From an uncultured Bacillota bacterium (lineage in GTDB: Bacteria > Bacillota > Clostridia > Christensenellales > UBA1242): a DNA stretch of 64,000 nt. The notes under the pieces are model-generated. The model was not told the DNA's origin. It did not search any database and worked only from the letters and a program-made list of their open reading frames with translations. This document shows, piece after piece, positions 1 to 64,000 of this stretch (positions are counted from its first letter, which is position 1; every line of letters starts with the position of its first letter). A program made the position numbers and the translations under genes. The stretch is from contig CASDUK010000001.1 in the NCBI GenBank assembly GCA_949283975.1, forward strand, positions 97,187 through 161,186, in the 5' to 3' direction.

Positions 1-225
1 CCGATAACTTACATTACAACAACTTATTACGAACTTGAACAGGTAACAATTAAATTAGACTTTGAAAGCGAAAGAGAAAGCCTTGTTCAAGAGGCAAAAA
101 CTCTTGCAGGCCTTAGGTTAAACGAAAACGATTTAATAGTTGAAGAAAACAGCGTTGTAACGGAGCAAGACGGAAAAATTTTTGTTGATTATGTTTACAT
201 TGTTACAAGAACAATTTCTGGTTGA
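1..225 (+). CDS. C-terminal end of a CDS that begins upstream of the window; product not identifiable
   Basis: Frame +1 is open from base 1 to TGA at 223-225 (...VDYVYIVTRTISG*). The 74 visible residues have no diagnostic motif. Confidence 0.4.
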   Translation, partial: PITYITTTYYELEQVTIKLDFESERESLVQEAKTLAGLRLNENDLIVEENSVVTEQDGKIFVDYVYIVTRTISG

Positions 226-230
226 TAATT

Positions 231-258
231 TTGAAAAAGGGCGCAGTTATGGTATAAT
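231..258 (+). promoter_or_regulatory. sigma-A-type promoter for ybeY-era
   Basis: TTGAAA (231-236), 16-nt spacer, TGg-TATAAT (250-258). The -10 ends 6 nt before the ybeY ATG and there is no SD between them. Confidence 0.5.
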
Positions 259-264
259 ACTTTT

Positions 265-717
265 ATGCTAAGGATTTATTTTAAAAACATAAAAAGCCCT
301 TGTTTTAAAAGAAAAATTAAAAAAATTTTCTCAATTGCGCTTGAAAAAAAATTTAAAGAGGAGCGAAATTTTGAGGTTGGAATTAAATTTATAGGCGAGG
401 AAGAAATTAAGGAATTAAATCAAAAATTTAGAGATGTTCCAAGAGAAACAGATGTTCTTTCATTTCCAATTTATGATTTTAAAACAGAAGGCCTGCCAAA
501 CGAAGAGGCAGTCATGCTTGGGGACATTGTTATTTGCAAAGAAATTGCAATTCTTCAAGCAGAAAAATATGGCCACAGCACAAAGCGAGAGCTTTGTTTT
601 TTGGCTCTTCATGGCTTTCTTCATCTATTGGGGTTTGACCATATTGAACCATTAGAAGAAGAAGAAATGAAAAGATTTAGCGAAGAAATTTTAAACGAAG
701 TTGGGGCGAAGAGATGA
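265..717 (+). CDS. ybeY: rRNA maturation endoribonuclease YbeY
   Basis: 150 aa with the zinc motif HGFLHLLGFDH near the C-terminus. Sits directly upstream of and overlapping era, the conserved arrangement. Confidence 0.92.
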   Translation: MLRIYFKNIKSPCFKRKIKKIFSIALEKKFKEERNFEVGIKFIGEEEIKELNQKFRDVPRETDVLSFPIYDFKTEGLPNEEAVMLGDIVICKEIAILQAEKYGHSTKRELCFLALHGFLHLLGFDHIEPLEEEEMKRFSEEILNEVGAKR

Positions 718-1586
718 AATCGGGATATGTTGCGGTAATTGGTAAAACCAACGCGGGCAAAAGCACGCTTATAAACAAATTTTTGGGGTTTAAACTTAAC
801 ATTGTTTCTCCAAAGGTTCAAACAACAAGGGTTAATGTTCTTGGAATTTTAACCGAAAGTGAAAGCCAAATTGTTTTTATCGACACACCGGGAATTCACC
901 GGGCAAAAACAATGTTAGATAAATTCATGAACAAAAGCTATCGCGCGGCAAGCGAGGGGGCAGATTTAATTTTATATCTTGTTGACGGCGCAAAGGAAAT
1001 TTTGGAAGAGGAAATTCAAAACATAAAAAATTTAACAGCAAAGTTTGAAAAGGTTATTGTTGGCGTTAGCAAAATTGATTTAGCAAGCCAGAAAAAACTT
1101 TTAGAAAATCTTTCGCTTTTAAACGGGGTTGGCGCATGCGAAATTGTTCCGTTCAGCTCTAAAAGCGGGAAAAATGTTGAAGTTTTGAAAAAGCTTATTG
1201 TTGACAACCTTCCAGAAAGAAGTTTTCTTTTTAGCGGCGAAGAAGTTTCAAACAGATCGGTTTTGTTTTTTTGCGCCGAAATTGTTCGCGAAAAGGTTCT
1301 TTCAACAATAAATGAAGAAATTCCCCATGGCGCTTTTTGCGAAGTTGTTTCACACAGCGAAAGCCAAAATCTTTTTGAAATTTCAGTTGACATAATTTGC
1401 GAAAAGGAAAGCCACAAGGCAATTATAATTGGAAAGGGCGGAGAAAAGCTTAAACAAATTGGCTCGCGCGCACGGGCAGACATTGAAAGGCTTGTTGGGA
1501 AAAAAGTTATGTTAAAACTGTTTGTTAAAGTTGAAAAAGATTGGCGAAACAAACAAAATTTCTTAACAACAAATATATATAGTTAA
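714..1586 (+). CDS. era: GTPase Era
   Basis: 290 aa with G1 GKTNAGKST, G3 DTPG, and a C-terminal KH-domain segment (IIIGKGGEKLKQIG). 4-nt overlap with ybeY. Confidence 0.93.
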   Translation: MKSGYVAVIGKTNAGKSTLINKFLGFKLNIVSPKVQTTRVNVLGILTESESQIVFIDTPGIHRAKTMLDKFMNKSYRAASEGADLILYLVDGAKEILEEEIQNIKNLTAKFEKVIVGVSKIDLASQKKLLENLSLLNGVGACEIVPFSSKSGKNVEVLKKLIVDNLPERSFLFSGEEVSNRSVLFFCAEIVREKVLSTINEEIPHGAFCEVVSHSESQNLFEISVDIICEKESHKAIIIGKGGEKLKQIGSRARADIERLVGKKVMLKLFVKVEKDWRNKQNFLTTNIYS

Positions 1587-1597
1587 TTAAATATTAT

Positions 1598-1626
1598 TTG
1601 ATTATTTATCGAATATGTGCTAAAAT
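1598..1626 (+). promoter_or_regulatory. sigma-A-type promoter for ileS
   Basis: TTGATT (1598-1603), 17-nt spacer, TGc-TAAAAT (1618-1626). About 45 nt of leader with SD AGGAG before the ATG at 1677. Confidence 0.5.
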
Positions 1627-1676
1627 TCCAGTTGTAAGTAATTTACAATATTTTTCTTTGCAACTAGGAGATTAAG

Positions 1677-4600
1677 ATGAAGAAAGAGCCAGCCATGCCA
1701 AATTTGGTTAGAAACGAGGAAGAAATTTTAAAGTTTTGGGAAGATAACAAAATTTTTAACAAAGTTAAAGAAAAAAACAAAAAAACAGGAAAATACTATG
1801 CCTTTTTAGACGGCCCAATTACGGCAAACAACGAAATGAAGTTGCACCACTGCTGGAACAGGTCGCTTAAAGACATTATGCTTAGATATAAAGCTCTTCA
1901 AGGTTTTGACGCCCACTATCAAAACGGCTTCGACGCCCAAGGCCTTTGGGTTGAGGTTGGCGTTGAAAAAATGCTTGGCTTAAAGGACAAGAGGGACATT
2001 TTAAAATTTGGAATGGACAAGTTTACAGAGGCCTGCATAGAGCGAGTTAACCACTTTGCAAACATAATTTCTGCTCAAAGCCAAAGGCTTGGTCAGTGGA
2101 TGGATTGGAACGATTCATATTTCACAAATTCCGACACGAACATAACCTCAATTTGGTTTTTTTTAAAGAAATGTTATGAAAAAGGTTGGCTAATTGAAAA
2201 GTTTAGGCCAATGCCGTGGTGTAGCCACTGCGGAACATCTCTTTCAGAACACGAACTTGCAGACAGCTATCAGGACATGGAACATATTGCAGTTTTCTTC
2301 AAACTTCCAATTTTTGAAAGGAATTGGGATATGCTTGTTTGGACAACAACGCCTTGGACGCTTTCCTCCAACGTTGCAATTGCCGTTAACCCAGAACTTG
2401 TTTATTGCGTTTGTAATGTTAAATCCAGCAACAGAAAACTTGTTGTTGGAAAGAATGCAATTAAAGTTTTAAAGGATGACTTAATTTCAGTTGAAGAAGA
2501 AATTTTGGGAAGTAAGCTTGTTGGGCTTACCTATCAAACTTGTTTTGAAGAGCTTGAAGAACAAAATTTTGTTCACAAAATTGTTCCGTGGGAAGATGTT
2601 GACGCCGAAGAGGGTTCTGGCGCGGTTCACATTGCGCCGGGTTGTGGAGCGGAGGATTTTGAACTTGGCCAAAGGCTTTCTCTTCCAAATGTTTGCCCTG
2701 TTGACGAGAGCGGAATTTTTTATTCGAATTTTGGATTTTTTGCTGGAAAGGACGCCGGCGAAGTTTCAGATTTGGTTTTCAATCAACTAAAAGAGCGCGG
2801 AAAATTATATTACACCCACAAATATAAGCATAGATATCCAATTTGCTGGCGCTGCAAGAAACCTTTGATTTTTAGATTGACTAAGGAATGGTATATCAAG
2901 GCAGATGAAATTAGGCAACAGCTTATAGACGCTGTTGAAACTGTTGTTTGGCAGCCAGAGTTCATGAAGAAAAGAATGTTAGACTGGCTTGTTAACATGG
3001 GAGATTGGAACATTTCAAGAAAGCGCTTCTATGGGCTTCCTCTTCCGTTCTATCGTTGCGAGAAATGCGGCAAGTTAACAGTTGTTGGTTCTATTGAAGA
3101 ACTTAAAAAACTTTCAAGCGAAAGCCAAGTTGACGCCCTTCCACATCTCCACAGGCCATATATTGATGATATTGAAATTACATGCCCAGAGTGTGGCGCA
3201 AAGGTTAGGCGCGTTCCAGAAGTTGGAGATTGCTGGCTTGACGCCGGAATTACGCCATTTAGCACAAAGAAATATTTTTCAGACGAGGAATTTTTTAAAA
3301 AGAACTTTCCGGCAGAGTGTGTTATTGAAATGAAGGAGCAAATTAGGCTTTGGTTCTATTCGCTTTTGTTCATGAGCGTTACATTAACCGGAAAAGCGCC
3401 ATATAAAAAGGTTATTGGCTTTGCAATGCTTGTTGCAGAAGACGGCTCTAAATTCTCTAAATCTGGGCCAAATAATATTAGTTTTAACGACCTTGTTGAC
3501 AAAACTGGCGCAGATGTAATTAGATATCTTTTTGCATCAAACAACATGTTGAACGACACGCGCTTTGGTTTTTCAATTACAGATGAAATTAAAAGAAAGC
3601 TTCTTGGCCTTTGGAATGCATATGTTTTCTTCAACACATATGCGCTTATAGACAAGCCAAAACTTGACGGCTTTAAAATTAACTTTGAAAGTTTCGACAC
3701 AACAGACAAGTGGCTTTGGGAGCAATGCAACAAATTTGTTGAAAATTCAACTGCAAATTACAACAACAACAACTATTTCCTTGTTGTTAGGGATTTTGAA
3801 AATTTGATTGACAATTTAACAAACTGGTATATCCGCGTTAACAGAAGAAGATTTTGGAAGAGCGATGACGAAGAGGACAAGCTGAATGCATATTTCAGCC
3901 TTTATAACGCGCTTAAAACAATTTGCCGCGTTATGAGCCCAATTTTGCCCTTTATGGCGGAGCATATTTGGCAAAACATGGTCAGAGAAGTTGAAAAGAG
4001 CGAAAAAGAAAGCATTTTCCTTTCATCTTTCCCAACGGCAAGTGACGTTCGTTTTTCTAATTTGGACGAACAAACTCAAGCTGTTCGTGAGATTATTGCA
4101 ATTGGCCAAAGGCTTAGAAATGAGAACCAAATTAAAGTTAAACAGCCGCTTAAAACAATGTTTTTAAATGTAAATGAATCAGCCCAAAAGGCGGCAAAAA
4201 CATTCGAGCAGATTATAAAAGACGAGCTTAACATTAAAGAGATTGTCTTTGAAAACGACAACAACAAGTTTAATGATGCATATTTAACAGTTAATTTTAA
4301 AACTGCTGGCGCGGTTTTGAAAGGCGATGTTCAAAAACTTAAAACGAAGCTCTCGGAGGCTTCAGAAGAACAGATTAAAAGTTTTGTTTCTCAGTTTAAG
4401 GAGGGAAAAGTTTCTGTTTTTGAGTTTGAAAATTTAGACAGCAGCTTGTTTAACTTGTGTTACAAGGCAAAGGAGGAATATGTTATTGCAACCGAAAACG
4501 ATATAACTGTTGTTTTAGATGTTACCATTGACGAAAATTTGATGTTGGAAGGCCTTTCAAGGGAACTTATTCGATCTATTCAAGTTTTAAGAAAACAGGC

Positions 4601-4799
4601 AAACTTTAAAGTTGAAGAAAGAATTTCAATTTCATTCTTGCAGCCAACCGAGAACATTAAGCGAGTTGTTGAAATTTTTGGGGATAGGATCAAGCAAGAG
4701 GTTTTGGCAAGACAAATTGAAGAAAAAATTGAAAACCCAAGTTTAGAGGAAAAAATTGAACTTTCAGACGAGAGCACAATTGTTCAACTAAAAAATTAA
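1677..4799 (+). CDS. ileS: isoleucine--tRNA ligase (long, ~1040-aa form)
   Basis: Class I aaRS with a HIGH-like KLHH and a KMSKS-like KFSKS. Has the IleRS-type WTTTPWTLSSN editing-domain motif, DWNISRKRFYG, and Cys-pair zinc motifs (CSHCG, CWRCK, CEKCG, CPECG). Confidence 0.85.
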   Translation: MKKEPAMPNLVRNEEEILKFWEDNKIFNKVKEKNKKTGKYYAFLDGPITANNEMKLHHCWNRSLKDIMLRYKALQGFDAHYQNGFDAQGLWVEVGVEKMLGLKDKRDILKFGMDKFTEACIERVNHFANIISAQSQRLGQWMDWNDSYFTNSDTNITSIWFFLKKCYEKGWLIEKFRPMPWCSHCGTSLSEHELADSYQDMEHIAVFFKLPIFERNWDMLVWTTTPWTLSSNVAIAVNPELVYCVCNVKSSNRKLVVGKNAIKVLKDDLISVEEEILGSKLVGLTYQTCFEELEEQNFVHKIVPWEDVDAEEGSGAVHIAPGCGAEDFELGQRLSLPNVCPVDESGIFYSNFGFFAGKDAGEVSDLVFNQLKERGKLYYTHKYKHRYPICWRCKKPLIFRLTKEWYIKADEIRQQLIDAVETVVWQPEFMKKRMLDWLVNMGDWNISRKRFYGLPLPFYRCEKCGKLTVVGSIEELKKLSSESQVDALPHLHRPYIDDIEITCPECGAKVRRVPEVGDCWLDAGITPFSTKKYFSDEEFFKKNFPAECVIEMKEQIRLWFYSLLFMSVTLTGKAPYKKVIGFAMLVAEDGSKFSKSGPNNISFNDLVDKTGADVIRYLFASNNMLNDTRFGFSITDEIKRKLLGLWNAYVFFNTYALIDKPKLDGFKINFESFDTTDKWLWEQCNKFVENSTANYNNNNYFLVVRDFENLIDNLTNWYIRVNRRRFWKSDDEEDKLNAYFSLYNALKTICRVMSPILPFMAEHIWQNMVREVEKSEKESIFLSSFPTASDVRFSNLDEQTQAVREIIAIGQRLRNENQIKVKQPLKTMFLNVNESAQKAAKTFEQIIKDELNIKEIVFENDNNKFNDAYLTVNFKTAGAVLKGDVQKLKTKLSEASEEQIKSFVSQFKEGKVSVFEFENLDSSLFNLCYKAKEEYVIATENDITVVLDVTIDENLMLEGLSRELIRSIQVLRKQANFKVEERISISFLQPTENIKRVVEIFGDRIKQEVLARQIEEKIENPSLEEKIELSDESTIVQLKN

Positions 4800-4810
4800 G
4801 TTGAGGGGAA

Positions 4811-5665
4811 ATGGAAGTTAACACAGAGTGGAAGGACTATCAAATTTTGGCAACGGGCGGGGGCGAAAAGCTTGAGCGCTGGGGCAGCGTTGTTCTTTTG
4901 CGGCCAGACCCCCAAGTTATTTGGCCGGCGAAGAAAAATTTGAGAAGCGAAAAAAGCCTTTGTGCGCTTTACAACAGATCTAGCAGCGGAGGCGGAAGCT
5001 GGGAAATTAAAAAACCTTTTCCAAGCGAATGGATAGTTGGTTGGAGAGATTTAAAATTTAAAATAAAACCAATGGGCTTTAAGCATACTGGGCTTTTCCC
5101 CGAGCAGGCGACAAATTGGGATAAGATGATTAAACTAATTAAGGCGGCAAAACGCGAGGTTAAAGTTTTAAACCTCTTTGCCTACACTGGCGGGGCAACG
5201 GTTGCCTGCGCAAGCGCGGGAGCTTCTGTTGTTCATGTTGACGCAAGCAAGGGAATGGTTGAAAGAGCAAAGGAAAATCTAAAACTTTCAAACTTGGAAA
5301 ACAAAAATGTTAGGTTTATAATTGACGATTGCAAAAAATTTGTTGAGCGCGAAATTAGAAGAGGGAATAGGTATGATGCAATAATTATGGATCCTCCTTC
5401 CTATGGGCGAGGGCCAAGCGGCGAAATTTGGAAAATTGAAGAAAATCTTTTCGATTTTGTTTCCCTATGTTTTAAACTTCTTTCCAAAAACAGCCTTTTT
5501 GTTTTAATAAATTCTTACACAACCGGCCTTCAACCCCAGGTTTTAAAAAATATATTGCTTTTAAATTCAAATTTTAAGGGGAATTGCAGCGCCTATGAGG
5601 TTGGGCTTCCAACTGATGAAAAAATAGTTTTGCCGTGTGGCGCAAGCGGCCTTTTAACTTTTTAA
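4811..5665 (+). CDS. class I SAM-dependent methyltransferase (RlmI-like catalytic domain)
   Basis: 284 aa with the SAM-binding stretch VLNLFAYTGG and motif IV IIMDPPSYGRGP, typical of PF10672-type RNA methyltransferases. Confidence 0.7.
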   Translation: MEVNTEWKDYQILATGGGEKLERWGSVVLLRPDPQVIWPAKKNLRSEKSLCALYNRSSSGGGSWEIKKPFPSEWIVGWRDLKFKIKPMGFKHTGLFPEQATNWDKMIKLIKAAKREVKVLNLFAYTGGATVACASAGASVVHVDASKGMVERAKENLKLSNLENKNVRFIIDDCKKFVEREIRRGNRYDAIIMDPPSYGRGPSGEIWKIEENLFDFVSLCFKLLSKNSLFVLINSYTTGLQPQVLKNILLLNSNFKGNCSAYEVGLPTDEKIVLPCGASGLLTF

Positions 5666-5674
5666 GGAGATGAA

Positions 5675-6367
5675 ATGGAGCAACTTGATGTAATTTATGA
5701 AGACAATCATTTAATTGTTGTTATAAAGCCCCAAAACGTTCCAACAATGGAGGACGCCTCTAAGGATTTGGATCTTCTTTCCATGGTCAAAGCATATATA
5801 AAAGAGAAATATAACAAGCCGGGCAATGTTTATGTTGGCCTTGTTCACAGGCTTGACAGGCCAACAGGCGGGATTATGGTTTTTGCAAAGACATCAAAGG
5901 CGGCCTCAAGGCTTTCGGCGCAAATTCAAGATGGAACGATGAAAAAGGAATATCTAACTGTTTTAAAAGGCCAACTTCCGCTTAAAACAAAAAAAATTGT
6001 CAATTATTTAAAAAAGGACGGCGAAAGTAACACCGTTAAAATTGTTCCAATGAGCGAAGAGGGTGCAAAGAAGGCAGAACTAATTTTTGAAGTTTTAGAA
6101 ACAGATTTTAGCCAAAATCCGCCTCTAACTCTTGCAAAAATTGAGCTGCTAACGGGAAGAAGCCATCAAATTAGGGTTCAAATGGCTGCGTTGAAAGCCC
6201 CCGTTTTTGGAGATTGGAAATATGGAGAAGAAAGGGCAAAGCAAAACCTTGCTCTTTGGGCATATAAACTTGAATTTGTTCACCCAACAACAAAACAAAA
6301 GATGAGTTTTAAAGTTCTTCCAGAGGCAAAATTGCCATGGACAAGGTTTAATCTTTCAAAAATTTAG
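5675..6367 (+). CDS. RluA-family pseudouridine synthase
   Basis: 230 aa with the catalytic motif HRLDRPTGG and GRSHQIRVQ. No S4 domain. Confidence 0.85.
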   Translation: MEQLDVIYEDNHLIVVIKPQNVPTMEDASKDLDLLSMVKAYIKEKYNKPGNVYVGLVHRLDRPTGGIMVFAKTSKAASRLSAQIQDGTMKKEYLTVLKGQLPLKTKKIVNYLKKDGESNTVKIVPMSEEGAKKAELIFEVLETDFSQNPPLTLAKIELLTGRSHQIRVQMAALKAPVFGDWKYGEERAKQNLALWAYKLEFVHPTTKQKMSFKVLPEAKLPWTRFNLSKI

Positions 6368-6376
6368 GAGGCTTTT

Positions 6377-8134
6377 GTGAAAAAAAGAAGCGAGATTGAA
6401 GAAAAGGACAAGTGGGACCTTAGCGGATATTTTAAAGATGACGCCGAATTTTTAAACGAATTTAACTATCTTAAAACTCAAACAGACTTCTTGGCTGGCT
6501 ACCGCGGAAAGTTGAAGGACGAGAAAACAATTTTGGAATGTTTGGAAAGAGATCAAGAGATTTCAAAGCGCCTTGAGGTTCTCTATGTTTATGCCGTTCT
6601 CAAAACAAGAGAAGACGCAGGCAATTCGCTTTATCAAGAGCGTCAAACACAGGTTGGAACGCTTATTAGCCAGTTTTCAACCAAATCGGCTTTTGTTAGC
6701 GTTGAAATAAAGAAAAATTCAAACTCTCTTTTAAAAAAACTTGCAGAAAAAAGCCAGTTTAAAAATTATTTTAAAGAAATTTTAAGGAATAAAAAACACA
6801 TTCTTTCAGAAAAAGAGGAAAGAATTTTGTCAATGAGTTCGGACATGGTAAGCGGGTTTTCAGATAATTTCGATTTGTTTAACGATGCAGACCTAAAATT
6901 TCCAAAAGTCTTTGACTCAAAGAGAAAATCACATGAGCTAAACCACTCAAATTACATGCAACTTATGCAAAGCAGAGACAGAACGCTTAGAAAAAACACG
7001 CTTAAAGCGCTTAACGGAGCATATGGAAAATTTAACAACTTTTTATCTTCGAATTATATAAGCGAAATAAAGTCAAATGTTTTTTATGCAAGGGCATCTA
7101 AATATAAAAATTGTTTGGATAAATCAATTTTTTTAGAGGAGGCAGACAGGCGAGTTTATGACAAGCTTATTGCTTGCGTTAACGAAAATTTAGATGTTAT
7201 TTATAACTATTATGATTTAAAAAAGAAAAGTCAAAACCTTCCAAATTTTGCAATATTCGACCAATTTGCGCCAGAAAAAGAAGTTGAAAAAAAATATAGC
7301 TTCGACGAAGCTTTTGAAATTGTTAAAAAGGCAACCAAGCCTCTTGGCGAAGAATACTCAAAAATTTTGGATTTGGCAAAGACCCAAAGGTGGATTGATA
7401 AATATCCAAACAAAAACAAGGACAGCGGCGCATTTTCTTGGGGAGCATATAGAAAGAACCCTGTATTGCTGTTGAATTTTGTTGGAAACACCCAAAGCCT
7501 TTTCACGCTTGCCCATGAACTTGGCCACAGCATGCACACATATTTCTCAAACAAAAGCCAAAATTATGACCAAGCGGGCTATAAAATTTTTGTTGCAGAA
7601 GTTGCAAGCATTGTAAATGAAATGCTTTTGCTTAAATATCTTCAAAAAAATGCAAAGTCAAGCGCAGAAAAAATCTATTATTTTGACCACTTTCTAAGCG
7701 AATTTAAGTCCACGGTTTTCCGCCAAACAATGTTTAGCGAATTTGAACAATTTGCCCACGAAACATTTGAAAATTCTCTTCCAATTTCGGCGGAGGTTTT
7801 AAACAATTTCTATTATGACCTAAACAAAAAATATTTTGGGAAGAATGTTAAATTAATTCCGGAAATCAAATATGAATGGTCAAGAATCCCTCATTTTTAT
7901 AACGCGTTTTATGTATATAAATATGCAATTGGAATGATTTCGGCAATCTATTTGGTTGATGAAATAATTCCAAAAGAGCATGAGAGATATATTAAATTTC
8001 TATCCTCTGGTTCAACAAAGCCTCCAATTGAGCTTCTTTTCGATGCGGGGGCAAATTTAAGGAGCAAAGAGCCTTTCCAAAAGGCGTTTGATCAAGCAAG
8101 AAAATTTATTAAACAATGGGAAGAACTTATTTAG
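6377..8134 (+). CDS. pepF: oligoendopeptidase F (M3B metallopeptidase)
   Basis: 585 aa with GTG start after SD AGGAGG. HELGH zinc motif (HELGHSMH), and length and layout typical of PepF. Confidence 0.85.
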   Translation: MKKRSEIEEKDKWDLSGYFKDDAEFLNEFNYLKTQTDFLAGYRGKLKDEKTILECLERDQEISKRLEVLYVYAVLKTREDAGNSLYQERQTQVGTLISQFSTKSAFVSVEIKKNSNSLLKKLAEKSQFKNYFKEILRNKKHILSEKEERILSMSSDMVSGFSDNFDLFNDADLKFPKVFDSKRKSHELNHSNYMQLMQSRDRTLRKNTLKALNGAYGKFNNFLSSNYISEIKSNVFYARASKYKNCLDKSIFLEEADRRVYDKLIACVNENLDVIYNYYDLKKKSQNLPNFAIFDQFAPEKEVEKKYSFDEAFEIVKKATKPLGEEYSKILDLAKTQRWIDKYPNKNKDSGAFSWGAYRKNPVLLLNFVGNTQSLFTLAHELGHSMHTYFSNKSQNYDQAGYKIFVAEVASIVNEMLLLKYLQKNAKSSAEKIYYFDHFLSEFKSTVFRQTMFSEFEQFAHETFENSLPISAEVLNNFYYDLNKKYFGKNVKLIPEIKYEWSRIPHFYNAFYVYKYAIGMISAIYLVDEIIPKEHERYIKFLSSGSTKPPIELLFDAGANLRSKEPFQKAFDQARKFIKQWEELI

Positions 8135-8872
8135 ATGAAAATAAAAGCCAAGGAGTTTGTTAAAAACAATTTATTAAATTTAATAGCCTTTTTTATTGGG
8201 TTTGTTGCGCTTTTAACTCTTTCAATAGTTTTTAAAAGCGATGTTTTAACATTTATTTACACAATTTTTTTCTTGATCTATCTTTTTTCAACCTGTTCAA
8301 AACTTTGGGTTGCGCCAATTTTTGGAATTGCTAGCGTTGGGCTTTATATTGCAGTTTCTGTCCTCTCTAAAAACTGGGGAGAAGTTATTTTTAACTGTTT
8401 GTTTGTTCTTCCAATTTTGTTTTTTAGTGTTTGGCAATATTTAAAAAACAGAAGCAAAGAAGGCGTTTATATTTCTCAAAACAAAATTTCTATTAAAGAA
8501 TTTTTAATTTTTGTTGCCTGTGATTTTGTTTTTTGCGTTGCGCTTTTCTTTGCTTTAAATGCGCTTAAAACGCCGTTTACAATCCTTGCAACAGTTTGTT
8601 TCTTTTTTTGCGCAATTCCTAACTATCTTCAGCTTAGAAGAGACAGAAGAATGTTTTATTTCTATCTACTAGCAAACACGCTTTTAATTTTGCTTTGGCT
8701 AATGCCGCTAATTCGCGGCGAAGGGGGAGGAGTTTCAATGATTCCAGTTGCGGGAGGGTTTTTCTTTAGCCTTGTGTTTAATTCTCTTGGGGCAATTAAT
8801 TGGAACAAGAGAGAAAATAAAAATCAAATTGAAAACGGAGGAGAAGATGGAACTTTTAGCGCCAGCAGGTAA
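8135..8872 (+). CDS. multi-pass membrane protein, tentatively PnuC-like (nicotinamide riboside transporter family)
   Basis: 245 aa with about 7 hydrophobic helices. The pattern resembles PnuC (..SVWQYLKN.. and ..LRRDRRMFYFYLLANTLLILLWL..). Family assignment is by eye only. Confidence 0.35.
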   Translation: MKIKAKEFVKNNLLNLIAFFIGFVALLTLSIVFKSDVLTFIYTIFFLIYLFSTCSKLWVAPIFGIASVGLYIAVSVLSKNWGEVIFNCLFVLPILFFSVWQYLKNRSKEGVYISQNKISIKEFLIFVACDFVFCVALFFALNALKTPFTILATVCFFFCAIPNYLQLRRDRRMFYFYLLANTLLILLWLMPLIRGEGGGVSMIPVAGGFFFSLVFNSLGAINWNKRENKNQIENGGEDGTFSASR

Positions 8873-10046
8873 TTTTGAGAAACTAAAGGCCGCTTTCTAT
8901 TTTAGGGCAGATGCTGTTTATATTGCCGGAAAAAAATTTGGGCTTCGCGCTTTTGCCGGGAATTTTGACGAAGAGGGTTTGAAACAGGCTGTTGACTATG
9001 CAAAAGAAAGGGGCAAAAAAATTTATGTTACAGTCAACATTGTTGCCCACAACAGAGATTTTGAAGGGCTTGGAGAATATTTAAAATTTTTGGAGGGAAT
9101 TGGCGTTTGGGGCGTTATTGTAAGCGACCTTGGCGTTATTTCATTTGTTAAAAAGTTTGCCCCAAAGCTTGAAATTCATGTCAGCACTCAAGCAAATGTT
9201 ACAAATAAATACACCGCAAGCGAATTTGTTAAACTTGGGGCGAAGAGAATTGTTCTTGCGCGAGAGCTTTCTCTTCAAGAAATTAAAGAAATTAGAGATT
9301 TTCTTCCAAGCGAAATTGAGCTTGAGGCCTTTGTCCACGGGGCAATGTGTATAAGCTATTCTGGACGCTGCTTGCTTTCAAACTTTTTAACCGGAAGGGA
9401 CGGAAATTGCGGCGAATGTGTTCAGGCTTGCCGATGGGAATACTTAATTACAACAAAGGATAGAAGAGGCGAGGCCTATGAAATTCAAGAGGACGAAAGG
9501 GGGACATATATTTTAAATTCAAAAGATTTAAATATGTTAGATCACCTAAAAAAACTTAAAGAGGCCGGCGCTTTTAGCCTTAAAATTGAAGGGAGAATGA
9601 AATCTTCCTACTATGTTGCAAATGTTGTAAACGCATATAGGCGCGCGCTTAATTATCTTGAAAAAGGGCTTGAAATTCCAAAAGAGCTTGAGAGGGAAAC
9701 GCTTAAATCCAGCCACAGAAACTATACAACAGGTTTTTATTTTGGGCGAGATGAGAGCGAGTGTTTGGAGGGTTCAATGCCAAAATCCACCCACGAATTT
9801 GTTGCCGTTGTAATTGAAGACGCCAATGGCGGAAAGGTGTTAGTTGAACAAAGAAACAGGTTTAAACTTGGCGACACGCTTGAAATTCTTTCTCCAAACG
9901 AAACATTTAACAAAAAAATTGAGATTTTTTCTATTATGGATATCTCTGGCAATGAGATTTCAGACGCTAAAGATGTTCAACAAAAGCTTTACATTAAAAC
10001 AGATTTACCGCTTAAAGCGGGCGACATTTTGCGCAAAGAAATTTAA
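8847..10046 (+). CDS. U32-family peptidase
   Basis: I prefer the ATG at 8847 (MELLAPAGN..., SD GGAGGAG 8838-8844) over the ORF-track start at 8748. Has the U32 signature EAFVHGAMCISYSGRC. Confidence 0.85.
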   Translation: MELLAPAGNFEKLKAAFYFRADAVYIAGKKFGLRAFAGNFDEEGLKQAVDYAKERGKKIYVTVNIVAHNRDFEGLGEYLKFLEGIGVWGVIVSDLGVISFVKKFAPKLEIHVSTQANVTNKYTASEFVKLGAKRIVLARELSLQEIKEIRDFLPSEIELEAFVHGAMCISYSGRCLLSNFLTGRDGNCGECVQACRWEYLITTKDRRGEAYEIQEDERGTYILNSKDLNMLDHLKKLKEAGAFSLKIEGRMKSSYYVANVVNAYRRALNYLEKGLEIPKELERETLKSSHRNYTTGFYFGRDESECLEGSMPKSTHEFVAVVIEDANGGKVLVEQRNRFKLGDTLEILSPNETFNKKIEIFSIMDISGNEISDAKDVQQKLYIKTDLPLKAGDILRKEI

Positions 10047-10055
10047 TTAAATTCC

Positions 10056-10084
10056 TTGACACCGCACGAAAACTGTGTTATATT
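10056..10084 (+). promoter_or_regulatory. sigma-A-type promoter for tRNA-Leu
   Basis: TTGACA (10056-10061), 17-nt spacer, TGt-TATATT (10076-10084), about 15 nt before the tRNA 5' end. Confidence 0.6.
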
Positions 10085-10099
10085 ACTCATGCTGGAAAT

Positions 10100-10184
10100 G
10101 CGGTCGTGGCGGAATTGGCAGACGCGCAAGACTAAGGATCTTGTGAGTAACATCGTCCGGGTTCAAGTCCCGGCGTCCGCACCA
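10100..10184 (+). tRNA. tRNA-Leu, anticodon AAG (type II, long variable arm, CCA encoded)
   Basis: Acceptor GCGGTCG/CGTCCGC with one U:U mismatch. D-arm GCGG-AATTGGCAGA-CGC. Anticodon stem CAAGA/TCTTG with loop CTAAGGA, giving A34-A35-G36 and G37. T-arm CCGGG-TTCAAGT-CCCGG, then ACCA. Confidence 0.85.
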
Positions 10185-10194
10185 AACAAAAACA

Positions 10195-10223
10195 ATCCGA
10201 ACCTTTTAGGTGCGGATTTTTTT
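10195..10223 (+). terminator. rho-independent terminator after tRNA-Leu
   Basis: Hairpin ATCCGAACC-tttta-GGTGCGGAT (one mismatch) followed by a T7 run. Confidence 0.7.
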
Positions 10224-10508
10224 ATTGCTTTTTATTTCTTATTTTTTCACTTTTTCTTTTTTTCTCAGGTTCTGATTGTTTTTGAAATAAAAAATAAAAG
10301 AGAAGAAAGAAAAGTTCAGGTTGATGATAACATGTGAGGCTAAACTAGCGCCATTAAATATTTGACCTTTATTTTTTAAGGTTCGTTTTATTTTTTAATA
10401 GAATTTCGCCTTGGGAAATTTTAGATGCCAACAATTATTGTTGGCAGAAAACAAAAACGCAGTTAGTGTAAAATTTTAATTTGTTTTTGCGGTTTAAAAC
10501 TAAATTAC

Positions 10509-10538
10509 TTGCAAATTTTAATAGCCAAGTGGTATAAT
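10509..10538 (+). promoter_or_regulatory. sigma-A-type promoter, probably for the HAD-nucleotidase gene
   Basis: TTGCAA (10509-10514), 18-nt spacer, TGg-TATAAT (10530-10538). Followed by an AT-rich leader of about 150 nt. Confidence 0.45.
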
Positions 10539-10694
10539 AAAAAAGTTAAAGATAAGAAGATTTTGAGAGGAATTTTTTTGTTTTCTTTATCAATTAAAAA
10601 AAGCAATTTTAAGGCATTGAAAAATTAAAAATAATATTTGGAAAAAATTAAAAATAATTAATAAAAAAAATTAAATAAATAATTCGGAGTAAAA

Positions 10695-11249
10695 ATGAAA
10701 ATTGGGTTAGATTTAGACGGCGTTGTTTTTGACACGGAATTAAGTTACAAAGTTTTGGGCGATATTTATAATTTAGAAGTAAATTCAAAAATTATAGACC
10801 CAAATGAAATTCGCATGCAAAAGAAATTTGGCTGGACGCAAGAGCAAACAAAAGAATTTATTGATAGATATGTTCTTGAGGTAATAGAAAAAGCCCCGCC
10901 AACCCCCGGCGCTTGCGAGGTTTTGAAAATTTTGGAAAAACAAGGGCATGAGTTTTATATCATTACTAGTAGATTTGGCAAGGAAGTTGAAATTTCAAAG
11001 AGAAAACTTAGCGAGCTTGGAATTAAAATTTCTGGCTCAGCGTATGAGCAAATTGATAAAACAAAGGCTTGCAAGGATTTTAAGATTGACTATATGATTG
11101 ATGACTATTATTTAAATGTTAAACAACTTTCGGAAAATAACATAAAATGTTTGTTTTTCAACAGCCAACACAAGAAGTTTAAATTAAATGAAAACATTTT
11201 TGAGGTTTTTGATTGGGGAGATGTTTTAAATTTCTTTGTAAATAAATAG
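10695..11249 (+). CDS. HAD-superfamily hydrolase, 5'(3')-deoxyribonucleotidase-like
   Basis: 184 aa with N-terminal motif I DLDGVV (MKIGLDLDGVVFD) and a small-cap architecture like NT5C/YorS-type nucleotidases. SD GGAG upstream. Confidence 0.6.
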   Translation: MKIGLDLDGVVFDTELSYKVLGDIYNLEVNSKIIDPNEIRMQKKFGWTQEQTKEFIDRYVLEVIEKAPPTPGACEVLKILEKQGHEFYIITSRFGKEVEISKRKLSELGIKISGSAYEQIDKTKACKDFKIDYMIDDYYLNVKQLSENNIKCLFFNSQHKKFKLNENIFEVFDWGDVLNFFVNK

Positions 11250-11264
11250 TATTTGATTTTTTTT

Positions 11265-11291
11265 AAAAGGACGAATAAGCGTCCTTTTTTT
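11265..11291 (+). terminator. rho-independent terminator
   Basis: AAAAGGACG-aataag-CGTCCTTTTTTT. Confidence 0.75.
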
Positions 11292-11331
11292 ACGCAACCT
11301 AAGTTTAAAGAATTAATTAAAGGAGATAATT

Positions 11332-11568
11332 ATGAGAGAAGAAATTGTTTGGGAACAATACACATCGTCTTTTGGAAAAACAACAGAAGATATTTTGAAC
11401 GAATATAGAAGCGATTTGCATAATATGACAATGAGAGAAAGTTTGGCCAGCGACATTATGCTTTGCCCAGCATATCTTAGGGCAGTTAGCGAGCTTGGCG
11501 AATTTGACCAAACCAACCTAGATTACTTTAATTACGAAAAGGAACTTTTGTTTGGAAAATTTGATTAA
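11332..11568 (+). CDS. candidate antitoxin partner of MazF (non-canonical; possibly a degenerate XRE-like HTH)
   Basis: 78 aa with SD AAAGGAG. Overlaps the mazF start by 17 nt. Acidic/aromatic C-terminus ([22 protein letters not shown]). No resemblance to the RHH-type MazE/EndoAI. Confidence 0.45.
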
Positions 11569-11902
11569 AAGAGGAGAAATATATTACGCCGACCTCAGTC
11601 CCGTTGTTGGGAGCGAGCAAGGCGGAGTTCGCCCTGTTTTAGTCATTCAAAATGATGTTGGAAATAAGTTCAGCCCAACGGTTATTGTCGCCGCAATTAC
11701 AAGTCAGCTTTCAAAGGCCAAAATTCCAACCCATGTTGAACTTTCGGCAAAAGAATATAAACTTCCTAAAGATTCGGTTGTTCTTTTAGAGCAAATTAGA
11801 ACAATTGACAAAAGAAGACTCAAAGAAAAAATTTCCGCTCTAGATAACCAAAAGATGAGGGCAATTAACCTTGCAATTTTGGTTAGCCTTGGGTTTAATT
11901 AA
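11552..11902 (+). CDS. mazF: mRNA interferase toxin MazF/EndoA (PemK family)
   Basis: Near-colinear with B. subtilis EndoA: [47 protein letters not shown]...PTHVEL...[13 protein letters not shown]. Start is TTG at 11552, or TTG at 11561. Confidence 0.92.
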
Positions 11903-12948
11903 GTTTCATTATTTTCAATTTGTTGCTTAATTTCATTGTTATTTTTTTCTTGATTTTCTTCATTTTTATTTTCTTCGCCAGTTTGAATTTCTTCTTTTGC
12001 TTTATTATTTAATTTATTTTCTTCTTTGTTTTTATTTTTTATTGAATTTATTTTTTCTTTAATTTTATCTAAAGAAATTTTTAATTTATTTTTAAATCCG
12101 TTTTTATTTTCTTTTTTATTTTCTTTTAAATTATTTTTCAAATTTTCTTGGGAATTTCCATTTATTTCTACATGCGCTTGGTTTTTTTTGTCTCGAATAA
12201 AAATGTATATAAAAATTCCAAGGCCAATTGCGGCGGCAATTATTGCCGTTAATTGCGAAAAGGGAAGAGAACCAATTAACATTTGATCTGTTCTAAATGT
12301 TTCAATAACAGCCCTAACAACGCCATACCACATTAAATAGCACGACATAACCAGCCCGCGCTTTTTAGTTTTGTAAAGCAGTGTTACTAGAACAATAAAA
12401 CCAATTGTGTTTAAAACCGCCTCATAGAGGAAGGTTGCAAGATAGTAATGGCCGTTTATTTCAACGGTGAACGGAAGGCCAAAGAATTTTGGGTCGAAAA
12501 CCTCCCAGCCGTGAGCCTCTTGATTGATAAAGTTTCCCCATCTTCCCGTGCTTTGGGCAAGAATTAGGGCGGGGGCAATTATGTCACAAATTGAAAGCAT
12601 ATCTTTTTTGTGAATTAAACAATATAAACAAACTCCAATAAAGCCGCCAATAACGCCGCCCCAAATTGACATTCCGCCTTCCCAAATTTTTAGCGCGTCA
12701 ACAAAAGAATAGTTTGCGCCCATTGGGTTAAATGCAACATAAAAAGCCCGCGCGCCAATTATTGCAAACGGAAGGACATATAGCGCGCAACATAAAATTT
12801 CTGTGTTTTTAACATTTCTTTGTTTTGAAAATAAAAAATAACACAAAACAACAGCAAGCGCCATCGAACAGGCCATAATTAGGCCATACCAAGCAATGTG
12901 TAAATTCCCAATATAAAAACCGGGATTTTCGCCAAGAAAAAATTTCAT
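11899..12948 (-). CDS. lgt: prolipoprotein diacylglyceryl transferase with an ~85-aa K/N/E-rich C-terminal tail
   Basis: Lgt motifs [23 protein letters not shown] and [13 protein letters not shown]. 349 aa, compared with about 270 for typical Lgt. Confidence 0.9.
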
Positions 12949-12980
12949 AGTGATATTTTACTCTTTTTTAAAATTTTTCA

Positions 12981-13014
12981 AAACAAAAAAAGCCAACAAC
13001 TTTTTTGTGTTGGC
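12981..13014 (-). terminator. rho-independent terminator of the 633-aa gene
   Basis: On the minus strand: GCCAACA-caaaaaagt-TGTTGGC followed by TTTTTTTGTTTT. Confidence 0.65.
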
Positions 13015-13022
13015 TTTTGTTT

Positions 13023-14924
13023 TTAAAAGTCTTGTTCGTTTTGGTTATGGAAAAAACGCACTAATTGGTTGTTAATTTCTTCTTGGGTTAATGGTTTTTG
13101 TTCTTCTGTTTGCGTTTGTTCTTGCGGCTGCGTTTGTTCTTGTTGTTGCGTTGGCTTAGGTTGTTCTGCTGCTTGAGTTGGAGCAGTTGTTTGAGTTCGT
13201 TCCGCCGCTTGAGTTTGAGCAACTTGAGCTCGCCTTGCTGTTGAAGGTTTTTCAACAGCAAAGATTTTTTCTTCTGCAACTTTGTTAATCAATGCTCTTG
13301 AAGTGTTATAGGTTGTTTTCATTGCATATTGAAGATCTTTCCAATCCTGCCCAGCATACTGGGTTGTTTCTGTTTTCGACCTTCTTGGCGTTTGAACAGT
13401 TTCTGTTATTGTAATTGCCTCAACGTCTGTGCTAATTCCAAACAAGAGAGCGGACTTAATTGCATCTGCTGCAGCTGCGTTATCAAATGAATATTTAAGG
13501 TATTTTGTTTCGCCATTTAATTCATATGAAATTTCCCCGCTGTAAGTTGCTTTTTCCATTGTTGGATATAATTTGTAAATTTCATTGAAATATTTTTGCG
13601 TGTCCTCGTCAAGGTTGTTGGTAATGCCAGTAGAAATGTATCTTTGAGGGAAGAGCGGGTAAGTGTTCTTCCCAAGTTTCATAACATTTGAGCCATAGTA
13701 AAGACTTCCATCTGCAAGAGTAACATTTTCTGCAATTTTTGTTGCCTTATCCATAAGCTTTGTTTTCTTGCTTGAACTTGTTTCGTCCATGGCTTTTGCA
13801 TACAAATTAACAGCCTTCATAAGCTTTTTATAGTTTTTTGCGCTAAGTTCTTCTTCGTTTGTGTATTCTCTGTTGCCAAGGCTCGCACTTCTTAACGCTT
13901 TTTTAGAATATTTTTTAAGGTAACTATAGTTTGCTTTCCTTTTCTTTGAAGCATTATAGCAAGATTTTGCATAAGAATCTCTTTTGTTTACTGCTTTTTC
14001 AAGTTTAGATGCCAGTCTTTTGCTTTCCGGGTTCTTGCTTAATTTTTCCTGGGCTTTTTTAACTTTTTTGCTTAACTTAGACAGCTTTTTGGCGTCTTTT
14101 AAAGAGCTTTGGCCAAGCAAAAACCTTGTTCCGTTGTTTCTAAGCGAAAGCCCTCTGTTTGCTGCTTTAATTGCAGAAGGAACTGCAACGGCGGCAATAA
14201 CCGCTAAGCCAAGAGATGCAACAATTGTCCAAAATTCAATTCTTTGCTCGTCATATGCCTCAACAGGCGAACTGCCATCTGAACCAACGAAATCTCCTTC
14301 GGCTGGGTCTTGCACTGGGGTGTTTTGATCTTGTGAATTTTGCTCAAAGTTGTTTGCCGCGTCATAATTTCTTAAAAAGTTATTTGCGTCACCTTTAAAT
14401 TCGTCATTATCAGAATTGTTAACTGCTTCTCTAAGGTCGTCTACAAAACTCTCAAGAGAATCTGAGGTAATGTCATCTGAGCCTAAGATATCACCATAGT
14501 TGTCTACCAAAGCATTTGCGCGAAGAAGAAGCTCCTCAGCCCTTTCCGCGTCCGTCATGCCAGCCCAATCTTGTTCATCACTCTCGCCAGCCGTGTCGTG
14601 AGCGCTGTCTTCCATTTGGTCAAACAAATCGTCTAAACCAGATGTTGGTTTTGGCTCGTCTCCGTCTCCGCCGCCCGTTAAGCCTTCTTCTTCAGCTTGT
14701 TCTTCGGACGAAGAAACAGCAAGGCCAAGGTCATCTAAATAATCTCTTTCCTCTTCATCATCGATGAAATAATAAGAAGCTGTTGCATTTGCTGCTGCAA
14801 CCGCTTGTTGCGCTTTTTCTGCCATATTTTCTTGTTCGCTTGCGGAAAATCCATTCACGCCGGATTGCATTGAAAGTGCAAGACGAAATGTCTGCATCAC
14901 AGCTAAAAATACATTATTTGCCAT
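13023..14924 (-). CDS. hypothetical single-pass membrane protein (acidic N-terminal half, very basic juxtamembrane region, Q/T/E/P-rich C-terminus)
   Basis: 633-aa ORF with SD AGGAG and its own promoter and terminator. One hydrophobic helix (FWTIVASLGLAVIAAVAVPSAI). No motif I recognise. Confidence 0.6.
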   Translation of the reverse strand: MANNVFLAVMQTFRLALSMQSGVNGFSASEQENMAEKAQQAVAAANATASYYFIDDEEERDYLDDLGLAVSSSEEQAEEEGLTGGGDGDEPKPTSGLDDLFDQMEDSAHDTAGESDEQDWAGMTDAERAEELLLRANALVDNYGDILGSDDITSDSLESFVDDLREAVNNSDNDEFKGDANNFLRNYDAANNFEQNSQDQNTPVQDPAEGDFVGSDGSSPVEAYDEQRIEFWTIVASLGLAVIAAVAVPSAIKAANRGLSLRNNGTRFLLGQSSLKDAKKLSKLSKKVKKAQEKLSKNPESKRLASKLEKAVNKRDSYAKSCYNASKKRKANYSYLKKYSKKALRSASLGNREYTNEEELSAKNYKKLMKAVNLYAKAMDETSSSKKTKLMDKATKIAENVTLADGSLYYGSNVMKLGKNTYPLFPQRYISTGITNNLDEDTQKYFNEIYKLYPTMEKATYSGEISYELNGETKYLKYSFDNAAAADAIKSALLFGISTDVEAITITETVQTPRRSKTETTQYAGQDWKDLQYAMKTTYNTSRALINKVAEEKIFAVEKPSTARRAQVAQTQAAERTQTTAPTQAAEQPKPTQQQEQTQPQEQTQTEEQKPLTQEEINNQLVRFFHNQNEQDF

Positions 14925-14968
14925 ATCAATACTCCTAATTTTTTTCTTTCTTTTACTAGGTTCGCCTT

Positions 14969-14997
14969 ATTATAACTTTATTTTAGGCCTTTGTCAA
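14969..14997 (-). promoter_or_regulatory. sigma-A-type promoter of the 633-aa gene
   Basis: Minus strand: TTGACA (14997-14992), 17-nt spacer, TATAAT (14974-14969). Confidence 0.6.
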
Positions 14998-15115
14998 TAG
15001 CAAAACCAAAAAAAATTGTTATTAAACTAAGTTAGTAAGAGAGAGGAGATATATCTATTATATATTTATTCCTCGCGAAGAAGTTTAAATTCAATAAAAA
15101 TTTTTTAAAAAACAG

Positions 15116-15144
15116 TTGACTTTATTTTTTGTTTGGTGTATTAT
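15116..15144 (+). promoter_or_regulatory. sigma-A-type promoter of the S10 operon
   Basis: TTGACT (15116-15121), 17-nt spacer, TATTAT (15139-15144). Confidence 0.6.
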
Positions 15145-15150
15145 ACCCAT

Positions 15151-15428
15151 GCTACGGCAGTTTGGATTGACATATGAGGTTACTTCCATTGGCTATGCGA
15201 GCGTCAAGGAAGAGAATTCATATCGACAAGTTTTGGCAAGACCAAAGCGCCCCCGGAAAAAGCAATTTTTTTTAACTGCCGGCGCGACACACACGGAATC
15301 GTTGTTAAATAAAACCCAATCCAAAAGGGGCTAAGTCAGCAAAATGGCTGAAACTGGCCTGGGAATTGGCAATTATTTTTTTAAGTCGCGAAGTTAGGGG
15401 AGAAACAGTTTAGACAGGAGGAAATAAA
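15151..15428 (+). promoter_or_regulatory. long (~280 nt) structured 5' leader of the S10 ribosomal-protein operon
   Basis: No credible ORF. CGGCAGTT (15155-15162) is perfectly complementary to AACTGCCG (15274-15281). The overlapping TTTGGATTG (15161-15169) is perfectly complementary to CAATCCAAA (15317-15325). Small hairpins and a T7 run lie near 15395-15401. Confidence 0.45.
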
Positions 15429-15737
15429 ATGGCATCGCAAAAAATAAGAATTAAACTTAAGGCCTATGACCATGTTTTGCTAGATTTAGCTTGCGCAAAA
15501 ATCATTGAAACAGCAAACAAAAATGGTTCAAAAGTCGCTGGGCCAATTCCACTTCCAACAGATAAGGAAGTTGTTACAATCATTCGTTCGCCACACAAAC
15601 ACAAAGACAGCCGCGAACAATTCGAATGCAGAACCCACAAGAGAATGATTGACATTTACAGCCCAACCCAAAAAGCAGTTGATTCACTTATGAAAATTGA
15701 CTTGCCTGCTGGTGTTGACGTTAAAATTAAACTATAA
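15429..15737 (+). CDS. rpsJ: 30S ribosomal protein S10
   Basis: 102 aa, [12 protein letters not shown].., first gene of the S10 operon, SD AGGAGG. Confidence 0.97.
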
Positions 15738-15751
15738 GGAGAGAAGATAAC

Positions 15752-16384
15752 ATGAAAAAAGCAATATTAGGCAAAAAACTTGGCATGACCCAAATCTTCA
15801 CGCCTGACGGTTTAGTTGTTCCAGTTACGGTTGTTGAGGCAGGTCCATGCGCAGTTGTTAGAAAAAAGACAATTGATAAGGACGGATATGAGGCTTTGGT
15901 TGTTGCTTTCAATCAAACGAAAGAAAACAGATTGAACAAGCCACAACTTGGAGTTTTGAAAAAGGCAAACATTGGTCCACACAAAATTTTAAGAGAATTT
16001 AAATTTGAAGACGCAAGCGGGTTTGAAATTGGTTCAGAAATTAAGGCAGACATCTTCACAGAGGGAGATATTGTTGACGTTTCTGGAACAACAAGAGGCC
16101 GAGGCTTTACAGGAACCATTCAAAGATGGAATGCCCACAGGCTTAAGATGACCCACGGCGTTGGCCCTGTTCACAGGGAAGTTGGTTCAATGGGCGCAAA
16201 CAGCACGCCATCTAGAGTTTTCAAAAACAAAAAAATGCCAGGGCAATATGGCGCGGAAAAAGTTACAATCCAAAATCTTGAAATTGTTAAAGTTGATTCA
16301 GAAAGAAACATTCTTTTGGTTAAAGGTTGCCTTCCAGGGCCAAAGGGATCAATTGTTACAATTAAAGACGCGGTTAAAAGGTAG
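15752..16384 (+). CDS. rplC: 50S ribosomal protein L3
   Basis: 210 aa, [10 protein letters not shown]...[12 protein letters not shown]; operon position. Confidence 0.97.
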
Positions 16385-16392
16385 GAGGAAAT

Positions 16393-17019
16393 ATGGCAGT
16401 TTCAGCAAAATTAGTTAACATGAACGGCGAAGAAGTTGGCAAAATTAAACTTTCCGACAACCTTTTCGCAATTGATTATAACGAGCCGCTAATTCATGAA
16501 GTTGTTGTTGCTTATAATGCAAACCAAAGACAAGGAACAAAATCAACCCTTACAAGAAGTGAAGTTAGAGGCCACGCAAAGAAGCCTTATAGGCAAAAAC
16601 ACACGGGAAGAGCAAGACACGGCTCAACAAAATCTCCTGAATATAAAGGCGGCGGAGTTGTTTTTGCGCCAAAACCAAGAGATTTTTCAAAAAAATTAAA
16701 CAAACAAGTTAAGAAAATTGCTTTTGCCTCTGCGCTCAGCGAAAAACTTAGACAGAAAGAAGTTGTATTCTTAGATGAGTTTAAACTTTCAGAGCCAAAG
16801 ACAAAAGAAGTTGTAAAATTTTTGGAGGCGCTTAAATTAGATAAATCTGTTGTTATTGTAACAGATGTTAAAAACGAGGATGCTCTTAGAGCTTCTGGAA
16901 ACCTTCAAAATGTTAAAATTCAAATTGCAGACCTTTTGTCAACATACGATGTTGTTGCAAACAACAAAATTGTTTTAACAAAAGATGCTGTCAAATCTTT
17001 AGAGGAGGCATATAACTAA
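16393..17019 (+). CDS. rplD: 50S ribosomal protein L4
   Basis: 208 aa, ...RQGTKSTLTRSEVRGHAKKPYRQKHTGRARHGS...; operon position. Confidence 0.97.
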   Translation: MAVSAKLVNMNGEEVGKIKLSDNLFAIDYNEPLIHEVVVAYNANQRQGTKSTLTRSEVRGHAKKPYRQKHTGRARHGSTKSPEYKGGGVVFAPKPRDFSKKLNKQVKKIAFASALSEKLRQKEVVFLDEFKLSEPKTKEVVKFLEALKLDKSVVIVTDVKNEDALRASGNLQNVKIQIADLLSTYDVVANNKIVLTKDAVKSLEEAYN

Positions 17020-17321
17020 TGAACGCTTACGATATCATTAAAAAACCTCTTTTATCAGAAAAGAGTTATGCAAAGATTAGCGATAAAATCTATACATTCG
17101 TTGTTGACAAAAACGCAACAAAAGTTGACATTAGAAACGCTGTTGAAGAAATTTTTAATGTTCAAGTTGAAAAAGTTAACACAATAATGGTTAAAGGGCA
17201 TGAAAAAACCCAAAACACAAGAAAGGGAAGAACAGTTGGAAGAACAAGCGATTATAAAAAGGCAATTGTAACATTAAAGAAAGATTCCAAACCAATTGCA
17301 TTCTTCGAAAGTTTATCTTAA
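17019..17321 (+). CDS. rplW: 50S ribosomal protein L23
   Basis: 100 aa, YDIIKKPLLSEKS...; operon position. Confidence 0.95.
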   Translation: MNAYDIIKKPLLSEKSYAKISDKIYTFVVDKNATKVDIRNAVEEIFNVQVEKVNTIMVKGHEKTQNTRKGRTVGRTSDYKKAIVTLKKDSKPIAFFESLS

Positions 17322-17342
17322 GGTTAAAAGGAGATTAAAATT

Positions 17343-18170
17343 ATGGCTATTAGAAAAAGTAATCCAACAAGCGCTGGCCGAAGGTTTTACTCTTCTGCAA
17401 CCTTTGAGGAGATAACAAAAACCCAGCCAGAAAAGAGCCTGCTTTCCCCAATTAAAAAAACCGCGGGAAGAAACGCTCAAGGCAAAATAACTGTTCGTCA
17501 CATTGGCGGCGGAAATAGAAGAAAATATAGAATTATTGATTTCAAAAGGAACAAAGACGGAGTTTCTGCAAAAGTTGCATCAATAGAATATGACCCAAAC
17601 AGAACTGCTTACATTGCGCTTTTAAATTATGCAGACGGAGAGAAGAGATATATTCTTGCTCCAATTGGCTTAAATGTTGGCGATGTTGTTATGAGCGGGG
17701 AGAGCGCAGAAATTAAGGTTGGAAATGCGCTTCCACTTGAAAAAATTCCTGTTGGTTCAATTGTCCACAACATTGAACTTCAACCAGGAAAGGGCGGACA
17801 ACTTGCAAGAAGCGCGGGCGCGGAAGTTCAGCTTATGGCAAAAGAAGGGAAATATGCAACCCTTAGAATGCCAAGCGGCGAAATGAGAAAAGTTTTAACA
17901 AAGTGCCGTGCAACAATTGGCCAAGTTGGGAATTTGGATCATGAACTTGTTTCGCTTGGAAAAGCGGGAAGAAAAAGACACATGGGAATTAGGCCAACCG
18001 TTCGTGGTGTTGTTATGAACCCTAATGACCACCCACACGGCGGAGGTGAAGGAAAGAGCCCAGTTGGAATGGCTTCGCCTGTTACTCCATGGGGCAAACC
18101 AGCTCTTGGACTTAGAACAAGAAAGAAAAACAAAGCTTCTAACAAGTTGATTGTTAAGAGGAAGAAGTAG
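17343..18170 (+). CDS. rplB: 50S ribosomal protein L2
   Basis: 275 aa, ...[29 protein letters not shown].... Confidence 0.98.
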
Positions 18171-18181
18171 GAGAGAGGAAT

Positions 18182-18478
18182 ATGAGTAGATCGTTAAAGA
18201 AACAACCTTATGTATTCGACAGGCTCTTGAAGAGAGTTGAAGAGAACAATGCATCAGGAAACAAAAAACCAATCAAAACATGGTCCCGTTCATCGGTCAT
18301 CTATCCAGAATTTGTTGGAACAACATTTGCTGTTTACAATGGAAAGAAACATGTTCCTGTTTACTGCACAGCAGAAATGGTTGGCCATAAGCTTGGAGAA
18401 TTTGCTCCAACAAGAACATTCAAGGGCCATGCAGGCCAGAAAAAGTCGGGCGGTAAAGTTGCCGCAATGAAGAAATAG
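18182..18478 (+). CDS. rpsS: 30S ribosomal protein S19
   Basis: 98 aa, [11 protein letters not shown]...[14 protein letters not shown]...[16 protein letters not shown]. Confidence 0.97.
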
Positions 18479-18488
18479 GAGGAGAAAG

Positions 18489-18875
18489 ATGGCAACAAGA
18501 ATTAGAGAAAAAGCCGAGGCTAGAAAAGCAAACAAAGATAATCGTCCATATGCCAAAGTTAAATATGTCCGAATGAGCCCATCTAAGGTTAGAATTGTTT
18601 TGGACATGGTTAGAGGCAAAAAGGCGGAAGAAGCTCTTGCGATTTTGGAAAATTCTCCTCAATTTGCAGCAAAAGAATGTTTCAATCTTTTAAAATCTGC
18701 AATTGCAAATGCAGAAAACAACAAGGGGCTTAACAGGGCAGACTTGTTTGTTGCAGAAGCATATGCTTGCCCAGGGCCAACAATGAAAAGGCTTAACATT
18801 AGGGCAAGAGGAAGAGCAGACAGAATGTTAAAAAGAACAAGCCACATAACAATTGTGCTTGACGTGAAAGAGTAG
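18489..18875 (+). CDS. rplV: 50S ribosomal protein L22
   Basis: 128 aa, ...VRMSPSKVRIVLDMVRGKK...; operon position. Confidence 0.96.
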   Translation: MATRIREKAEARKANKDNRPYAKVKYVRMSPSKVRIVLDMVRGKKAEEALAILENSPQFAAKECFNLLKSAIANAENNKGLNRADLFVAEAYACPGPTMKRLNIRARGRADRMLKRTSHITIVLDVKE

Positions 18876-18885
18876 GAGGCGCAAG

Positions 18886-19554
18886 ATGGGACAAAAAGTT
18901 AGTCCAGTTGGACTTAGAATTGGAGTTAACAAAGGTTGGCAATCTTCATGGTATGCAAACAAAAAAGATTTTGCAAAGAACTTAAAAGAAGATGACAGCA
19001 TTAGAACTTTTGTTAAGAAAAAATACTATAATTGTGCAATTTCAAGCATTGAAATTGAAAGAACAGCAACAAAAGTTGTTGTAACAATCAACACTGGCCG
19101 CCCAGGAATGTTAATTGGAACAAAGGGCGCGGGCGTTGATGAAATTAAAAAAGAACTTGCAAAAATGGTTGGCGCAAAAACTCTTTTCGTAAATGTTAAA
19201 GAAGTTAAAAAACCAGACTTGGACGCAGTTTTAGTTGCAGAAGGAATTGCAAGCCAGCTTGAAAAACGTGTTGCTTTTAGAAGAGCTTTAAAACAAGCAA
19301 TCCAGCGCGTTATGAAAGCAGGGGCAAAGGGTTGCAAGGTTCAAGTTAGCGGCGTTGTTGACGGAGCAAACACAATTGCAAGAACAGAAAATTATATGGA
19401 AGGTTCTCTTCCTCTCCACACTCTTAGGGCAGACATAGATTATGGCGTTGCATCGGCGTTTACAAACTATGGAAAGCTTGGAGTTAAGTGTTGGATTTAT
19501 AAAGGAGAAATCCTTGGGAAGAAAACGGCCGACAACAAAGGAGGTATGAACTAA
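18886..19554 (+). CDS. rpsC: 30S ribosomal protein S3
   Basis: 222 aa, [13 protein letters not shown]...KH domain...[10 protein letters not shown]. Confidence 0.97.
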
Positions 19555-19991
19555 TGTTAATGCCTAAGAGAGTTAAAAGAAGACGCGTTCATAGAGGCAG
19601 AATGAATGGCGTTGCAACAAGAGGAAACCAAATTACCTATGGCGAATTTGGGTTGGTTGCAACAGAGCCGTGTTGGATTAAATCCAATCAAATTGAAGCT
19701 GCAAGAATTGCAATAACGCGTTACACAAAAAGAGGCGGAAAAGTTTGGATTAAAATTTTCCCAGATAAACCAGTTACAAAGAAACCTGCAGAAACAAGAA
19801 TGGGAAGCGGAAAGGGTTCTCCAGAATTCTGGGTTGCGGTTGTTAAACCAGGAAGAGTTCTTTTTGAACTTGGCGGCGTTCCAGAGGCAGTTGCAAGAGA
19901 AGCGCTTAGGCTTGGTGGCCACAAGCTTCCTTGTAAGGTAAAAATTGTTAAAAAGCAGGACGAAACCGTAGTTGAAGGTGGTGCTGTATGA
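19554..19991 (+). CDS. rplP: 50S ribosomal protein L16
   Basis: 145 aa, [17 protein letters not shown]...; TAATG overlap with rpsC. Confidence 0.97.
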
Positions 19992-20191
19992 AAATAAATG
20001 ATATTAAGAATTTAACAACAGAAGAATTGATTACAAAAGAGCAACAGTTGAAAGCTGAACTATTTAACCTTAGATTCTCACACGCAACGGGAAACTTGTC
20101 AAACCCAATGCAACTTCACAACATAAAGAAAGACATTGCGCGAGTTAAAACCGTTCTTCGCGAAAGAGAAATTAAAAAGGTTAATGGGTAA
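19988..20191 (+). CDS. rpmC: 50S ribosomal protein L29
   Basis: 67 aa, ...[20 protein letters not shown]...; operon position. Confidence 0.95.
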
Positions 20192-20202
20192 GGAGAAGTT
20201 TT

Positions 20203-20469
20203 ATGGAAAAAGAAATTAGAAATAGAAGGCCAACAAAACAAGGAATTGTCGTTAGCGCAGGCAAAATGGACAAAACCGTTGTTGTTGCAATTGTTGAGAA
20301 TAAAAAGCACCCAATTTACAAGAAAGTTGTTAAAAGCACAAAGAAATATAAAGTTCACGATGAAGAAAACGTTTGTGGCGTTGGCGACACTGTTGAAATT
20401 ATGGAAACAAGGCCGCTTAGCAAGGACAAATACAATCGTTTAGTAAGAATCGTTGAGAAAGCGAAGTAG
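20203..20469 (+). CDS. rpsQ: 30S ribosomal protein S17
   Basis: 88 aa, ...[28 protein letters not shown]...ETRPLSK. Confidence 0.96.
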
Positions 20470-20480
20470 GAGGTGAAAAA

Positions 20481-20849
20481 ATGGTTCAACCACAAACAAG
20501 ATTAAAAGTTGCCGACAACACCGGCGCAAAACAAATCATGTGTATTCGAGTTCTTGGCGGGTCTTACAGACGAAGCGGGAACATTGGAGATGTTATTGTT
20601 GCATCAGTTAAATCTGCAATTCCTGGCGGAGTTGTTAAGAAGGGAGATGTTGTTAAAGCAGTTATTGTTAGAACATCAAAAGGCCTTAGAAGGCCAGACG
20701 GAAGCCACATTCGCTTTGACGACAACGCAGCAGTTATCATCGACAACCAAAAACAACCAAAAGGAACGCGTATTTTCGGGCCTATTGCAAGAGAACTTCG
20801 TGATAAGAACTACATGAAAATAATTTCCCTTGCACCGGAAGTATTATAG
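20481..20849 (+). CDS. rplN: 50S ribosomal protein L14
   Basis: 122 aa, [17 protein letters not shown]...FGPIARELR. Confidence 0.98.
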
Positions 20850-20858
20850 GAGGAAGAG

Positions 20859-21374
20859 ATGGAAATTAAAAAGGGCGATAACGTAGTTGTTATTGCAGGA
20901 AAAGAAAAGGGAAAGAGAGGAAAAGTTTTGGAAACTTCTCCAAAAACCCAAAGAGTTGTTGTTGAAGGCGTTAACGTTGTTTCTAAACACAAAAAACCAC
21001 GTTCTGCGCAAGACAAGGGCGGAATTATCAAACAAACAAATCCAATTGATTCTTCAAACGTTATGGTTGTTTGCCCAACTTGCGATAAGGCAACAAGAAT
21101 TTCCCACAAACTTGTTGACGGGAAAAAGGCAAGAGTTTGCAAGAAATGTGGCGCAAGTTTGGATAAAGAGCATGTAAAAGCTGTTAAAAAGGACTCAAAA
21201 GCGGTTAAAGCAGAGGGGAAGGCAGAAAAGAACGCGGCAGCAACCGAAGCAAAGCCAAAGGCAGCAAAAGCGCCTGCAGCCAAAGCAAAAACAACAAAAA
21301 CCGCAACAAAACCTGCGGCAAAAACAACAAAAAAATCTGAAGAAAAGCTAAATAAGGAGGAAAACAATGGCTAG
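20859..21374 (+). CDS. rplX: 50S ribosomal protein L24, zinc-ribbon form with a ~65-aa K/A-rich C-terminal extension
   Basis: KOW motif [25 protein letters not shown]...CKKC pair as in Thermus L24. 171 aa, compared with about 103 typically. Confidence 0.92.
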
Positions 21375-21909
21375 ATTAAAAGATGTTTATAAAAAAGAAA
21401 TTGTTCCAGAACTTATGAAGCTTCATGGATATAAAAACATAAACGAAGTTCCAAAACTTGAGAAAATTGTTCTCAATATGGGGCTTGGAGATGTTAAAGA
21501 CAACTCCAAAAGTTTGGGAATTGCAATTGACGAGCTTGCTGTAATTTCTGGTCAAAAGCCGGTTGCAACAAGGGCAAAGAAAGCAATTTCAAACTTTAAA
21601 GTTAGACAGGGAATGAAAATTGGCGCAAAAGTAACTTTGCGTGGTGAAAGAATGTATGAATTTCTTGACAAGTTGATTTCAATTGCACTTCCAAGAGTTA
21701 GAGATTTTAGAGGAGTTTCTAGAAAATCCTTTGACGGAAAGGGTAATTATGCGCTTGGAATTAAAGAACAGCTTATCTTCCCAGAAATCAATTACGACAA
21801 AATTGAAAAAATTAGAGGTTTTGACGTTATGATTGTTACAACTGCAAAAACAGATTCCGAGGCATTGTCGCTTTTAGAGGCGCTTGGAATGCCTTTTGGG
21901 GACAGATAG
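21367..21909 (+). CDS. rplE: 50S ribosomal protein L5
   Basis: 180 aa, [18 protein letters not shown]...[16 protein letters not shown]. Confidence 0.97.
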
Positions 21910-21918
21910 GAGGGAAAA

Positions 21919-22104
21919 ATGGCAAAGAAAGCATTAATTGAAAAGCAACAAAAGAAACAAAAATATCAAACGCGCGAGTATACACGTTGCCAAATTTGTG
22001 GCCGCCCACACGCAGTTTTGAAAAAATATGGTCTTTGCAGGGTTTGCTTCCGCGAAAAGGCAAGCAAAGGTGAAATTCCCGGCATGAAAAAGGCTAGTTG
22101 GTAG
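21919..22104 (+). CDS. rpsZ: 30S ribosomal protein S14, type Z (zinc-binding, 61 aa)
   Basis: [23 protein letters not shown]; position between rplE and rpsH. Confidence 0.96.
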
Positions 22105-22114
22105 GGAGGAAGAT

Positions 22115-22513
22115 ATGATAGTTACAGATCCAATAGCAGATATGTTAACAAGGCTTAGAAACGCAATAACAGCTAAGCATGAAAGTGTTTTAGTTCCAGT
22201 TTCTAAGGAAAAAGAAGCAATTGCAAAGATTTTATTAGATGAAGGGTATATCAAATCTTTTGAAACCGTTGAAGATAAAAAGATTAAATATCTTAAAATT
22301 GAAATCAAATATGACGGAAACGGAAACAGCGTTATCTATGGGCTTAAAAGAATTTCAAAACCTGGGCTAAGAGTTTATGCTGGGGTTGACAAACTTCCAG
22401 AAGTTATTGGCGGAATGGGAATTGCAATTCTTTCAACAAACAAAGGAATTATAACAGACAAGCAAGCAAGAAAGCTTAAAGTTGGCGGCGAAGTTCTTGC
22501 TTACGTTTGGTAG
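22115..22513 (+). CDS. rpsH: 30S ribosomal protein S8
   Basis: 132 aa, [14 protein letters not shown]...GGEVLAYVW. Confidence 0.97.
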
Positions 22514-22522
22514 GAGGTTAGT

Positions 22523-23068
22523 ATGTCTAGAATAGGTAGAAATCCGATACACATGCCAGATGGTGTTAGCGCACAAGTTGAAGGAAATGTTATAACCGTT
22601 AAAGGCCCGCTTGGAACGCTTTCTCAAGAATTTAGTGATGTTTCAATTAGTATTGAAAACAACATAATAACTCTTACAAGAAAAAACGATCAAAATGAAG
22701 TTAAAGCTAAACACGGCCTTTACAGAGCCCTTATTGCAAACATGGTTAAGGGCGTTAAGGAAGGGTTTAGCAGAAATCTTCAAATTAAAGGCGTTGGTTA
22801 TAAGGTTAACAAGCAAGGCAACAAACTTGTTTTAAACCTTGGATATTCCCACCCAATTGAGGTTGTTGAACCAGAGGGAATTAAAATTGAATGTCCAACA
22901 GCAACGGACATCAAAATTTCGGGAATAGACAAACAAAAAGTCGGCCAACTTGCATCTAACATTCGCGATTTAAGGCCAGTTGAGCCATATCATGGCTATG
23001 GCGTTAGATATGATGATGAAGTTGTCATTAGAAAGCAGGGTAAAACTGCTGGCAAGGGCAAGAAATAA
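22523..23068 (+). CDS. rplF: 50S ribosomal protein L6
   Basis: 181 aa, MSRIGRNPI...GVGYKV...PYHGYGVRY. Confidence 0.97.
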
Positions 23069-23079
23069 AGGAGCGAAAA

Positions 23080-23454
23080 ATGATTAATAAGAGAGATAAA
23101 AATCAAATTAGAAAAGGCAGACACGCTAGAATTCGAAACAGAGTTTTTGGAACTGCAAATTCTCCAAGGCTTGCTGTTTACAGAAGTTTAACTGGAATTT
23201 ATGCGCAAATCATTGACGATGAAAAAGGCGTAACCTTGGTTTCTTGTTCAACGGTTGACAGTGAACTTGCCGGAAAGAAAACTTTTGAAGGCAAAAACAG
23301 AAAAGAACAAGCTAAAATTGTTGGCCAAACGCTTGCAAAACGCGCTTTAAAGAAAAAAATTAAAACTGTTGTTTTTGACAGAGGCGGCTATCTTTACACC
23401 GGAAGAGTTCAAGCTCTTGCAGACGGGGCTAGAGAAGCTGGCTTAGAGTTTTAG
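23080..23454 (+). CDS. rplR: 50S ribosomal protein L18
   Basis: 124 aa, ...[18 protein letters not shown]...[26 protein letters not shown]. Confidence 0.97.
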
Positions 23455-23462
23455 GAGGATTT

Positions 23463-24074
23463 ATGAGCGAAGAAGTTAAAGTTGAAAACGTTGAAGTTCA
23501 AGATGCTGGCGTTGATGTTGTTAAAGAAGAAAAGAAACGCCGCGAAGACTTTAAGCGAGACAAAAAACAACAGGGAGAGCGCCGCGAAAGAAGGCGCGAA
23601 GAGAGCGAGTTTGACAAACTTTTGGTTTGCGTTAGGCGCGTTACAAAGGTTGTTAAAGGCGGAAGAACAATGCGCTTTAGCGCAGTTGTTGTTGTTGGCG
23701 ACAGGAAAGGAACAGTTGGAATTGGAACAGGCAAGGCAAAAGAAGTTCCTTCTGCAATTGACAAGGCAACTCTTCAAGCTAAAAACAACATGAAAAAGAT
23801 TAACGTTATTAACGGAACAATTCCACATGATGTTGTTGGGAAATATGGCACAAGCACTGTTTTAATGCTTCCTGCAAAGGAAGGTTCTGGTGTTATTGCC
23901 GGCGGAAGTGCGCGTGCTGTTTTGGAACTTGCTGGAATTAAAGATATCGTTACTAAAATTCATGGTTCAACAAACAAGATTAACTGTGTTAAGGCAACTT
24001 TAAGAGCTCTTATGAGCCTTAGAACAAAGGAAGAGGTTGCGCTTGCTCGCGGGAAATCTGTTGATGAGCTATAA
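23463..24074 (+). CDS. rpsE: 30S ribosomal protein S5 (with ~40-aa charged N-terminal extension)
   Basis: 203 aa, ...[42 protein letters not shown]. Confidence 0.95.
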
Positions 24075-24085
24075 GAGGTGGTATT

Positions 24086-24277
24086 ATGGCAGAAAAGAAA
24101 AAAATGTTAAAAGTAACATATGTTAGAAGCGCCATTGGCTACAACAAAAAACAAGCTAAAATTTTGGAAGCTTTGGGGCTTACTAAATTAAACCAAACAA
24201 AACTTCTTCCAGACAACGCTAGCATTCGCGGAAGCTTATTCCACGTTAAGCATCTAGTTGTTGTTGAGGAAGTTTAA
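24086..24277 (+). CDS. rpmD: 50S ribosomal protein L30
   Basis: 63 aa, [25 protein letters not shown]; operon position. Confidence 0.95.
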
Positions 24278-24288
24278 GGAGGGGAAAA

Positions 24289-24741
24289 ATGTATATTCAA
24301 AATTTACAACCTGCGCCAAACTCTCGCTTTAAGGAAAAGAGGCTTGGAAGAGGAATTGGAAGCGGCCTTGGAAAAACAAGCGGAAAGGGTCATAAGGGTC
24401 AAAACGCTAGAAGTGGCGGAGGAGTTCGCCCAGGGTTTGAAGGCGGTCAACTTCCACTTATTAGAAGGATGAAAATCCGCGGGTTCAACAACGCTAATTT
24501 TGACAAGGAGTTTTCAATTGTCAACGTTGGAGACCTTGAGAAATTTGATGCTAATACGGAAATAACTCAAGAAATGTTATATGAAAACAGAGTTATTGGG
24601 AAAATTATGCCATATGGTCTCAAAGTTTTAGGCAACGGAGAATTAACAAAACCACTTGTTGTTAAAGCACAAAAATTCTCTGCATCCGCAAAAGAAAAAA
24701 TTGAGAAAGCTGGCGGAAAAGCAGAGGTGGTAAATGTTTAG
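24289..24741 (+). CDS. rplO: 50S ribosomal protein L15
   Basis: 150 aa, ...[38 protein letters not shown]. Confidence 0.97.
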
Positions 24742-26029
24742 AAAAATTGCACAGTGTATGAAAACAAAAGAAGTTCGCGTTAAAATTATCATAACGCTTC
24801 TTTTGCTTTTGGTTTACAGAGTTGGATGTTGGCTTCCAATTCCAGGAATCAACACCGAAACATTCTCAACTATTGCAACAGACAACAGTTTCCTTGCGCT
24901 TTTAAGCTCACTTAACGGCGGTTCTCTTGCAAACGGAGCTTTTCTTGCGCTTGGTGTTTCGCCGTATATTAGTGCGTCAATTATAATTCAATTGCTTGCA
25001 ATTGCAATTCCAAGCTGGCAAAGGCTTTCAAAAGAAGGCGAAGAGGGAAGGAAAAAGCTTTCCAAATACACAAGGTGGGCGGCTTTAATTCTTTCTGTTG
25101 CCCAAGCAATTGGAATTGTTGTTGGTTTTGGAGACACAATTGAAGCAGGAATGCTTTGGAGCGGGTCGCCTCAATGGTTGACGGCAATGATTGTTGTTGT
25201 TGTTCTAGTAGCCGGCGGAATGTTTACTGTTTGGCTTGGAGAGAGAATTACTGAACTTGGAATTGGAAACGGGCTTTCACTTTTAATTTTCGTTGGAATT
25301 TTAAGTTCTGCTGGCATGGCAATTTTGGCAAACATTGAATCAATTGTTGCAGGAGATTTAAACGGCCTTTGGACTCTTTTAATCTTCCTTGCTGCTGTTA
25401 TTTTAATCTTTGCTTTGATTGTTTTTGTTGACCTTGCAGAAAGAAAAGTTCCTGTTCAATATGCAAAGCAAATTAGGGGAAGAAAGGTTTATGGCGGACA
25501 AAGCACAAACATTCCAATTAGAGTTAACGCTTCTGGCGTTATGCCAATTATCTTTGCAAGCGCAATCTTAACTTTCCCACAACTTATTATGAGCATTTTT
25601 GCGCCAAATTCTTCGGCTATGGCTTGGTATAACACGTGGATGGGAAGCGGCTCTTGGCCATACATTGTTGTTTCATCGCTTTTGATTTTGTTCTTCTCAT
25701 ATTTCTATGCGCAGATCACATTCAACCCCGATGATATCAGCAAGCAGATTCAACAAAACGGCGGTTTCATTCCAGGCGTTAGGCCGGGGAAACCGACATC
25801 AGATTATTTGAAAAAGATTTCGAACAGAGTTATCCTCTTTGGTGCAATTTTCTTGGCGTTTATTGCGCTTGTTCCAAATTTAATTTTTAAAGGAATTGGG
25901 GGAGATTCAATTTTGGTTAACGCGTTCAGTGCGACAGGGCTTTTGATTATTGTTTCTGTTGCCCTTGAGTTTGATAAACAACTTGACGCACAACTTTTGA
26001 TGAGAAATTATAGAGGTTTCTTAAAATAA
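24734..26029 (+). CDS. secY: preprotein translocase subunit SecY
   Basis: 431 aa, 10-TM protein, ...[16 protein letters not shown]...GERITE.GIGNG.SLLIF...; operon position. Confidence 0.97.
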
Positions 26030-26042
26030 GGAGGGAAAGAAC

Positions 26043-26675
26043 ATGAACATAATTCTTTTTGGAGCACCAGGGAGCGGAAAGGGAACTCAAGCAAAGTTAA
26101 TTAGCGAAGAGTTTGGAATTCCTCAAATTTCAACAGGGGACATCTTGCGAGAGCACATTTCAAAGGGAACAGAGCTTGGGAAAATTGCAAAATTATATAT
26201 AGACGAAGGAAAACTTGTTCCAGACGAAATTGTTATTGCTCTTGTTAAAGAGCGTCTTAGCCTTCCAGACTGCAAGAAAGGATATATTTTAGACGGCTTC
26301 CCAAGGACAATTGAGCAGGCGGAAAAACTTGTTAAATTTGCTAGCGTAGATGTTGTTGTTCACATTGATGTTAGCATAAACGAAGTTGAAAGGCGCGCCT
26401 TAACAAGGCGAATTTGTCCAGACTGTGGAAAGATTTATAGCATTGCGGAAAAATATTTTGAAAATTGCGAGAGTTGCGGCGCAAAATTAATTCAAAGAGA
26501 TGACGACAAGTTAGATGTTGTTAGAAAAAGAATTGAAACATATTTAAGCCAAAGCGAACCGCTTATTGAATTTTATAAAAAGAAAAAAATTCTTTCAACA
26601 GTTTTCAGCGCGGAAACGCCAGAAGAAACTTACAAGGCAGTTAGGGAGATTGTTCTTCCTTTTGCAAAAAGATAG
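26043..26675 (+). CDS. adk: adenylate kinase (zinc-lid form)
   Basis: P-loop GAPGSGKGTQ. Lid with CPDCG...CESCG. Confidence 0.97.
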   Translation: MNIILFGAPGSGKGTQAKLISEEFGIPQISTGDILREHISKGTELGKIAKLYIDEGKLVPDEIVIALVKERLSLPDCKKGYILDGFPRTIEQAEKLVKFASVDVVVHIDVSINEVERRALTRRICPDCGKIYSIAEKYFENCESCGAKLIQRDDDKLDVVRKRIETYLSQSEPLIEFYKKKKILSTVFSAETPEETYKAVREIVLPFAKR

Positions 26676-26686
26676 AAGGAGAGGAG

Positions 26687-27427
26687 ATGAAACGGTTGTC
26701 GCCAGCGCAAATTGTTCTTATGAAAAGGGCTGGGGAAATTACAAAAAATGCTTTGTTATACGCTGAAACGCTTGTCAAACCCGGTGTTACAACCAATTCT
26801 CTTGACAATTTAATTTCAGAGTATATAATAAACCATGGCGGAAAGCCCTGTTTTAAAGGCTATAATGGGTTTCCAAAGGCAACTTGCATCTCTGTTAATG
26901 AAGTTGTTGTCCATGGAATTCCTTCTCAGCGCAAACTAAAAGAGGGAGACATTGTTAGCATTGATGTTGGCGTTGAATATAAGGGGTTTCATGGGGATGC
27001 AGCTAGAACATTTCCTGTTGGAAAAATTTCTGAGGAAAAACAAAAGCTTATTGACGTTACAAAACAAAGTTTTTTTGAGGGAATTAAATTTCTTAAAGCC
27101 GGCGAGAAACTTGGAAAAGTTTCAAGCGCAATTCAAAAATATGCTGAAAGTTTTGGATTTGGCGTGGTTAGAGAGATGACGGGGCATGGAATTGGAGAAA
27201 AGCTCCACCTAAACCCAAGTGTTCCAAACTATGGAAAGGAGTCGGATGGGCCAATTGTTCAAGCAAACACGTGTCTTGCAATTGAACCAATGATTAACAT
27301 GGGAACGCGAAGAATTTTTATCTTGGAAGACGGTTGGACAACAATCACTCAAGATCTACTACCATCGGCTCACTATGAAAACACAGTTCTAATTTTAGAA
27401 GATAGAATTGAAATTTTAACACTTTAA
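26687..27427 (+). CDS. map: type I methionine aminopeptidase
   Basis: 246 aa with metal ligands in DIVSIDVG, GFHGD, TGHGIG and AIEPM contexts. Confidence 0.95.
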   Translation: MKRLSPAQIVLMKRAGEITKNALLYAETLVKPGVTTNSLDNLISEYIINHGGKPCFKGYNGFPKATCISVNEVVVHGIPSQRKLKEGDIVSIDVGVEYKGFHGDAARTFPVGKISEEKQKLIDVTKQSFFEGIKFLKAGEKLGKVSSAIQKYAESFGFGVVREMTGHGIGEKLHLNPSVPNYGKESDGPIVQANTCLAIEPMINMGTRRIFILEDGWTTITQDLLPSAHYENTVLILEDRIEILTL

Positions 27428-27437
27428 TGAGGCAGAT

Positions 27438-27707
27438 ATGAAATTTAGAAGATTTGAAGTTGTTGAGTCAAAGGCGGGAAGAGACCAGGGAACAATTTAT
27501 TTAATAAGCGAAATTTTAGACGAAAATTATGTTAACTTGATTGACGGAAAGTATAGAACAATTTCCAAACCAAAAAGAAAGAAAATTAAACATATTTGTT
27601 CGCTTGGCGAAGTTGCGGCCGAACTTGAAGAGGTTTTTGAGGATAAATCCAAGGTAAATGACGGGGTTATTAAAAAAATTTTAAAAAAATTTGAAAAAAG
27701 TTGTTAA
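27438..27707 (+). CDS. KOW-domain RNA-binding protein (small conserved protein between map and infA in Firmicutes)
   Basis: 89 aa, [16 protein letters not shown]...; position is typical of this family. Confidence 0.6.
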
Positions 27708-27717
27708 AGGAGATTGT

Positions 27718-27939
27718 ATGTCGAAGGAAGATGTGATAGAATTTGAGGGTGAAGTTATTGAGGTGTTGCCAAACACAACATTCTTGGTTAAACTGTCCAA
27801 CGGCCACGTTATAACTGCATACATTTCCGGGCGTCTTAGAATGCACTATATAAAAATTCTTGAAGGCGACAAAGTTAAAATTGAAATGAGCCCATATGAT
27901 CTTACGAAAGGAAGAATCACATGGCGCGGAAAAATGTAA
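27718..27939 (+). CDS. infA: translation initiation factor IF-1
   Basis: I prefer the ATG at 27718 ([13 protein letters not shown]..., SD AAAGGAG 27706-27712) over the ORF-track start at 27691. S1-like fold sequence throughout. Confidence 0.96.
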
Positions 27940-27960
27940 GGAAAAGAGAGGAAAGAGAAA

Positions 27961-28077
27961 ATGAAAGTTAGACCATCTGTTAAACCAATGTGCGACAAGT
28001 GCAAGGTTATTAAAAGAGAAGGAAAAGTTATGGTTATTTGTTCTAAGGACAAGAGCCACAAGCAAACACAAGGTTAA
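27961..28077 (+). CDS. rpmJ: 50S ribosomal protein L36 (not in the ORF track, 38 aa)
   Basis: [38 protein letters not shown]. Has CxxC...C...H zinc ligands and SD GAGAGGAAAGAG upstream. Confidence 0.93.
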
Positions 28078-28089
28078 TTAAAAAATCTC

Positions 28090-28112
28090 GGGCAAGGGGC
28101 TTTGCCCTTTTG
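28090..28112 (+). terminator. weak terminator/attenuator between the spc and alpha operon blocks
   Basis: GGGCAA-ggggct-TTGCCC followed by TTTTG. Confidence 0.45.
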
Positions 28113-28134
28113 TGAGGCGGCTGTGCAAAGAAAT

Positions 28135-28163
28135 TTGCAACTCACACCCGTTATTTATATATA
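28135..28163 (+). promoter_or_regulatory. internal sigma-A-type promoter for rpsM-rpsK-rpsD-rpoA-rplQ
   Basis: TTGCAA (28135-28140), 17-nt spacer, TATATA (28158-28163). The -35 is part of a hairpin TGCAAA-gaaa-TTTGCA nested in GTGAG...CTCAC (28112-28145). Confidence 0.45.
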
Positions 28164-28193
28164 AATCAAAAAATAAAATAGGAGAATGAAAAA

Positions 28194-28571
28194 ATGGCAA
28201 GAATTGCTGGCGTAGATTTACCAAAGGACAAGCGAATTGAAATTGGCTTAACCTATATCTATGGAATTGGCAGAACAACTGCTGACAAGATTTTACAAGC
28301 AACAAACATCAACCCAGACACAAGGGTTAAAGACCTTGATGAAAATGATGTTGCAACTCTTCGTAACTACATTGAAAAGCATTATTCTGTTGAAGGTGAT
28401 TTAAGAAAAGAAGTTTCCATGAACATTAAACGCCTTTCAGAAATTGGCTGCTATCGAGGAGTTAGACACAGAAAAGGCCTTCCGGTTAGAGGTCAGAACA
28501 CAAGAACAAATTGCAGAACACGCAAGGGCCCAAGAACAGCTGTTGCGGGAAGCAGCAAGAAAGGTAAATAA
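28194..28571 (+). CDS. rpsM: 30S ribosomal protein S13
   Basis: 125 aa, [14 protein letters not shown]...[23 protein letters not shown]. Confidence 0.97.
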
Positions 28572-28579
28572 GGAGGAAG

Positions 28580-28975
28580 ATGATGGCAGGAAAACCAACT
28601 AAAACAAAGAAGAAAAAGATTACTCAAAGCATAGACAAGGGGCAAGTTCACATTAAATCTTCTTTCAATAACACAATGGTAACGTTCACAGACATGGCTG
28701 GGAATGTTCTTTCTTGGTCAAGTTCAGGAAAGCTTGGCTTTAGAGGCTCTAAAAAGAGCACGCCTTTTGCAGCTCAATCTTCTGTTGAAGAAGCAGCAAA
28801 AGTTGCAAAGGAATATGGAATTAAAACTGTTGAAGTTTATGTTAAAGGCCCGGGAAATGGCCGCGAGGCAGCAATCCGTTCACTTCAAAATTGCGACATT
28901 GGCGTTACACTAATTAAAGATGTTTCACCAATTGCACACAACGGATGCCGTCCACCAAAAATTAGAAGAGTTTAA
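28580..28975 (+). CDS. rpsK: 30S ribosomal protein S11
   Basis: 131 aa, ...[35 protein letters not shown]...[10 protein letters not shown]. Confidence 0.97.
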
Positions 28976-28988
28976 GAGGAGTTAAAAA

Positions 28989-29609
28989 ATGGCAAAATTA
29001 ATAGGACCAAGCTGCCGTCAATGTAGGCGTGAGGGTTGCAAACTCTTTTTAAAAGGCGATAGATGCACAAGCAAAAAATGCGCTTTTGAAAGAAGACAGT
29101 CACTTCCTGGCCAACACGGAGCAGCAAGAAAAAGAGTTACAGAATATGGGCTTCAACTTCGCGAGAAACAAAAAGTTAAAAGAGCCTATGGAATTTTGGA
29201 AAAGCAGTTTAGAAAATATTATGAAGAAGCAGAGCGCATGAAAGGCGTTACTGGTGAGAACATGCTTTCCTTAATTGAGCGAAGGCTTGACAATGTTGTT
29301 TACAGAATGGGAATTGGAGCTTCAAGAACAGAGTGCCGTCAAATTGTTAACCACGGCCACATAACAGTTAACGGAAAGCGCGTTAACGTTCCTTCTTACA
29401 TTGTTAAACCAGGCGATGTTATAGCAATTAAAGAGAATAAAAAAGACTTGCAAATGTTTAAAGACCTTAAAGGAATGAAAATTATAATGCCAAAATGGCT
29501 TGAATTCAATTCTGAAAAACTTGAGGGAAAAATTCTTGCAAATCCTTCAAGAGAGGACATTGACCTTAACATTAAAGAACACCTCATAATTGAGTTGTAT
29601 TCTAGATAA
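28989..29609 (+). CDS. rpsD: 30S ribosomal protein S4 (Cys-rich, zinc-finger form)
   Basis: 206 aa with N-terminal [23 protein letters not shown] (Thermus-like), ...LPGQHG...LDNVVYRMG... and an S4 domain. Confidence 0.96.
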
Positions 29610-29627
29610 TAGAAGGAGAAAAAGAAT

Positions 29628-30584
29628 ATGTTGATGGAAATTGAAAAACCAAAAATCACATGTGAAGAAACTGAAAATGGAAATTTTGCAAGGTTCACCG
29701 TTGAGCCTTTGGAAAAGGGCTTTGGAATTACTCTTGGCAATGCGCTTAGAAGAACGCTTCTTTCTTCTCTTCCTGGCGCAGCAGGAATTGCAATTAGAAT
29801 TCCAGGCGTTCTCCATGAGTTTTCAACAGTTCCCGGTGTTTATGAAGATGTTGTTGACATCGTTTTAAACATTAAAGGGCTTGCTGTTAAAGTTGCAAAT
29901 CCAGACAGAGATTTTAGAACAGTTTTAAGAATTAAAACATCTAAAGGCGGAGAAATAACTGCAAAAGACTTTGCACCAAACAGCGATGTTGAAATTTTAA
30001 ACCCAGATCTTCATATTTGTAGCGTTGAAGAAGGTTGCCCATTCGAACTTGAAGTTATGATTGGAAAGGGAAGGGGATATGTTCCAAATGTTAGGAACAA
30101 AGAAATTGTTGACAACCCAGAGTTTATTGCAATTGATTCGCTTTATTCACCTGTTAAAAAATGTAGTTACAGCGTTGAACCAACGCGTGTTGGCCAAAGC
30201 ATAGATTTTGACAAGCTTATTTTGGAAGTTGAAACAAACGGAACAACTTCTGCAAGAGACATTGTTAGTTTGTCTGGAAAAATTTTGCAAGACCACATTT
30301 CAATTTTTGTTGATCTTTGTGAGGCAATGGGCAAGATGAACATTCTTGTTTCAACAGAAGAAGAAAGCAAGACAAAAATTTTGGATATGCCAATTGAAGA
30401 AATGGAACTTTCTGTTCGCTCTTACAACTGCCTTAAAAGGGCAAACATCAACACAGTTGAGGACTTAACCCAAAAAACAAGAGAAGACATGCTAAAAGTT
30501 AGAAATTTGGGGCTTAAATCAATTGACGAAGTTCTTGAAAAATTAAACGAATATGGGCTCTCATTTAAAGAGTCGGACGATTAA
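29628..30584 (+). CDS. rpoA: DNA-directed RNA polymerase subunit alpha
   Basis: 318 aa, ...GFGITLGNALRRTLLSSLPGAA...; C-terminal domain with ELSVRSYNCLKRANI.TV.DL. Confidence 0.97.
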   Translation: MLMEIEKPKITCEETENGNFARFTVEPLEKGFGITLGNALRRTLLSSLPGAAGIAIRIPGVLHEFSTVPGVYEDVVDIVLNIKGLAVKVANPDRDFRTVLRIKTSKGGEITAKDFAPNSDVEILNPDLHICSVEEGCPFELEVMIGKGRGYVPNVRNKEIVDNPEFIAIDSLYSPVKKCSYSVEPTRVGQSIDFDKLILEVETNGTTSARDIVSLSGKILQDHISIFVDLCEAMGKMNILVSTEEESKTKILDMPIEEMELSVRSYNCLKRANINTVEDLTQKTREDMLKVRNLGLKSIDEVLEKLNEYGLSFKESDD

Positions 30585-30596
30585 AAGGAGAAACAA

Positions 30597-31106
30597 ATGG
30601 CAAATAGTAAATTGGGAAGGCCAACAAAGGAGCGTCTTGCAATAATTAGAAATCAAGTTTCAAGCCTTCTTTGGAACGAAAAACTTGAAACAACTTTAGA
30701 GCGCGCAAAATCAACTCGTTCTATGGCCGAAAAGATTTTAACTCTTGCAATCAATTCTTATGAGGACACAGTTAAGGTTGTTAAATCTGTTAAAAATGAA
30801 AAAGGCGTTGAATCTAAGCAAGAGTTCATAAATGACGGCTTAAAGAAATTGAATGCAAGAAGAAAAATTATGAGCTTCCTCTATGACCTTCAAGAGCAGA
30901 AGGGCGAAAAGGAAAGCAAAGCAGCATTCCGCGCTAAAACAGAAGATGTCAACCATCCATTGATTGAAAAAATCTTCAATGTTTATGCTCCAAGATATGC
31001 AGAGCGCGCAAAGGAACTTGGCCAAAGGGGCGGATACACAAGAATTATTAAACTTGGCGCAAGGCGCGGCGACAACGCCGAAATGGCAAGAATTGAATTA
31101 GTTTAA
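30597..31106 (+). CDS. rplQ: 50S ribosomal protein L17 (169 aa, with internal insertion)
   Basis: ...KLGRPTKERLAIIRNQVSSLL.NEKLETTLERAK...GGYTRIIKLGARRGDNAEMARIELV. Confidence 0.94.
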   Translation: MANSKLGRPTKERLAIIRNQVSSLLWNEKLETTLERAKSTRSMAEKILTLAINSYEDTVKVVKSVKNEKGVESKQEFINDGLKKLNARRKIMSFLYDLQEQKGEKESKAAFRAKTEDVNHPLIEKIFNVYAPRYAERAKELGQRGGYTRIIKLGARRGDNAEMARIELV

Positions 31107-31130
31107 AACAGCGGATTTTCGCTGTTTTTA
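31105..31130 (+). terminator. rho-independent terminator of the ribosomal-protein supercluster
   Basis: AAAACAGCG-gatttt-CGCTGTTTTT. Confidence 0.8.
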
Positions 31131-31169
31131 TTATTTTTTCAAAGATAAAAAGCAATCTTAGGAGGAAAA

Positions 31170-32258
31170 ATGGATTTAAGACTTAAAAATATTGCAAAAA
31201 ATTTGGTGGATTACTCTTTACAATTGAAAACGGGTCAAACCGTTGTGCTTAGAGTTAGAGGAGACGATCAGTTTGAACTTGGCCGTGAAGTTGCAGAATA
31301 TTGCAAACTTAAAGGAATTAATGTCATTTCTGAATTTTTAACATCGGAAGAATATAAAAAATATTGGAAAGGAATAACGCAAGAAAAGCTTGATGAAATA
31401 ATACAAAGAGAAATCGGTTGGTATCAAACAGCTGATGCAACGTGCACAATTAGAGAAGTTTCAAAAGCAGTTTTAAATTCAGAGGAAACTAAGGCTTCCA
31501 ACACACATTTTAATATAATCAGTCGCAACTACAAAATGAAGAAAAGATTTGTTTTAACGTGCGTTCCAAACAAGAACAATACTGAGCTTTACGAAACATA
31601 TTTAAAATCTTGTTCAATAGATTACAATAAATTATCTCTTGCGATGAATAACTTGTTTGAATTGCTGGTTAAATCAAAAAATGTTAGGATTATTGCGCCT
31701 AACACAAACCTTGAATTTAGTATAGATGGAATGACAGCTGTTAAATGCATTGGCGAGAGGAATGTTCCAGATGGCGAAATTTATACAGCCCCTGTTAAAG
31801 ATAGCGTTAATGGTTACATAACATACAATGTTCCAAGCATGGAAAATGGAGTTATCCACGAAAATATTTACCTTGAATTTAAAGACGGAAAAATTGTCAA
31901 TGCGCGTTCAAATCACACGAAGGAATTAAACGAGGTTTTGGACACCGATGAAGGCGCGAGGTTTATTGGAGAATTTTCGTTTGGCGTAAATCCTTTAATT
32001 TTAAATCCATGCAATAATATTTTATATGATGAAAAAATTTCGGGCTCAATTCACTTTACTCCGGGAAACGCATATGAGAGATGCGACAACGGAAACAGGT
32101 CTGCAATCCACTGGGATTTAATTCAAATTCAAAGAAAGGAATATGGCGGGGGAGAAATTTGGATTGATGACGTTCTAATTAGAAAAGATGGCCTCTTTGT
32201 TCCTGAAAACCTTCAAGCGTTGAACCCAGAAAATTTAATATCTACCATTTCTCAATAG
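31170..32258 (+). CDS. aminopeptidase, M29 (AmpS/PepS-like) family
   Basis: 362 aa. N-terminal LAKNLVDYSLQLK.GQ.V and later DGEIYTAPV, GEFSFGVNP and HFTPGNAY-type blocks resemble M29 'thermophilic metalloprotease' family members. Assigned by eye. Confidence 0.6.
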   Translation: MDLRLKNIAKNLVDYSLQLKTGQTVVLRVRGDDQFELGREVAEYCKLKGINVISEFLTSEEYKKYWKGITQEKLDEIIQREIGWYQTADATCTIREVSKAVLNSEETKASNTHFNIISRNYKMKKRFVLTCVPNKNNTELYETYLKSCSIDYNKLSLAMNNLFELLVKSKNVRIIAPNTNLEFSIDGMTAVKCIGERNVPDGEIYTAPVKDSVNGYITYNVPSMENGVIHENIYLEFKDGKIVNARSNHTKELNEVLDTDEGARFIGEFSFGVNPLILNPCNNILYDEKISGSIHFTPGNAYERCDNGNRSAIHWDLIQIQRKEYGGGEIWIDDVLIRKDGLFVPENLQALNPENLISTISQ

Positions 32259-32280
32259 AAAGAACAAAAATATTAAATCT

Positions 32281-32311
32281 GCAAAGCCCTGAATAAGGGC
32301 TTTGCTTTTTT
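32281..32311 (+). terminator. rho-independent terminator
   Basis: GCAAAGCCC-tgaataa-GGGCTTTGC followed by TTTTTT. Confidence 0.8.
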
Positions 32312-32434
32312 ATAATGAAAGTTATATTTTAGCAATATTTTTTTAAATAATTGTTTTTTTAAGCGTTTTGTGCTATCTTATTTAAAGATAGATGTGATCT
32401 AATTTTATTTTGGCAATAATTTAAAGGAAAAAGC

Positions 32435-34384
32435 ATGAGTAAATCCTATGATTCAAAAGACATTGTTGTTTTAGAGGGGCTTGACGCTGTTAGGCTTAGG
32501 CCGGGAATGTATATTGGAACAACAGGCGTTAAAGGGCTTCATCACATTCTTTGGGAAATTGTTGATAACGCAATAGACGAAGTTTCAAACGGCTTTGGGA
32601 ACAGAATTTCAATAACGCTCCATAAGGACGGAAGCGCAAGCGTTGAGGACAACGGAAGGGGAATTCCAGTTGACCTCCACCCAACGCTGAAAAAATCTGG
32701 CGTTGAAGTTGTTTTTACCCAGCTTCACGCTGGCGGGAAATTTAACAGCGACAACTATGGCTATTCCGGCGGACTTCATGGCGTTGGCGCATCGGTTACA
32801 AACGCGCTAAGTGAGTGGACAAAAGTTTGGGTTTGCAAGAACAAAAAGCGCTATTACATGGAGTTTGAAAGCAAAGTTGGAGAGAATGGAAAAATTAAAA
32901 GCGGCGTTCCCGTTGCCCCTCTTATGGAAATTGGCGACACAAATAAAACGGGAACAAAAGTTACTTTTCTTCCGGACAAACGCGTTTTTGAAACAACAGT
33001 TTTTAACGCAGAAACAATTTCAAAAAGGCTTAAGGAACTTGCATTTTTAAACAAGGGAATTTACATTGATTTTGTTGACGAAAGAACTGGGCAAAAACAA
33101 CTTTTTGCCTATGAGGGCGGCCTTAAAGATTTTGCGCTTTACTTGAATGAGGGAAAAACCGCGCTTTATAAAGAACCAATTTTCATATCCGGCGAAAGCA
33201 AACTTGTTAAGCTTGAACTTTCAATTCAACACACAGACACCTACACTGAAAACATGTTTTCATATGTCAACAACATTCCAACCTCTGAGGGTGGAACGCA
33301 CGAAACGGGTTTTAAATCTGCGCTGACACGCCTTATGAACGAACTTGCAAGGCAGCAGGGCTGGCTTAAAGAAAAGGAGCAAAACTTAATTGGAGAAGAT
33401 TTTAGAGAGGGAATAACCGCAATTCTTTCAATTAAGATGAGAAACATTCAATTTGAGGGGCAAACCAAAACAAAACTTGGAAACCCCGAAATTAAGCCAG
33501 AAGTTGAAAACATTGTTTATAGCGAACTTTTTAAATATTTTGAACAGAAAAACAAGATGGAAATTGCCGAAATTGTCTTTAACAAGGCAAAGGGGGCGGC
33601 AAAAGTTAGAGAAGCTCAGCGAAAGGCAAAGGATCTTGCAAGGCAAAAAAACAGTGTTGATAAATATAATCTTGTTGGAAAACTTTCTGCTTGCACAAGC
33701 AGAAAGCCAGAGATAAGCGAGCTTTTCATAGTTGAGGGAGATTCTGCTGGCGGAAGCGCGAAACAGGGAAGGGATAGAACCTTTCAAGCAATTTTGCCGC
33801 TTAAAGGAAAACCACTTAACGCAGAGAAAAAGCGGCTTGACCAAGTTTTGGCAAACGAGGAAATTAGAACAATTATTTCCGCCCTTGAAACAGGCGTTGG
33901 CGAAGATTTTAATTTGGAGAATTTAAGATATAAAAAGGTTATAATCCTTTCCGATGCCGACCAAGACGGCGCACACATTAGGGCAATTTTGTTAACTTTC
34001 TTTTTCAGATATATGCGCGGGCTAATTTATGACGGCGATGTTTACATTGGCCTTCCGCCGCTTTATAAGGTTTATAAAAAAGATGTAACAGAATATGTCT
34101 ATTCAGACAACGAACTTCAAGATGCGATTGCGCGAGTTGGAAAAGGATATCAAATTCAAAGGTATAAAGGACTTGGAGAGATGAATCCAGAACAACTTTG
34201 GGAAACAACAATGGACCCAAAACACAGAAATTTAATTCGCGTTACAATTGATGACGCTGCCGAGGCCGAGAAAATGGTTACAACCTTAATGGGCGACAAC
34301 ATTGAAGCAAGAAAGGCATATATTTCTGAATATGCAAATTTTAACAGAGAAGATGATTTCCTTGAAAAATCAAAAGTTAACTAA
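32435..34384 (+). CDS. parE: type IIA topoisomerase subunit B (ParE/GyrB family; probably ParE)
   Basis: 649 aa with GHKL ATPase motifs (LEGLDAVRLRPGMYIG, HHILWEIVDNAIDE, GGLHGVGASV), Toprim EGDSAGG and PLKGK, DADQDGAHI. The cognate A subunit in this window lacks a GyrA box. Confidence 0.7.
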   Translation: MSKSYDSKDIVVLEGLDAVRLRPGMYIGTTGVKGLHHILWEIVDNAIDEVSNGFGNRISITLHKDGSASVEDNGRGIPVDLHPTLKKSGVEVVFTQLHAGGKFNSDNYGYSGGLHGVGASVTNALSEWTKVWVCKNKKRYYMEFESKVGENGKIKSGVPVAPLMEIGDTNKTGTKVTFLPDKRVFETTVFNAETISKRLKELAFLNKGIYIDFVDERTGQKQLFAYEGGLKDFALYLNEGKTALYKEPIFISGESKLVKLELSIQHTDTYTENMFSYVNNIPTSEGGTHETGFKSALTRLMNELARQQGWLKEKEQNLIGEDFREGITAILSIKMRNIQFEGQTKTKLGNPEIKPEVENIVYSELFKYFEQKNKMEIAEIVFNKAKGAAKVREAQRKAKDLARQKNSVDKYNLVGKLSACTSRKPEISELFIVEGDSAGGSAKQGRDRTFQAILPLKGKPLNAEKKRLDQVLANEEIRTIISALETGVGEDFNLENLRYKKVIILSDADQDGAHIRAILLTFFFRYMRGLIYDGDVYIGLPPLYKVYKKDVTEYVYSDNELQDAIARVGKGYQIQRYKGLGEMNPEQLWETTMDPKHRNLIRVTIDDAAEAEKMVTTLMGDNIEARKAYISEYANFNREDDFLEKSKVN

Positions 34385-34409
34385 AAAAAGCCAAATATTT
34401 GGCTTTTTT
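34383..34409. terminator. bidirectional rho-independent terminator (parE / convergent lipoprotein gene)
   Basis: Perfect palindrome AAAAAAAGCCAAATATTTGGCTTTTTT. Confidence 0.8.
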
Positions 34410-34427
34410 ATATAAATTTATTTAATT

Positions 34428-35144
34428 TTATTGATAAACTTTAACTTCCTTAACCTCAAGATTTGAAATTGTCATCCATGAAACCCAGCCATATCTAATT
34501 CCACTAAATGTGTCAAGAGTTATTGGGTCGTCGTTCTCGTCGCTAAGTTTTGCGTCTTTAACAGTGAAAACGGTTGTTCCAGCTTCGTTTACAAGGCTCA
34601 TATCAAGTTTAATAATATTGTTGTCATCATAGAAGGTGTATTTTGCTGTATACCAACCATCTGGAATTAAAACCGAGCCTTCGTTTGAAGTTGCATCAGC
34701 GTTGATTTCGTCGTTTGAACCATTGTAAACATAGCCAACTTTAACGCCTTCATCATACTTTCTGAAATACATGTTTCTTTCGTCAACAAATTCCTTGTTT
34801 TCATCGTTGATTGAAACCGTCCAGGTAAACCCTTGGCCTGTTGTCATAGATGCGCCGTCAATTTTGAAGGTTATTGACGCGGTGTAACCATTTTCAACCC
34901 ATTCAAAATTTTTGTCCTCTTCGCCAAAATATGTCATTGGCCCGTTGTTTGCGTCCGTTGATTTGTTTAATGTTATTGTTCCGTTGTTGTTATCCGTTAC
35001 GCTTCCATAATTTCTAAAAAGATTGTTGTTTCCGTTTGTGAAATCACTTACGAAAAGCGTTTTCCCTCCGCCACCACAAGCCGCAAAGACGATTGCACAG
35101 CAAAGAAGCATAACTCCGGTTAAAATTTTTGAAATATGTTTCAT
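34428..35144 (-). CDS. lipoprotein of unknown function
   Basis: 238 aa with signal peptide and lipobox (LLCCAIVFAAC-GGGGK). The mature part is predicted beta-rich. SD AGGAGG. Confidence 0.7.
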   Translation of the reverse strand: MKHISKILTGVMLLCCAIVFAACGGGGKTLFVSDFTNGNNNLFRNYGSVTDNNNGTITLNKSTDANNGPMTYFGEEDKNFEWVENGYTASITFKIDGASMTTGQGFTWTVSINDENKEFVDERNMYFRKYDEGVKVGYVYNGSNDEINADATSNEGSVLIPDGWYTAKYTFYDDNNIIKLDMSLVNEAGTTVFTVKDAKLSDENDDPITLDTFSGIRYGWVSWMTISNLEVKEVKVYQ

Positions 35145-35207
35145 AAAAAACCTCCTATATTAATTTTGGCTTTTTGAAAGTTTTTATTCGTTTTTTTGCT
35201 AAATTTG

Positions 35208-35237
35208 TTGACAAAGCGGTTTTGGGTGTGGTATATT
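35208..35237 (+). promoter_or_regulatory. sigma-A-type promoter for tRNA-Val
   Basis: TTGACA (35208-35213), 18-nt spacer, TGg-TATATT (35229-35237), 11 nt before the tRNA. Confidence 0.6.
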
Positions 35238-35248
35238 ATACCTCGCTT

Positions 35249-35325
35249 GGGAGTTTAGCTCAGTTGGTTAGAGCACCTGCCTTACAAGCAGGGGGTCATA
35301 GGTTCGAGTCCTATAACTCCCACCA
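35249..35325 (+). tRNA. tRNA-Val, anticodon TAC (CCA encoded)
   Basis: GGGAGTT-TA-GCTC-AGTTGGTTA-GAGC-A-CCTGC-CTTACAA-GCAGG-GGGTC-ATAGG-TTCGAGT-CCTAT-AACTCCC-ACCA. Fully canonical cloverleaf. Confidence 0.95.
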
Positions 35326-35333
35326 AGAGAAAA

Positions 35334-36060
35334 AACTGCGCTTTGGCCTTGTTTCGCTTGTCAGCGAAACGAACGGCTTTGGCGCTTGTTTTTTCTCTTG
35401 TTCGCGGCCAGACGAAAAATTACAAGTTTCTTGTAATTTTTGCCGCGACTAAAAAGGAGCTTTAATAGCTTTTCTGTGAATAACAAATATATCTTGTTAA
35501 AAGAGCAAAGATAAATCTCAAGCGGCCGTTAACTGCGCTTTTGCCTAGTTTCGCAAGTGTGCGAAACGAACGGCTTTGGCGCTTGTTTTTTTCTCTAATA
35601 CGCGGCCAGACGAAAAATTACAAATGCTTGTAATTTTTGCCGCGACTATTAATGTTTTTAAATAGATTTTCTGTAAATATTATTTTGTTTTTAAAAAAAG
35701 AGAGAGAAAATCCCAAACGGCCGTTAACTGCGCTTTTGCCTGGTTTCGCAAGTGTGCGAAACGAACGGCTTTGGCGCTTGTTTTTTCTCTTATACGCGGC
35801 CAAACGAAAAATTACAAATGCTTGTAATTTTTGCCGCGACTTGTAAGGAAAACAATAGCTTTTCTGTGAACCAGAAAGGAAACTTTTAAAAGAGTAAAGA
35901 ACAATCTTAAACGGCCGTTAACTGCGCTTTGGCCTAGTTTCGCTTGTCAGCGAAACGTGCGGCTTTGGCGCTTGTTTTTTCTCTTATACGCGGCCAGACG
36001 AAAAATTACAATGCTTGTAATTTTTGCCGCGACTTGTAAGGAAATTAAATAGCTTCTTTG
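35334..36060 (+). repeat. tandem array of four ~195-bp structured repeat units (unit starts 35334, 35531, 35726, 35920)
   Basis: Each unit has three parts. (a) A terminator-like stem-loop GCGCTTTGGCC..GTTTCGCN-loop-NGCGAAAC..GGCTTTGGCGC plus a T-run. (b) A 44-47-nt hairpin CGCGGC-CAGACG(bulge)-AAAAATTACAA-loop-TTGTAATTTTT-GCCGCG. (c) A ~65-nt partly conserved segment ending ACGGCCGTT. No ORF is conserved across units. Confidence 0.85.
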
Positions 36061-36153
36061 TTAATCGGCAATATTTTCATTAAAAATTCAAACCGCACAA
36101 AAAAAAGGCGGGTTTTAAGCGCACTAGACATAAAAGAAGCGGCAGAGAGCAGT

Positions 36154-36645
36154 TTAAAGCGAACGGAGCAGTTTTTTTAATATAAGCCGGTGGTTTTCTT
36201 CATCTGCCAAAATTGCAGAGAGCAGAAGTTTTATTTGAACATTTTCAATTTTGGAAATTGCAAGCTTGTAATCTATAATAGATTTTTCCTTTGCTTCCAG
36301 ATTTGCGTGGAGAATTAGTTTTGTGTCTTTGATATAGTCAATTTGCCGGCCGCCTATGAATTTTCCTTGGGAAGTTGCGTAGATTGGGTTTCCATAGGTC
36401 ATTTCAATTGCATTTGCAAGAAGTTGTTGATGGCGAAGGTCTGTTAAGGACATTTCGTTTAAAACGGAGGCAATTTTTTCGTTGTAGGAGCGAAGAACAT
36501 TTGCATGATATTGAAGCTGGAGAAACAGAATAACTTCTCCTTCCGATCCGGCAAAAAGGTTTTGCAAAAGCCCGCTGTAATATGAATTTTTACAGTGGGT
36601 TTTAATTGTTGGATAATCTCTTAGTTCAACTTCAATTTTTGCCAA
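36154..36645 (-). CDS. ferritin-like / rubrerythrin-superfamily four-helix-bundle protein (CotJC/Mn-catalase-like, tentative)
   Basis: 163 aa and all-helical. Has a C-terminal DEENH (ExxH) motif and an N-terminal GSEGE..QYH segment. The metal-ligand set looks incomplete. Confidence 0.35.
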   Translation of the reverse strand: MAKIEVELRDYPTIKTHCKNSYYSGLLQNLFAGSEGEVILFLQLQYHANVLRSYNEKIASVLNEMSLTDLRHQQLLANAIEMTYGNPIYATSQGKFIGGRQIDYIKDTKLILHANLEAKEKSIIDYKLAISKIENVQIKLLLSAILADEENHRLILKKLLRSL

Positions 36646-36696
36646 AAAAAACCTCTTGTTTATATATGAAACAAGAGGTTAATTGGTTAAAGCAGG

Positions 36697-37479
36697 TTAG
36701 GAATACATTTTTGAAACAACCCATTCAACAAAGTTGTTTGGAAGAATTTTTCCAAGGAATAGAAGGAATTTGTATGAAACCCCAATTGTAAGCGTTTTTG
36801 GCGGACGCTTTTTTGTTGCCACTTTAAAAATTTTCTTTGCGACATATCTGCTTGACATTCCGTTTTGTTCGTCCCTTTCCATTTTTGAAATTGAGGAGGA
36901 ATATCTTTCGTTATAAACGCCATCGTCTTGTTTTATTCTGTTTTTTGTGAAGGAGGTTTTTGTGTCGCCCGGGCGAACGTTTGTTACCTTAACCTTAAAT
37001 GGTTTTGTTTCTGCGCGCATTGCGGCGGAAATTGCGTCAACAGATGCTTTTGTTGCAGAATAGAAACCTTGAAACGGAATAAAAAATTTGCTTGCAACGG
37101 AGGAGACGTTTACAATCCTTCCCTTCGTTTGCCTCAAGCTTGGCAAGGCAAATTTGCACATGAAGAACGTTCCAAAAAAGTTTACGTCAAAAATTTTTTT
37201 TGCGTCTTCTTCGCTTGTGTTTTCAATTGAACCAGAAGTTCCAATTCCGGCGTTGTTAATTAATATGTCAATTTTTCCCTCTCTGCAAGCAATTTCATCG
37301 ATAACAGTTTTACACTGATTGGAAGATGAAACATCACATTTTAAATGGTTTAGCCCTTCCAATGAAAATTCGTTTCGCGAAGCGCCATAAACAACATATC
37401 CTTTTTTTATAAACATTTTGGAAAGTTCAAGCCCAATTCCAGATGACGCCCCCGTTATTAAAACAACTTTCTTTTCCAT
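36697..37479 (-). CDS. SDR-family oxidoreductase
   Basis: 260 aa with the TGASSGIG cofactor motif, NNAG, and catalytic S...YSATK. Confidence 0.85.
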   Translation of the reverse strand: MEKKVVLITGASSGIGLELSKMFIKKGYVVYGASRNEFSLEGLNHLKCDVSSSNQCKTVIDEIACREGKIDILINNAGIGTSGSIENTSEEDAKKIFDVNFFGTFFMCKFALPSLRQTKGRIVNVSSVASKFFIPFQGFYSATKASVDAISAAMRAETKPFKVKVTNVRPGDTKTSFTKNRIKQDDGVYNERYSSSISKMERDEQNGMSSRYVAKKIFKVATKKRPPKTLTIGVSYKFLLFLGKILPNNFVEWVVSKMYS

Positions 37480-37490
37480 TTTTTTCTCCT

Positions 37491-38336
37491 TTATTTTCCA
37501 AGCCAGCTTGGAACAATTTCAAAATTTTGATTGTTTAAATATTTTAATTTGTTATCCGAAAAATTAAAATTAAGCTTAAAAGCAGTTAATTTTTGGGTTT
37601 TTGCCTTAAATTTTTTATTTTCGGAATTTTTTCCATATTTTCCATCTCCAACAATTGGAAAACCAAGAGAGGAGAGTTGGGCGCGAATTTGGTGGGTTTT
37701 TCCTCCAAATATTTCAACAAGCAAAAGGCTTGTTTTTCCGCTTGAATTGTTTAATGTTGTTATTCTTGTTTCAATTTTAACGCTTCCCTTAACTGGAGAA
37801 GAAAAAATTTTAACAAGGCTTTTTTCATCGTCTTTTTGAAGATATGAAACAATTGTTTGGCCGCTAAAATTTGTTGTTCCAACAACTTCTGTTAGATAGC
37901 TTTTTTTAATTTCTTTATTTTTTTGCGCTTTTTTTATTAAGTTGAGAAGTTCTTTTGACTTTGCAAAAATTGTTAAACCTTCTGTGTTCCTGTCCAACCT
38001 GTTAACTGGAAAATATTTTTCTTTGCCTTCATTTAGAATTTTTTCTATTGAGGGATTTTCTTTGCTTGAAATTTCAATTCCTTTAAATTTATTTATAATT
38101 AAAACATTTTCATCTTCATAAACAATTTCAAAAGATTTAATTAAGTTTTCTTCTTGAATAAAAATTGTTATTACTTGCCCCGGGAAAACTTGAATGTTTT
38201 TAGACATTCTTGCGCCGTCAACTTTTATGTCCCTTTTCCTTAAAAGCTTGTTTGCAGATTGATAGCTAATGTTATTTTGAGAGATAACATTTAAAAGCTT
38301 GTCTTCCGCCTTGCAAACAATTTCCTTTTTTATCAT
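37491..38336 (-). CDS. RluA-family pseudouridine synthase with N-terminal S4 domain
   Basis: 281 aa with S4-like LLRKRDIKVDG, catalytic NRLDRNTEG, and GKTHQIRAQL. Confidence 0.85.
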   Translation of the reverse strand: MIKKEIVCKAEDKLLNVISQNNISYQSANKLLRKRDIKVDGARMSKNIQVFPGQVITIFIQEENLIKSFEIVYEDENVLIINKFKGIEISSKENPSIEKILNEGKEKYFPVNRLDRNTEGLTIFAKSKELLNLIKKAQKNKEIKKSYLTEVVGTTNFSGQTIVSYLQKDDEKSLVKIFSSPVKGSVKIETRITTLNNSSGKTSLLLVEIFGGKTHQIRAQLSSLGFPIVGDGKYGKNSENKKFKAKTQKLTAFKLNFNFSDNKLKYLNNQNFEIVPSWLGK

Positions 38337-38403
38337 GAATTTAGTTTATCAATTTTAAACGTTTTTTCAAAGCAATTATTAGTTTTAGAATTTTTTATTT
38401 TAT

Positions 38404-38432
38404 TTGAAAAATTTGGCGAAATATGTTAAACT
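38404..38432 (+). promoter_or_regulatory. sigma-A-type promoter abutting the parC ORF start
   Basis: TTGAAA (38404-38409), 17-nt spacer, TGt-TAAACT (38424-38432). ATG 38442 lies 9 nt after the -10, with no SD. Confidence 0.45.
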
Positions 38433-38441
38433 AATTTAAGT

Positions 38442-41417
38442 ATGGACGAATTTGAAGATTTTGAAAATTTTGAAGATAGCGAGCCAATTGAGGGGCAAAT
38501 TTGCTATGATGAACTTGAACCAATTTTAGAGGTTGAAAGTGAAGAAGCGCCAGCAGCGCTTGAGGGTCAGCTTGGCTTTGATGAATTAAAACCTCAAAAT
38601 TTGGAAACAAATTCAAGCAAGATGGAATTGCAAAAACCAAAGAACGAAACCCATAATCACGGGAATTCGGCTTTTTTAAAGCCCGAAACTAGCGCGCAAT
38701 CCAAAGAAAATTTCGAGCAAAAAGGCCAACTTTTCAAACCGGAAGAAGAAACAAAAAAAGTTTCCAGCGAAAAAGAAGATTTTGCGCATGTTGAAAGCCC
38801 CAGGGAAAGCGAGCAAGCCGAATTTTCCGGCGGGAAGAAAACTTTTAACCATGTTGAACAAGCCAATGAAAAGCAAGATTTGGGCGAAGAACAAGCAAAT
38901 TTAAGTTCTATGGATAAGAGAGAAGGTGAAAGCATTTTGGACGAAATTGAAAGCGACAGAGCCAAGCGCGCTCCAAAACCGAAAAGAGAAAAGCAAATTA
39001 AATTAGATCTTTCCGAAGCGGACGGAAGCGGAATTATTTTAACATCGCTGGAAGATGTTCTTCACAATTCAATGATTCCATACACCGAACACGTTGTTTT
39101 AGACAGGGCTCTTCCGCGCGTTGAGGACGGGCTTAAACCAGTTCAAAGAAGAATTCTTTACACAATGCTTGAACTTGGCCTTCAGCCAGACAAGCCGTTT
39201 AGAAAGAGCGCAAGAATTGTTGGGGATTGCATGGGCAAATATCACCCCCATGGCGACAGTTCTGTTTATGACGCAATGGTTAGAATGGCTCAAGACTATT
39301 CACTTAGAGAGCCTCTTGTTTTGGGGCATGGAAACTTTGGGTCTATAGACGGAGACAGCGCCGCGGCCATGCGTTACACAGAGGCAAAGTTAACGCCGCT
39401 TGCAATGGAGCTTTTAAGAGATTTAGATAAGAACACGGTTAGATGGATGCTAAACTTTGACGACACGCTTAAAGAGCCGGCAATGCTTCCCGGGCGCTTT
39501 CCAAACCTTTTGGTTAACGGGGCATATGGAATTGCCGTTGGCGTTGCAACCAACATTCCGCCACACAATCTTTGCGAAGTTATTGAAGGAATTGTTGCAT
39601 ACATTGACCACCCAAAAATTTCGCTTGAAGAGATGATGAAAATAATTAAAGGGCCAGATTTTCCAACCGGGGGAATTATCCTTGCCGGCGAGGAGCTTAA
39701 GGAGGCTTACAGAACGGGCAAAGGCAAAATTATTTTAAGAGCAAAAACCCACATTGAAGAAAAGGGCGATAAAAAGTCCATTGTTATAACAGAAGTTCCA
39801 TACCAAACAAACAAGGCGGCGCTTCTTCAAAAAATTGCAGAACTTAGAGAGGCAAACAAAAACATTTTGTCTGGGATAATTGAAATTAGAGACGAGTCGG
39901 ACAGAAACGGGCTTAGGGCAGTTATTCGCCTTAAAAAAGAAGCCAACGAAAAGTTTATTTTAGACTATCTTTTCAAACAAACCGGCCTTCAAGTTACCTT
40001 TGGAATTAACATGGTTGCAATTGCAGACGGAAAGCCAAAACAAATGGGGCTTTTGGATATAATTTCATACTATGTTGAATATCAGCGAGAGGTTATTTTT
40101 AGAAGAACAAAATTCGAGCTTGACCAAGCAAAGGAAAGAGCCCACATTTTAGAAGGGCTTTTAATTGCAATTAAAAATATTGACGAAGTTATTAAAATTA
40201 TTAAATCATCTGCTTCTGTTGCAGAGGCAAAAGTTAAGCTTAGAAATAAATTTGCGCTAAGTGAAAAGCAAGCGCAAGCAATTTTAGACATGCGCCTTGC
40301 AAGGCTTGTCAATCTTGAAGTTAACAAGCTAAAGGAGGAACTTGCGGCGCTAAAAATTAGAATTGCAGAACTAACAAAAATTTATGAAAGCAAGCGCCTT
40401 CAACTTGGTGTTGTTAAAACAGAGCTTGGCGAAATTAAAAGGCGTTTTAAAAGCGGAAGAAAAAGCGAGATTGACAAAAAAACGCAGTCAATTGAAACAA
40501 AAACAAAGGTTAAATTAGAGCCAATCATTATGGAAACAGAGGTTGTTTTGGCCGTTTGTGCCTCTGGCGCGATTAAAGCAATTCCGCTTAAAAATTACAA
40601 CCTTGCTGCCAAGGAACTTGGCCAGTCTTCAACGTTGGATCATGTCCACACCCAATTATTAAAGATTAAAAACACAGAAAAAGTTTTAATTTTTACAAAC
40701 AAAGGTAATTGTTTAAAAATTTCTGCTGGAAACATTCCAGAAGCAAAGTGGAAGGAGAAGGGAGCGCTTCTTAAAAACATAGATAAAAGGGTTGGAAGTG
40801 ATGAAAAAGCAATTGCAATTTTGGCTCTTCCTTCTAACTTAGAACAAAAGAAAATTGTTTTCTACACCAGCGACGGAATGATTAAACTTTCAAATCTTGA
40901 AGAATATGACATTGCAAAGGCGGTTTTCCAAGCATTAAAATTAAAGGAAGGCGAAGAACTTATTGGCGTTGAAGAGTTTAAAGAGGGCGGTTCTGTTGTT
41001 TTTGTTACAAAAAACGCAATGGTTTTAAACTTTGAAAAAGTTGACATTCCAGTTCAAGGTCGTGTTTCTGGCGGAGTTAGGGGAATTAATTTAGACGGAG
41101 AAGACAGGGCAATTTTTGCTTGCCAGGTTACAAAATCTGGAAATTTAACTCTTCTTACAAACAAGGGAATTGGAAAGAGAATTCCAATTGCAGAGTTTGG
41201 CCTTTCGGCAAGATATCGAAAGGGGCTTAGGGCAATTTCTCTTCCAAAGGGAGGAAGCGTTGTTTACAGCGAGTTTAACCACGAGCCTCCAAGCATTGTT
41301 TGCGCTTGCGGCGAAGGATTAAAACTTGCCGGTCAAATTCCGCTTCTTGGAAGGCTTAGCGAGGGAAAGCCTGTTGTTTCTGGGCTTGCTGGCGGCGCAT
41401 TTAGATTTGAAATTTAA
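38442..41417 (+). CDS. parC: type IIA topoisomerase subunit A, ParC-like (no GyrA box), with ~200-aa acidic N-terminal extension
   Basis: 991 aa. The catalytic core starts around aa 205 ([38 protein letters not shown]; [11 protein letters not shown] active-site Tyr). The C-terminal beta-pinwheel lacks QRRGGKG. The true start is uncertain. Confidence 0.75.
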
Positions 41418-41449
41418 AAATTTGTGGTAAAATTAACTTAGGAGAAAAA

Positions 41450-41992
41450 ATGAACATAAGTTCGGATTCAACAGTTAATAAACTTGTTTTGCTTTTTGTT
41501 TTGGAAACAATTGAAATTCCGCTTGCAGAAAATTCAATTTTGGACATATGCTCTAGCAGAAATAATTGGATTAACTACATGGAGTGTAAAGAGATTTTAT
41601 ACAATCTTTTAGAAGTTGGGTTCATATATAACATAGATCAAAACGGAGAAGAACCGCGATATAACATTTCCTATGAGGGAAGAAATTGTTTGTCTCATCT
41701 CTACAGGCGAATTCCCCTTGCTCTAAGGGAAGAGATTAAGGAGTTCACAAAGCAAAACAGGCTTGCATTTAAGCGAAGCCAAGAATATTTGGCGGATTAT
41801 GAAAAAATGGAAGACGGGTCATATAATTTAAAACTAAGAATTCGCTCTCCGTTCGACAGTGAACCAATGTTCAATGTTGAGTTTCGCGCCCCTTCGCGTT
41901 CAAGCGCAATTAATGCGGTTAGGCTTTGGAGGGAAAAAGCGCCGTCAATTTACGAAAGCGTTTATGAAACATTGATTGACGAAGATATATAA
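41450..41992 (+). CDS. hypothetical protein (possibly a DUF4364/PadR-like winged-helix protein)
   Basis: 180 aa with SD AGGAG. The N-terminal ~70 aa look like a winged-helix. Family call is from memory only. Confidence 0.3.
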   Translation: MNISSDSTVNKLVLLFVLETIEIPLAENSILDICSSRNNWINYMECKEILYNLLEVGFIYNIDQNGEEPRYNISYEGRNCLSHLYRRIPLALREEIKEFTKQNRLAFKRSQEYLADYEKMEDGSYNLKLRIRSPFDSEPMFNVEFRAPSRSSAINAVRLWREKAPSIYESVYETLIDEDI

Positions 41993-42004
41993 GGAGTTAA
42001 AAAA

Positions 42005-42394
42005 ATGGAATATTTATTCAAAGACGAAGAAGCTGAAAACATTTCAAAAATAATTGAAAGGCTTTTAGACAATCTTGTTTTAAAAGATCAAATTAAAGAT
42101 CGTTTTGATGAAATTAGGGTTAAACAAAACCAAGAATATATAAAGATGATTCTTCGTGAAAATAAACCGGCAAAAGAGAACGTTTTAAAGCTCTTTTCAA
42201 CAATTAAAGAGGTTATAGACGAGAAAAAGTCAACCCTTGAAATAACAGAAACATTATTTAACGATAAATTTAGCAATGTTAAACCTGTTTTGGAACATCT
42301 ATTTGATTTTGCCAAACCAAATTTTGTTAAAAGAGTTGAAGATGAATTTTTAGAAGTTTTGTCCATGCAGGCAGAAGTTCAGCAAAGTTTTTAA
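42005..42394 (+). CDS. hypothetical helical protein
   Basis: 129 aa with SD AAGGAG. Charged, helical, no motif. Confidence 0.45.
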   Translation: MEYLFKDEEAENISKIIERLLDNLVLKDQIKDRFDEIRVKQNQEYIKMILRENKPAKENVLKLFSTIKEVIDEKKSTLEITETLFNDKFSNVKPVLEHLFDFAKPNFVKRVEDEFLEVLSMQAEVQQSF

Positions 42395-42495
42395 TTTTAG
42401 CTATTTTTTATTGTATTTCCAAGCGCTCAGGGTTAAAAAGTTTAAAAAGAAGTTGCTTTTTAATTATGAAAATTATTTTATAATCTATTTTAGTA

Positions 42496-42523
42496 TTGCA
42501 AAAAAATATGCGCCACCCATAAT
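42496..42523 (+). promoter_or_regulatory. candidate sigma-A promoter overlapped by two phased TTCGACA (reverse Spo0A-box-like) motifs
   Basis: TTGCAA (42496-42501), 16-nt spacer, CATAAT (42518-42523). TTCGACA at 42523-42529 and 42533-42539. Confidence 0.35.
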
Positions 42524-42544
42524 TCGACATATTTCGACAAAATA

Positions 42545-42610
42545 ATTTTTTCTCTTATACGCGGCCAGACGAAAAATTACAAATTCTTGTAATTTTTGCC
42601 GCGACTTATA
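42545..42610 (+). repeat. solo copy of the repeat-unit T-run plus bulged hairpin (same family as the 35334-36060 array)
   Basis: TTTTTTCTCTTATA-CGCGGC-CAGACG-AAAAATTACAA-attc-TTGTAATTTTT-GCCGCG-ACTTATAAGGA. The stems are identical to the array copies and only the loop differs. Confidence 0.85.
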
Positions 42611-42638
42611 AGGAGATTAAATATTTCGAAGAGCCAAG

Positions 42639-42690
42639 CCCAAAATAAAAGCAGGGATAAACCCTGCCAAAGTGGAGCGGGTGAAGGGAA
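42639..42690 (-). repeat. duplicated tRNA-Gly 3' fragment plus terminator (50/52 identical to 42812-42863)
   Basis: CCCAAAATAAAAGCAGGGATAAACCCTGCcAaAGTGGAGCGGGTGAAGGGA. It contains only the last ~18 nt of the tRNA (minus-strand TCCCTTCACCCGCTCCA). Confidence 0.8.
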
Positions 42691-42814
42691 AAGAGCCAAG
42701 CGCGCCCAGTGGGCGAAACAGCGCAGGCGATTTTCATTTGAGCGAGGCAGCGAAAAGGCGACCAGTTTCGAACAGAGGGGAGATGAGGACTCGTAGGGTT
42801 CGATTCCCGAACCC

Positions 42815-42840
42815 AAAATAAAAGCAGGGATAAACCCTGC
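42815..42840 (-). terminator. rho-independent terminator of tRNA-Gly
   Basis: Minus strand: GCAGGG-tttat-CCCTGC followed by TTTTATTTT. Confidence 0.7.
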
Positions 42841-42845
42841 TATAG

Positions 42846-42919
42846 TGGAGCGGGTGAAGGGAATCGGACCCTCGCAGCCAGCTTGGAAGGCTGGAGCTCT
42901 ACCACTGAGCTACACCCGC
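42846..42919 (-). tRNA. tRNA-Gly, anticodon TCC (CCA encoded; atypical T-loop)
   Basis: Minus strand: GCGGGTG-TA-GCTC-AGTGGTA-GAGC-T-CCAGC-CTTCCAA-GCTGG-CTGC-GAGGG-TCCGATT-CCCTT-CACCCGC-TCCA. Confidence 0.88.
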
Positions 42920-42937
42920 AAATTAAACGCGAAAATT

Positions 42938-42966
42938 ATATTAGCATAAAAATAAAAAGATGTCAA
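42938..42966 (-). promoter_or_regulatory. sigma-A-type promoter for tRNA-Gly
   Basis: Minus strand: TTGACA (42966-42961), 17-nt spacer, TGc-TAATAT (42946-42938), 18 nt before the tRNA 5' end. Confidence 0.6.
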
Positions 42967-43165
42967 CCAATTTTTCTTTTTTAAATAAAATTTATAAAAA
43001 AGCGCTAGTTATTTGACTTTCATATATTTATGCAGAGCTATAACTGGATTGTTAATAATTGAGTTTTAGTTGTTTTGTTAAAAAATATATATAATATTTT
43101 TGTTTTTGGATAAAAAAGCTTTTTAAAGTGGAAATGTTTTACATTTTTAACTGTAACATACAAAT

Positions 43166-43182
43166 TTCGACAAATTTCGACA
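43166..43182 (+). promoter_or_regulatory. two phased TTCGACA motifs (reverse complement of the TGTCGAA Spo0A-box consensus)
   Basis: Perfect 10-bp tandem CAAATTTCGA-CAAATTTCGA-CA. TTCGACA at 43166-43172 and 43176-43182. Confidence 0.3.
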
Positions 43183-43325
43183 TAAAGCACGAATTAAAAA
43201 CCGTTTTTGAAAAAAGAGAAGGCAAGCAATTTTTGCAGAATTTTTTGCAATAAAGTAAGGGATGCAACATAAATTTAGAATTTTTAAACAAGAAGTTTTT
43301 GTGAGAACCGTTTTTTTATTTTCTC

Positions 43326-43354
43326 TTGAAAAAAGCAGATTTATGTGTTAAATT
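43326..43354 (+). promoter_or_regulatory. sigma-A-type promoter abutting the GDPD-like gene start
   Basis: TTGAAA (43326-43331), 17-nt spacer, TGt-TAAATT (43346-43354). ATG 43362 is 7 nt after the -10, with no SD. Confidence 0.45.
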
Positions 43355-43361
43355 AATAACA

Positions 43362-44378
43362 ATGCAAGAAAGCAAGAGGGAATTTAAAAAGAGGTTAAAC
43401 AGGCGCGGCATGCTCAAAAGCCAGGCCGAAATTTCTGATTCGAAAAAACTTAAGGTTTTTTATTTAACGGCGGCAGCAGTTATTGTAGCAACAACTTCAA
43501 TTAAGCTTGCGCCAAGTGATACATACACAAACCCCGGAGTTGATTACAACACAAATTTCGTTGTTGCCCATGCGGGCGGCGCGCTAGAAGAGAACGGAAG
43601 GGAACTTGGTTATTTGAACTGCTTAGAGGGATTTTATCATTATTATGCAGAGGGAACGCGGCTTTTTGAGTTTGACCTTGTTTTTTCAAGCGATGGCAGG
43701 CTTGTTGGAACTCACACATATGAATATTTAGACGGCCACAGCATGAGAAACAGAATTGCCTATCAGGATTATAAAAACACAAAAATTGCCGGAAAATTTG
43801 AGGGGATTACGGAGGAAAGTTTGCTTGCGCTTTGCAAAATTTTTCCAGAATGTAAATTTATTATTGACACAAAAGAAAAGAATCCAACGGCGGTTTATTA
43901 CAGAATTATTGACCTTGCCAAGCAGCAAAATTTGGATATATCCAAGACAATTCTTCCGTTTGTTAGTTCAAGAGACATGCTTTTAGATCTTGAAAAAAGA
44001 TATGATTTTAAGGAGATTATGTTCACCAACTATAAAAATTATTATTCCACAAGGCAACTTTTAAACATTATTAAAGAATTTGATAAAATTAGATATGTTC
44101 ATATTTTTCCAATAGACTTTTTTAGGGTTGACATTGAAAAACTCAATCAACAGGGCGTTAGAGTTTTTGCCCACATGGACAAGGAGAATTTTTTAAGAAC
44201 GGCGCTTGACTATGGCTGCACTGGGATTTTTTCAGACAACATTTCTGAAAAAGATTTTAAAGAAAACCATTACAGTTTTTTGGCAAAGAAGCTTGAAATT
44301 GTTCAAGAACAAGTTGTTCATGAAAGAAAAGTTGAAATGTTTTATAAAAGGAAAGAAAGCCCAGAATTAGAATTTTAG
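43362..44378 (+). CDS. membrane-anchored glycerophosphodiester phosphodiesterase (GDPD)-like protein
   Basis: I prefer ATG 43362 (MQESKREF...) because the ORF-track TTG 43326 coincides with the -35 box. N-terminal TM anchor. GDPD-like VVAHAGG...EFDLVFSSDGRLVGTH and IIDTKE blocks. Confidence 0.55.
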   Translation: MQESKREFKKRLNRRGMLKSQAEISDSKKLKVFYLTAAAVIVATTSIKLAPSDTYTNPGVDYNTNFVVAHAGGALEENGRELGYLNCLEGFYHYYAEGTRLFEFDLVFSSDGRLVGTHTYEYLDGHSMRNRIAYQDYKNTKIAGKFEGITEESLLALCKIFPECKFIIDTKEKNPTAVYYRIIDLAKQQNLDISKTILPFVSSRDMLLDLEKRYDFKEIMFTNYKNYYSTRQLLNIIKEFDKIRYVHIFPIDFFRVDIEKLNQQGVRVFAHMDKENFLRTALDYGCTGIFSDNISEKDFKENHYSFLAKKLEIVQEQVVHERKVEMFYKRKESPELEF

Positions 44379-45434
44379 GCTTTTAAAATATTTTTCATTG
44401 TTAAGGACGGCCTCGTTTTTTGGGTTAATTTCCATTGCCTTTTTATGATAGTTATATGATTCTAAAAAATTTCCAAGTTTGTAGTTTATATAGCAAAGTT
44501 GAATGTTTGGAATTAAGTCGTAATAACAATCTTCAACAAAAGCGCCGCTTTCCGCTTTTTTTTCACAGCAGAGGGCGGCTTTAAACCAAAACATTGCGCC
44601 CCTTAAATTTCTTTCAAGTTCTAAGTTTCCAAGCATGCAACAAAACTCTGCGGAAGGCGGGGCAAGCTTAAAACTTTCTATCAAATATTTTTTTGCATTT
44701 TCATTGTTGCCAAGGCGCATGAAACACTGGGCAATTATTTTGTGGGCGTCAATTTTATTTACAATAAAGGCCTCTTTGTTTTTTAGGTATTTTTTTAATG
44801 TTGCAATACATTTTTTGTTGTAATTGTTATAAAAAAGTTCGCGGGCATAGTAAAATTGCTCTCGCGGGTTGAGCTTATAGCCTTCTTTAATTTTTTGATT
44901 GTAAATTTTTAAATTTCGCTTTGGGTTTGAAAATTTAATTTTCCTGTGTTGAATTGCAATGTCAACATGTTCAATTTTTCCGCGAGGGGTTATAACTTCG
45001 TGGATAAACCCCTCCCACACAAAATTCATGCTTCGCCTTAAAATTCTTTCGCGAAAGTAAGTGAAAGTTGGGTTGTTTGCCTCGTCGAACGCAATTTCAT
45101 ATTTTAACATGTAAACATCTTTTGGATTAGTTGTTTGTTTTAGCTTTTTAATTTTCTCAATGTTTTCATTAGTTATTATGTCGTCTGCGTCCAGCCACAT
45201 TACATAATCTTTTGTTGCCTTAGAAAAACTAAAATTTCTTGCCTTTGAAAAATCATTTTCCCACTTAAAAGAGTAAACACGGTTTGTAAACATTTTTGCA
45301 ATTTCAATTGTTTTATCCTTAGACCCAGTGTCTACAACAACAATTTCGTCTGCAAACTGACAAGCACAATTTAAACATCTTTCTAAAACTTCATCTTCAT
45401 CTTTAACAATTAAACAAACACTTAGTGTAAACAT
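44367..45434 (-). CDS. family-2 glycosyltransferase fused to C-terminal TPR repeats
   Basis: I prefer ATG 45434 (MFTLSVCLIVKDEDEVLERCL...VVVDTGSKD...WLDADD). The upstream 113 codons of the ORF-track call are antisense to the trmH-like gene. Confidence 0.75.
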   Translation of the reverse strand: MFTLSVCLIVKDEDEVLERCLNCACQFADEIVVVDTGSKDKTIEIAKMFTNRVYSFKWENDFSKARNFSFSKATKDYVMWLDADDIITNENIEKIKKLKQTTNPKDVYMLKYEIAFDEANNPTFTYFRERILRRSMNFVWEGFIHEVITPRGKIEHVDIAIQHRKIKFSNPKRNLKIYNQKIKEGYKLNPREQFYYARELFYNNYNKKCIATLKKYLKNKEAFIVNKIDAHKIIAQCFMRLGNNENAKKYLIESFKLAPPSAEFCCMLGNLELERNLRGAMFWFKAALCCEKKAESGAFVEDCYYDLIPNIQLCYINYKLGNFLESYNYHKKAMEINPKNEAVLNNEKYFKSLKF

Positions 45435-45470
45435 ACTACACAATATGTTAAAAATTTCAGTTTTGTTATT

Positions 45471-45498
45471 TTGAAAATGCCTTGCAATGTGATATAAC
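45471..45498 (+). promoter_or_regulatory. sigma-A-type promoter abutting the TrmH-family gene start
   Basis: TTGAAA (45471-45476), 16-nt spacer, TGa-TATAAC (45490-45498). GTG 45505 is 6 nt after the -10. Confidence 0.4.
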
Positions 45499-45504
45499 AT
45501 AACC

Positions 45505-46248
45505 GTGGTTATTGTTTCGACTAAGAACGAGAATGTTAAACAAATTAAAAAGCTAAAAGGTTCAAACGGCTTTTTGTTTTTAGACAACCCAAAATTGATT
45601 TTTGAGGCAAGTTCATCTGGTTTTGAAATTGAATGGCTTGTTTTAAAAGAGGGGGCAAGCTTTGAAGAAAAAAAGCTAAATTCAAAAAACAAAATTGTTG
45701 TTAGCGAAAATGTTTTTAAAACAATTTGTTCAACGGTTTCATCCCAAGGGGCTGTTGCAGTTGTTAAATTCAATTTGATGCAGTTCCGCCCTCCATCGGG
45801 AAATTTTTTGGTTTTAGATTGCGTTCAAGACCCTGGAAATGTTGGAACGCTTATCAGAAGCGCGGTTGCATTTGAATTTAATGAAATTTATTTGATAGAT
45901 TGCGCAAAAGTTTCAAATGAAAAAGTTGCAAGAAGCAGCATGGGCGCAATTTTTAGGGCAAACCTTTTTGAAATTTCAAAGCAGACATTTCTAAACGAAT
46001 TTAAAGGCAAAACGCTTTTATGTGGAGAGCTTGGCGGCGCGCCTGTTTCAAAAGAAAAATTTAACTTTCCGCTTGGCGTTGTTGTTGGAAACGAAGGGGG
46101 CGGGATTTCAAAGGAAGTTTTGGCGCTTGGAAGGGGCGTTGAAATTGAAATGAGCAAAAACGTTGAAAGTTTGAACGCAGGAGTTGCTGGAAGCATTTTA
46201 ATGTCATATTGTTATAATAAATTTAAAAATATAAAAGGAGAAAAATAG
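45505..46248 (+). CDS. TrmH/SpoU-family RNA 2'-O-methyltransferase
   Basis: 247 aa with SpoU motifs LVLDCVQDPGNVGTLIRSA, VVGNEGGGIS and LNAGVAGSILM. Confidence 0.85.
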   Translation: MVIVSTKNENVKQIKKLKGSNGFLFLDNPKLIFEASSSGFEIEWLVLKEGASFEEKKLNSKNKIVVSENVFKTICSTVSSQGAVAVVKFNLMQFRPPSGNFLVLDCVQDPGNVGTLIRSAVAFEFNEIYLIDCAKVSNEKVARSSMGAIFRANLFEISKQTFLNEFKGKTLLCGELGGAPVSKEKFNFPLGVVVGNEGGGISKEVLALGRGVEIEMSKNVESLNAGVAGSILMSYCYNKFKNIKGEK

Positions 46249-46971
46249 ATGAGCGGACACAGCAAGTGGCACAACATAAAAAACACAAAGGAAAAATCTG
46301 ACGCACAAAGAGGGAAAATTTTTACTAAAATCGGCCGCGAAATTGCGGTTGCGGTTAAAAGCGGAGGGGCAGACCCAGAAGTTAACGGTGCGCTAAAAAA
46401 CATTATTGCAAAAGCAAAGCAAAACAACATGCCAAACGACACGATTACACGAAGCATAAAAAAAGCAAGCGGAGAACTTGGAAGCATTAACTATGAGGAA
46501 TGCAGCTATGAGGGCTATGGCGTTGGCGGAAGCGCAGTTATTGTTAGGTGTTTAACAGACAACAAAAACAGAACGGCGGGAGACGTTCGCCACGCGTTCG
46601 ACAAATTTGGCGGGTCACTTGGAGCGCTTGGCTGCGTTCAATTTATGTTTGACAAAAAGGGCGTTTTGGTTTTGGAAAAGGGAAATTTGTCTGAGGACGA
46701 TGTTCTTCTTTTGGCTTTGGAGGCAGAGGCAGAAGATGTTAAAGACGAGGGCGATGTTTTTGAAATTTTAACCGATCCAAAGCAGCTTGAAAGTGTTAAA
46801 TCCGCTCTTGAGGCCAAAGGGCTTAACTTTGTTTCGGCAGAAGTTGAATTTATTCCTCAAAACTATGCAAGTTTAGACGAAAAGCAACTTGAAACTTTTT
46901 CTAAAATGGTTGACAAACTTGAGGAGAGTGACGACGTTCAGGAAGTTATTCACAACGTTTTGTTAGATTAA
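46249..46971 (+). CDS. yebC: YebC/PmpR-family DNA-binding transcriptional regulator
   Basis: 240 aa, MSGHSKWHNIKNTKEKSDAQRGKIFTKIGREI. Confidence 0.93.
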   Translation: MSGHSKWHNIKNTKEKSDAQRGKIFTKIGREIAVAVKSGGADPEVNGALKNIIAKAKQNNMPNDTITRSIKKASGELGSINYEECSYEGYGVGGSAVIVRCLTDNKNRTAGDVRHAFDKFGGSLGALGCVQFMFDKKGVLVLEKGNLSEDDVLLLALEAEAEDVKDEGDVFEILTDPKQLESVKSALEAKGLNFVSAEVEFIPQNYASLDEKQLETFSKMVDKLEESDDVQEVIHNVLLD

Positions 46972-47002
46972 AAAAAACAAGCAAAATTTTTGCTTGTTTT
47001 TT
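46970..47002. terminator. bidirectional rho-independent terminator (yebC / rpsU)
   Basis: AAAAAAAACAAGCAAAA-TTTTTGCTTGTTTTTTTT palindrome. Confidence 0.8.
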
Positions 47003-47185
47003 TTAACCTCTTTTTCTTGCGCGCTTTCTAGCCGCTTCGCTTTTTTTCTTTCTTTTAACGCTGGGCTTAAGGTAGGCTTCTTTCTTTCTTATGTCGCCAA
47101 TAATTCCATCGCGCTGGCATTTTCTTTTAAAGCGTTTTAAAGCGCTGTCTAAACTTTCGTTTTCGCCAACTTTAACCATTGTCAT
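47003..47185 (-). CDS. rpsU: 30S ribosomal protein S21
   Basis: 60 aa, [25 protein letters not shown]...[15 protein letters not shown]. Confidence 0.95.
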
Positions 47186-47222
47186 CTGCCTCTCACCACC
47201 TTTTAGTTCCAGTTTCTTTTGA

Positions 47223-47250
47223 ATTATATCAAATTAAAAATTTTTGTCAA
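47223..47250 (-). promoter_or_regulatory. sigma-A-type promoter of rpsU
   Basis: Minus strand: TTGACA (47250-47245), 16-nt spacer, TGa-TATAAT (47231-47223). A leader with SD AAAGGTGGTGAGAGG follows. Confidence 0.6.
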
Positions 47251-47323
47251 CTAATTTGTTTTTATTGTTTTCATTGATGACCTATATAATTTGTCCATAT
47301 TCGTCTAGAGGCAATAATACTTT

Positions 47324-47349
47324 GACAAAAAAAGACAAAATTCGACAAA
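47324..47349 (+). promoter_or_regulatory. three GACAAA motifs at exact 10-bp spacing (the third is a full TTCGACA)
   Basis: GACAAAaaaa-GACAAAattc-GACAAAc, with starts at 47324, 47334 and 47344. Confidence 0.25.
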
Positions 47350-47467
47350 CGATAGTTATTAATGAGAAAACACATGACAAATGGAAAAAGAAAGAATTTA
47401 ACATTTACGAAAGATTACAAATTCAAACAATAATGCAAATAAAGAAGGTTTTACAAATATGGCGAAG

Positions 47468-47578
47468 ATAGAAATTAGAACTCAAATGAACGAACAAAAG
47501 GAGGATAGGTTTTTCGGTTGTTGTTACAATTTTAACAGATATTGGAGCATTTTAAAAACAAGACTTAAAAAAAGGAAG
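47468..47578 (+). repeat. left copy of a ~110-bp imperfect direct repeat flanking the two-gene islet
   Basis: ATAGAAATTAGAACTCAAATGAACGAACAA...CAATTTTAACAGATATTGGAGC...AAAAACAAGACTTAAAAAAAGGAA. About 75% identical to 48711-48818; the core 22-mer matches 21/22. Confidence 0.7.
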
Positions 47579-47815
47579 GAAAATATTGAAAACAGAAAAG
47601 AAGATTTAATTTCATGAATGAACGATGAATATGACGTTTTCTTATGCAATTTTTTAAAGAACGAAAAGAAAGAAAACGTGAAAAAAGAAGAAGATGTGGA
47701 GAAAAGGTGGCATACAAGCATTGATTTTAAAAAAATTATGGTAAAATCTAATCAAAAGGTTGGAGGAAATTTATTTCTTCAACCTTTTGTAATTTAAAAG
47801 GAGATTTGCTATAAT

Positions 47816-48355
47816 ATGGGAGTATTTGATGATTTAATTAAAATTGATGAAAATGGAAATGTAAGTTATGCAGGATGGGTTGAATGGAAACATATCCCAA
47901 TGGGACTGACGCATTGCCCGATATGTTTAGTTTTGGATAAATGTTGGTTTAACAACATTTTAAAACCACAATTGCCACAACACGAAAAATGTCATTGTAT
48001 TGTAAATAATATTTCAAAACCCAAGCCAAATATCAATTCTTATGCTAAATGTGATTTAAAAAAAATTACTGATTACATTTTCAGTGATAAATATGCTTGG
48101 AATGGGAAACGAGATTTGTTTGAAAGGCTTGGCTTTACAATAAAAGATTCTCAGTATTTAAAAGAAGAATATGAAAGTCAAGCAGTAAAAAATTATTGTA
48201 ATAGCAATTATAAACTTGGTAAATTAGATATGCAAGGGCAGAGAATTACCATAGATATTAAATTTTTTAAAAACGGAAGATATATTGTTTTAACTTCTGG
48301 TTGGATGGTAAGACCTAAAGGCGAAATTACAAATAATACGCCGCTTGCAGGTTAA
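47816..48355 (+). CDS. truncated MuF-like C-terminal zinc motif fused to a DUF6883-like domain (candidate toxin module)
   Basis: 179 aa with SD AAAGGAG. HCPICLVLDKCWF...LPQHEKCHCIV resembles the conserved end of phage SPP1-gp7/MuF head-morphogenesis proteins. The remainder (KKITDYIFSDKYAWNGKRDLFERLGF...GQRITIDIKF..GRYIVLTSGWMV) follows the DUF6883 pattern as I recall it. Confidence 0.5.
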   Translation: MGVFDDLIKIDENGNVSYAGWVEWKHIPMGLTHCPICLVLDKCWFNNILKPQLPQHEKCHCIVNNISKPKPNINSYAKCDLKKITDYIFSDKYAWNGKRDLFERLGFTIKDSQYLKEEYESQAVKNYCNSNYKLGKLDMQGQRITIDIKFFKNGRYIVLTSGWMVRPKGEITNNTPLAG

Positions 48356-48367
48356 AAGGAGACTGAT

Positions 48368-48601
48368 ATGAAGTATTTAGATTTAGTTGAACTAATAGAA
48401 GAAAAACCGGCTTATACAAAAGCAGGGGTTAGGCTAGGTGACTTTGGTGCAGTTATGAGTGAAAAAGCGGTTGATGGCAAATGGCAGGTAATCTTTTCTG
48501 AATTTTATACTGGAAAAGATATAGCAGATATTATGGTTTCGGAAGGAGACTTAAAAGTTCATAAAAGTGTGCCAAAAGATAGATATCCTAAAAAGTCTTG
48601 A
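48368..48601 (+). CDS. DUF4926-like small SH3-fold protein (candidate immunity/antitoxin partner)
   Basis: 77 aa with SD AAAGGAG, 12 nt after the upstream stop. The pattern DLVELIEE...GVRLGDFGAVMSE...KWQVIFSEFYTGKDIADIMVSEGDL matches the DUF4926 consensus as I recall it. Confidence 0.5.
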   Translation: MKYLDLVELIEEKPAYTKAGVRLGDFGAVMSEKAVDGKWQVIFSEFYTGKDIADIMVSEGDLKVHKSVPKDRYPKKS

Positions 48602-48650
48602 CACCTACTAACACTTACGGGAGGCAGTTTTTGAGAGATTTGGAACGAAG

Positions 48651-48679
48651 CCCAAAATTTTCAATTTTCGGTCTTTTTT
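48651..48679 (+). terminator. rho-independent terminator of the two-gene islet
   Basis: CCCAAAATT-ttc-AATTTTCGG (one mismatch) followed by TCTTTTTT. Confidence 0.5.
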
Positions 48680-48710
48680 GTTAGATCCAGACTATTGATT
48701 TGGGTTTGAA

Positions 48711-48818
48711 ATAGAAAAATTAGAATCCAATTGAAAGAACAAGATTGATATTTTTCTGTTGTTAATTATTGCAATTTTAACAGTTATTGGAGCGTTAAAA
48801 ACGAGACTAAAAAAGGAA
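48711..48818 (+). repeat. right copy of the ~110-bp imperfect direct repeat
   Basis: ATAGAAAAATTAGAATCCAATTGAAAGAACAA...CAATTTTAACAGTTATTGGAGC...AAAAACGAGACTAAAAAAGGAA. Confidence 0.7.
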
Positions 48819-48885
48819 TTGGAACAAAAGTAATTTAGCAAGCCCTTTCAAAACAAATGCATGGAGAAAAAATGATTTTTAAAAT

Positions 48886-48915
48886 TTGCCATTTTATATT
48901 TTATTGTGTTAAAAT
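48886..48915 (+). promoter_or_regulatory. sigma-A-type promoter abutting the addB start
   Basis: TTGCCA (48886-48891), 18-nt spacer, TGt-TAAAAT (48907-48915). GTG 48922 is 6 nt after the -10, with no SD. Confidence 0.45.
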
Positions 48916-48921
48916 AGCCAT

Positions 48922-51900
48922 GTGAAAGTTGAAGTAATTGTTGGAAACAATTTATATTCCGTTGCAGAGGCTGTTATTGGAAGCATTGAGGTTTCAAATT
49001 CTTTAGAGCTTGAAAATTTTGTTGTTGTTCCGGACAGATTTTCTCTTTTGGCAGAAAAGCTTCAGTTCAGCCAGAACAACATTAATTCAACGTTCAACAT
49101 AAAGGTTGTTGGAATTTCGAAACTTGCAACATATTTTTCGCCGAAACTTAAAGTTCTCTCTTCAGATCAGAGCAGGGTTAAAATTTATTGCGCGCTTAAG
49201 GAGCTTGGGCTACAATCGTTTTTGCCAAGTTTTGAACTTTCCAGCCAAGTTTATAAAATTATTTCTCAGCTTAAATCAAGCCAAATTTCTCCAGAGGAGT
49301 TTTCTGTTGGCGCAACAAACAAAAAACTTTTAGAACTATTTTTAATCTATAAAAAATATGAGGATGAAAAGGAACTTTCAGATTCTTCCGATGTTCTTTC
49401 AAACCTTATTCAAAACATGGACGAGGCAAAAATTTCCAATTGCAATTTCTTTTTTGCAGGGTTTGACAGTTTGACGGCTCAGGGAGAAAAAATTTTGGAA
49501 AAAATTTGTTTGCTTGCAAAAAGAGTTGTTGTTGGGGCAATTAAGCCCGGCAGCCAGAAAAATTATTTTATTTACGATGAGGACATTTTAAACAAAATTA
49601 ACAAAATTAGACGCAACCATAAAATTGAAATTTCTCAAACTTTTTTAAAAGATGAACAAGCGGGCGAGGGCGGCCACATTTTAAGAAATCTTTTTTCTGG
49701 AAAAGAAAACTTTTTTGAGACGGAAAAAGTTTTTCTTCTTCAATTTGAAAAACCCGAAAAAGAAGCAGAGGAAATTGCAAAAACAATTCTTTTCAAAATT
49801 AAACAAGAAAATAAAAGCTTTTCCGATTTCAATGTCTTAGTTGGAAACTTGGAGGAGGGGAACAAAATTTTTAGAGAGGTTTTTGCTTCGTATAACATAC
49901 CATATTTTGTTGACCTTGGCGTAAAAGTTGAAACTCTTCCAATTTACAATTTTTTTAAGAACCTTTTCGAATATATTTTAAACTCAAATCAGATTGGCTT
50001 TTTAAACTTGCTGATGAATTGCTATTTAGACGCAGACATTAACGAAATTTCGGCGTTTGAAAATTTTTGCTTAAAATTTGGATTTGAACAAAAAAGTTTT
50101 GAAAATTTTGAAAATATTAACAAAATTAACAAAAAAATTGAAAAAATTAAATTAAAAATTGAAAAAAACAATAATATTGCAGGCTTTTCTGGAATTGTAA
50201 AAGAAATAATTGACGAATTTAAATTAAGAGAAATTAACATAGCACTAACGGAAAAATTTTCAGAAGAAAATTTGTATAACGAGAAAATTTATCTTCAAAT
50301 CTTTAATCAGCTAGATGAAATTTTGGAAAATTTATCTGAGGAAATTGAAGTTGATTTTGAGGAATTTTCAACAATTTTTCTCTCTCTCTTTGGCGAAAAA
50401 GAACTTTCCTCTGTTCCTGTTTCAATCGACTGCGTGTTTTTGGGCGGAGAAAAATCCTTTTTCGAGCGGAGAGATGTTTTGTTTGTTGCGGGCGCAAAAC
50501 AGGGGCAAATTCCAAAAACTGTTAAGGACGTTGGAATTCTTTGCGACCAGGACATCTCTTCTTTGCGCCTTCCAATAACGCCAACAATTAAGATGATTAA
50601 CAAAAGGAACAAACAAAAACTTTTGTTTGACCTTTCTCAAGCCAAGGAAATTTTTGTTTCTTTTAGCGAAAACGAACTTGGAGAAAAGGAAGAGAAATCT
50701 TCGCTGTTTTATGAACTTGGGAAAATTTTTTCAAGGGACTTTTTGCCAATTAAAACTACTTCGAATTTTTATGAGCGCTTTGGAAGAGAAAAACTTTTAA
50801 AATTTTTAATTCAAGATGGTTTGGATTATGAAAAATTTGTTCTCTCGCTATTAAAAGAACAAAAAATTTCCAAGGCTCAGGCAGAGCAGTTGATTGTGCC
50901 AAACAAGGAGAAGAGAGAGCAAACAAGCAAAAATCTTTTTAAGAAACTTTCACCAACAGAAATTGAAAATTTTTTCAAGTGTCCGTTTAAACATTTCTTT
51001 TTCTATGGGCTTGGGATTAGGGAAAACCAAACAAACAATTTTGACGGAAGAGACTTTGGAAACTATTTCCACATGATTGCAAAGCAATTTGTTGAAAGAA
51101 ATTTAAACAAGATTCAAACTATTACAAAAGAGGAAACAGACGGCGAATTTGAGCAGATTGTTTCAAATGTTTTAAAAAGCGAAAGATTTAGTTTGCTTAA
51201 AAGAAACAAAGAAAACAACCATCTCTTTGCACTTCTTAAAAAAGAGGCAAGAACAATGGTTTATAAAATTGTTTATGAACAACACAATTCAAATTTCCTT
51301 GTTCGCTATGTTGAAAAGCCATTTAGATATAACCTTGGAGAACTTCCGCTTTGCGGCGTTGTTGACAGAGTTGATGTTTCTGGCGATTATTTTAGAGTTG
51401 TAGACTATAAATCTGGCGAAATTTCAAGAAGTTTAAAAAAAGTTTATCATGGCGTTGAACTTCAACTTTTCATTTATCTAATTGCAATTGAGGCGATGTT
51501 TGGCCTTGTTCCGGCGGGCGGCTTTTATTTTCCAATTTCTGAGGATTACAGCGCCAAAGATGTTAAAAAGTTTTGTTTAGATGGCTTTGTTTTAGATTTG
51601 CAAAACATAATTTCCGATTTAGACAGACGCTTTGGAAGCGCGCTTGAAAGCGATATTGTTGCGCTTAAACTAAAAAAAGAATCAAGCCCAAACAACCTTG
51701 TTTTATCAACTAAGAAAAATGTCTTTTCAAAGGAAGGCTTTGAAAGCGTTTTGATGTATGTTAAAAAATTAATTGAAAGGGCAAAGGAAGAAATTTTAAG
51801 CGGAAAGTTTCCTGCAAACCCAATTGGAGACTCCTTTGAAACTTCGCCGTGCAAAACGTGCCCGCTTTTTTGCATTTGTAGTTTTAAACAGGGCGAGAGC

Positions 51901-51969
51901 CAAGAAATTAGAACATTTGGAAAAGAACTTTCTGAGCAAGATTTTAAAAGGATTTTGGGCGATGAATAA
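48922..51969 (+). CDS. addB: helicase-nuclease AddAB subunit B (RexB-like; no N-terminal Walker A)
   Basis: 1015 aa with C-terminal RecB-family nuclease GVVDRVD...VVDYKSG and Fe-S cysteines (FFKCPFKHF ... CKTCPLFCIC). Overlaps addA. Confidence 0.85.
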   Translation: MKVEVIVGNNLYSVAEAVIGSIEVSNSLELENFVVVPDRFSLLAEKLQFSQNNINSTFNIKVVGISKLATYFSPKLKVLSSDQSRVKIYCALKELGLQSFLPSFELSSQVYKIISQLKSSQISPEEFSVGATNKKLLELFLIYKKYEDEKELSDSSDVLSNLIQNMDEAKISNCNFFFAGFDSLTAQGEKILEKICLLAKRVVVGAIKPGSQKNYFIYDEDILNKINKIRRNHKIEISQTFLKDEQAGEGGHILRNLFSGKENFFETEKVFLLQFEKPEKEAEEIAKTILFKIKQENKSFSDFNVLVGNLEEGNKIFREVFASYNIPYFVDLGVKVETLPIYNFFKNLFEYILNSNQIGFLNLLMNCYLDADINEISAFENFCLKFGFEQKSFENFENINKINKKIEKIKLKIEKNNNIAGFSGIVKEIIDEFKLREINIALTEKFSEENLYNEKIYLQIFNQLDEILENLSEEIEVDFEEFSTIFLSLFGEKELSSVPVSIDCVFLGGEKSFFERRDVLFVAGAKQGQIPKTVKDVGILCDQDISSLRLPITPTIKMINKRNKQKLLFDLSQAKEIFVSFSENELGEKEEKSSLFYELGKIFSRDFLPIKTTSNFYERFGREKLLKFLIQDGLDYEKFVLSLLKEQKISKAQAEQLIVPNKEKREQTSKNLFKKLSPTEIENFFKCPFKHFFFYGLGIRENQTNNFDGRDFGNYFHMIAKQFVERNLNKIQTITKEETDGEFEQIVSNVLKSERFSLLKRNKENNHLFALLKKEARTMVYKIVYEQHNSNFLVRYVEKPFRYNLGELPLCGVVDRVDVSGDYFRVVDYKSGEISRSLKKVYHGVELQLFIYLIAIEAMFGLVPAGGFYFPISEDYSAKDVKKFCLDGFVLDLQNIISDLDRRFGSALESDIVALKLKKESSPNNLVLSTKKNVFSKEGFESVLMYVKKLIERAKEEILSGKFPANPIGDSFETSPCKTCPLFCICSFKQGESQEIRTFGKELSEQDFKRILGDE

Positions 51970-54900
51970 ATTTACAGATGAGCAAAAGGACATATTGAAA
52001 ACCTTCAATCAAAGTTCAATTGTTTCCGCCGGGGCAGGAAGCGGAAAAACAACAATTATGATTGAAAAAATTATGGAGGAATTAAAAGCGGGGGTTAGCC
52101 TTGAAAACATTTTGGCCTTAACTTTTACAAACCTTGCGGCAGGAGAGATGAAACAAAGGCTTTCTTCAAAGCTTTTAGAGTTTGCAATTGAAAACGAGCG
52201 GATTGACCTTTTGGAGCAGATTGACCTTCTTCCCCAGGCGGACATTTCAACCTTCCATTCTTTTTATGAAAAAATTGTTAAAAAATATTTTTTTGTAATT
52301 GGAATTTCTCCTAGTTTTGAAATTATTCCAGAACAAAAACTTTTGGCGCTTCAAGAACTTTCTTTTGCAAAGGCAATAGAAAAATTAAAAAATTCCTCAA
52401 TGGAAAGATATCTTGCGCTTTTAGATGTTCTTGGAAGGCGAAGAAGCGCGGCGTCAATTAAGGAAAGAATTTTTAAGCTTGACAATTATCTTTCTTCTCA
52501 GTTCGACAAGGAAAGTTTTTTAGACGAAATTGCCTTTAAAATGTATTGCAATCAAGATGAGGCTTTTTCTTGCTTTTTTTCCGAAGGCTATGCTTTTGCA
52601 ACAAAGGCAAAGGCAGAGCTTGAAAAGCTTTTAGCCAAAGCAAAGGGTTTTGGCGAAGATGCGCTTTGCGCCCACATAAACAATTGTATTTCTCTTTTGG
52701 CGGAATTTGTTGGGGCAGACTTTAAAAAAAGTTTTTCTCTTCTTTCTGGCGAATTTAAATTTCCGGAACTTAGAGAAAGCAAAAGCCTTCCTAAAACCCA
52801 GACTTTTTTAGAGGTTAAAGAGGCAAAACTAATTTTTGGGAACTATTTGAAAAAATTTAGAGAAAAAAACTATGGGAGTTTTGAAAATGTTTTAAATTCC
52901 TTTAAAAGTTGCAAAGAAAACATTGGGTCAATTGTTGAGCTCTATCGCGATTATAAATTCTTTTTAAGCCAAGAGAAAAGCAAGATTAACATGTTTGATT
53001 TTTCGGATTTAGAGGAATTTTGCTATCAAATTTTGCAAAACCAAACGGCAAGGGATGAAATTAAGGAAAAATATTTCAAAATTTTTGTTGACGAGTTTCA
53101 AGACATTAACCCAATTCAAAACCAAATTTTAAACTTAGTTTCAAAAGGCAACAATGTTTTTTATGTTGGAGATTCCAAACAAAGCATCTATGCTTTTAGG
53201 CAGGCAGATGTTGACATTTTTGTTGACACGTTGAAAAATTTTGAAAAGACGGAAGATAAGCGCGCCCTTAAACTGACATATAATTTTAGAAGTAACCCAA
53301 AAATTTTAAATTTTGTTAACATGGTTTTTGGAAGTTTGATGACGGAAAAAAGCGCTCAAATCAACTATGAAAAAGATGCAAAGTTTAACCTTGAAAATGA
53401 AATTATAAAAACTTCAAAAATTTCTTGCGCCGAGCCAAGCGTTAAAATTGTTGGCGTTGTTGAAAACAAGGAAGAACAACTTGAACCACGGGGAATTTAC
53501 AGCGCCCTTTCTGCGCCAAAAAATTTCAGCCAAATTTCAAACGAGGCAAAAGTTATTGCAAGCGAAATTTCCAAACTTCTTCGAGAAAAGATTGTTGACA
53601 ATAGCGGAAAAGAACGGGAAATTCAGTTTGGAGACATTGCAATTTTGGTTAGAAAGAGAAGCGACCTTGTTTTAGGCCTTTCAAAAGTTTTTTTAGAGGC
53701 AAACATTCCCTTTGATGTTAGCGACGAGGTTGACCTTTTGTCTTCAAAAGAAAACCAACTTTTGATTAGCCTTTTAAATCTTGTTTTAAACAGGAAGAAC
53801 GATTTGGTTCTTGCGCCAATTTTGGCGAGCCCATATTTTGATTTTTCATTTGACGAACTTGGAGAAATTTCACTTGAAGAGGGCCAATATTTCCACGAGA
53901 AATTTGAAAATTATTTGAAAAGAGAAAACGCGCTTTCTGAAAAACTTTTTAAGTTCAATAAAAGTTTAGATGATCTTTCTTTTTCAATTAAGACAGAGGG
54001 CGTTAGGGCGGCGGTTTTGAAATTCTTTGAAAAAACAAATTATATTTCACATGTTTTAAAAAGCGAAAACGGCTTTGTTAAATTAAATGTTATAAAACAA
54101 TTTTTGGCCCATATTGAGCAGGCCGGCTTTAACTTCAACCTTGCCTTGCTTTGCGAATATCTTTCACAAAACAAACAAATTAAAGTTCCAAGCGTTAAAT
54201 CTTCAACGGACAATTGCGTTAAAATTACAACAATTCACTCAAGCAAAGGGCTTGAATTTCCGGTTGTAATTCTTGCAGATTGCGGGCGAGATTTGTTCTC
54301 AAACAAAAGGGACGGCGCAGATTTGAAAATTGACAAAAATTTTGGAATGGCGCTAAAAAATTATAACAACTTGGAAAGAAAGGTTTATGACAGCATTTTT
54401 GAACAAATTATTGTAAACTCTCAAAAAAGGCGAGAGATTGCAGAGAATTTAAGGCTTTTATATGTTGCACTTACGCGCGTGCAAAACAAACTTATCATAA
54501 CCGGGAAAATTTTGGAACAAGAAAATCTTTTTGATTCGGTTTCTGAAATTAATTGCGAAACAGATTTAATTTCTGTAAAACAAAGCTATTTGAATTTAAT
54601 ATTGGGCGCAATTAAGGGAAAAGAAATTGATTCGCTTAAACTGGAAATTGAGAACGGAAGCGAGGAGCAAATTGAAATTAAGCCCGAAGAAAAATTTGAT
54701 TTTAATTTGTTAAAAAGCGCAAAAGAAAACATTAATTTTATTTATCCAAATTTAGAAAGAACGCGTCTTTCAACAAAAACTTCTGTTAGCCGAGTTGCTT
54801 TTAGCGGTTTTGGATATGAAAATATTGTTGATTTGCCAGAGAACTATCAAACCTCAAAACATCTTTCTTTTAGCACAATTGAAGAGGGAAATATTGTTCA

Positions 54901-55357
54901 TGAAATTATGGAGAGATTAAATTTTTATTCCGAAAATTTGCAGCAGGAAGTTTTTCAAACAATTGAAGAAACCAACAACGGAACATTTGACCCAAAATTT
55001 CTTTTTAAAACGATAATTAAAAATGTTGAAATAATTAAACAAATCATTCCAAAGGAAAACAAGATTTATAAGGAAAAGGAATTCATGATTTATGAAAGCC
55101 CAAAGCGTGTTTTTGGCTTTGGAGTTGAAGAAAAAATTTTAATTCAGGGAAAGGTTGACCTTTTTTCTTGCGGAGCTAAAAATATTTTAATAGACTATAA
55201 ATATACTTCAATAAACAATGAAGAGAGGCTTGCAAAAAAATATGGCGGCCAGCTTAAAGCATATAAATTTGCGCTTGAAAGCGCAATGAATTCAAAAGTT
55301 GACGAGGTTTATTTGCTCAGTTTAAAGCATGGAAAATTAATTCGCGTGAATATCTAA
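51962..55357 (+). CDS. addA: helicase-nuclease AddAB subunit A (UvrD/PcrA-type helicase + RecB nuclease)
   Basis: I prefer ATG 51962 (MNKFTDEQKDIL...). Walker A AGAGSGKT, FVDEFQDINPIQ, TIHSSKGLEF, C-terminal nuclease GKVDLF...IDYKYT. Confidence 0.92.
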   Translation: MNKFTDEQKDILKTFNQSSIVSAGAGSGKTTIMIEKIMEELKAGVSLENILALTFTNLAAGEMKQRLSSKLLEFAIENERIDLLEQIDLLPQADISTFHSFYEKIVKKYFFVIGISPSFEIIPEQKLLALQELSFAKAIEKLKNSSMERYLALLDVLGRRRSAASIKERIFKLDNYLSSQFDKESFLDEIAFKMYCNQDEAFSCFFSEGYAFATKAKAELEKLLAKAKGFGEDALCAHINNCISLLAEFVGADFKKSFSLLSGEFKFPELRESKSLPKTQTFLEVKEAKLIFGNYLKKFREKNYGSFENVLNSFKSCKENIGSIVELYRDYKFFLSQEKSKINMFDFSDLEEFCYQILQNQTARDEIKEKYFKIFVDEFQDINPIQNQILNLVSKGNNVFYVGDSKQSIYAFRQADVDIFVDTLKNFEKTEDKRALKLTYNFRSNPKILNFVNMVFGSLMTEKSAQINYEKDAKFNLENEIIKTSKISCAEPSVKIVGVVENKEEQLEPRGIYSALSAPKNFSQISNEAKVIASEISKLLREKIVDNSGKEREIQFGDIAILVRKRSDLVLGLSKVFLEANIPFDVSDEVDLLSSKENQLLISLLNLVLNRKNDLVLAPILASPYFDFSFDELGEISLEEGQYFHEKFENYLKRENALSEKLFKFNKSLDDLSFSIKTEGVRAAVLKFFEKTNYISHVLKSENGFVKLNVIKQFLAHIEQAGFNFNLALLCEYLSQNKQIKVPSVKSSTDNCVKITTIHSSKGLEFPVVILADCGRDLFSNKRDGADLKIDKNFGMALKNYNNLERKVYDSIFEQIIVNSQKRREIAENLRLLYVALTRVQNKLIITGKILEQENLFDSVSEINCETDLISVKQSYLNLILGAIKGKEIDSLKLEIENGSEEQIEIKPEEKFDFNLLKSAKENINFIYPNLERTRLSTKTSVSRVAFSGFGYENIVDLPENYQTSKHLSFSTIEEGNIVHEIMERLNFYSENLQQEVFQTIEETNNGTFDPKFLFKTIIKNVEIIKQIIPKENKIYKEKEFMIYESPKRVFGFGVEEKILIQGKVDLFSCGAKNILIDYKYTSINNEERLAKKYGGQLKAYKFALESAMNSKVDEVYLLSLKHGKLIRVNI

Positions 55358-55449
55358 AAAAAAATAAAAAAAATTCTTAAAAAATATTAAAAAAATATTA
55401 GTTAAATTATTTTTTATGTGATATACTAAAATCAATTTAAGGAGGGGAT

Positions 55450-57702
55450 ATGAACTTTTTGGGGGCGGATGTCTTTCAAAGCATCGTTACATTCTTTGAG
55501 GGCGTTAGAGATTCTCTTTCGCTTGAAGGCCTGCTTTTCTTATTTATTGGCCTAGAAATATTTGCAATAATTGCCTTTATTATTGCAACTCACTTTATTT
55601 ATGAGTTAAGGCTTGTTAGGGCAATTGACAGATTAAATGTTTTTCTTTATGATGCTCAATACATAAACGAAAACAATTTAATTGAACTTAATAATTTGAT
55701 GAAAGCTGTTCCAAAAACGCTTAGATATCACTGGCAGGAATACATGTTAAACAGGGATAAAAACCCAAGTTTTTACATGTCTGTTGAAAATTGTATAGAC
55801 AGGCCGCTTAAAACAAGCGCCTTCCAAGCAATTATTAAAATTATTAAAGCTTTTGGGTTTGTTTTTGCTGGGCTTGCGTTTTTATTTACCTGTGGTTATG
55901 CAGCCGGCGTTGGCGAATTTGGGGCAGATTTCTTTATCACCGTTTTTACAATTCCAGTTTTTATTTTAATTATTAATTACTTGTTTGTTATAGCTTTAAA
56001 TATTAGAATGGCGGCAAACACAACAGAGCTTTATCAAACTTTCCACATCTTTAACAGATTTATTGACAAGGCAGTTTCAACAATGCCAGATTATGTTGAC
56101 TTTGAAGTTCTCTTTACAGAAAAAGAAATTAAACGCGGAATTCCTGTTTTGAACGAATACATTGAAAAGAGGCAAATTCAAGAACAAGAAGAACTTAAGC
56201 GCGCAAGAGAGAATGCAATTCAACACGAGCAATATAACTTTAAACCGGCGGGCGAAAAGGGTGAGCTTGTTTTGGAAAGGGCAATGAAGGAGACCGAAAT
56301 TTTCATTGGCATTAGAACAAGGCTTAACACAGAAATTCAACATTTGGAAAGTGAAATTGAAAGTTTAAAGAGAAACTTTGAAAATACAACTAAAGACTAC
56401 CAGAAAAAACTTCAAGCAAGCAAGGAAAACTCCTTAAGGCTTCGTGAGCAACAGGAGGCAACAACTAACAAGCTTGAATACAACTACATTAGAAAACAGC
56501 AATCTGACGAAATTAAAAAGCAAGAGCAAATTGAAAAAGATCAGGAAGATGCACAACTTAGGTTTAACCAGGAAATCAACAATCTTTCCGAGCAAATTGC
56601 TCAGCGCAAACAAGAAATTCAAGAGGCAAAAGTTAACCTTGAAAAAGCAATGCTTGCAGAATACACAACCTTTGCCAACAAGATCTTTAAAGAGGTTAAG
56701 GAAGACGTTAACACAAGAGTTAGGGAGGAGCGCGACGGGTTAATTAAATCTCGTGAGGAGGTTGAGCGCGAACTTGAAGAGGCTGTTAATAGAATTGATA
56801 TTTTAGAGAAACAAAACAAAATTTTGGTTAATAAAACAGACCAAAGAGAGGCATACATTAAAGCCGAAATTGGAAAGGAAAAACAAGAACTTGAAAAGCA
56901 GCTTAAGGAAAAAGAAGCAATTATCATTGAGAGAGACAAACAAATTAGGTTGTTAACAGAGGACTATTCTTTTGACGAAAACAAAAAGCTTGAACCTCTT
57001 AGTCAAACAACAGCCGAAGATGAATTTGGCGGATATTATGACGACCTTGGAAATTACAGAAATAAGGACGGAACATACTATGACAAAGAAGGTAATTTCC
57101 ACGATGAAGCAGGAAATGTTTATGACAAAGAAGGAAATTTAATCACAGCGGCTCAAACAAAAGAAAAACCAAAAGAAGAACCAAAACCAGAAGAAGAATT
57201 TTCTATGTTTGATGCGCCTTCAAACACAGCGGCCAACGAACCAGCAGCCGAAGGCGAGGGAGAAGTTGAAAACGAAGAAGTTGCCGAGTCCAAAGAAGTT
57301 TCCGAACCCTCAGCAGAACCAGAAGTTAAAGAAGAGAAAAAGCGCGGAAGGCCAAGAAAAGAGGTTTCAGAGCCGGTTGAAACAGAGCCAAAGAAACGCG
57401 GAAGGCCAAGAAAAGAGGTTTCAGAGCCAGTTGCAACAGAGCCGAAGAAGCGCGGAAGGCCAAGAAAAGAGGTTTCAGAGCCGGTTGCAACAGAGCCAAA
57501 GAAGCGCGGAAGGCCAAGAAAAGAGGTTTCAGAGCCGGTTGCAACAGAGCCGAAGAAGCGCGGAAGGCCAAGAAAAGTTGATATTGACGAAAATCTAAAG
57601 CAAATTGAGGCAAGGCTTAAGGAGCAGAACGAACTTTTAAAACAGCAACAAAAAGCTTTGGAGGCAACTGTTAAAAACGCAACAAAGCCAACAGAAGAAT
57701 AA
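55450..57702 (+). CDS. membrane-anchored coiled-coil protein with five C-terminal AT-hook repeats
   Basis: 750 aa with SD AAGGAGG. Three predicted TM helices (about aa 25-50, 125-150 and 158-185). About 300 aa of heptad-like E/K/Q-rich sequence. A Y-D-x-x-G-N repeat patch, then 5 x KKRGRPRK(EVSEPVATEP). Confidence 0.7.
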   Translation: MNFLGADVFQSIVTFFEGVRDSLSLEGLLFLFIGLEIFAIIAFIIATHFIYELRLVRAIDRLNVFLYDAQYINENNLIELNNLMKAVPKTLRYHWQEYMLNRDKNPSFYMSVENCIDRPLKTSAFQAIIKIIKAFGFVFAGLAFLFTCGYAAGVGEFGADFFITVFTIPVFILIINYLFVIALNIRMAANTTELYQTFHIFNRFIDKAVSTMPDYVDFEVLFTEKEIKRGIPVLNEYIEKRQIQEQEELKRARENAIQHEQYNFKPAGEKGELVLERAMKETEIFIGIRTRLNTEIQHLESEIESLKRNFENTTKDYQKKLQASKENSLRLREQQEATTNKLEYNYIRKQQSDEIKKQEQIEKDQEDAQLRFNQEINNLSEQIAQRKQEIQEAKVNLEKAMLAEYTTFANKIFKEVKEDVNTRVREERDGLIKSREEVERELEEAVNRIDILEKQNKILVNKTDQREAYIKAEIGKEKQELEKQLKEKEAIIIERDKQIRLLTEDYSFDENKKLEPLSQTTAEDEFGGYYDDLGNYRNKDGTYYDKEGNFHDEAGNVYDKEGNLITAAQTKEKPKEEPKPEEEFSMFDAPSNTAANEPAAEGEGEVENEEVAESKEVSEPSAEPEVKEEKKRGRPRKEVSEPVETEPKKRGRPRKEVSEPVATEPKKRGRPRKEVSEPVATEPKKRGRPRKEVSEPVATEPKKRGRPRKVDIDENLKQIEARLKEQNELLKQQQKALEATVKNATKPTEE
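57337..57576 (+). repeat. 4.4 tandem copies of a 54-bp in-frame repeat encoding the AT-hooks
   Basis: Units start at 57337, 57391, 57445, 57499 and 57553 (partial). Units 3 and 4 differ at one base. Confidence 0.9.
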
Positions 57703-57756
57703 TTAAAAAAGTTCGCCCAAACACGGGCGAATTTTTTTATTATTAATATAAAAATT

Positions 57757-57784
57757 TTGTCATATAATAAATTTGTGGTAAAAT
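57757..57784 (+). promoter_or_regulatory. sigma-A-type promoter abutting the lipoprotein gene start
   Basis: TTGTCA (57757-57762), 16-nt spacer, TGg-TAAAAT (57776-57784). ATG 57793 is 8 nt after the -10. Confidence 0.45.
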
Positions 57785-57792
57785 CATCTAAG

Positions 57793-58674
57793 ATGAAAAA
57801 AGTTTTGTTATGTTTGCTTCTTTGCCTATTTGTTGTTGGTTTTTCTGGTTGCACATCTGCCCAGAATTTAACCTCAATTAACACTGCTTTTTCCTCAATT
57901 TATTTTGCAATCGATTGTTCACAGAGCGGGCTTGAGGAAATGAACCAAGAACAACAAACGGCAGTTAAGAACAAAATTCAAACCCTTGCGGCGACATATA
58001 TTGAAGATGTTAAGTTGAGATATTATTCTGTTTTGGATTCCATGGTTTTGTCTAACAAAATTAGTTCAAGCGAAAGAGTTCTTTTAAAAAATCATTTAAC
58101 GCCATATGTTGCGTGGAACGAAAACTCATATATAATTGAGTTTAGATTTTACACAACGCTTGCTTCAAGAATTTTTATAACAAGTTGTCAATATTCCGGG
58201 GCAATTAACAAAGAACACGCCTTTTCAACAACCACAACGGAAAAGTTTAGCCAAATTTTTTCAAAAACTCAAAGCGGGTTGATTTCGTCAACGCTTGAAA
58301 ATTACTTTGAAACAGGAATTGAAGAAACTCTTTCCAAGTTTGGGCAAGAGACCGCTGAAAGTTTTAAAGGGGCAAGCTATTACTATTTCTTTGCAACACA
58401 AAACCCGCGTCTCCACGCAGTTGGCCAAGACGAAGAAGTTGAACTTAGCGGCGGAAAAATTTTTTGCTTTTACGCTTCTGAAAGCGGAGAGGAATTGACA
58501 TTTGAGTTCTATGTTGTTCAAGCAAACCAATTTGCCTACTATCTCCTTGCCCTTGCAATTGTCTTTCTTTTTGTTGCGGTTTATCTTGTTGTTATATATT
58601 TTAAAAAGCCAAAGAAAACCGCTTTAAATGGTGAGCAACAGAGCAATGAAATAAAAATTGAAATTGAAGAATAA
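57793..58674 (+). CDS. lipoprotein with an additional C-terminal TM anchor, unknown function
   Basis: I prefer ATG 57793 (MKKVLLCLLLCLFVVGFSGC, lipobox). C-terminal helix YYLLALAIVFLFVAVYLVVIYF followed by KKPKK. Confidence 0.6.
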   Translation: MKKVLLCLLLCLFVVGFSGCTSAQNLTSINTAFSSIYFAIDCSQSGLEEMNQEQQTAVKNKIQTLAATYIEDVKLRYYSVLDSMVLSNKISSSERVLLKNHLTPYVAWNENSYIIEFRFYTTLASRIFITSCQYSGAINKEHAFSTTTTEKFSQIFSKTQSGLISSTLENYFETGIEETLSKFGQETAESFKGASYYYFFATQNPRLHAVGQDEEVELSGGKIFCFYASESGEELTFEFYVVQANQFAYYLLALAIVFLFVAVYLVVIYFKKPKKTALNGEQQSNEIKIEIEE

Positions 58675-58683
58675 GTAAACGAT

Positions 58684-58711
58684 TTGACTTTCGCTTTTTT
58701 TATGTTATAAT
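58684..58711 (+). promoter_or_regulatory. sigma-A-type promoter abutting the small membrane-protein gene
   Basis: TTGACT (58684-58689), 16-nt spacer, TGt-TATAAT (58703-58711). ATG 58721 is 9 nt after the -10. Confidence 0.5.
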
Positions 58712-58720
58712 TTTTTTCTG

Positions 58721-58981
58721 ATGGATAGCACCCAGAAAAGATATTTTAAAAAAAGCATGAAAAGAAGAATGATTGAGCTTTTGGCCTCAATTCCTTTTGG
58801 CGTTGCGTTTGCATACTTGTTTTTTTTGTTAAATTTAAGCGTTGGGCTTCAGCTTTTTTTAACGATAGTTTGCTGGGGCGCTGTTATTTTGATTATTGAA
58901 CTAATTGTTTTTGTTGTTGGAAAGTTAATTGAAAAAAGAAAAAAGGACAAGCCAAAGAGGCGCGACCCTTTTGCGGATTAG
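58721..58981 (+). CDS. small two-TM membrane protein, unknown function
   Basis: 86 aa with a basic N-terminus, two hydrophobic helices (the second contains a Glu: ILIIELIVFVVG), and a basic tail. Confidence 0.5.
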   Translation: MDSTQKRYFKKSMKRRMIELLASIPFGVAFAYLFFLLNLSVGLQLFLTIVCWGAVILIIELIVFVVGKLIEKRKKDKPKRRDPFAD

Positions 58982-58999
58982 TGTTACAGGAGAAAACAG

Positions 59000-60427
59000 A
59001 TGGAGAAATATAAAACCATGCCACACAGCATTGAAGCAGAACAGTCTGTTCTTGGTTCAATGATGATAGACAATGAAGCACCGCTTGTAATTTTAAGCGC
59101 GCTTAATTCTGACGATTTTTATTCAGTTGCCAACAGAGAAATTTTTGAAAACATGTTGGAGTTAAATCGCCAAAACAGGCCAATTGACTTTGTTACGCTA
59201 ACAGACCTTTTGGAAAAGGTTGGAAAACTTGAAGCAGTTGGCGGAATTGATTATTTAACAAGTTTGACAAACAGCGTTCCATCTGCGGCAAATTATAAAT
59301 ATTACATGGACATTGTAAAGCGCGATTCACTTTTTAGGAAACTTATCATGGCTGGGCAGAAAATTATTGAAAATGCCTATCAAGCGGGGGACGACAAAGC
59401 TGCCCTTAGTTTTGCAGAGAAAGAGATTTTTGACATCGCAGAAAGGCAAGATTTTTCATCTTTGGAACACATTGAAGGCGCTTTAAAGGAAGTTATTGAC
59501 AAATTAAATAAAATTGCAAAAGACCCTTCTTCGCTTCGCGGGCTTTCAACAGGGTTTTCTGATTTAGATTCAATTACAAATGGGCTTCAAAATTCCGATT
59601 TAATTCTTCTTGCAGCAAGGCCGGGCGTTGGAAAAACTTCGCTTGCCATGAACATTGTTAACAACGCGGCAACGCTTGGAAAGAAAAGTTGTGCAATTTT
59701 CTCCTTGGAAATGCCAAGGACACAAATTGCCCAAAGGTCCATGTGTTCAATTGGAAATGTTTCAATGGAAAAAGCGCTAAAAGGAAAGCTTTCGGTTGAC
59801 GAATGGACGGCCTTGGTTAAGGCAAGCAGAAAACTTTCGGAGGCTTCAATTTATATTGACGACTCTTCAATAAACGACCCAAATGACATTCTTTCAAAAT
59901 GCAGAAGAATTAAAAGAGAACATGGTTTAGATCTTGTTATGATTGACTATCTTCAGCTTATGAGGGCGGACAAAAATTCAACTTTCGACAACAAAGTTTT
60001 GGAAGTTGGAGAAATTACAAGATCTTTAAAAATTGCCGCAAGAGAGCTTGATGTTCCAATAATTTTGCTTTCTCAGCTTTCAAGGGCGGTTGAGCAGAGA
60101 AAGGGCGACCACAGGCCTGTTCTTTCAGACCTTAGAGACAGCGGCTCAATTGAGCAGGACGCAGATATTGTTATGTTCATCTATAAGGCAGACATGTATA
60201 ACGATGTTATAACGGAAGAGAGTGATGTTGCAGAACTTATAATTGCGAAACACAGGAACGGCCCGCTTGGAACGGTTAAACTTAGATGGAACGGCGAAAC
60301 AACAAGTTTTTTGGACTACAATAAAAATTTTGTAAAGAAAAAAGCTTTGGCTCAAACAGATGAGGAACTTGTTGCAAAAGAGGTTGACGAAGCAGAATTT
60401 AACGAAATTAAAGAACTTTTTGAATAG
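59000..60427 (+). CDS. dnaB: replicative DNA helicase (DnaB family)
   Basis: 475 aa, N-terminal PHSIEAEQSVLGSMM, Walker A ARPGVGKTSLAMN, Walker B LVMIDYLQLM, SQLSRAVEQR, arginine finger region. Confidence 0.95.
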   Translation: MEKYKTMPHSIEAEQSVLGSMMIDNEAPLVILSALNSDDFYSVANREIFENMLELNRQNRPIDFVTLTDLLEKVGKLEAVGGIDYLTSLTNSVPSAANYKYYMDIVKRDSLFRKLIMAGQKIIENAYQAGDDKAALSFAEKEIFDIAERQDFSSLEHIEGALKEVIDKLNKIAKDPSSLRGLSTGFSDLDSITNGLQNSDLILLAARPGVGKTSLAMNIVNNAATLGKKSCAIFSLEMPRTQIAQRSMCSIGNVSMEKALKGKLSVDEWTALVKASRKLSEASIYIDDSSINDPNDILSKCRRIKREHGLDLVMIDYLQLMRADKNSTFDNKVLEVGEITRSLKIAARELDVPIILLSQLSRAVEQRKGDHRPVLSDLRDSGSIEQDADIVMFIYKADMYNDVITEESDVAELIIAKHRNGPLGTVKLRWNGETTSFLDYNKNFVKKKALAQTDEELVAKEVDEAEFNEIKELFE

Positions 60428-60444
60428 AAAGTTGTTAAAACGTA

Positions 60445-60470
60445 GGAAGGCCAAATGGCCTTCTTTTATT
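60445..60470 (+). terminator. rho-independent terminator of dnaB
   Basis: GAAGGCC-aaat-GGCCTTC followed by TTTTATTT. Confidence 0.7.
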
Positions 60471-60522
60471 TATTAATAAAGAGATTTAATAGTTTTTTTA
60501 AACGAGAATTTTTATACAAAAA

Positions 60523-60539
60523 TGACGAAGATTGTCGAT
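60523..60539 (+). promoter_or_regulatory. two phased Spo0A-box-like motifs upstream of the sigma-like gene promoter
   Basis: TGACGAA (60523-60529) and TGTCGAT (60533-60539), 10-bp spacing, about 70-85 bp upstream of the -35 at 60608. Confidence 0.3.
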
Positions 60540-60607
60540 TATTGTAAAAATGTATAAATTTGTTTTGAATTTTTTACAAAAATAAGTAAAATTTATGTCA
60601 GTTGTTG

Positions 60608-60637
60608 TTGACTTTGAAATTTTTGCAACTTTATAAT
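60608..60637 (+). promoter_or_regulatory. sigma-A-type promoter of the sigma-region-4-like gene
   Basis: TTGACT (60608-60613), 18-nt spacer, TATAAT (60632-60637). Confidence 0.5.
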
Positions 60638-60688
60638 TTTTTTGTTTATTAAATTTTAATAGGCAGAATTTATTGGCAAGGGGAAGAT

Positions 60689-61261
60689 ATGGAACTTAAA
60701 ATTTGGGCAAGAACTATTTTAACGGTTCAAAGGCATATTGCAAAGGTTGTTAGGGCACTTGATGAAATAATTTACAAGCGCGCGCTTTCGTCAATCTTTG
60801 TTACAACTAAAAATCTAACTGAACAAAGCAGCGAGGCTGTTAGCAATTTTATTATTAACGTATCCGAAACAAAGGTTAATTTGATTAACCTAAACACTAT
60901 TTGCATTGACGGATTAAAGGCAATTGACAAACTTTGCTCCAAAATACTAATTTTGAAACACATAGACGGAAGAACAAGCTTGGAAATTGCAAATTTGCTT
61001 GATATAAGCGAAAGAACGTATTATAGAAGGCTAAATAAAGCCTATGAATTATTTGCCGATTATTTGCAAGAAAATGGCTTTTGTGAGCAATATTTTATGG
61101 ATAAATTTGCAAACGAAGGTTGGATTATGGAAGTTTATTATTCTTGCAAAAACTTTTTTAGCGGAAAGGAAAACGGCGAAATTTTTAATGAAATAAACTT
61201 TAATTTTTTAAAGAGCGTTATAAAAACAATATCCAAAACCGCTCATTCGTCATATTCATAA
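60689..61261 (+). CDS. sigma-70 region-4-like HTH protein (phage late-gene-activator-like)
   Basis: 190 aa. LILKHIDGRTSLEIANLLDISERTYYRRLNKAYELF is a region-4-type HTH. There is no region 2. Located one gene before a terminase gene. Confidence 0.4.
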   Translation: MELKIWARTILTVQRHIAKVVRALDEIIYKRALSSIFVTTKNLTEQSSEAVSNFIINVSETKVNLINLNTICIDGLKAIDKLCSKILILKHIDGRTSLEIANLLDISERTYYRRLNKAYELFADYLQENGFCEQYFMDKFANEGWIMEVYYSCKNFFSGKENGEIFNEINFNFLKSVIKTISKTAHSSYS

Positions 61262-62103
61262 TAGTCTTGATGGCGCGAACGCTTTCGCTTTTCGCGCTTA
61301 GTTGGTTTAAGTTCGGCGTCTTGAAGAGCTTTTGCGCTAATTTTTGTTGGCCGAAAAAGGAGATAGATTATTGCAATGCAGGGCAAACAAACGGCAACAA
61401 TTATTATAATTTGAGTTGTTGTTGGAAGGGCGCTCATTGCGTCTTGGCCAGAAGGGGGTGTTGTTGTTTCAACAACAAAATCTGGCTGCTCAATATATTC
61501 AACGGCTTCTGTGTTTGTTGGAATTTCGGTAAGCAAGTCGCAAAAATAGGCATATAGATAGCCAAAAACCTCTTGGCTGCCCTTTGTATATTTGCAATAA
61601 TACCATGTTGTTCCGCTGTAAGTAACTGCCTCCTCGCCGTCAATTGTTCCATAATATATTAGGTTTGTTTCCATAAAATTAATTGTTTCAAGCGTGTTTA
61701 GCCCATCTGTGTAAACGGGCGTTGAGCGAAGGTCAACTCCGCCCGGAATAAACATTCTAAAGCTTGCAATTGCAAATGGGGTTTGAGGGACGCCGCTAAT
61801 TGCCTTAACCTCACTTTTTTTTACATAGCCATAGACATCTTGATATCTTGCGGTGTAATAATTTTCATTTTCACAATAGGAAATTTCAACAAAATAACTT
61901 TGGGGAATTACAAAATATACATTAGAAAAGTCTTCGCTTCCCGTTGTTGAGCGATAGAGCTTTACGCTTGAAGATTGAACTTTTGCATAGCAAGAATCTT
62001 GAGTTTGCGCGCTAACGCTTTTAATTTGAAATGGGAAAAAGCCCAGGCAAAATATGGCAGCGAAAACAATTAGAATTGATTTTTTTGCAAGATTTTTTAG
62101 CAT
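61243..62103 (-). CDS. secreted/membrane-anchored protein with two SH3b-like domains
   Basis: I prefer ATG 62103 (MLKNLAKKSILIVFAAIFCLGFF...SVSAQ signal). Two Y/G-rich beta domains (YYTARYQDVYGYVKKSEV; WYYCKYTKGSQEVFGYLYAYF). C-terminal TM plus basic tail. A TATAAT (62115-62110) lies 6 nt before the ATG. Confidence 0.55.
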   Translation of the reverse strand: MLKNLAKKSILIVFAAIFCLGFFPFQIKSVSAQTQDSCYAKVQSSSVKLYRSTTGSEDFSNVYFVIPQSYFVEISYCENENYYTARYQDVYGYVKKSEVKAISGVPQTPFAIASFRMFIPGGVDLRSTPVYTDGLNTLETINFMETNLIYYGTIDGEEAVTYSGTTWYYCKYTKGSQEVFGYLYAYFCDLLTEIPTNTEAVEYIEQPDFVVETTTPPSGQDAMSALPTTTQIIIIVAVCLPCIAIIYLLFRPTKISAKALQDAELKPTKREKRKRSRHQDYYEYDE

Positions 62104-62179
62104 GAATTCATTATAACCATTTTTAAATAACACTTGCTATGAGAAAAATGTCTAAATTAGAGAGATTACAGGAGAAAAT

Positions 62180-63625
62180 ATGAACAAAAAACAAATTCTT
62201 TCAAAACTTGGCGAAATTGACGACGAAATTTTGTTTAGAAATAAATATTCTAAATTAGAAAGATATAACAAAGGGAAAAAAGTTCACAAAAAACAAATGG
62301 AATTTCACAAATGTTTAAAGCGCAACCGCTGGGTTTTTGGCGGAAACAGAAGCGGAAAAACGGAGTGTGGCGCAGTTGAAACAGTTTGGCTTGCAAGAGG
62401 AATTCACCCTTTTAGAGTTAACCGCGAGGAGGTTGTTATTTGGGTTGTTTCTCTTTCTAAACAAGTTCAAAGAGATGTTGCGCAAGGAAAAGTTTTTAGT
62501 TATTTGAAGCCAGGGTGGATTGAGGACATTGTTATGGAAAGTGGCTCAAAAGATTTTCCAAGCGGGGGAGTTGTTGACTATGTTTTAGTTAAAAATGTTT
62601 TTGGCAAAATTAGCAAAATTGGCTTTAAAAGTTGCGATCAAGGAAGAGAAAAGTTTCAAGGGGCGTCCATTGATTATATTTGGTTTGACGAAGAGCCGCC
62701 ATATGACATCTATCGCGAATGTAGAATGAGAATTCTAGACAGAAAGGGCGAAATTTATGGAACAATGACGCCGCTTAAAGGGCTTAGCTGGGTTTACAAC
62801 GAAATTTACTTAAACGAAAAAGAAGACCAAGAGGTTTGGAACATTACAATGAATTGGGACGACAACCCATATTTGGATAGAGACGAAATTAAAAGTTTAA
62901 AATCCTCAATGAGCGAGGAGGAGCTTGAGGCGCGCTGCTATGGAAAGTTTTCATCTTCAATGGGGCTTGTTTATCCAGAATTCGACCCGCAAGTTCATGT
63001 TGTTGAACCCTTTGATGTTCCGCGAGAGTGGTTTGACACAATTTCAATTGACCCCGGGCTTAATAACCCGCTTTCTGCCCATTTTTATGCCGTTGATTAT
63101 GACGGAAACGTTTATGTTATTGCAGAACACTTTGAGGCGGGAAAAGATGTTCAATATCATGCAGATGCAATTAAAAAAATTTGTGAGCGGCTTGGCTGGG
63201 AAAAGGGGTTTGGCGGAAGATATGATGCCTTAATTGACAGCGCCGCAACCCAAAAAACGCTTGCTTCTTCTAAAAGTGTTTGCGAACTTTTTTATGACTT
63301 TGGAATAAACGCAAACCCTAAGGTTAACAAGGATTTGTTTAGCGGAATTAACCGAGTTAAAAGTTATTTGAAAGATGCCCAGGGAAGAGTTAAGCTTTTT
63401 ATTTTTAAAAGTTGCACTAATTTAATTAGAGAACTTAAAAGCTATTTTTGGGGGGACAACGACAAGCCGATTAAAGCAGACGACCATGCGCTTGACGAGC
63501 TTAGATATTACATAATGTCGCGCCCAGAAGCGCCAAAAGTTCAAAAAGTTAAAACAGAAATTGAAAAGGACAAGGAAAAGTTAATTAGAAAACTTGAATT
63601 AAAGCGCCGGCAACCATGGAATTAA
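62180..63625 (+). CDS. phage terminase large subunit (TerL)
   Basis: 481 aa with SD AGGAG. Walker A GGNRSGKT, Walker B IDYIWFDEEP. C-terminal RNase-H-like nuclease with SIDPG and DDHALDELRYY. Confidence 0.8.
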   Translation: MNKKQILSKLGEIDDEILFRNKYSKLERYNKGKKVHKKQMEFHKCLKRNRWVFGGNRSGKTECGAVETVWLARGIHPFRVNREEVVIWVVSLSKQVQRDVAQGKVFSYLKPGWIEDIVMESGSKDFPSGGVVDYVLVKNVFGKISKIGFKSCDQGREKFQGASIDYIWFDEEPPYDIYRECRMRILDRKGEIYGTMTPLKGLSWVYNEIYLNEKEDQEVWNITMNWDDNPYLDRDEIKSLKSSMSEEELEARCYGKFSSSMGLVYPEFDPQVHVVEPFDVPREWFDTISIDPGLNNPLSAHFYAVDYDGNVYVIAEHFEAGKDVQYHADAIKKICERLGWEKGFGGRYDALIDSAATQKTLASSKSVCELFYDFGINANPKVNKDLFSGINRVKSYLKDAQGRVKLFIFKSCTNLIRELKSYFWGDNDKPIKADDHALDELRYYIMSRPEAPKVQKVKTEIEKDKEKLIRKLELKRRQPWN

Positions 63626-63653
63626 ACATTTAATTTTTGAGATAATAAAATTG

Positions 63654-64000
63654 ATGTTGGATAAAAAAGACAAGCTTGTTATGAGCTTTATTTTTGAAAA
63701 GTGTGAGGGTGGCGGCGCAAGGCTTATTTCAATTCAAGAGCTTGTTGACTATCTTGGAAAAAAGAAATATGCAGTTTCAACAAGCGAAATTGAAGAGATT
63801 ATGATTTCGCTTTCAAAAGAAGGCTTAATTGATTTTGTTGAGTCGGACAGCAAGCGCGGAGAAGTTTATTGCGTTTCGCTAAAAGGAAAGGGAAAACTTT
63901 TTAAAAAGGATCAACAAAAGGAAAGGCGCTATGCCTCTTGGATAATATTAAGAACGGCGCTTTTAACAATTTTTAGTTTTTTACTTGGGCTTTTACTTAG
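63654..64000 (+). CDS. hypothetical winged-helix + TM protein (partial, runs off window)
   Basis: ATG 63654. MLDKKDKLVMSFIFEKC...ISIQELVDYLGKK...LSKEGLIDFVES (wHTH-like), followed by the hydrophobic WIILRTALLTIFSFLLGLLL. Confidence 0.45.
   Translation, partial: MLDKKDKLVMSFIFEKCEGGGARLISIQELVDYLGKKKYAVSTSEIEEIMISLSKEGLIDFVESDSKRGEVYCVSLKGKGKLFKKDQQKERRYASWIILRTALLTIFSFLLGLLL

Follow-up and report, generated by a model that had tools for sequence, protein, structure and literature searches.

What is the array of strongly folded repeat units that stands directly behind a tRNA-Val gene in the genome of an uncultured Clostridia bacterium? The window, by which we mean the whole 64-kb stretch of DNA that was analysed, is a piece of bacterial chromosome from a low-G+C Firmicute (~36% G+C) and carries the r-protein/secY/rpoA cluster, gyrB (32435-34384), gyrA (38442-41417), DUF4364, addAB and dnaB. 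The array sits between tRNA-Val and a convergent minus strand operon of rubrerythrin-like, SDR and RluA-like genes. An initial annotation of this DNA had proposed several identities for the units, among them tandem small RNA genes, each with its own terminator, and a REP- or MITE-like element. The analysis described here indicates that the array consists of copies of a young, lineage-restricted and hairpin-rich intergenic repeat, most probably of the 'junk' type well known from bacteria rather than a conserved RNA gene.

The repeat array begins 1 base past tRNA-Val, the left arm GAGAAAAAAC of its first hairpin starting at 35327. TRF gives a score of 936 to a tandem array at 35334-36055, with a period of 194, 3.7 copies and 83% matches, and this is the sole long-period array in the 64-kb window. 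Unit starts, marked by AACTGCGC, lie at 35334, 35531, 35726 and 35920, giving head-to-tail units with lengths of 197, 195 and 194 bp; the fourth unit is incomplete and ends near 36072, ~40 nt past its module b. The initial annotation had described tandem structured units of ~195 bp right behind tRNA-Val, each built of two modules, and both points are confirmed, down to the hairpins and tail of module a and the clamp, bulge and AT stem of module b. In every unit module a is followed by module b and then by an AT-rich spacer of ~80 nt ending in (A/G)CGGCCGTT. Module a contains an inner 8-bp hairpin, GTTTCGC(T/A)-N4-(A/T)GCGAAAC, outer stems GCC/GGC and GCGC, and the tail TTGTTTTTT; in unit 1 the A-run GAGAAAAAAC (35327-35336) also pairs with GTTTTTTCTC (35388-35397). 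Module b consists of a 6-bp clamp (CGCGGC/GCCGCG), a 6-nt bulge (CAGACG, or CAAACG in unit 3) and an AT stem of 10-11 bp. All four units differ from one another in sequence, and no ORF is common to them, as had been claimed. In shuffled sequence the expected number of matches is 0. The features of the locus are the following.

35208-35237, plus strand: tRNA-Val promoter, near-consensus TTGACA-18-TATATT with an extended -10; the sole promoter-like site reading into the array.
35249-35325, plus strand: tRNA-Val (anticodon TAC), CCA encoded (ARAGORN, Rfam).
35327-35397, plus strand: unit 1 module a, a compound hairpin by folding, with 10-nt inverted arms GAGAAAAAAC/GTTTTTTCTC; inner hairpin at 35351-35370.
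35403-35447, plus strand: unit 1 module b, with GC clamp, CAGACG bulge and AT stem (pattern match, folding).
35448-35530, plus strand: unit 1 spacer, AT-rich and variable, ending with the palindromic junction (A/G)GCGGCCGTT.
35531-35595, plus strand: unit 2 module a, with the A:T closing pair; inner hairpin at 35548-35567.
35601-35644, plus strand: unit 2 module b.
35726-35789, plus strand: unit 3 module a; inner hairpin at 35743-35762.
35795-35838, plus strand: unit 3 module b, with the bulge CAAACG.
35920-35983, plus strand: unit 4 module a, the T:A variant; inner hairpin at 35937-35956.
35989-36031, plus strand: unit 4 module b.
36075-36110, minus strand: hairpin and T-run, AAACCCGCC-T8-GTGCGGTTT, at the end of the convergent operon and forming the right boundary of the array (sequence inspection).

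The whole array folds far better than its shuffles, with z-scores of -13.5 on the plus strand and -9.3 on the minus strand, and single modules taken separately give z-scores of -2 to -7. Module a had been described in the initial annotation as terminator-like, with an outer stem working only on the plus strand. The first part of this description stands as far as form is concerned: a stable stem and a U-run lie at the 3' side of tRNA-Val, in the place where the corresponding locus of a relative (L014, see below) has a plain terminator, and a simple terminator scan does not call module a because its stem is compound. The second part does not stand, since the outer stem also forms on the minus strand, where it is 1-4.5 kcal/mol less stable. 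The plus strand was the more stable in all five comparisons, by only that margin; for unit 1 module a the predicted energies are -39.3 kcal/mol on the plus strand and -34.8 on the minus strand. Judged by these predicted folds, unit 1 module a looks like a bidirectional intrinsic terminator in form.

Is it the structure of the units that is under selection, as had been suggested? The consensus structure obtained with RNAalifold from 19 non-identical copies contains 33 predicted pairs, and in these copies 624 of 624 cells pair (100%). Most of the pairs (31/33) are invariant, one changes from G:C to G:U in five copies, and one is A:U versus U:A in 10 versus 9 copies. Variable columns make up 3/66 of the paired and 27/50 of the unpaired positions (Fisher p = 1e-9, for a structure predicted from the same sequences). 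The top pair of the inner hairpin, T:A in units 1 and 4 and A:T in units 2 and 3, had been presented as a compensatory change. The switch is real, but it is not an independent covariation: four adjacent loop and closing positions switch jointly, so that the change of the closing pair is part of a single haplotype switch. We therefore rejected covariation as proof of RNA structure, because it is underpowered: variation is absent from 31 of the 33 pairs, and the lone double change is one such switch. The suggested selection on structure is thus weakly favoured by invariant stems and variable loops, and is not favoured by covariation (1/33 pairs).

We take the predicted stems to be constrained, be it as RNA, as single-stranded DNA or through palindrome maintenance. 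The stability edge of the plus strand, together with the G:U variant, hints at selection on a plus strand transcript or single strand. Alternatively, the avoidance of changes in the stems could reflect a function at the level of the host, for example as an RNA or as a protein-binding site. A small ORF behind the SD-like AAGGAG past module b was rejected as a candidate, since it is not conserved and lacks a suitably spaced start codon.

The modules are also found elsewhere. The window itself contains a solitary fifth copy, convergent on tRNA-Gly, with a short direct repeat ahead of it:

42523-42539, plus strand: direct repeat TTCGACA-N3-TTCGACA, shortly ahead of the solitary copy.
42546-42623, plus strand: solitary fifth copy (95 bits), in which module b (42560-42603) stands between a T-run and the right flank ACTTATAAGGAGATTAAATA, without module a.

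The TTCGACA direct-repeat motif precedes dispersed copies in related assemblies as well (L001/L008 and L007/L012). When the exact module b pattern was scanned against one genome per species, for 185,579 species, it was found in one MAG alone, the uncultured Clostridia BRZ_CE__bin52 (CALWHN01). A scan of metagenomes with module b added three further assemblies of the same lineage. The flanks of the copy-bearing contigs are 89-93% identical to the window. Judged by these scans for module b, the repeat is confined to one species-level lineage of uncultured Clostridia, made up of the organism of the window and the MAG BRZ_CE__bin52. Three other hits (L003, L009, L010) were discarded as chance matches to the search patterns, and a CM built from the 19 copies revealed no further or divergent copies in 194 kb of the window and related sequence. 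An origin from a phage or plasmid was rejected: there were no exact module matches in IMG/VR and no matches by plasmid and phage blastn, where one 32-nt match at E = 8e-4 was noise.

In the related assemblies, copies occupy at least five unlinked sites, mostly ≤400 nt from tRNA genes. Five genomic contexts are known overall, all of them intergenic and four of the five in the proximity of a tRNA gene. The element is found directly behind tRNA-Val; ~75 nt past tRNA-Asn and its own terminator, with 5 units in one assembly (L011) and at least 2 in another (L005); convergent on tRNA-Gly(TCC) and tRNA-Gly(CCC); ~340 nt away from tRNA-Lys; and 88 nt behind a large subtilase gene. The family thus exists in multiple dispersed copies, which are intergenic and preferentially near tRNA genes. 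At each of six independent left junctions the sequence begins with (A)GAGAAAAAACTGCGC. The modules are separable, occurring as b alone (the solitary copy of the window), as a+b alone, and as a+b+spacer in arrays, and the copies fall into two sequence subtypes, an array type with GGCTTTGGCGC and a dispersed type with GGCATTGATGC and a different b loop. We infer the mobility of the repeat from this distribution alone.

The arrays themselves carry traces of exchange. The same two spacer types are present at the tRNA-Val and the tRNA-Asn loci, and the array of L011 has a higher-order period of 2 units, which suggests that whole units were moved or converted between loci and that arrays grow by unequal exchange. 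We also considered whether the spacers are diverged copies of the 3' flank of the array, and rejected this, since the z-scores of 4-6 came wholly from the proximal 30 nt, which belong to the unit, and the distal half gave no significant result (p = 0.04-0.4).

How old is the array? Syntenic regions of relatives were located through homologues of the rubrerythrin-like neighbour protein. In L014, whose neighbour protein is 79% identical, a tRNA-Val with the same sequence and orientation as in the window lies between gyrB and the rubrerythrin-like gene, and it is followed by a plain terminator, AAAATCTTG-aaag-CAAGATTTTTTTT, with no array. In L017/L018 (78-79% identical) tRNA-Val is found between gyrB and the same gene, but inverted. 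Neither nhmmer nor the CM from 19 copies gave a match to the repeat at the L014 and L017/L018 loci, and both modules are absent from L021 (83% identity). At 96% identity, in L022, the modules are present, the sequence ending inside module b. Comparison of these loci shows that the array was gained recently, after the split from relatives with a flanking protein ~80% identical. A gain within a species-level lineage makes a conserved regulatory RNA unlikely.

Small repeats of this general kind are well known. BOX, RUP and SPRITE, and also BIME, ERIC, Correia and MITEs, are shorter than 200 bp, intergenic and tightly folded, and may be simple or composite (PMC3049150). A systematic survey found stem-loop repeat families in many genomes, clostridia included (PMC2267715). 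The features by which composite small interspersed repeats are recognised (PMC3049150) are all found here, namely unlinked copies, separable modules, a non-coding, intergenic and base-paired nature, and a narrow range. We consider it probable, though well short of certain, that the array is a previously undescribed composite small interspersed repeat of the BOX/BIME/MITE-like kind, which was tandemly amplified by unequal recombination and whose module a, in unit 1, serves as the terminator of tRNA-Val. The REP/MITE-like option of the initial annotation is hence the one closest to the evidence, as the repeat is dispersed, multi-copy, lineage-restricted and absent from the locus of relatives; no recombinase was found in the window or the examined flanks, and no target-site duplication is visible.

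One of the nearest parallels is offered by BOX, RUP and SPRITE. Repeats of these types do not extend beyond a single species and those most closely related to it, and they can affect transcripts (PMC3049150, Croucher et al. 2011), and the BOX element of Streptococcus pneumoniae has the organisation boxA-boxB(n)-boxC, in which the internal box is tandemly variable (PMC3049150). The present element is likewise composite, intergenic, strongly self-folding, non-coding and limited to one species and its closest relatives; a part of it is repeated in tandem, with a copy number that varies by locus and strain, as in BOX; and, like BOX, RUP and SPRITE, it may affect transcripts entering it and is judged parasitic from its distribution. 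It has no sequence similarity to BOX, however, and its tandem part is the whole ~195-bp unit (a + b + spacer) rather than a 45-bp internal box. Unlike BOX, RUP and SPRITE, it has a module shaped as an intrinsic terminator and a marked bias towards tRNA flanks, and no IS with matching ends is known.

The REP/BIME elements of enterobacteria, which RAYT (TnpA-REP) mobilises, are similar in being imperfect palindromes with unpaired bases, arranged in mosaic intergenic clusters at the 3' ends of genes, and some of them act as attenuators or terminators (PMC3049150). REP sequences, however, are ~35 nt long, have a conserved 5' GTAG and come in inverted pairs, whereas the modules here are 45-70 nt long, all in direct orientation and without GTAG, and there is no RAYT gene in the window or the examined flanks. 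With MITEs such as Correia of Neisseria, RUP and Nezha the element shares its short, non-coding and multi-copy nature and its high degree of base-pairing. In first and solitary copies module a has 10-nt inverted arms, GAGAAAAAAC/GTTTTTTCTC, which recall the terminal inverted repeats of MITEs; the composite a+b has no matching outer ends. At none of six left and four right junctions is there a direct repeat that could be a target-site duplication, and the loci compared yielded no clean pair of an empty and a filled site. MITEs are described as AT-rich, whereas the modules here are G+C-rich relative to the genome, and neither the window nor the examined flanks contain a parent IS.

Integron attC arrays and CALINs also resemble the array, being direct arrays of structurally conserved imperfect hairpins with extrahelical bases, and module a is bounded by AAC...GTT. 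The R''/R' boxes of attC (RYYYAAC, GTTRRRY) are nevertheless not found, the boundaries reading CGTTAAC or AAAAAAC, and GTTTTTT; and in contrast to integrons and CALINs there are no cassette ORFs, no IntI (no integrase in 64 kb), and the units are near-identical in sequence. To our knowledge, complete integrons are rare or absent in Firmicutes, the phylum of the host. Sequence inspection for attC, K-turn, group II intron domain V and dif/Xer sites yielded none that fits. In a scan of Rfam, with gathering thresholds and with E up to 10, tRNA alone passes, the best other matches in the array scoring <20 bits with E of at least 0.05, against thresholds of 35-428 bits. The initial annotation, which had recognised no named RNA family, REP/BIME or attC in the units, was right on this count, with tRNA as the only Rfam family and both the GTAG head and the R boxes absent.

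For the composite repeat that we favour, one may outline the following history. An a+b element would have landed right behind tRNA-Val, displacing the ancestral simple terminator, and a segment of ~195 bp (a + b + ~80 nt) would then have expanded through unequal crossing-over or replication slippage, with whole units also being exchanged with the tRNA-Asn locus. In the present array, module a of unit 1 would end the transcription of tRNA-Val and block antisense read-in from the convergent operon, and units 2-4, behind the terminator-shaped hairpin of unit 1, would be largely untranscribed passengers. What preserves the stems may be that copies unable to fold neither terminate nor propagate, or else that palindromes correct themselves. 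Candidate agents of dispersal would be a trans-acting transposase or recombinase, or ectopic recombination. For annotation, this means that the array is to be marked as a repeat region, with unit 1 as the likely terminator of tRNA-Val, and that the units are not to be marked as RNA genes. The element adds an example from the Clostridia to the composite self-folding interspersed repeats of pneumococci, enterobacteria and Neisseria, and two of its features deserve notice: a ready-made, bidirectional terminator-shaped module, and a clustering at tRNA genes beside short duplications of tRNA 3' ends.

These duplications bear on a second reading, which we regard as rather unlikely, in which the hairpins a and/or b are substrates of recombination by a trans-acting recombinase or an HUH or tyrosine transposase encoded elsewhere. 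Recognition would probably be of folded single-stranded DNA with the extrahelical CAGACG bulge, and successive site-specific insertions at the core AA(AA)ACTGCGC, beside tRNA genes, would lengthen the arrays, much as with attC, REP/RAYT or IS200/IS605 ends. Such a role accords with the bulged, asymmetric hairpin b, invariant across 19 copies, with the common core AACTGCGC that opens every unit, and with the variable length of the junctions (GTTAA, GTTAAAA or GTTAAGAA, each followed by ACTGCGC). The L011 array closes with an extra core, placed in the simple hairpin AAAAACTGCGC-ttggg-GCGCAGTTTTTTT, which insertion of units after a core would predict; a deletion across the direct repeats GCTT(T/G)GG inside module a accounts for this terminal stub equally well. 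tRNA 3'-end duplications are a hallmark of integrase activity. Copies of the repeat cluster at tRNA genes, duplicated 3' parts of tRNA-Gly and tRNA-Asn adjoin them, and L021 has duplicates of the tRNA-Val 3' end, whereas tRNA-Val itself has no duplicated 3' end (an att-site signature) in the window. The attC boxes and the REP-type GTAG head are missing, as described above.

Gene content argues against recombination substrates. The initial annotation had pointed to IS200/RAYT-type or other recombinase genes that might co-occur with the repeat, and no transposase, integrase, RAYT, IS200 or other recombinase is present among the 40 ORFs of the window and the 9 ORFs beside other copies. In a bolder reading, the a/b hairpins would be the cis-acting termini of non-autonomous elements that form a class of their own, so far undescribed. 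A recombinase acting on folded single-stranded DNA would insert these elements site-specifically, either beside tRNA genes or within hairpins of terminators, and would have left as its footprints the arrays and the nearby duplications of tRNA 3' ends (tRNA-Gly, tRNA-Asn and tRNA-Val of L021). We hold this reading to be a long shot; a dedicated recombinase, if found, would make the element much more interesting.

It is unlikely, in our view, that the units are tandem sRNA genes, or that the array is a processed 3' trailer of tRNA-Val. Each unit, or the read-through transcript started at the tRNA-Val promoter, would then give stable structured RNAs made of hairpin b and the CU-rich linker UUUUUUCUCUU; these would work in trans, perhaps by base-pairing to Shine-Dalgarno regions, or serve as a decoy or sponge. 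The tandem sRNA families LhrC1-4 of Listeria and the csRNAs of streptococci offer a parallel, with ~200-bp units that each end in a terminator and with a CU-rich single-stranded stretch. Here, too, a U-run closes module a in each unit, the single-stranded linker between a and b is CU-rich and complementary to the AAGGAG past b, and the plus strand folds better in 5/5 comparisons and tolerates the G:U variant. At 4 of 5 loci the element points the same way as the gene upstream of it, and ahead of two dispersed copies there are promoter-like matches together with a TCGACA direct repeat. These matches are weak (9/12), against 10-12/12 for the real tRNA promoters here, and between 35238 and 36250 there is no promoter-like site on either strand, so that a sigma-70-like promoter is absent from the inside of the array. 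LhrC1-4 and the csRNAs, by contrast, have their own promoter for each unit and are conserved across a species group.

Further observations argue against RNA genes of this kind. An extended helix around module b, in which CTCTTATA pairs with TTGTAAGGAG and buries the SD-like AAGGAG, is predicted in the MFE structure, yet it does not covary, its 5' and 3' variants assorting independently among the copies, and it was rejected. Moreover, the element is missing from relatives at ~80% protein identity, so it is no conserved regulator, and Rfam holds no match to it. The proposal of the initial annotation that each unit is an sRNA gene with its own terminator is accordingly poorly supported: there is no internal promoter, units 2-4 are preceded by a terminator-shaped hairpin of great stability (-39 kcal/mol), and the element is restricted to a single lineage. 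As for a tRNA-linked processing or decoy element, the third candidate named in the initial annotation, the association in position with tRNA genes is real, at 4 of 5 loci.

A stack of terminators selected by the host as an insulator seems to us improbable. Several strong terminators would then keep transcription of tRNA-Val, which is highly expressed, from colliding with that of the convergent rubrerythrin-like operon, near the origin-proximal gyrB-gyrA. The array does lie exactly between the two convergent transcription units, its module a stands in for the plain terminator of L014, unit 1 is bidirectional in form and the stems are conserved. Against this, one simple hairpin suffices in relatives, insulation leaves module b and the spacer without a function, and the same units occur also where no convergent gene needs insulating. 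The copy number varies between loci and strains, as neutral expansion would predict.

We give next to no credence to an assembly artefact or chance similarity, the former of which the initial annotation had named as a ground for refutation: such repeats do break short-read assemblies, and many copies lie at contig ends, yet the array is inside a 64-kb window with four units that are all different, shuffles give no expected matches, and the same arrays recur in independent assemblies with unit variants specific to each, including a separate 5-unit array on a 181-kb, 109x contig. The same property of the family accounts for the breaks at tRNA loci in MAGs of this lineage; in BRZ_CE__bin52 the copies are spread over at least six contigs, mostly at contig ends.

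In this clade, different tandem insertions seem to share a hot spot, the 3' flank of the tRNA-Val gene. In L021, a relative whose neighbouring protein is 83% identical to that of the window, the position of the window's array holds an 87-nt segment in two copies, ∼129 nt apart (∼590-891). Each copy terminates in a sequence similar to the 3' end of tRNA-Val (GTCCATATAACTCCCACCA), preceded by a short hairpin resembling a T-arm, and neither ARAGORN nor Rfam called a tRNA in this segment. The other side of the tRNA-Val gene carries an open reading frame with a lipoprotein-like N-terminus, which matches no Pfam family:

34428-35144, minus strand: 238-aa ORF between gyrB and tRNA-Val

This ORF is missing from the gyrB/tRNA-Val position in three syntenic loci of relatives (L014, L017 and L018), and therefore represents another lineage-specific gain at this spot.

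The tRNA-Gly(TCC) gene, which lies beside the solitary copy of the bulged hairpin (module b) in the window, has its terminal 17 nt and its terminator present again ∼170 nt downstream:

42641-42690, minus strand: tRNA-Gly(TCC) 3' end and terminator, one copy
42813-42863, minus strand: tRNA-Gly(TCC) 3' end and terminator, other copy
42691-42812: G+C-rich insert of ∼120 nt between the two copies

This duplication looks like an att-type footprint, left by an integrative element that has since been lost. The insert showed no significant folding (z = -1.5 and -2.4). A matching layout occurs in L013, another locus of the window's lineage, together with one additional unit containing both modules.

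At the tRNA-Asn locus of the same lineage (L011, ∼5150-5480), the 3' half of the tRNA, its terminator and ∼47 nt are duplicated in tandem. The duplication carries a 64-nt insert and immediately precedes the 5-unit array; it is absent from L005, the locus of another strain. The segment 3' of the terminator also contains an inverted 17-nt copy of the region from the anticodon to the T-stem of tRNA-Asn (TTACGACCTATCGGTTAA). At L011 4134-4162 the array closes with a stub, AAAAACTGCGC-ttggg-GCGCAGTTTTTTT, in the form of a clean, bidirectional terminator. This stub represents the ancestral target hairpin or, alternatively, a module a (the terminator-like compound hairpin) that has undergone a deletion between its own internal direct repeats GCTT(T/G)GG.

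A direct repeat with 10-bp spacing, TTCGACA-N3-TTCGACA, was found at four loci when up to three mismatches were allowed, compared with 0.9 expected:

42523-42539: window
43166-43182: window
136-152: L001, window's lineage
∼10225: L012, window's lineage

Three of the four copies are located immediately upstream of element copies, and the remaining one ∼150 nt upstream of a gene for a GDPD-family phosphodiesterase (43326-44378). The repeat could be a response-regulator box, perhaps of the Pho type.

The window's right end probably reaches the edge of a prophage, with three genes of phage type at 59000-63625:

59000-60427: DnaB-like helicase
60689-61261: small sigma-70-r4/HTH protein
62180-63625: terminase large subunit

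An ORF at 55450-57702, encoding a 750-aa protein with an AT-hook match, contains a 54-bp tandem repeat (57340-57577; 4.4 copies, 95% identity) that is in frame, at 18 codons per copy. GyrA (38442-41417) is 991 aa long, as against 916-961 aa in the gene models of relatives, and its topoisomerase domain begins only at residue 222, implying an N-terminal extension of ∼220 aa.
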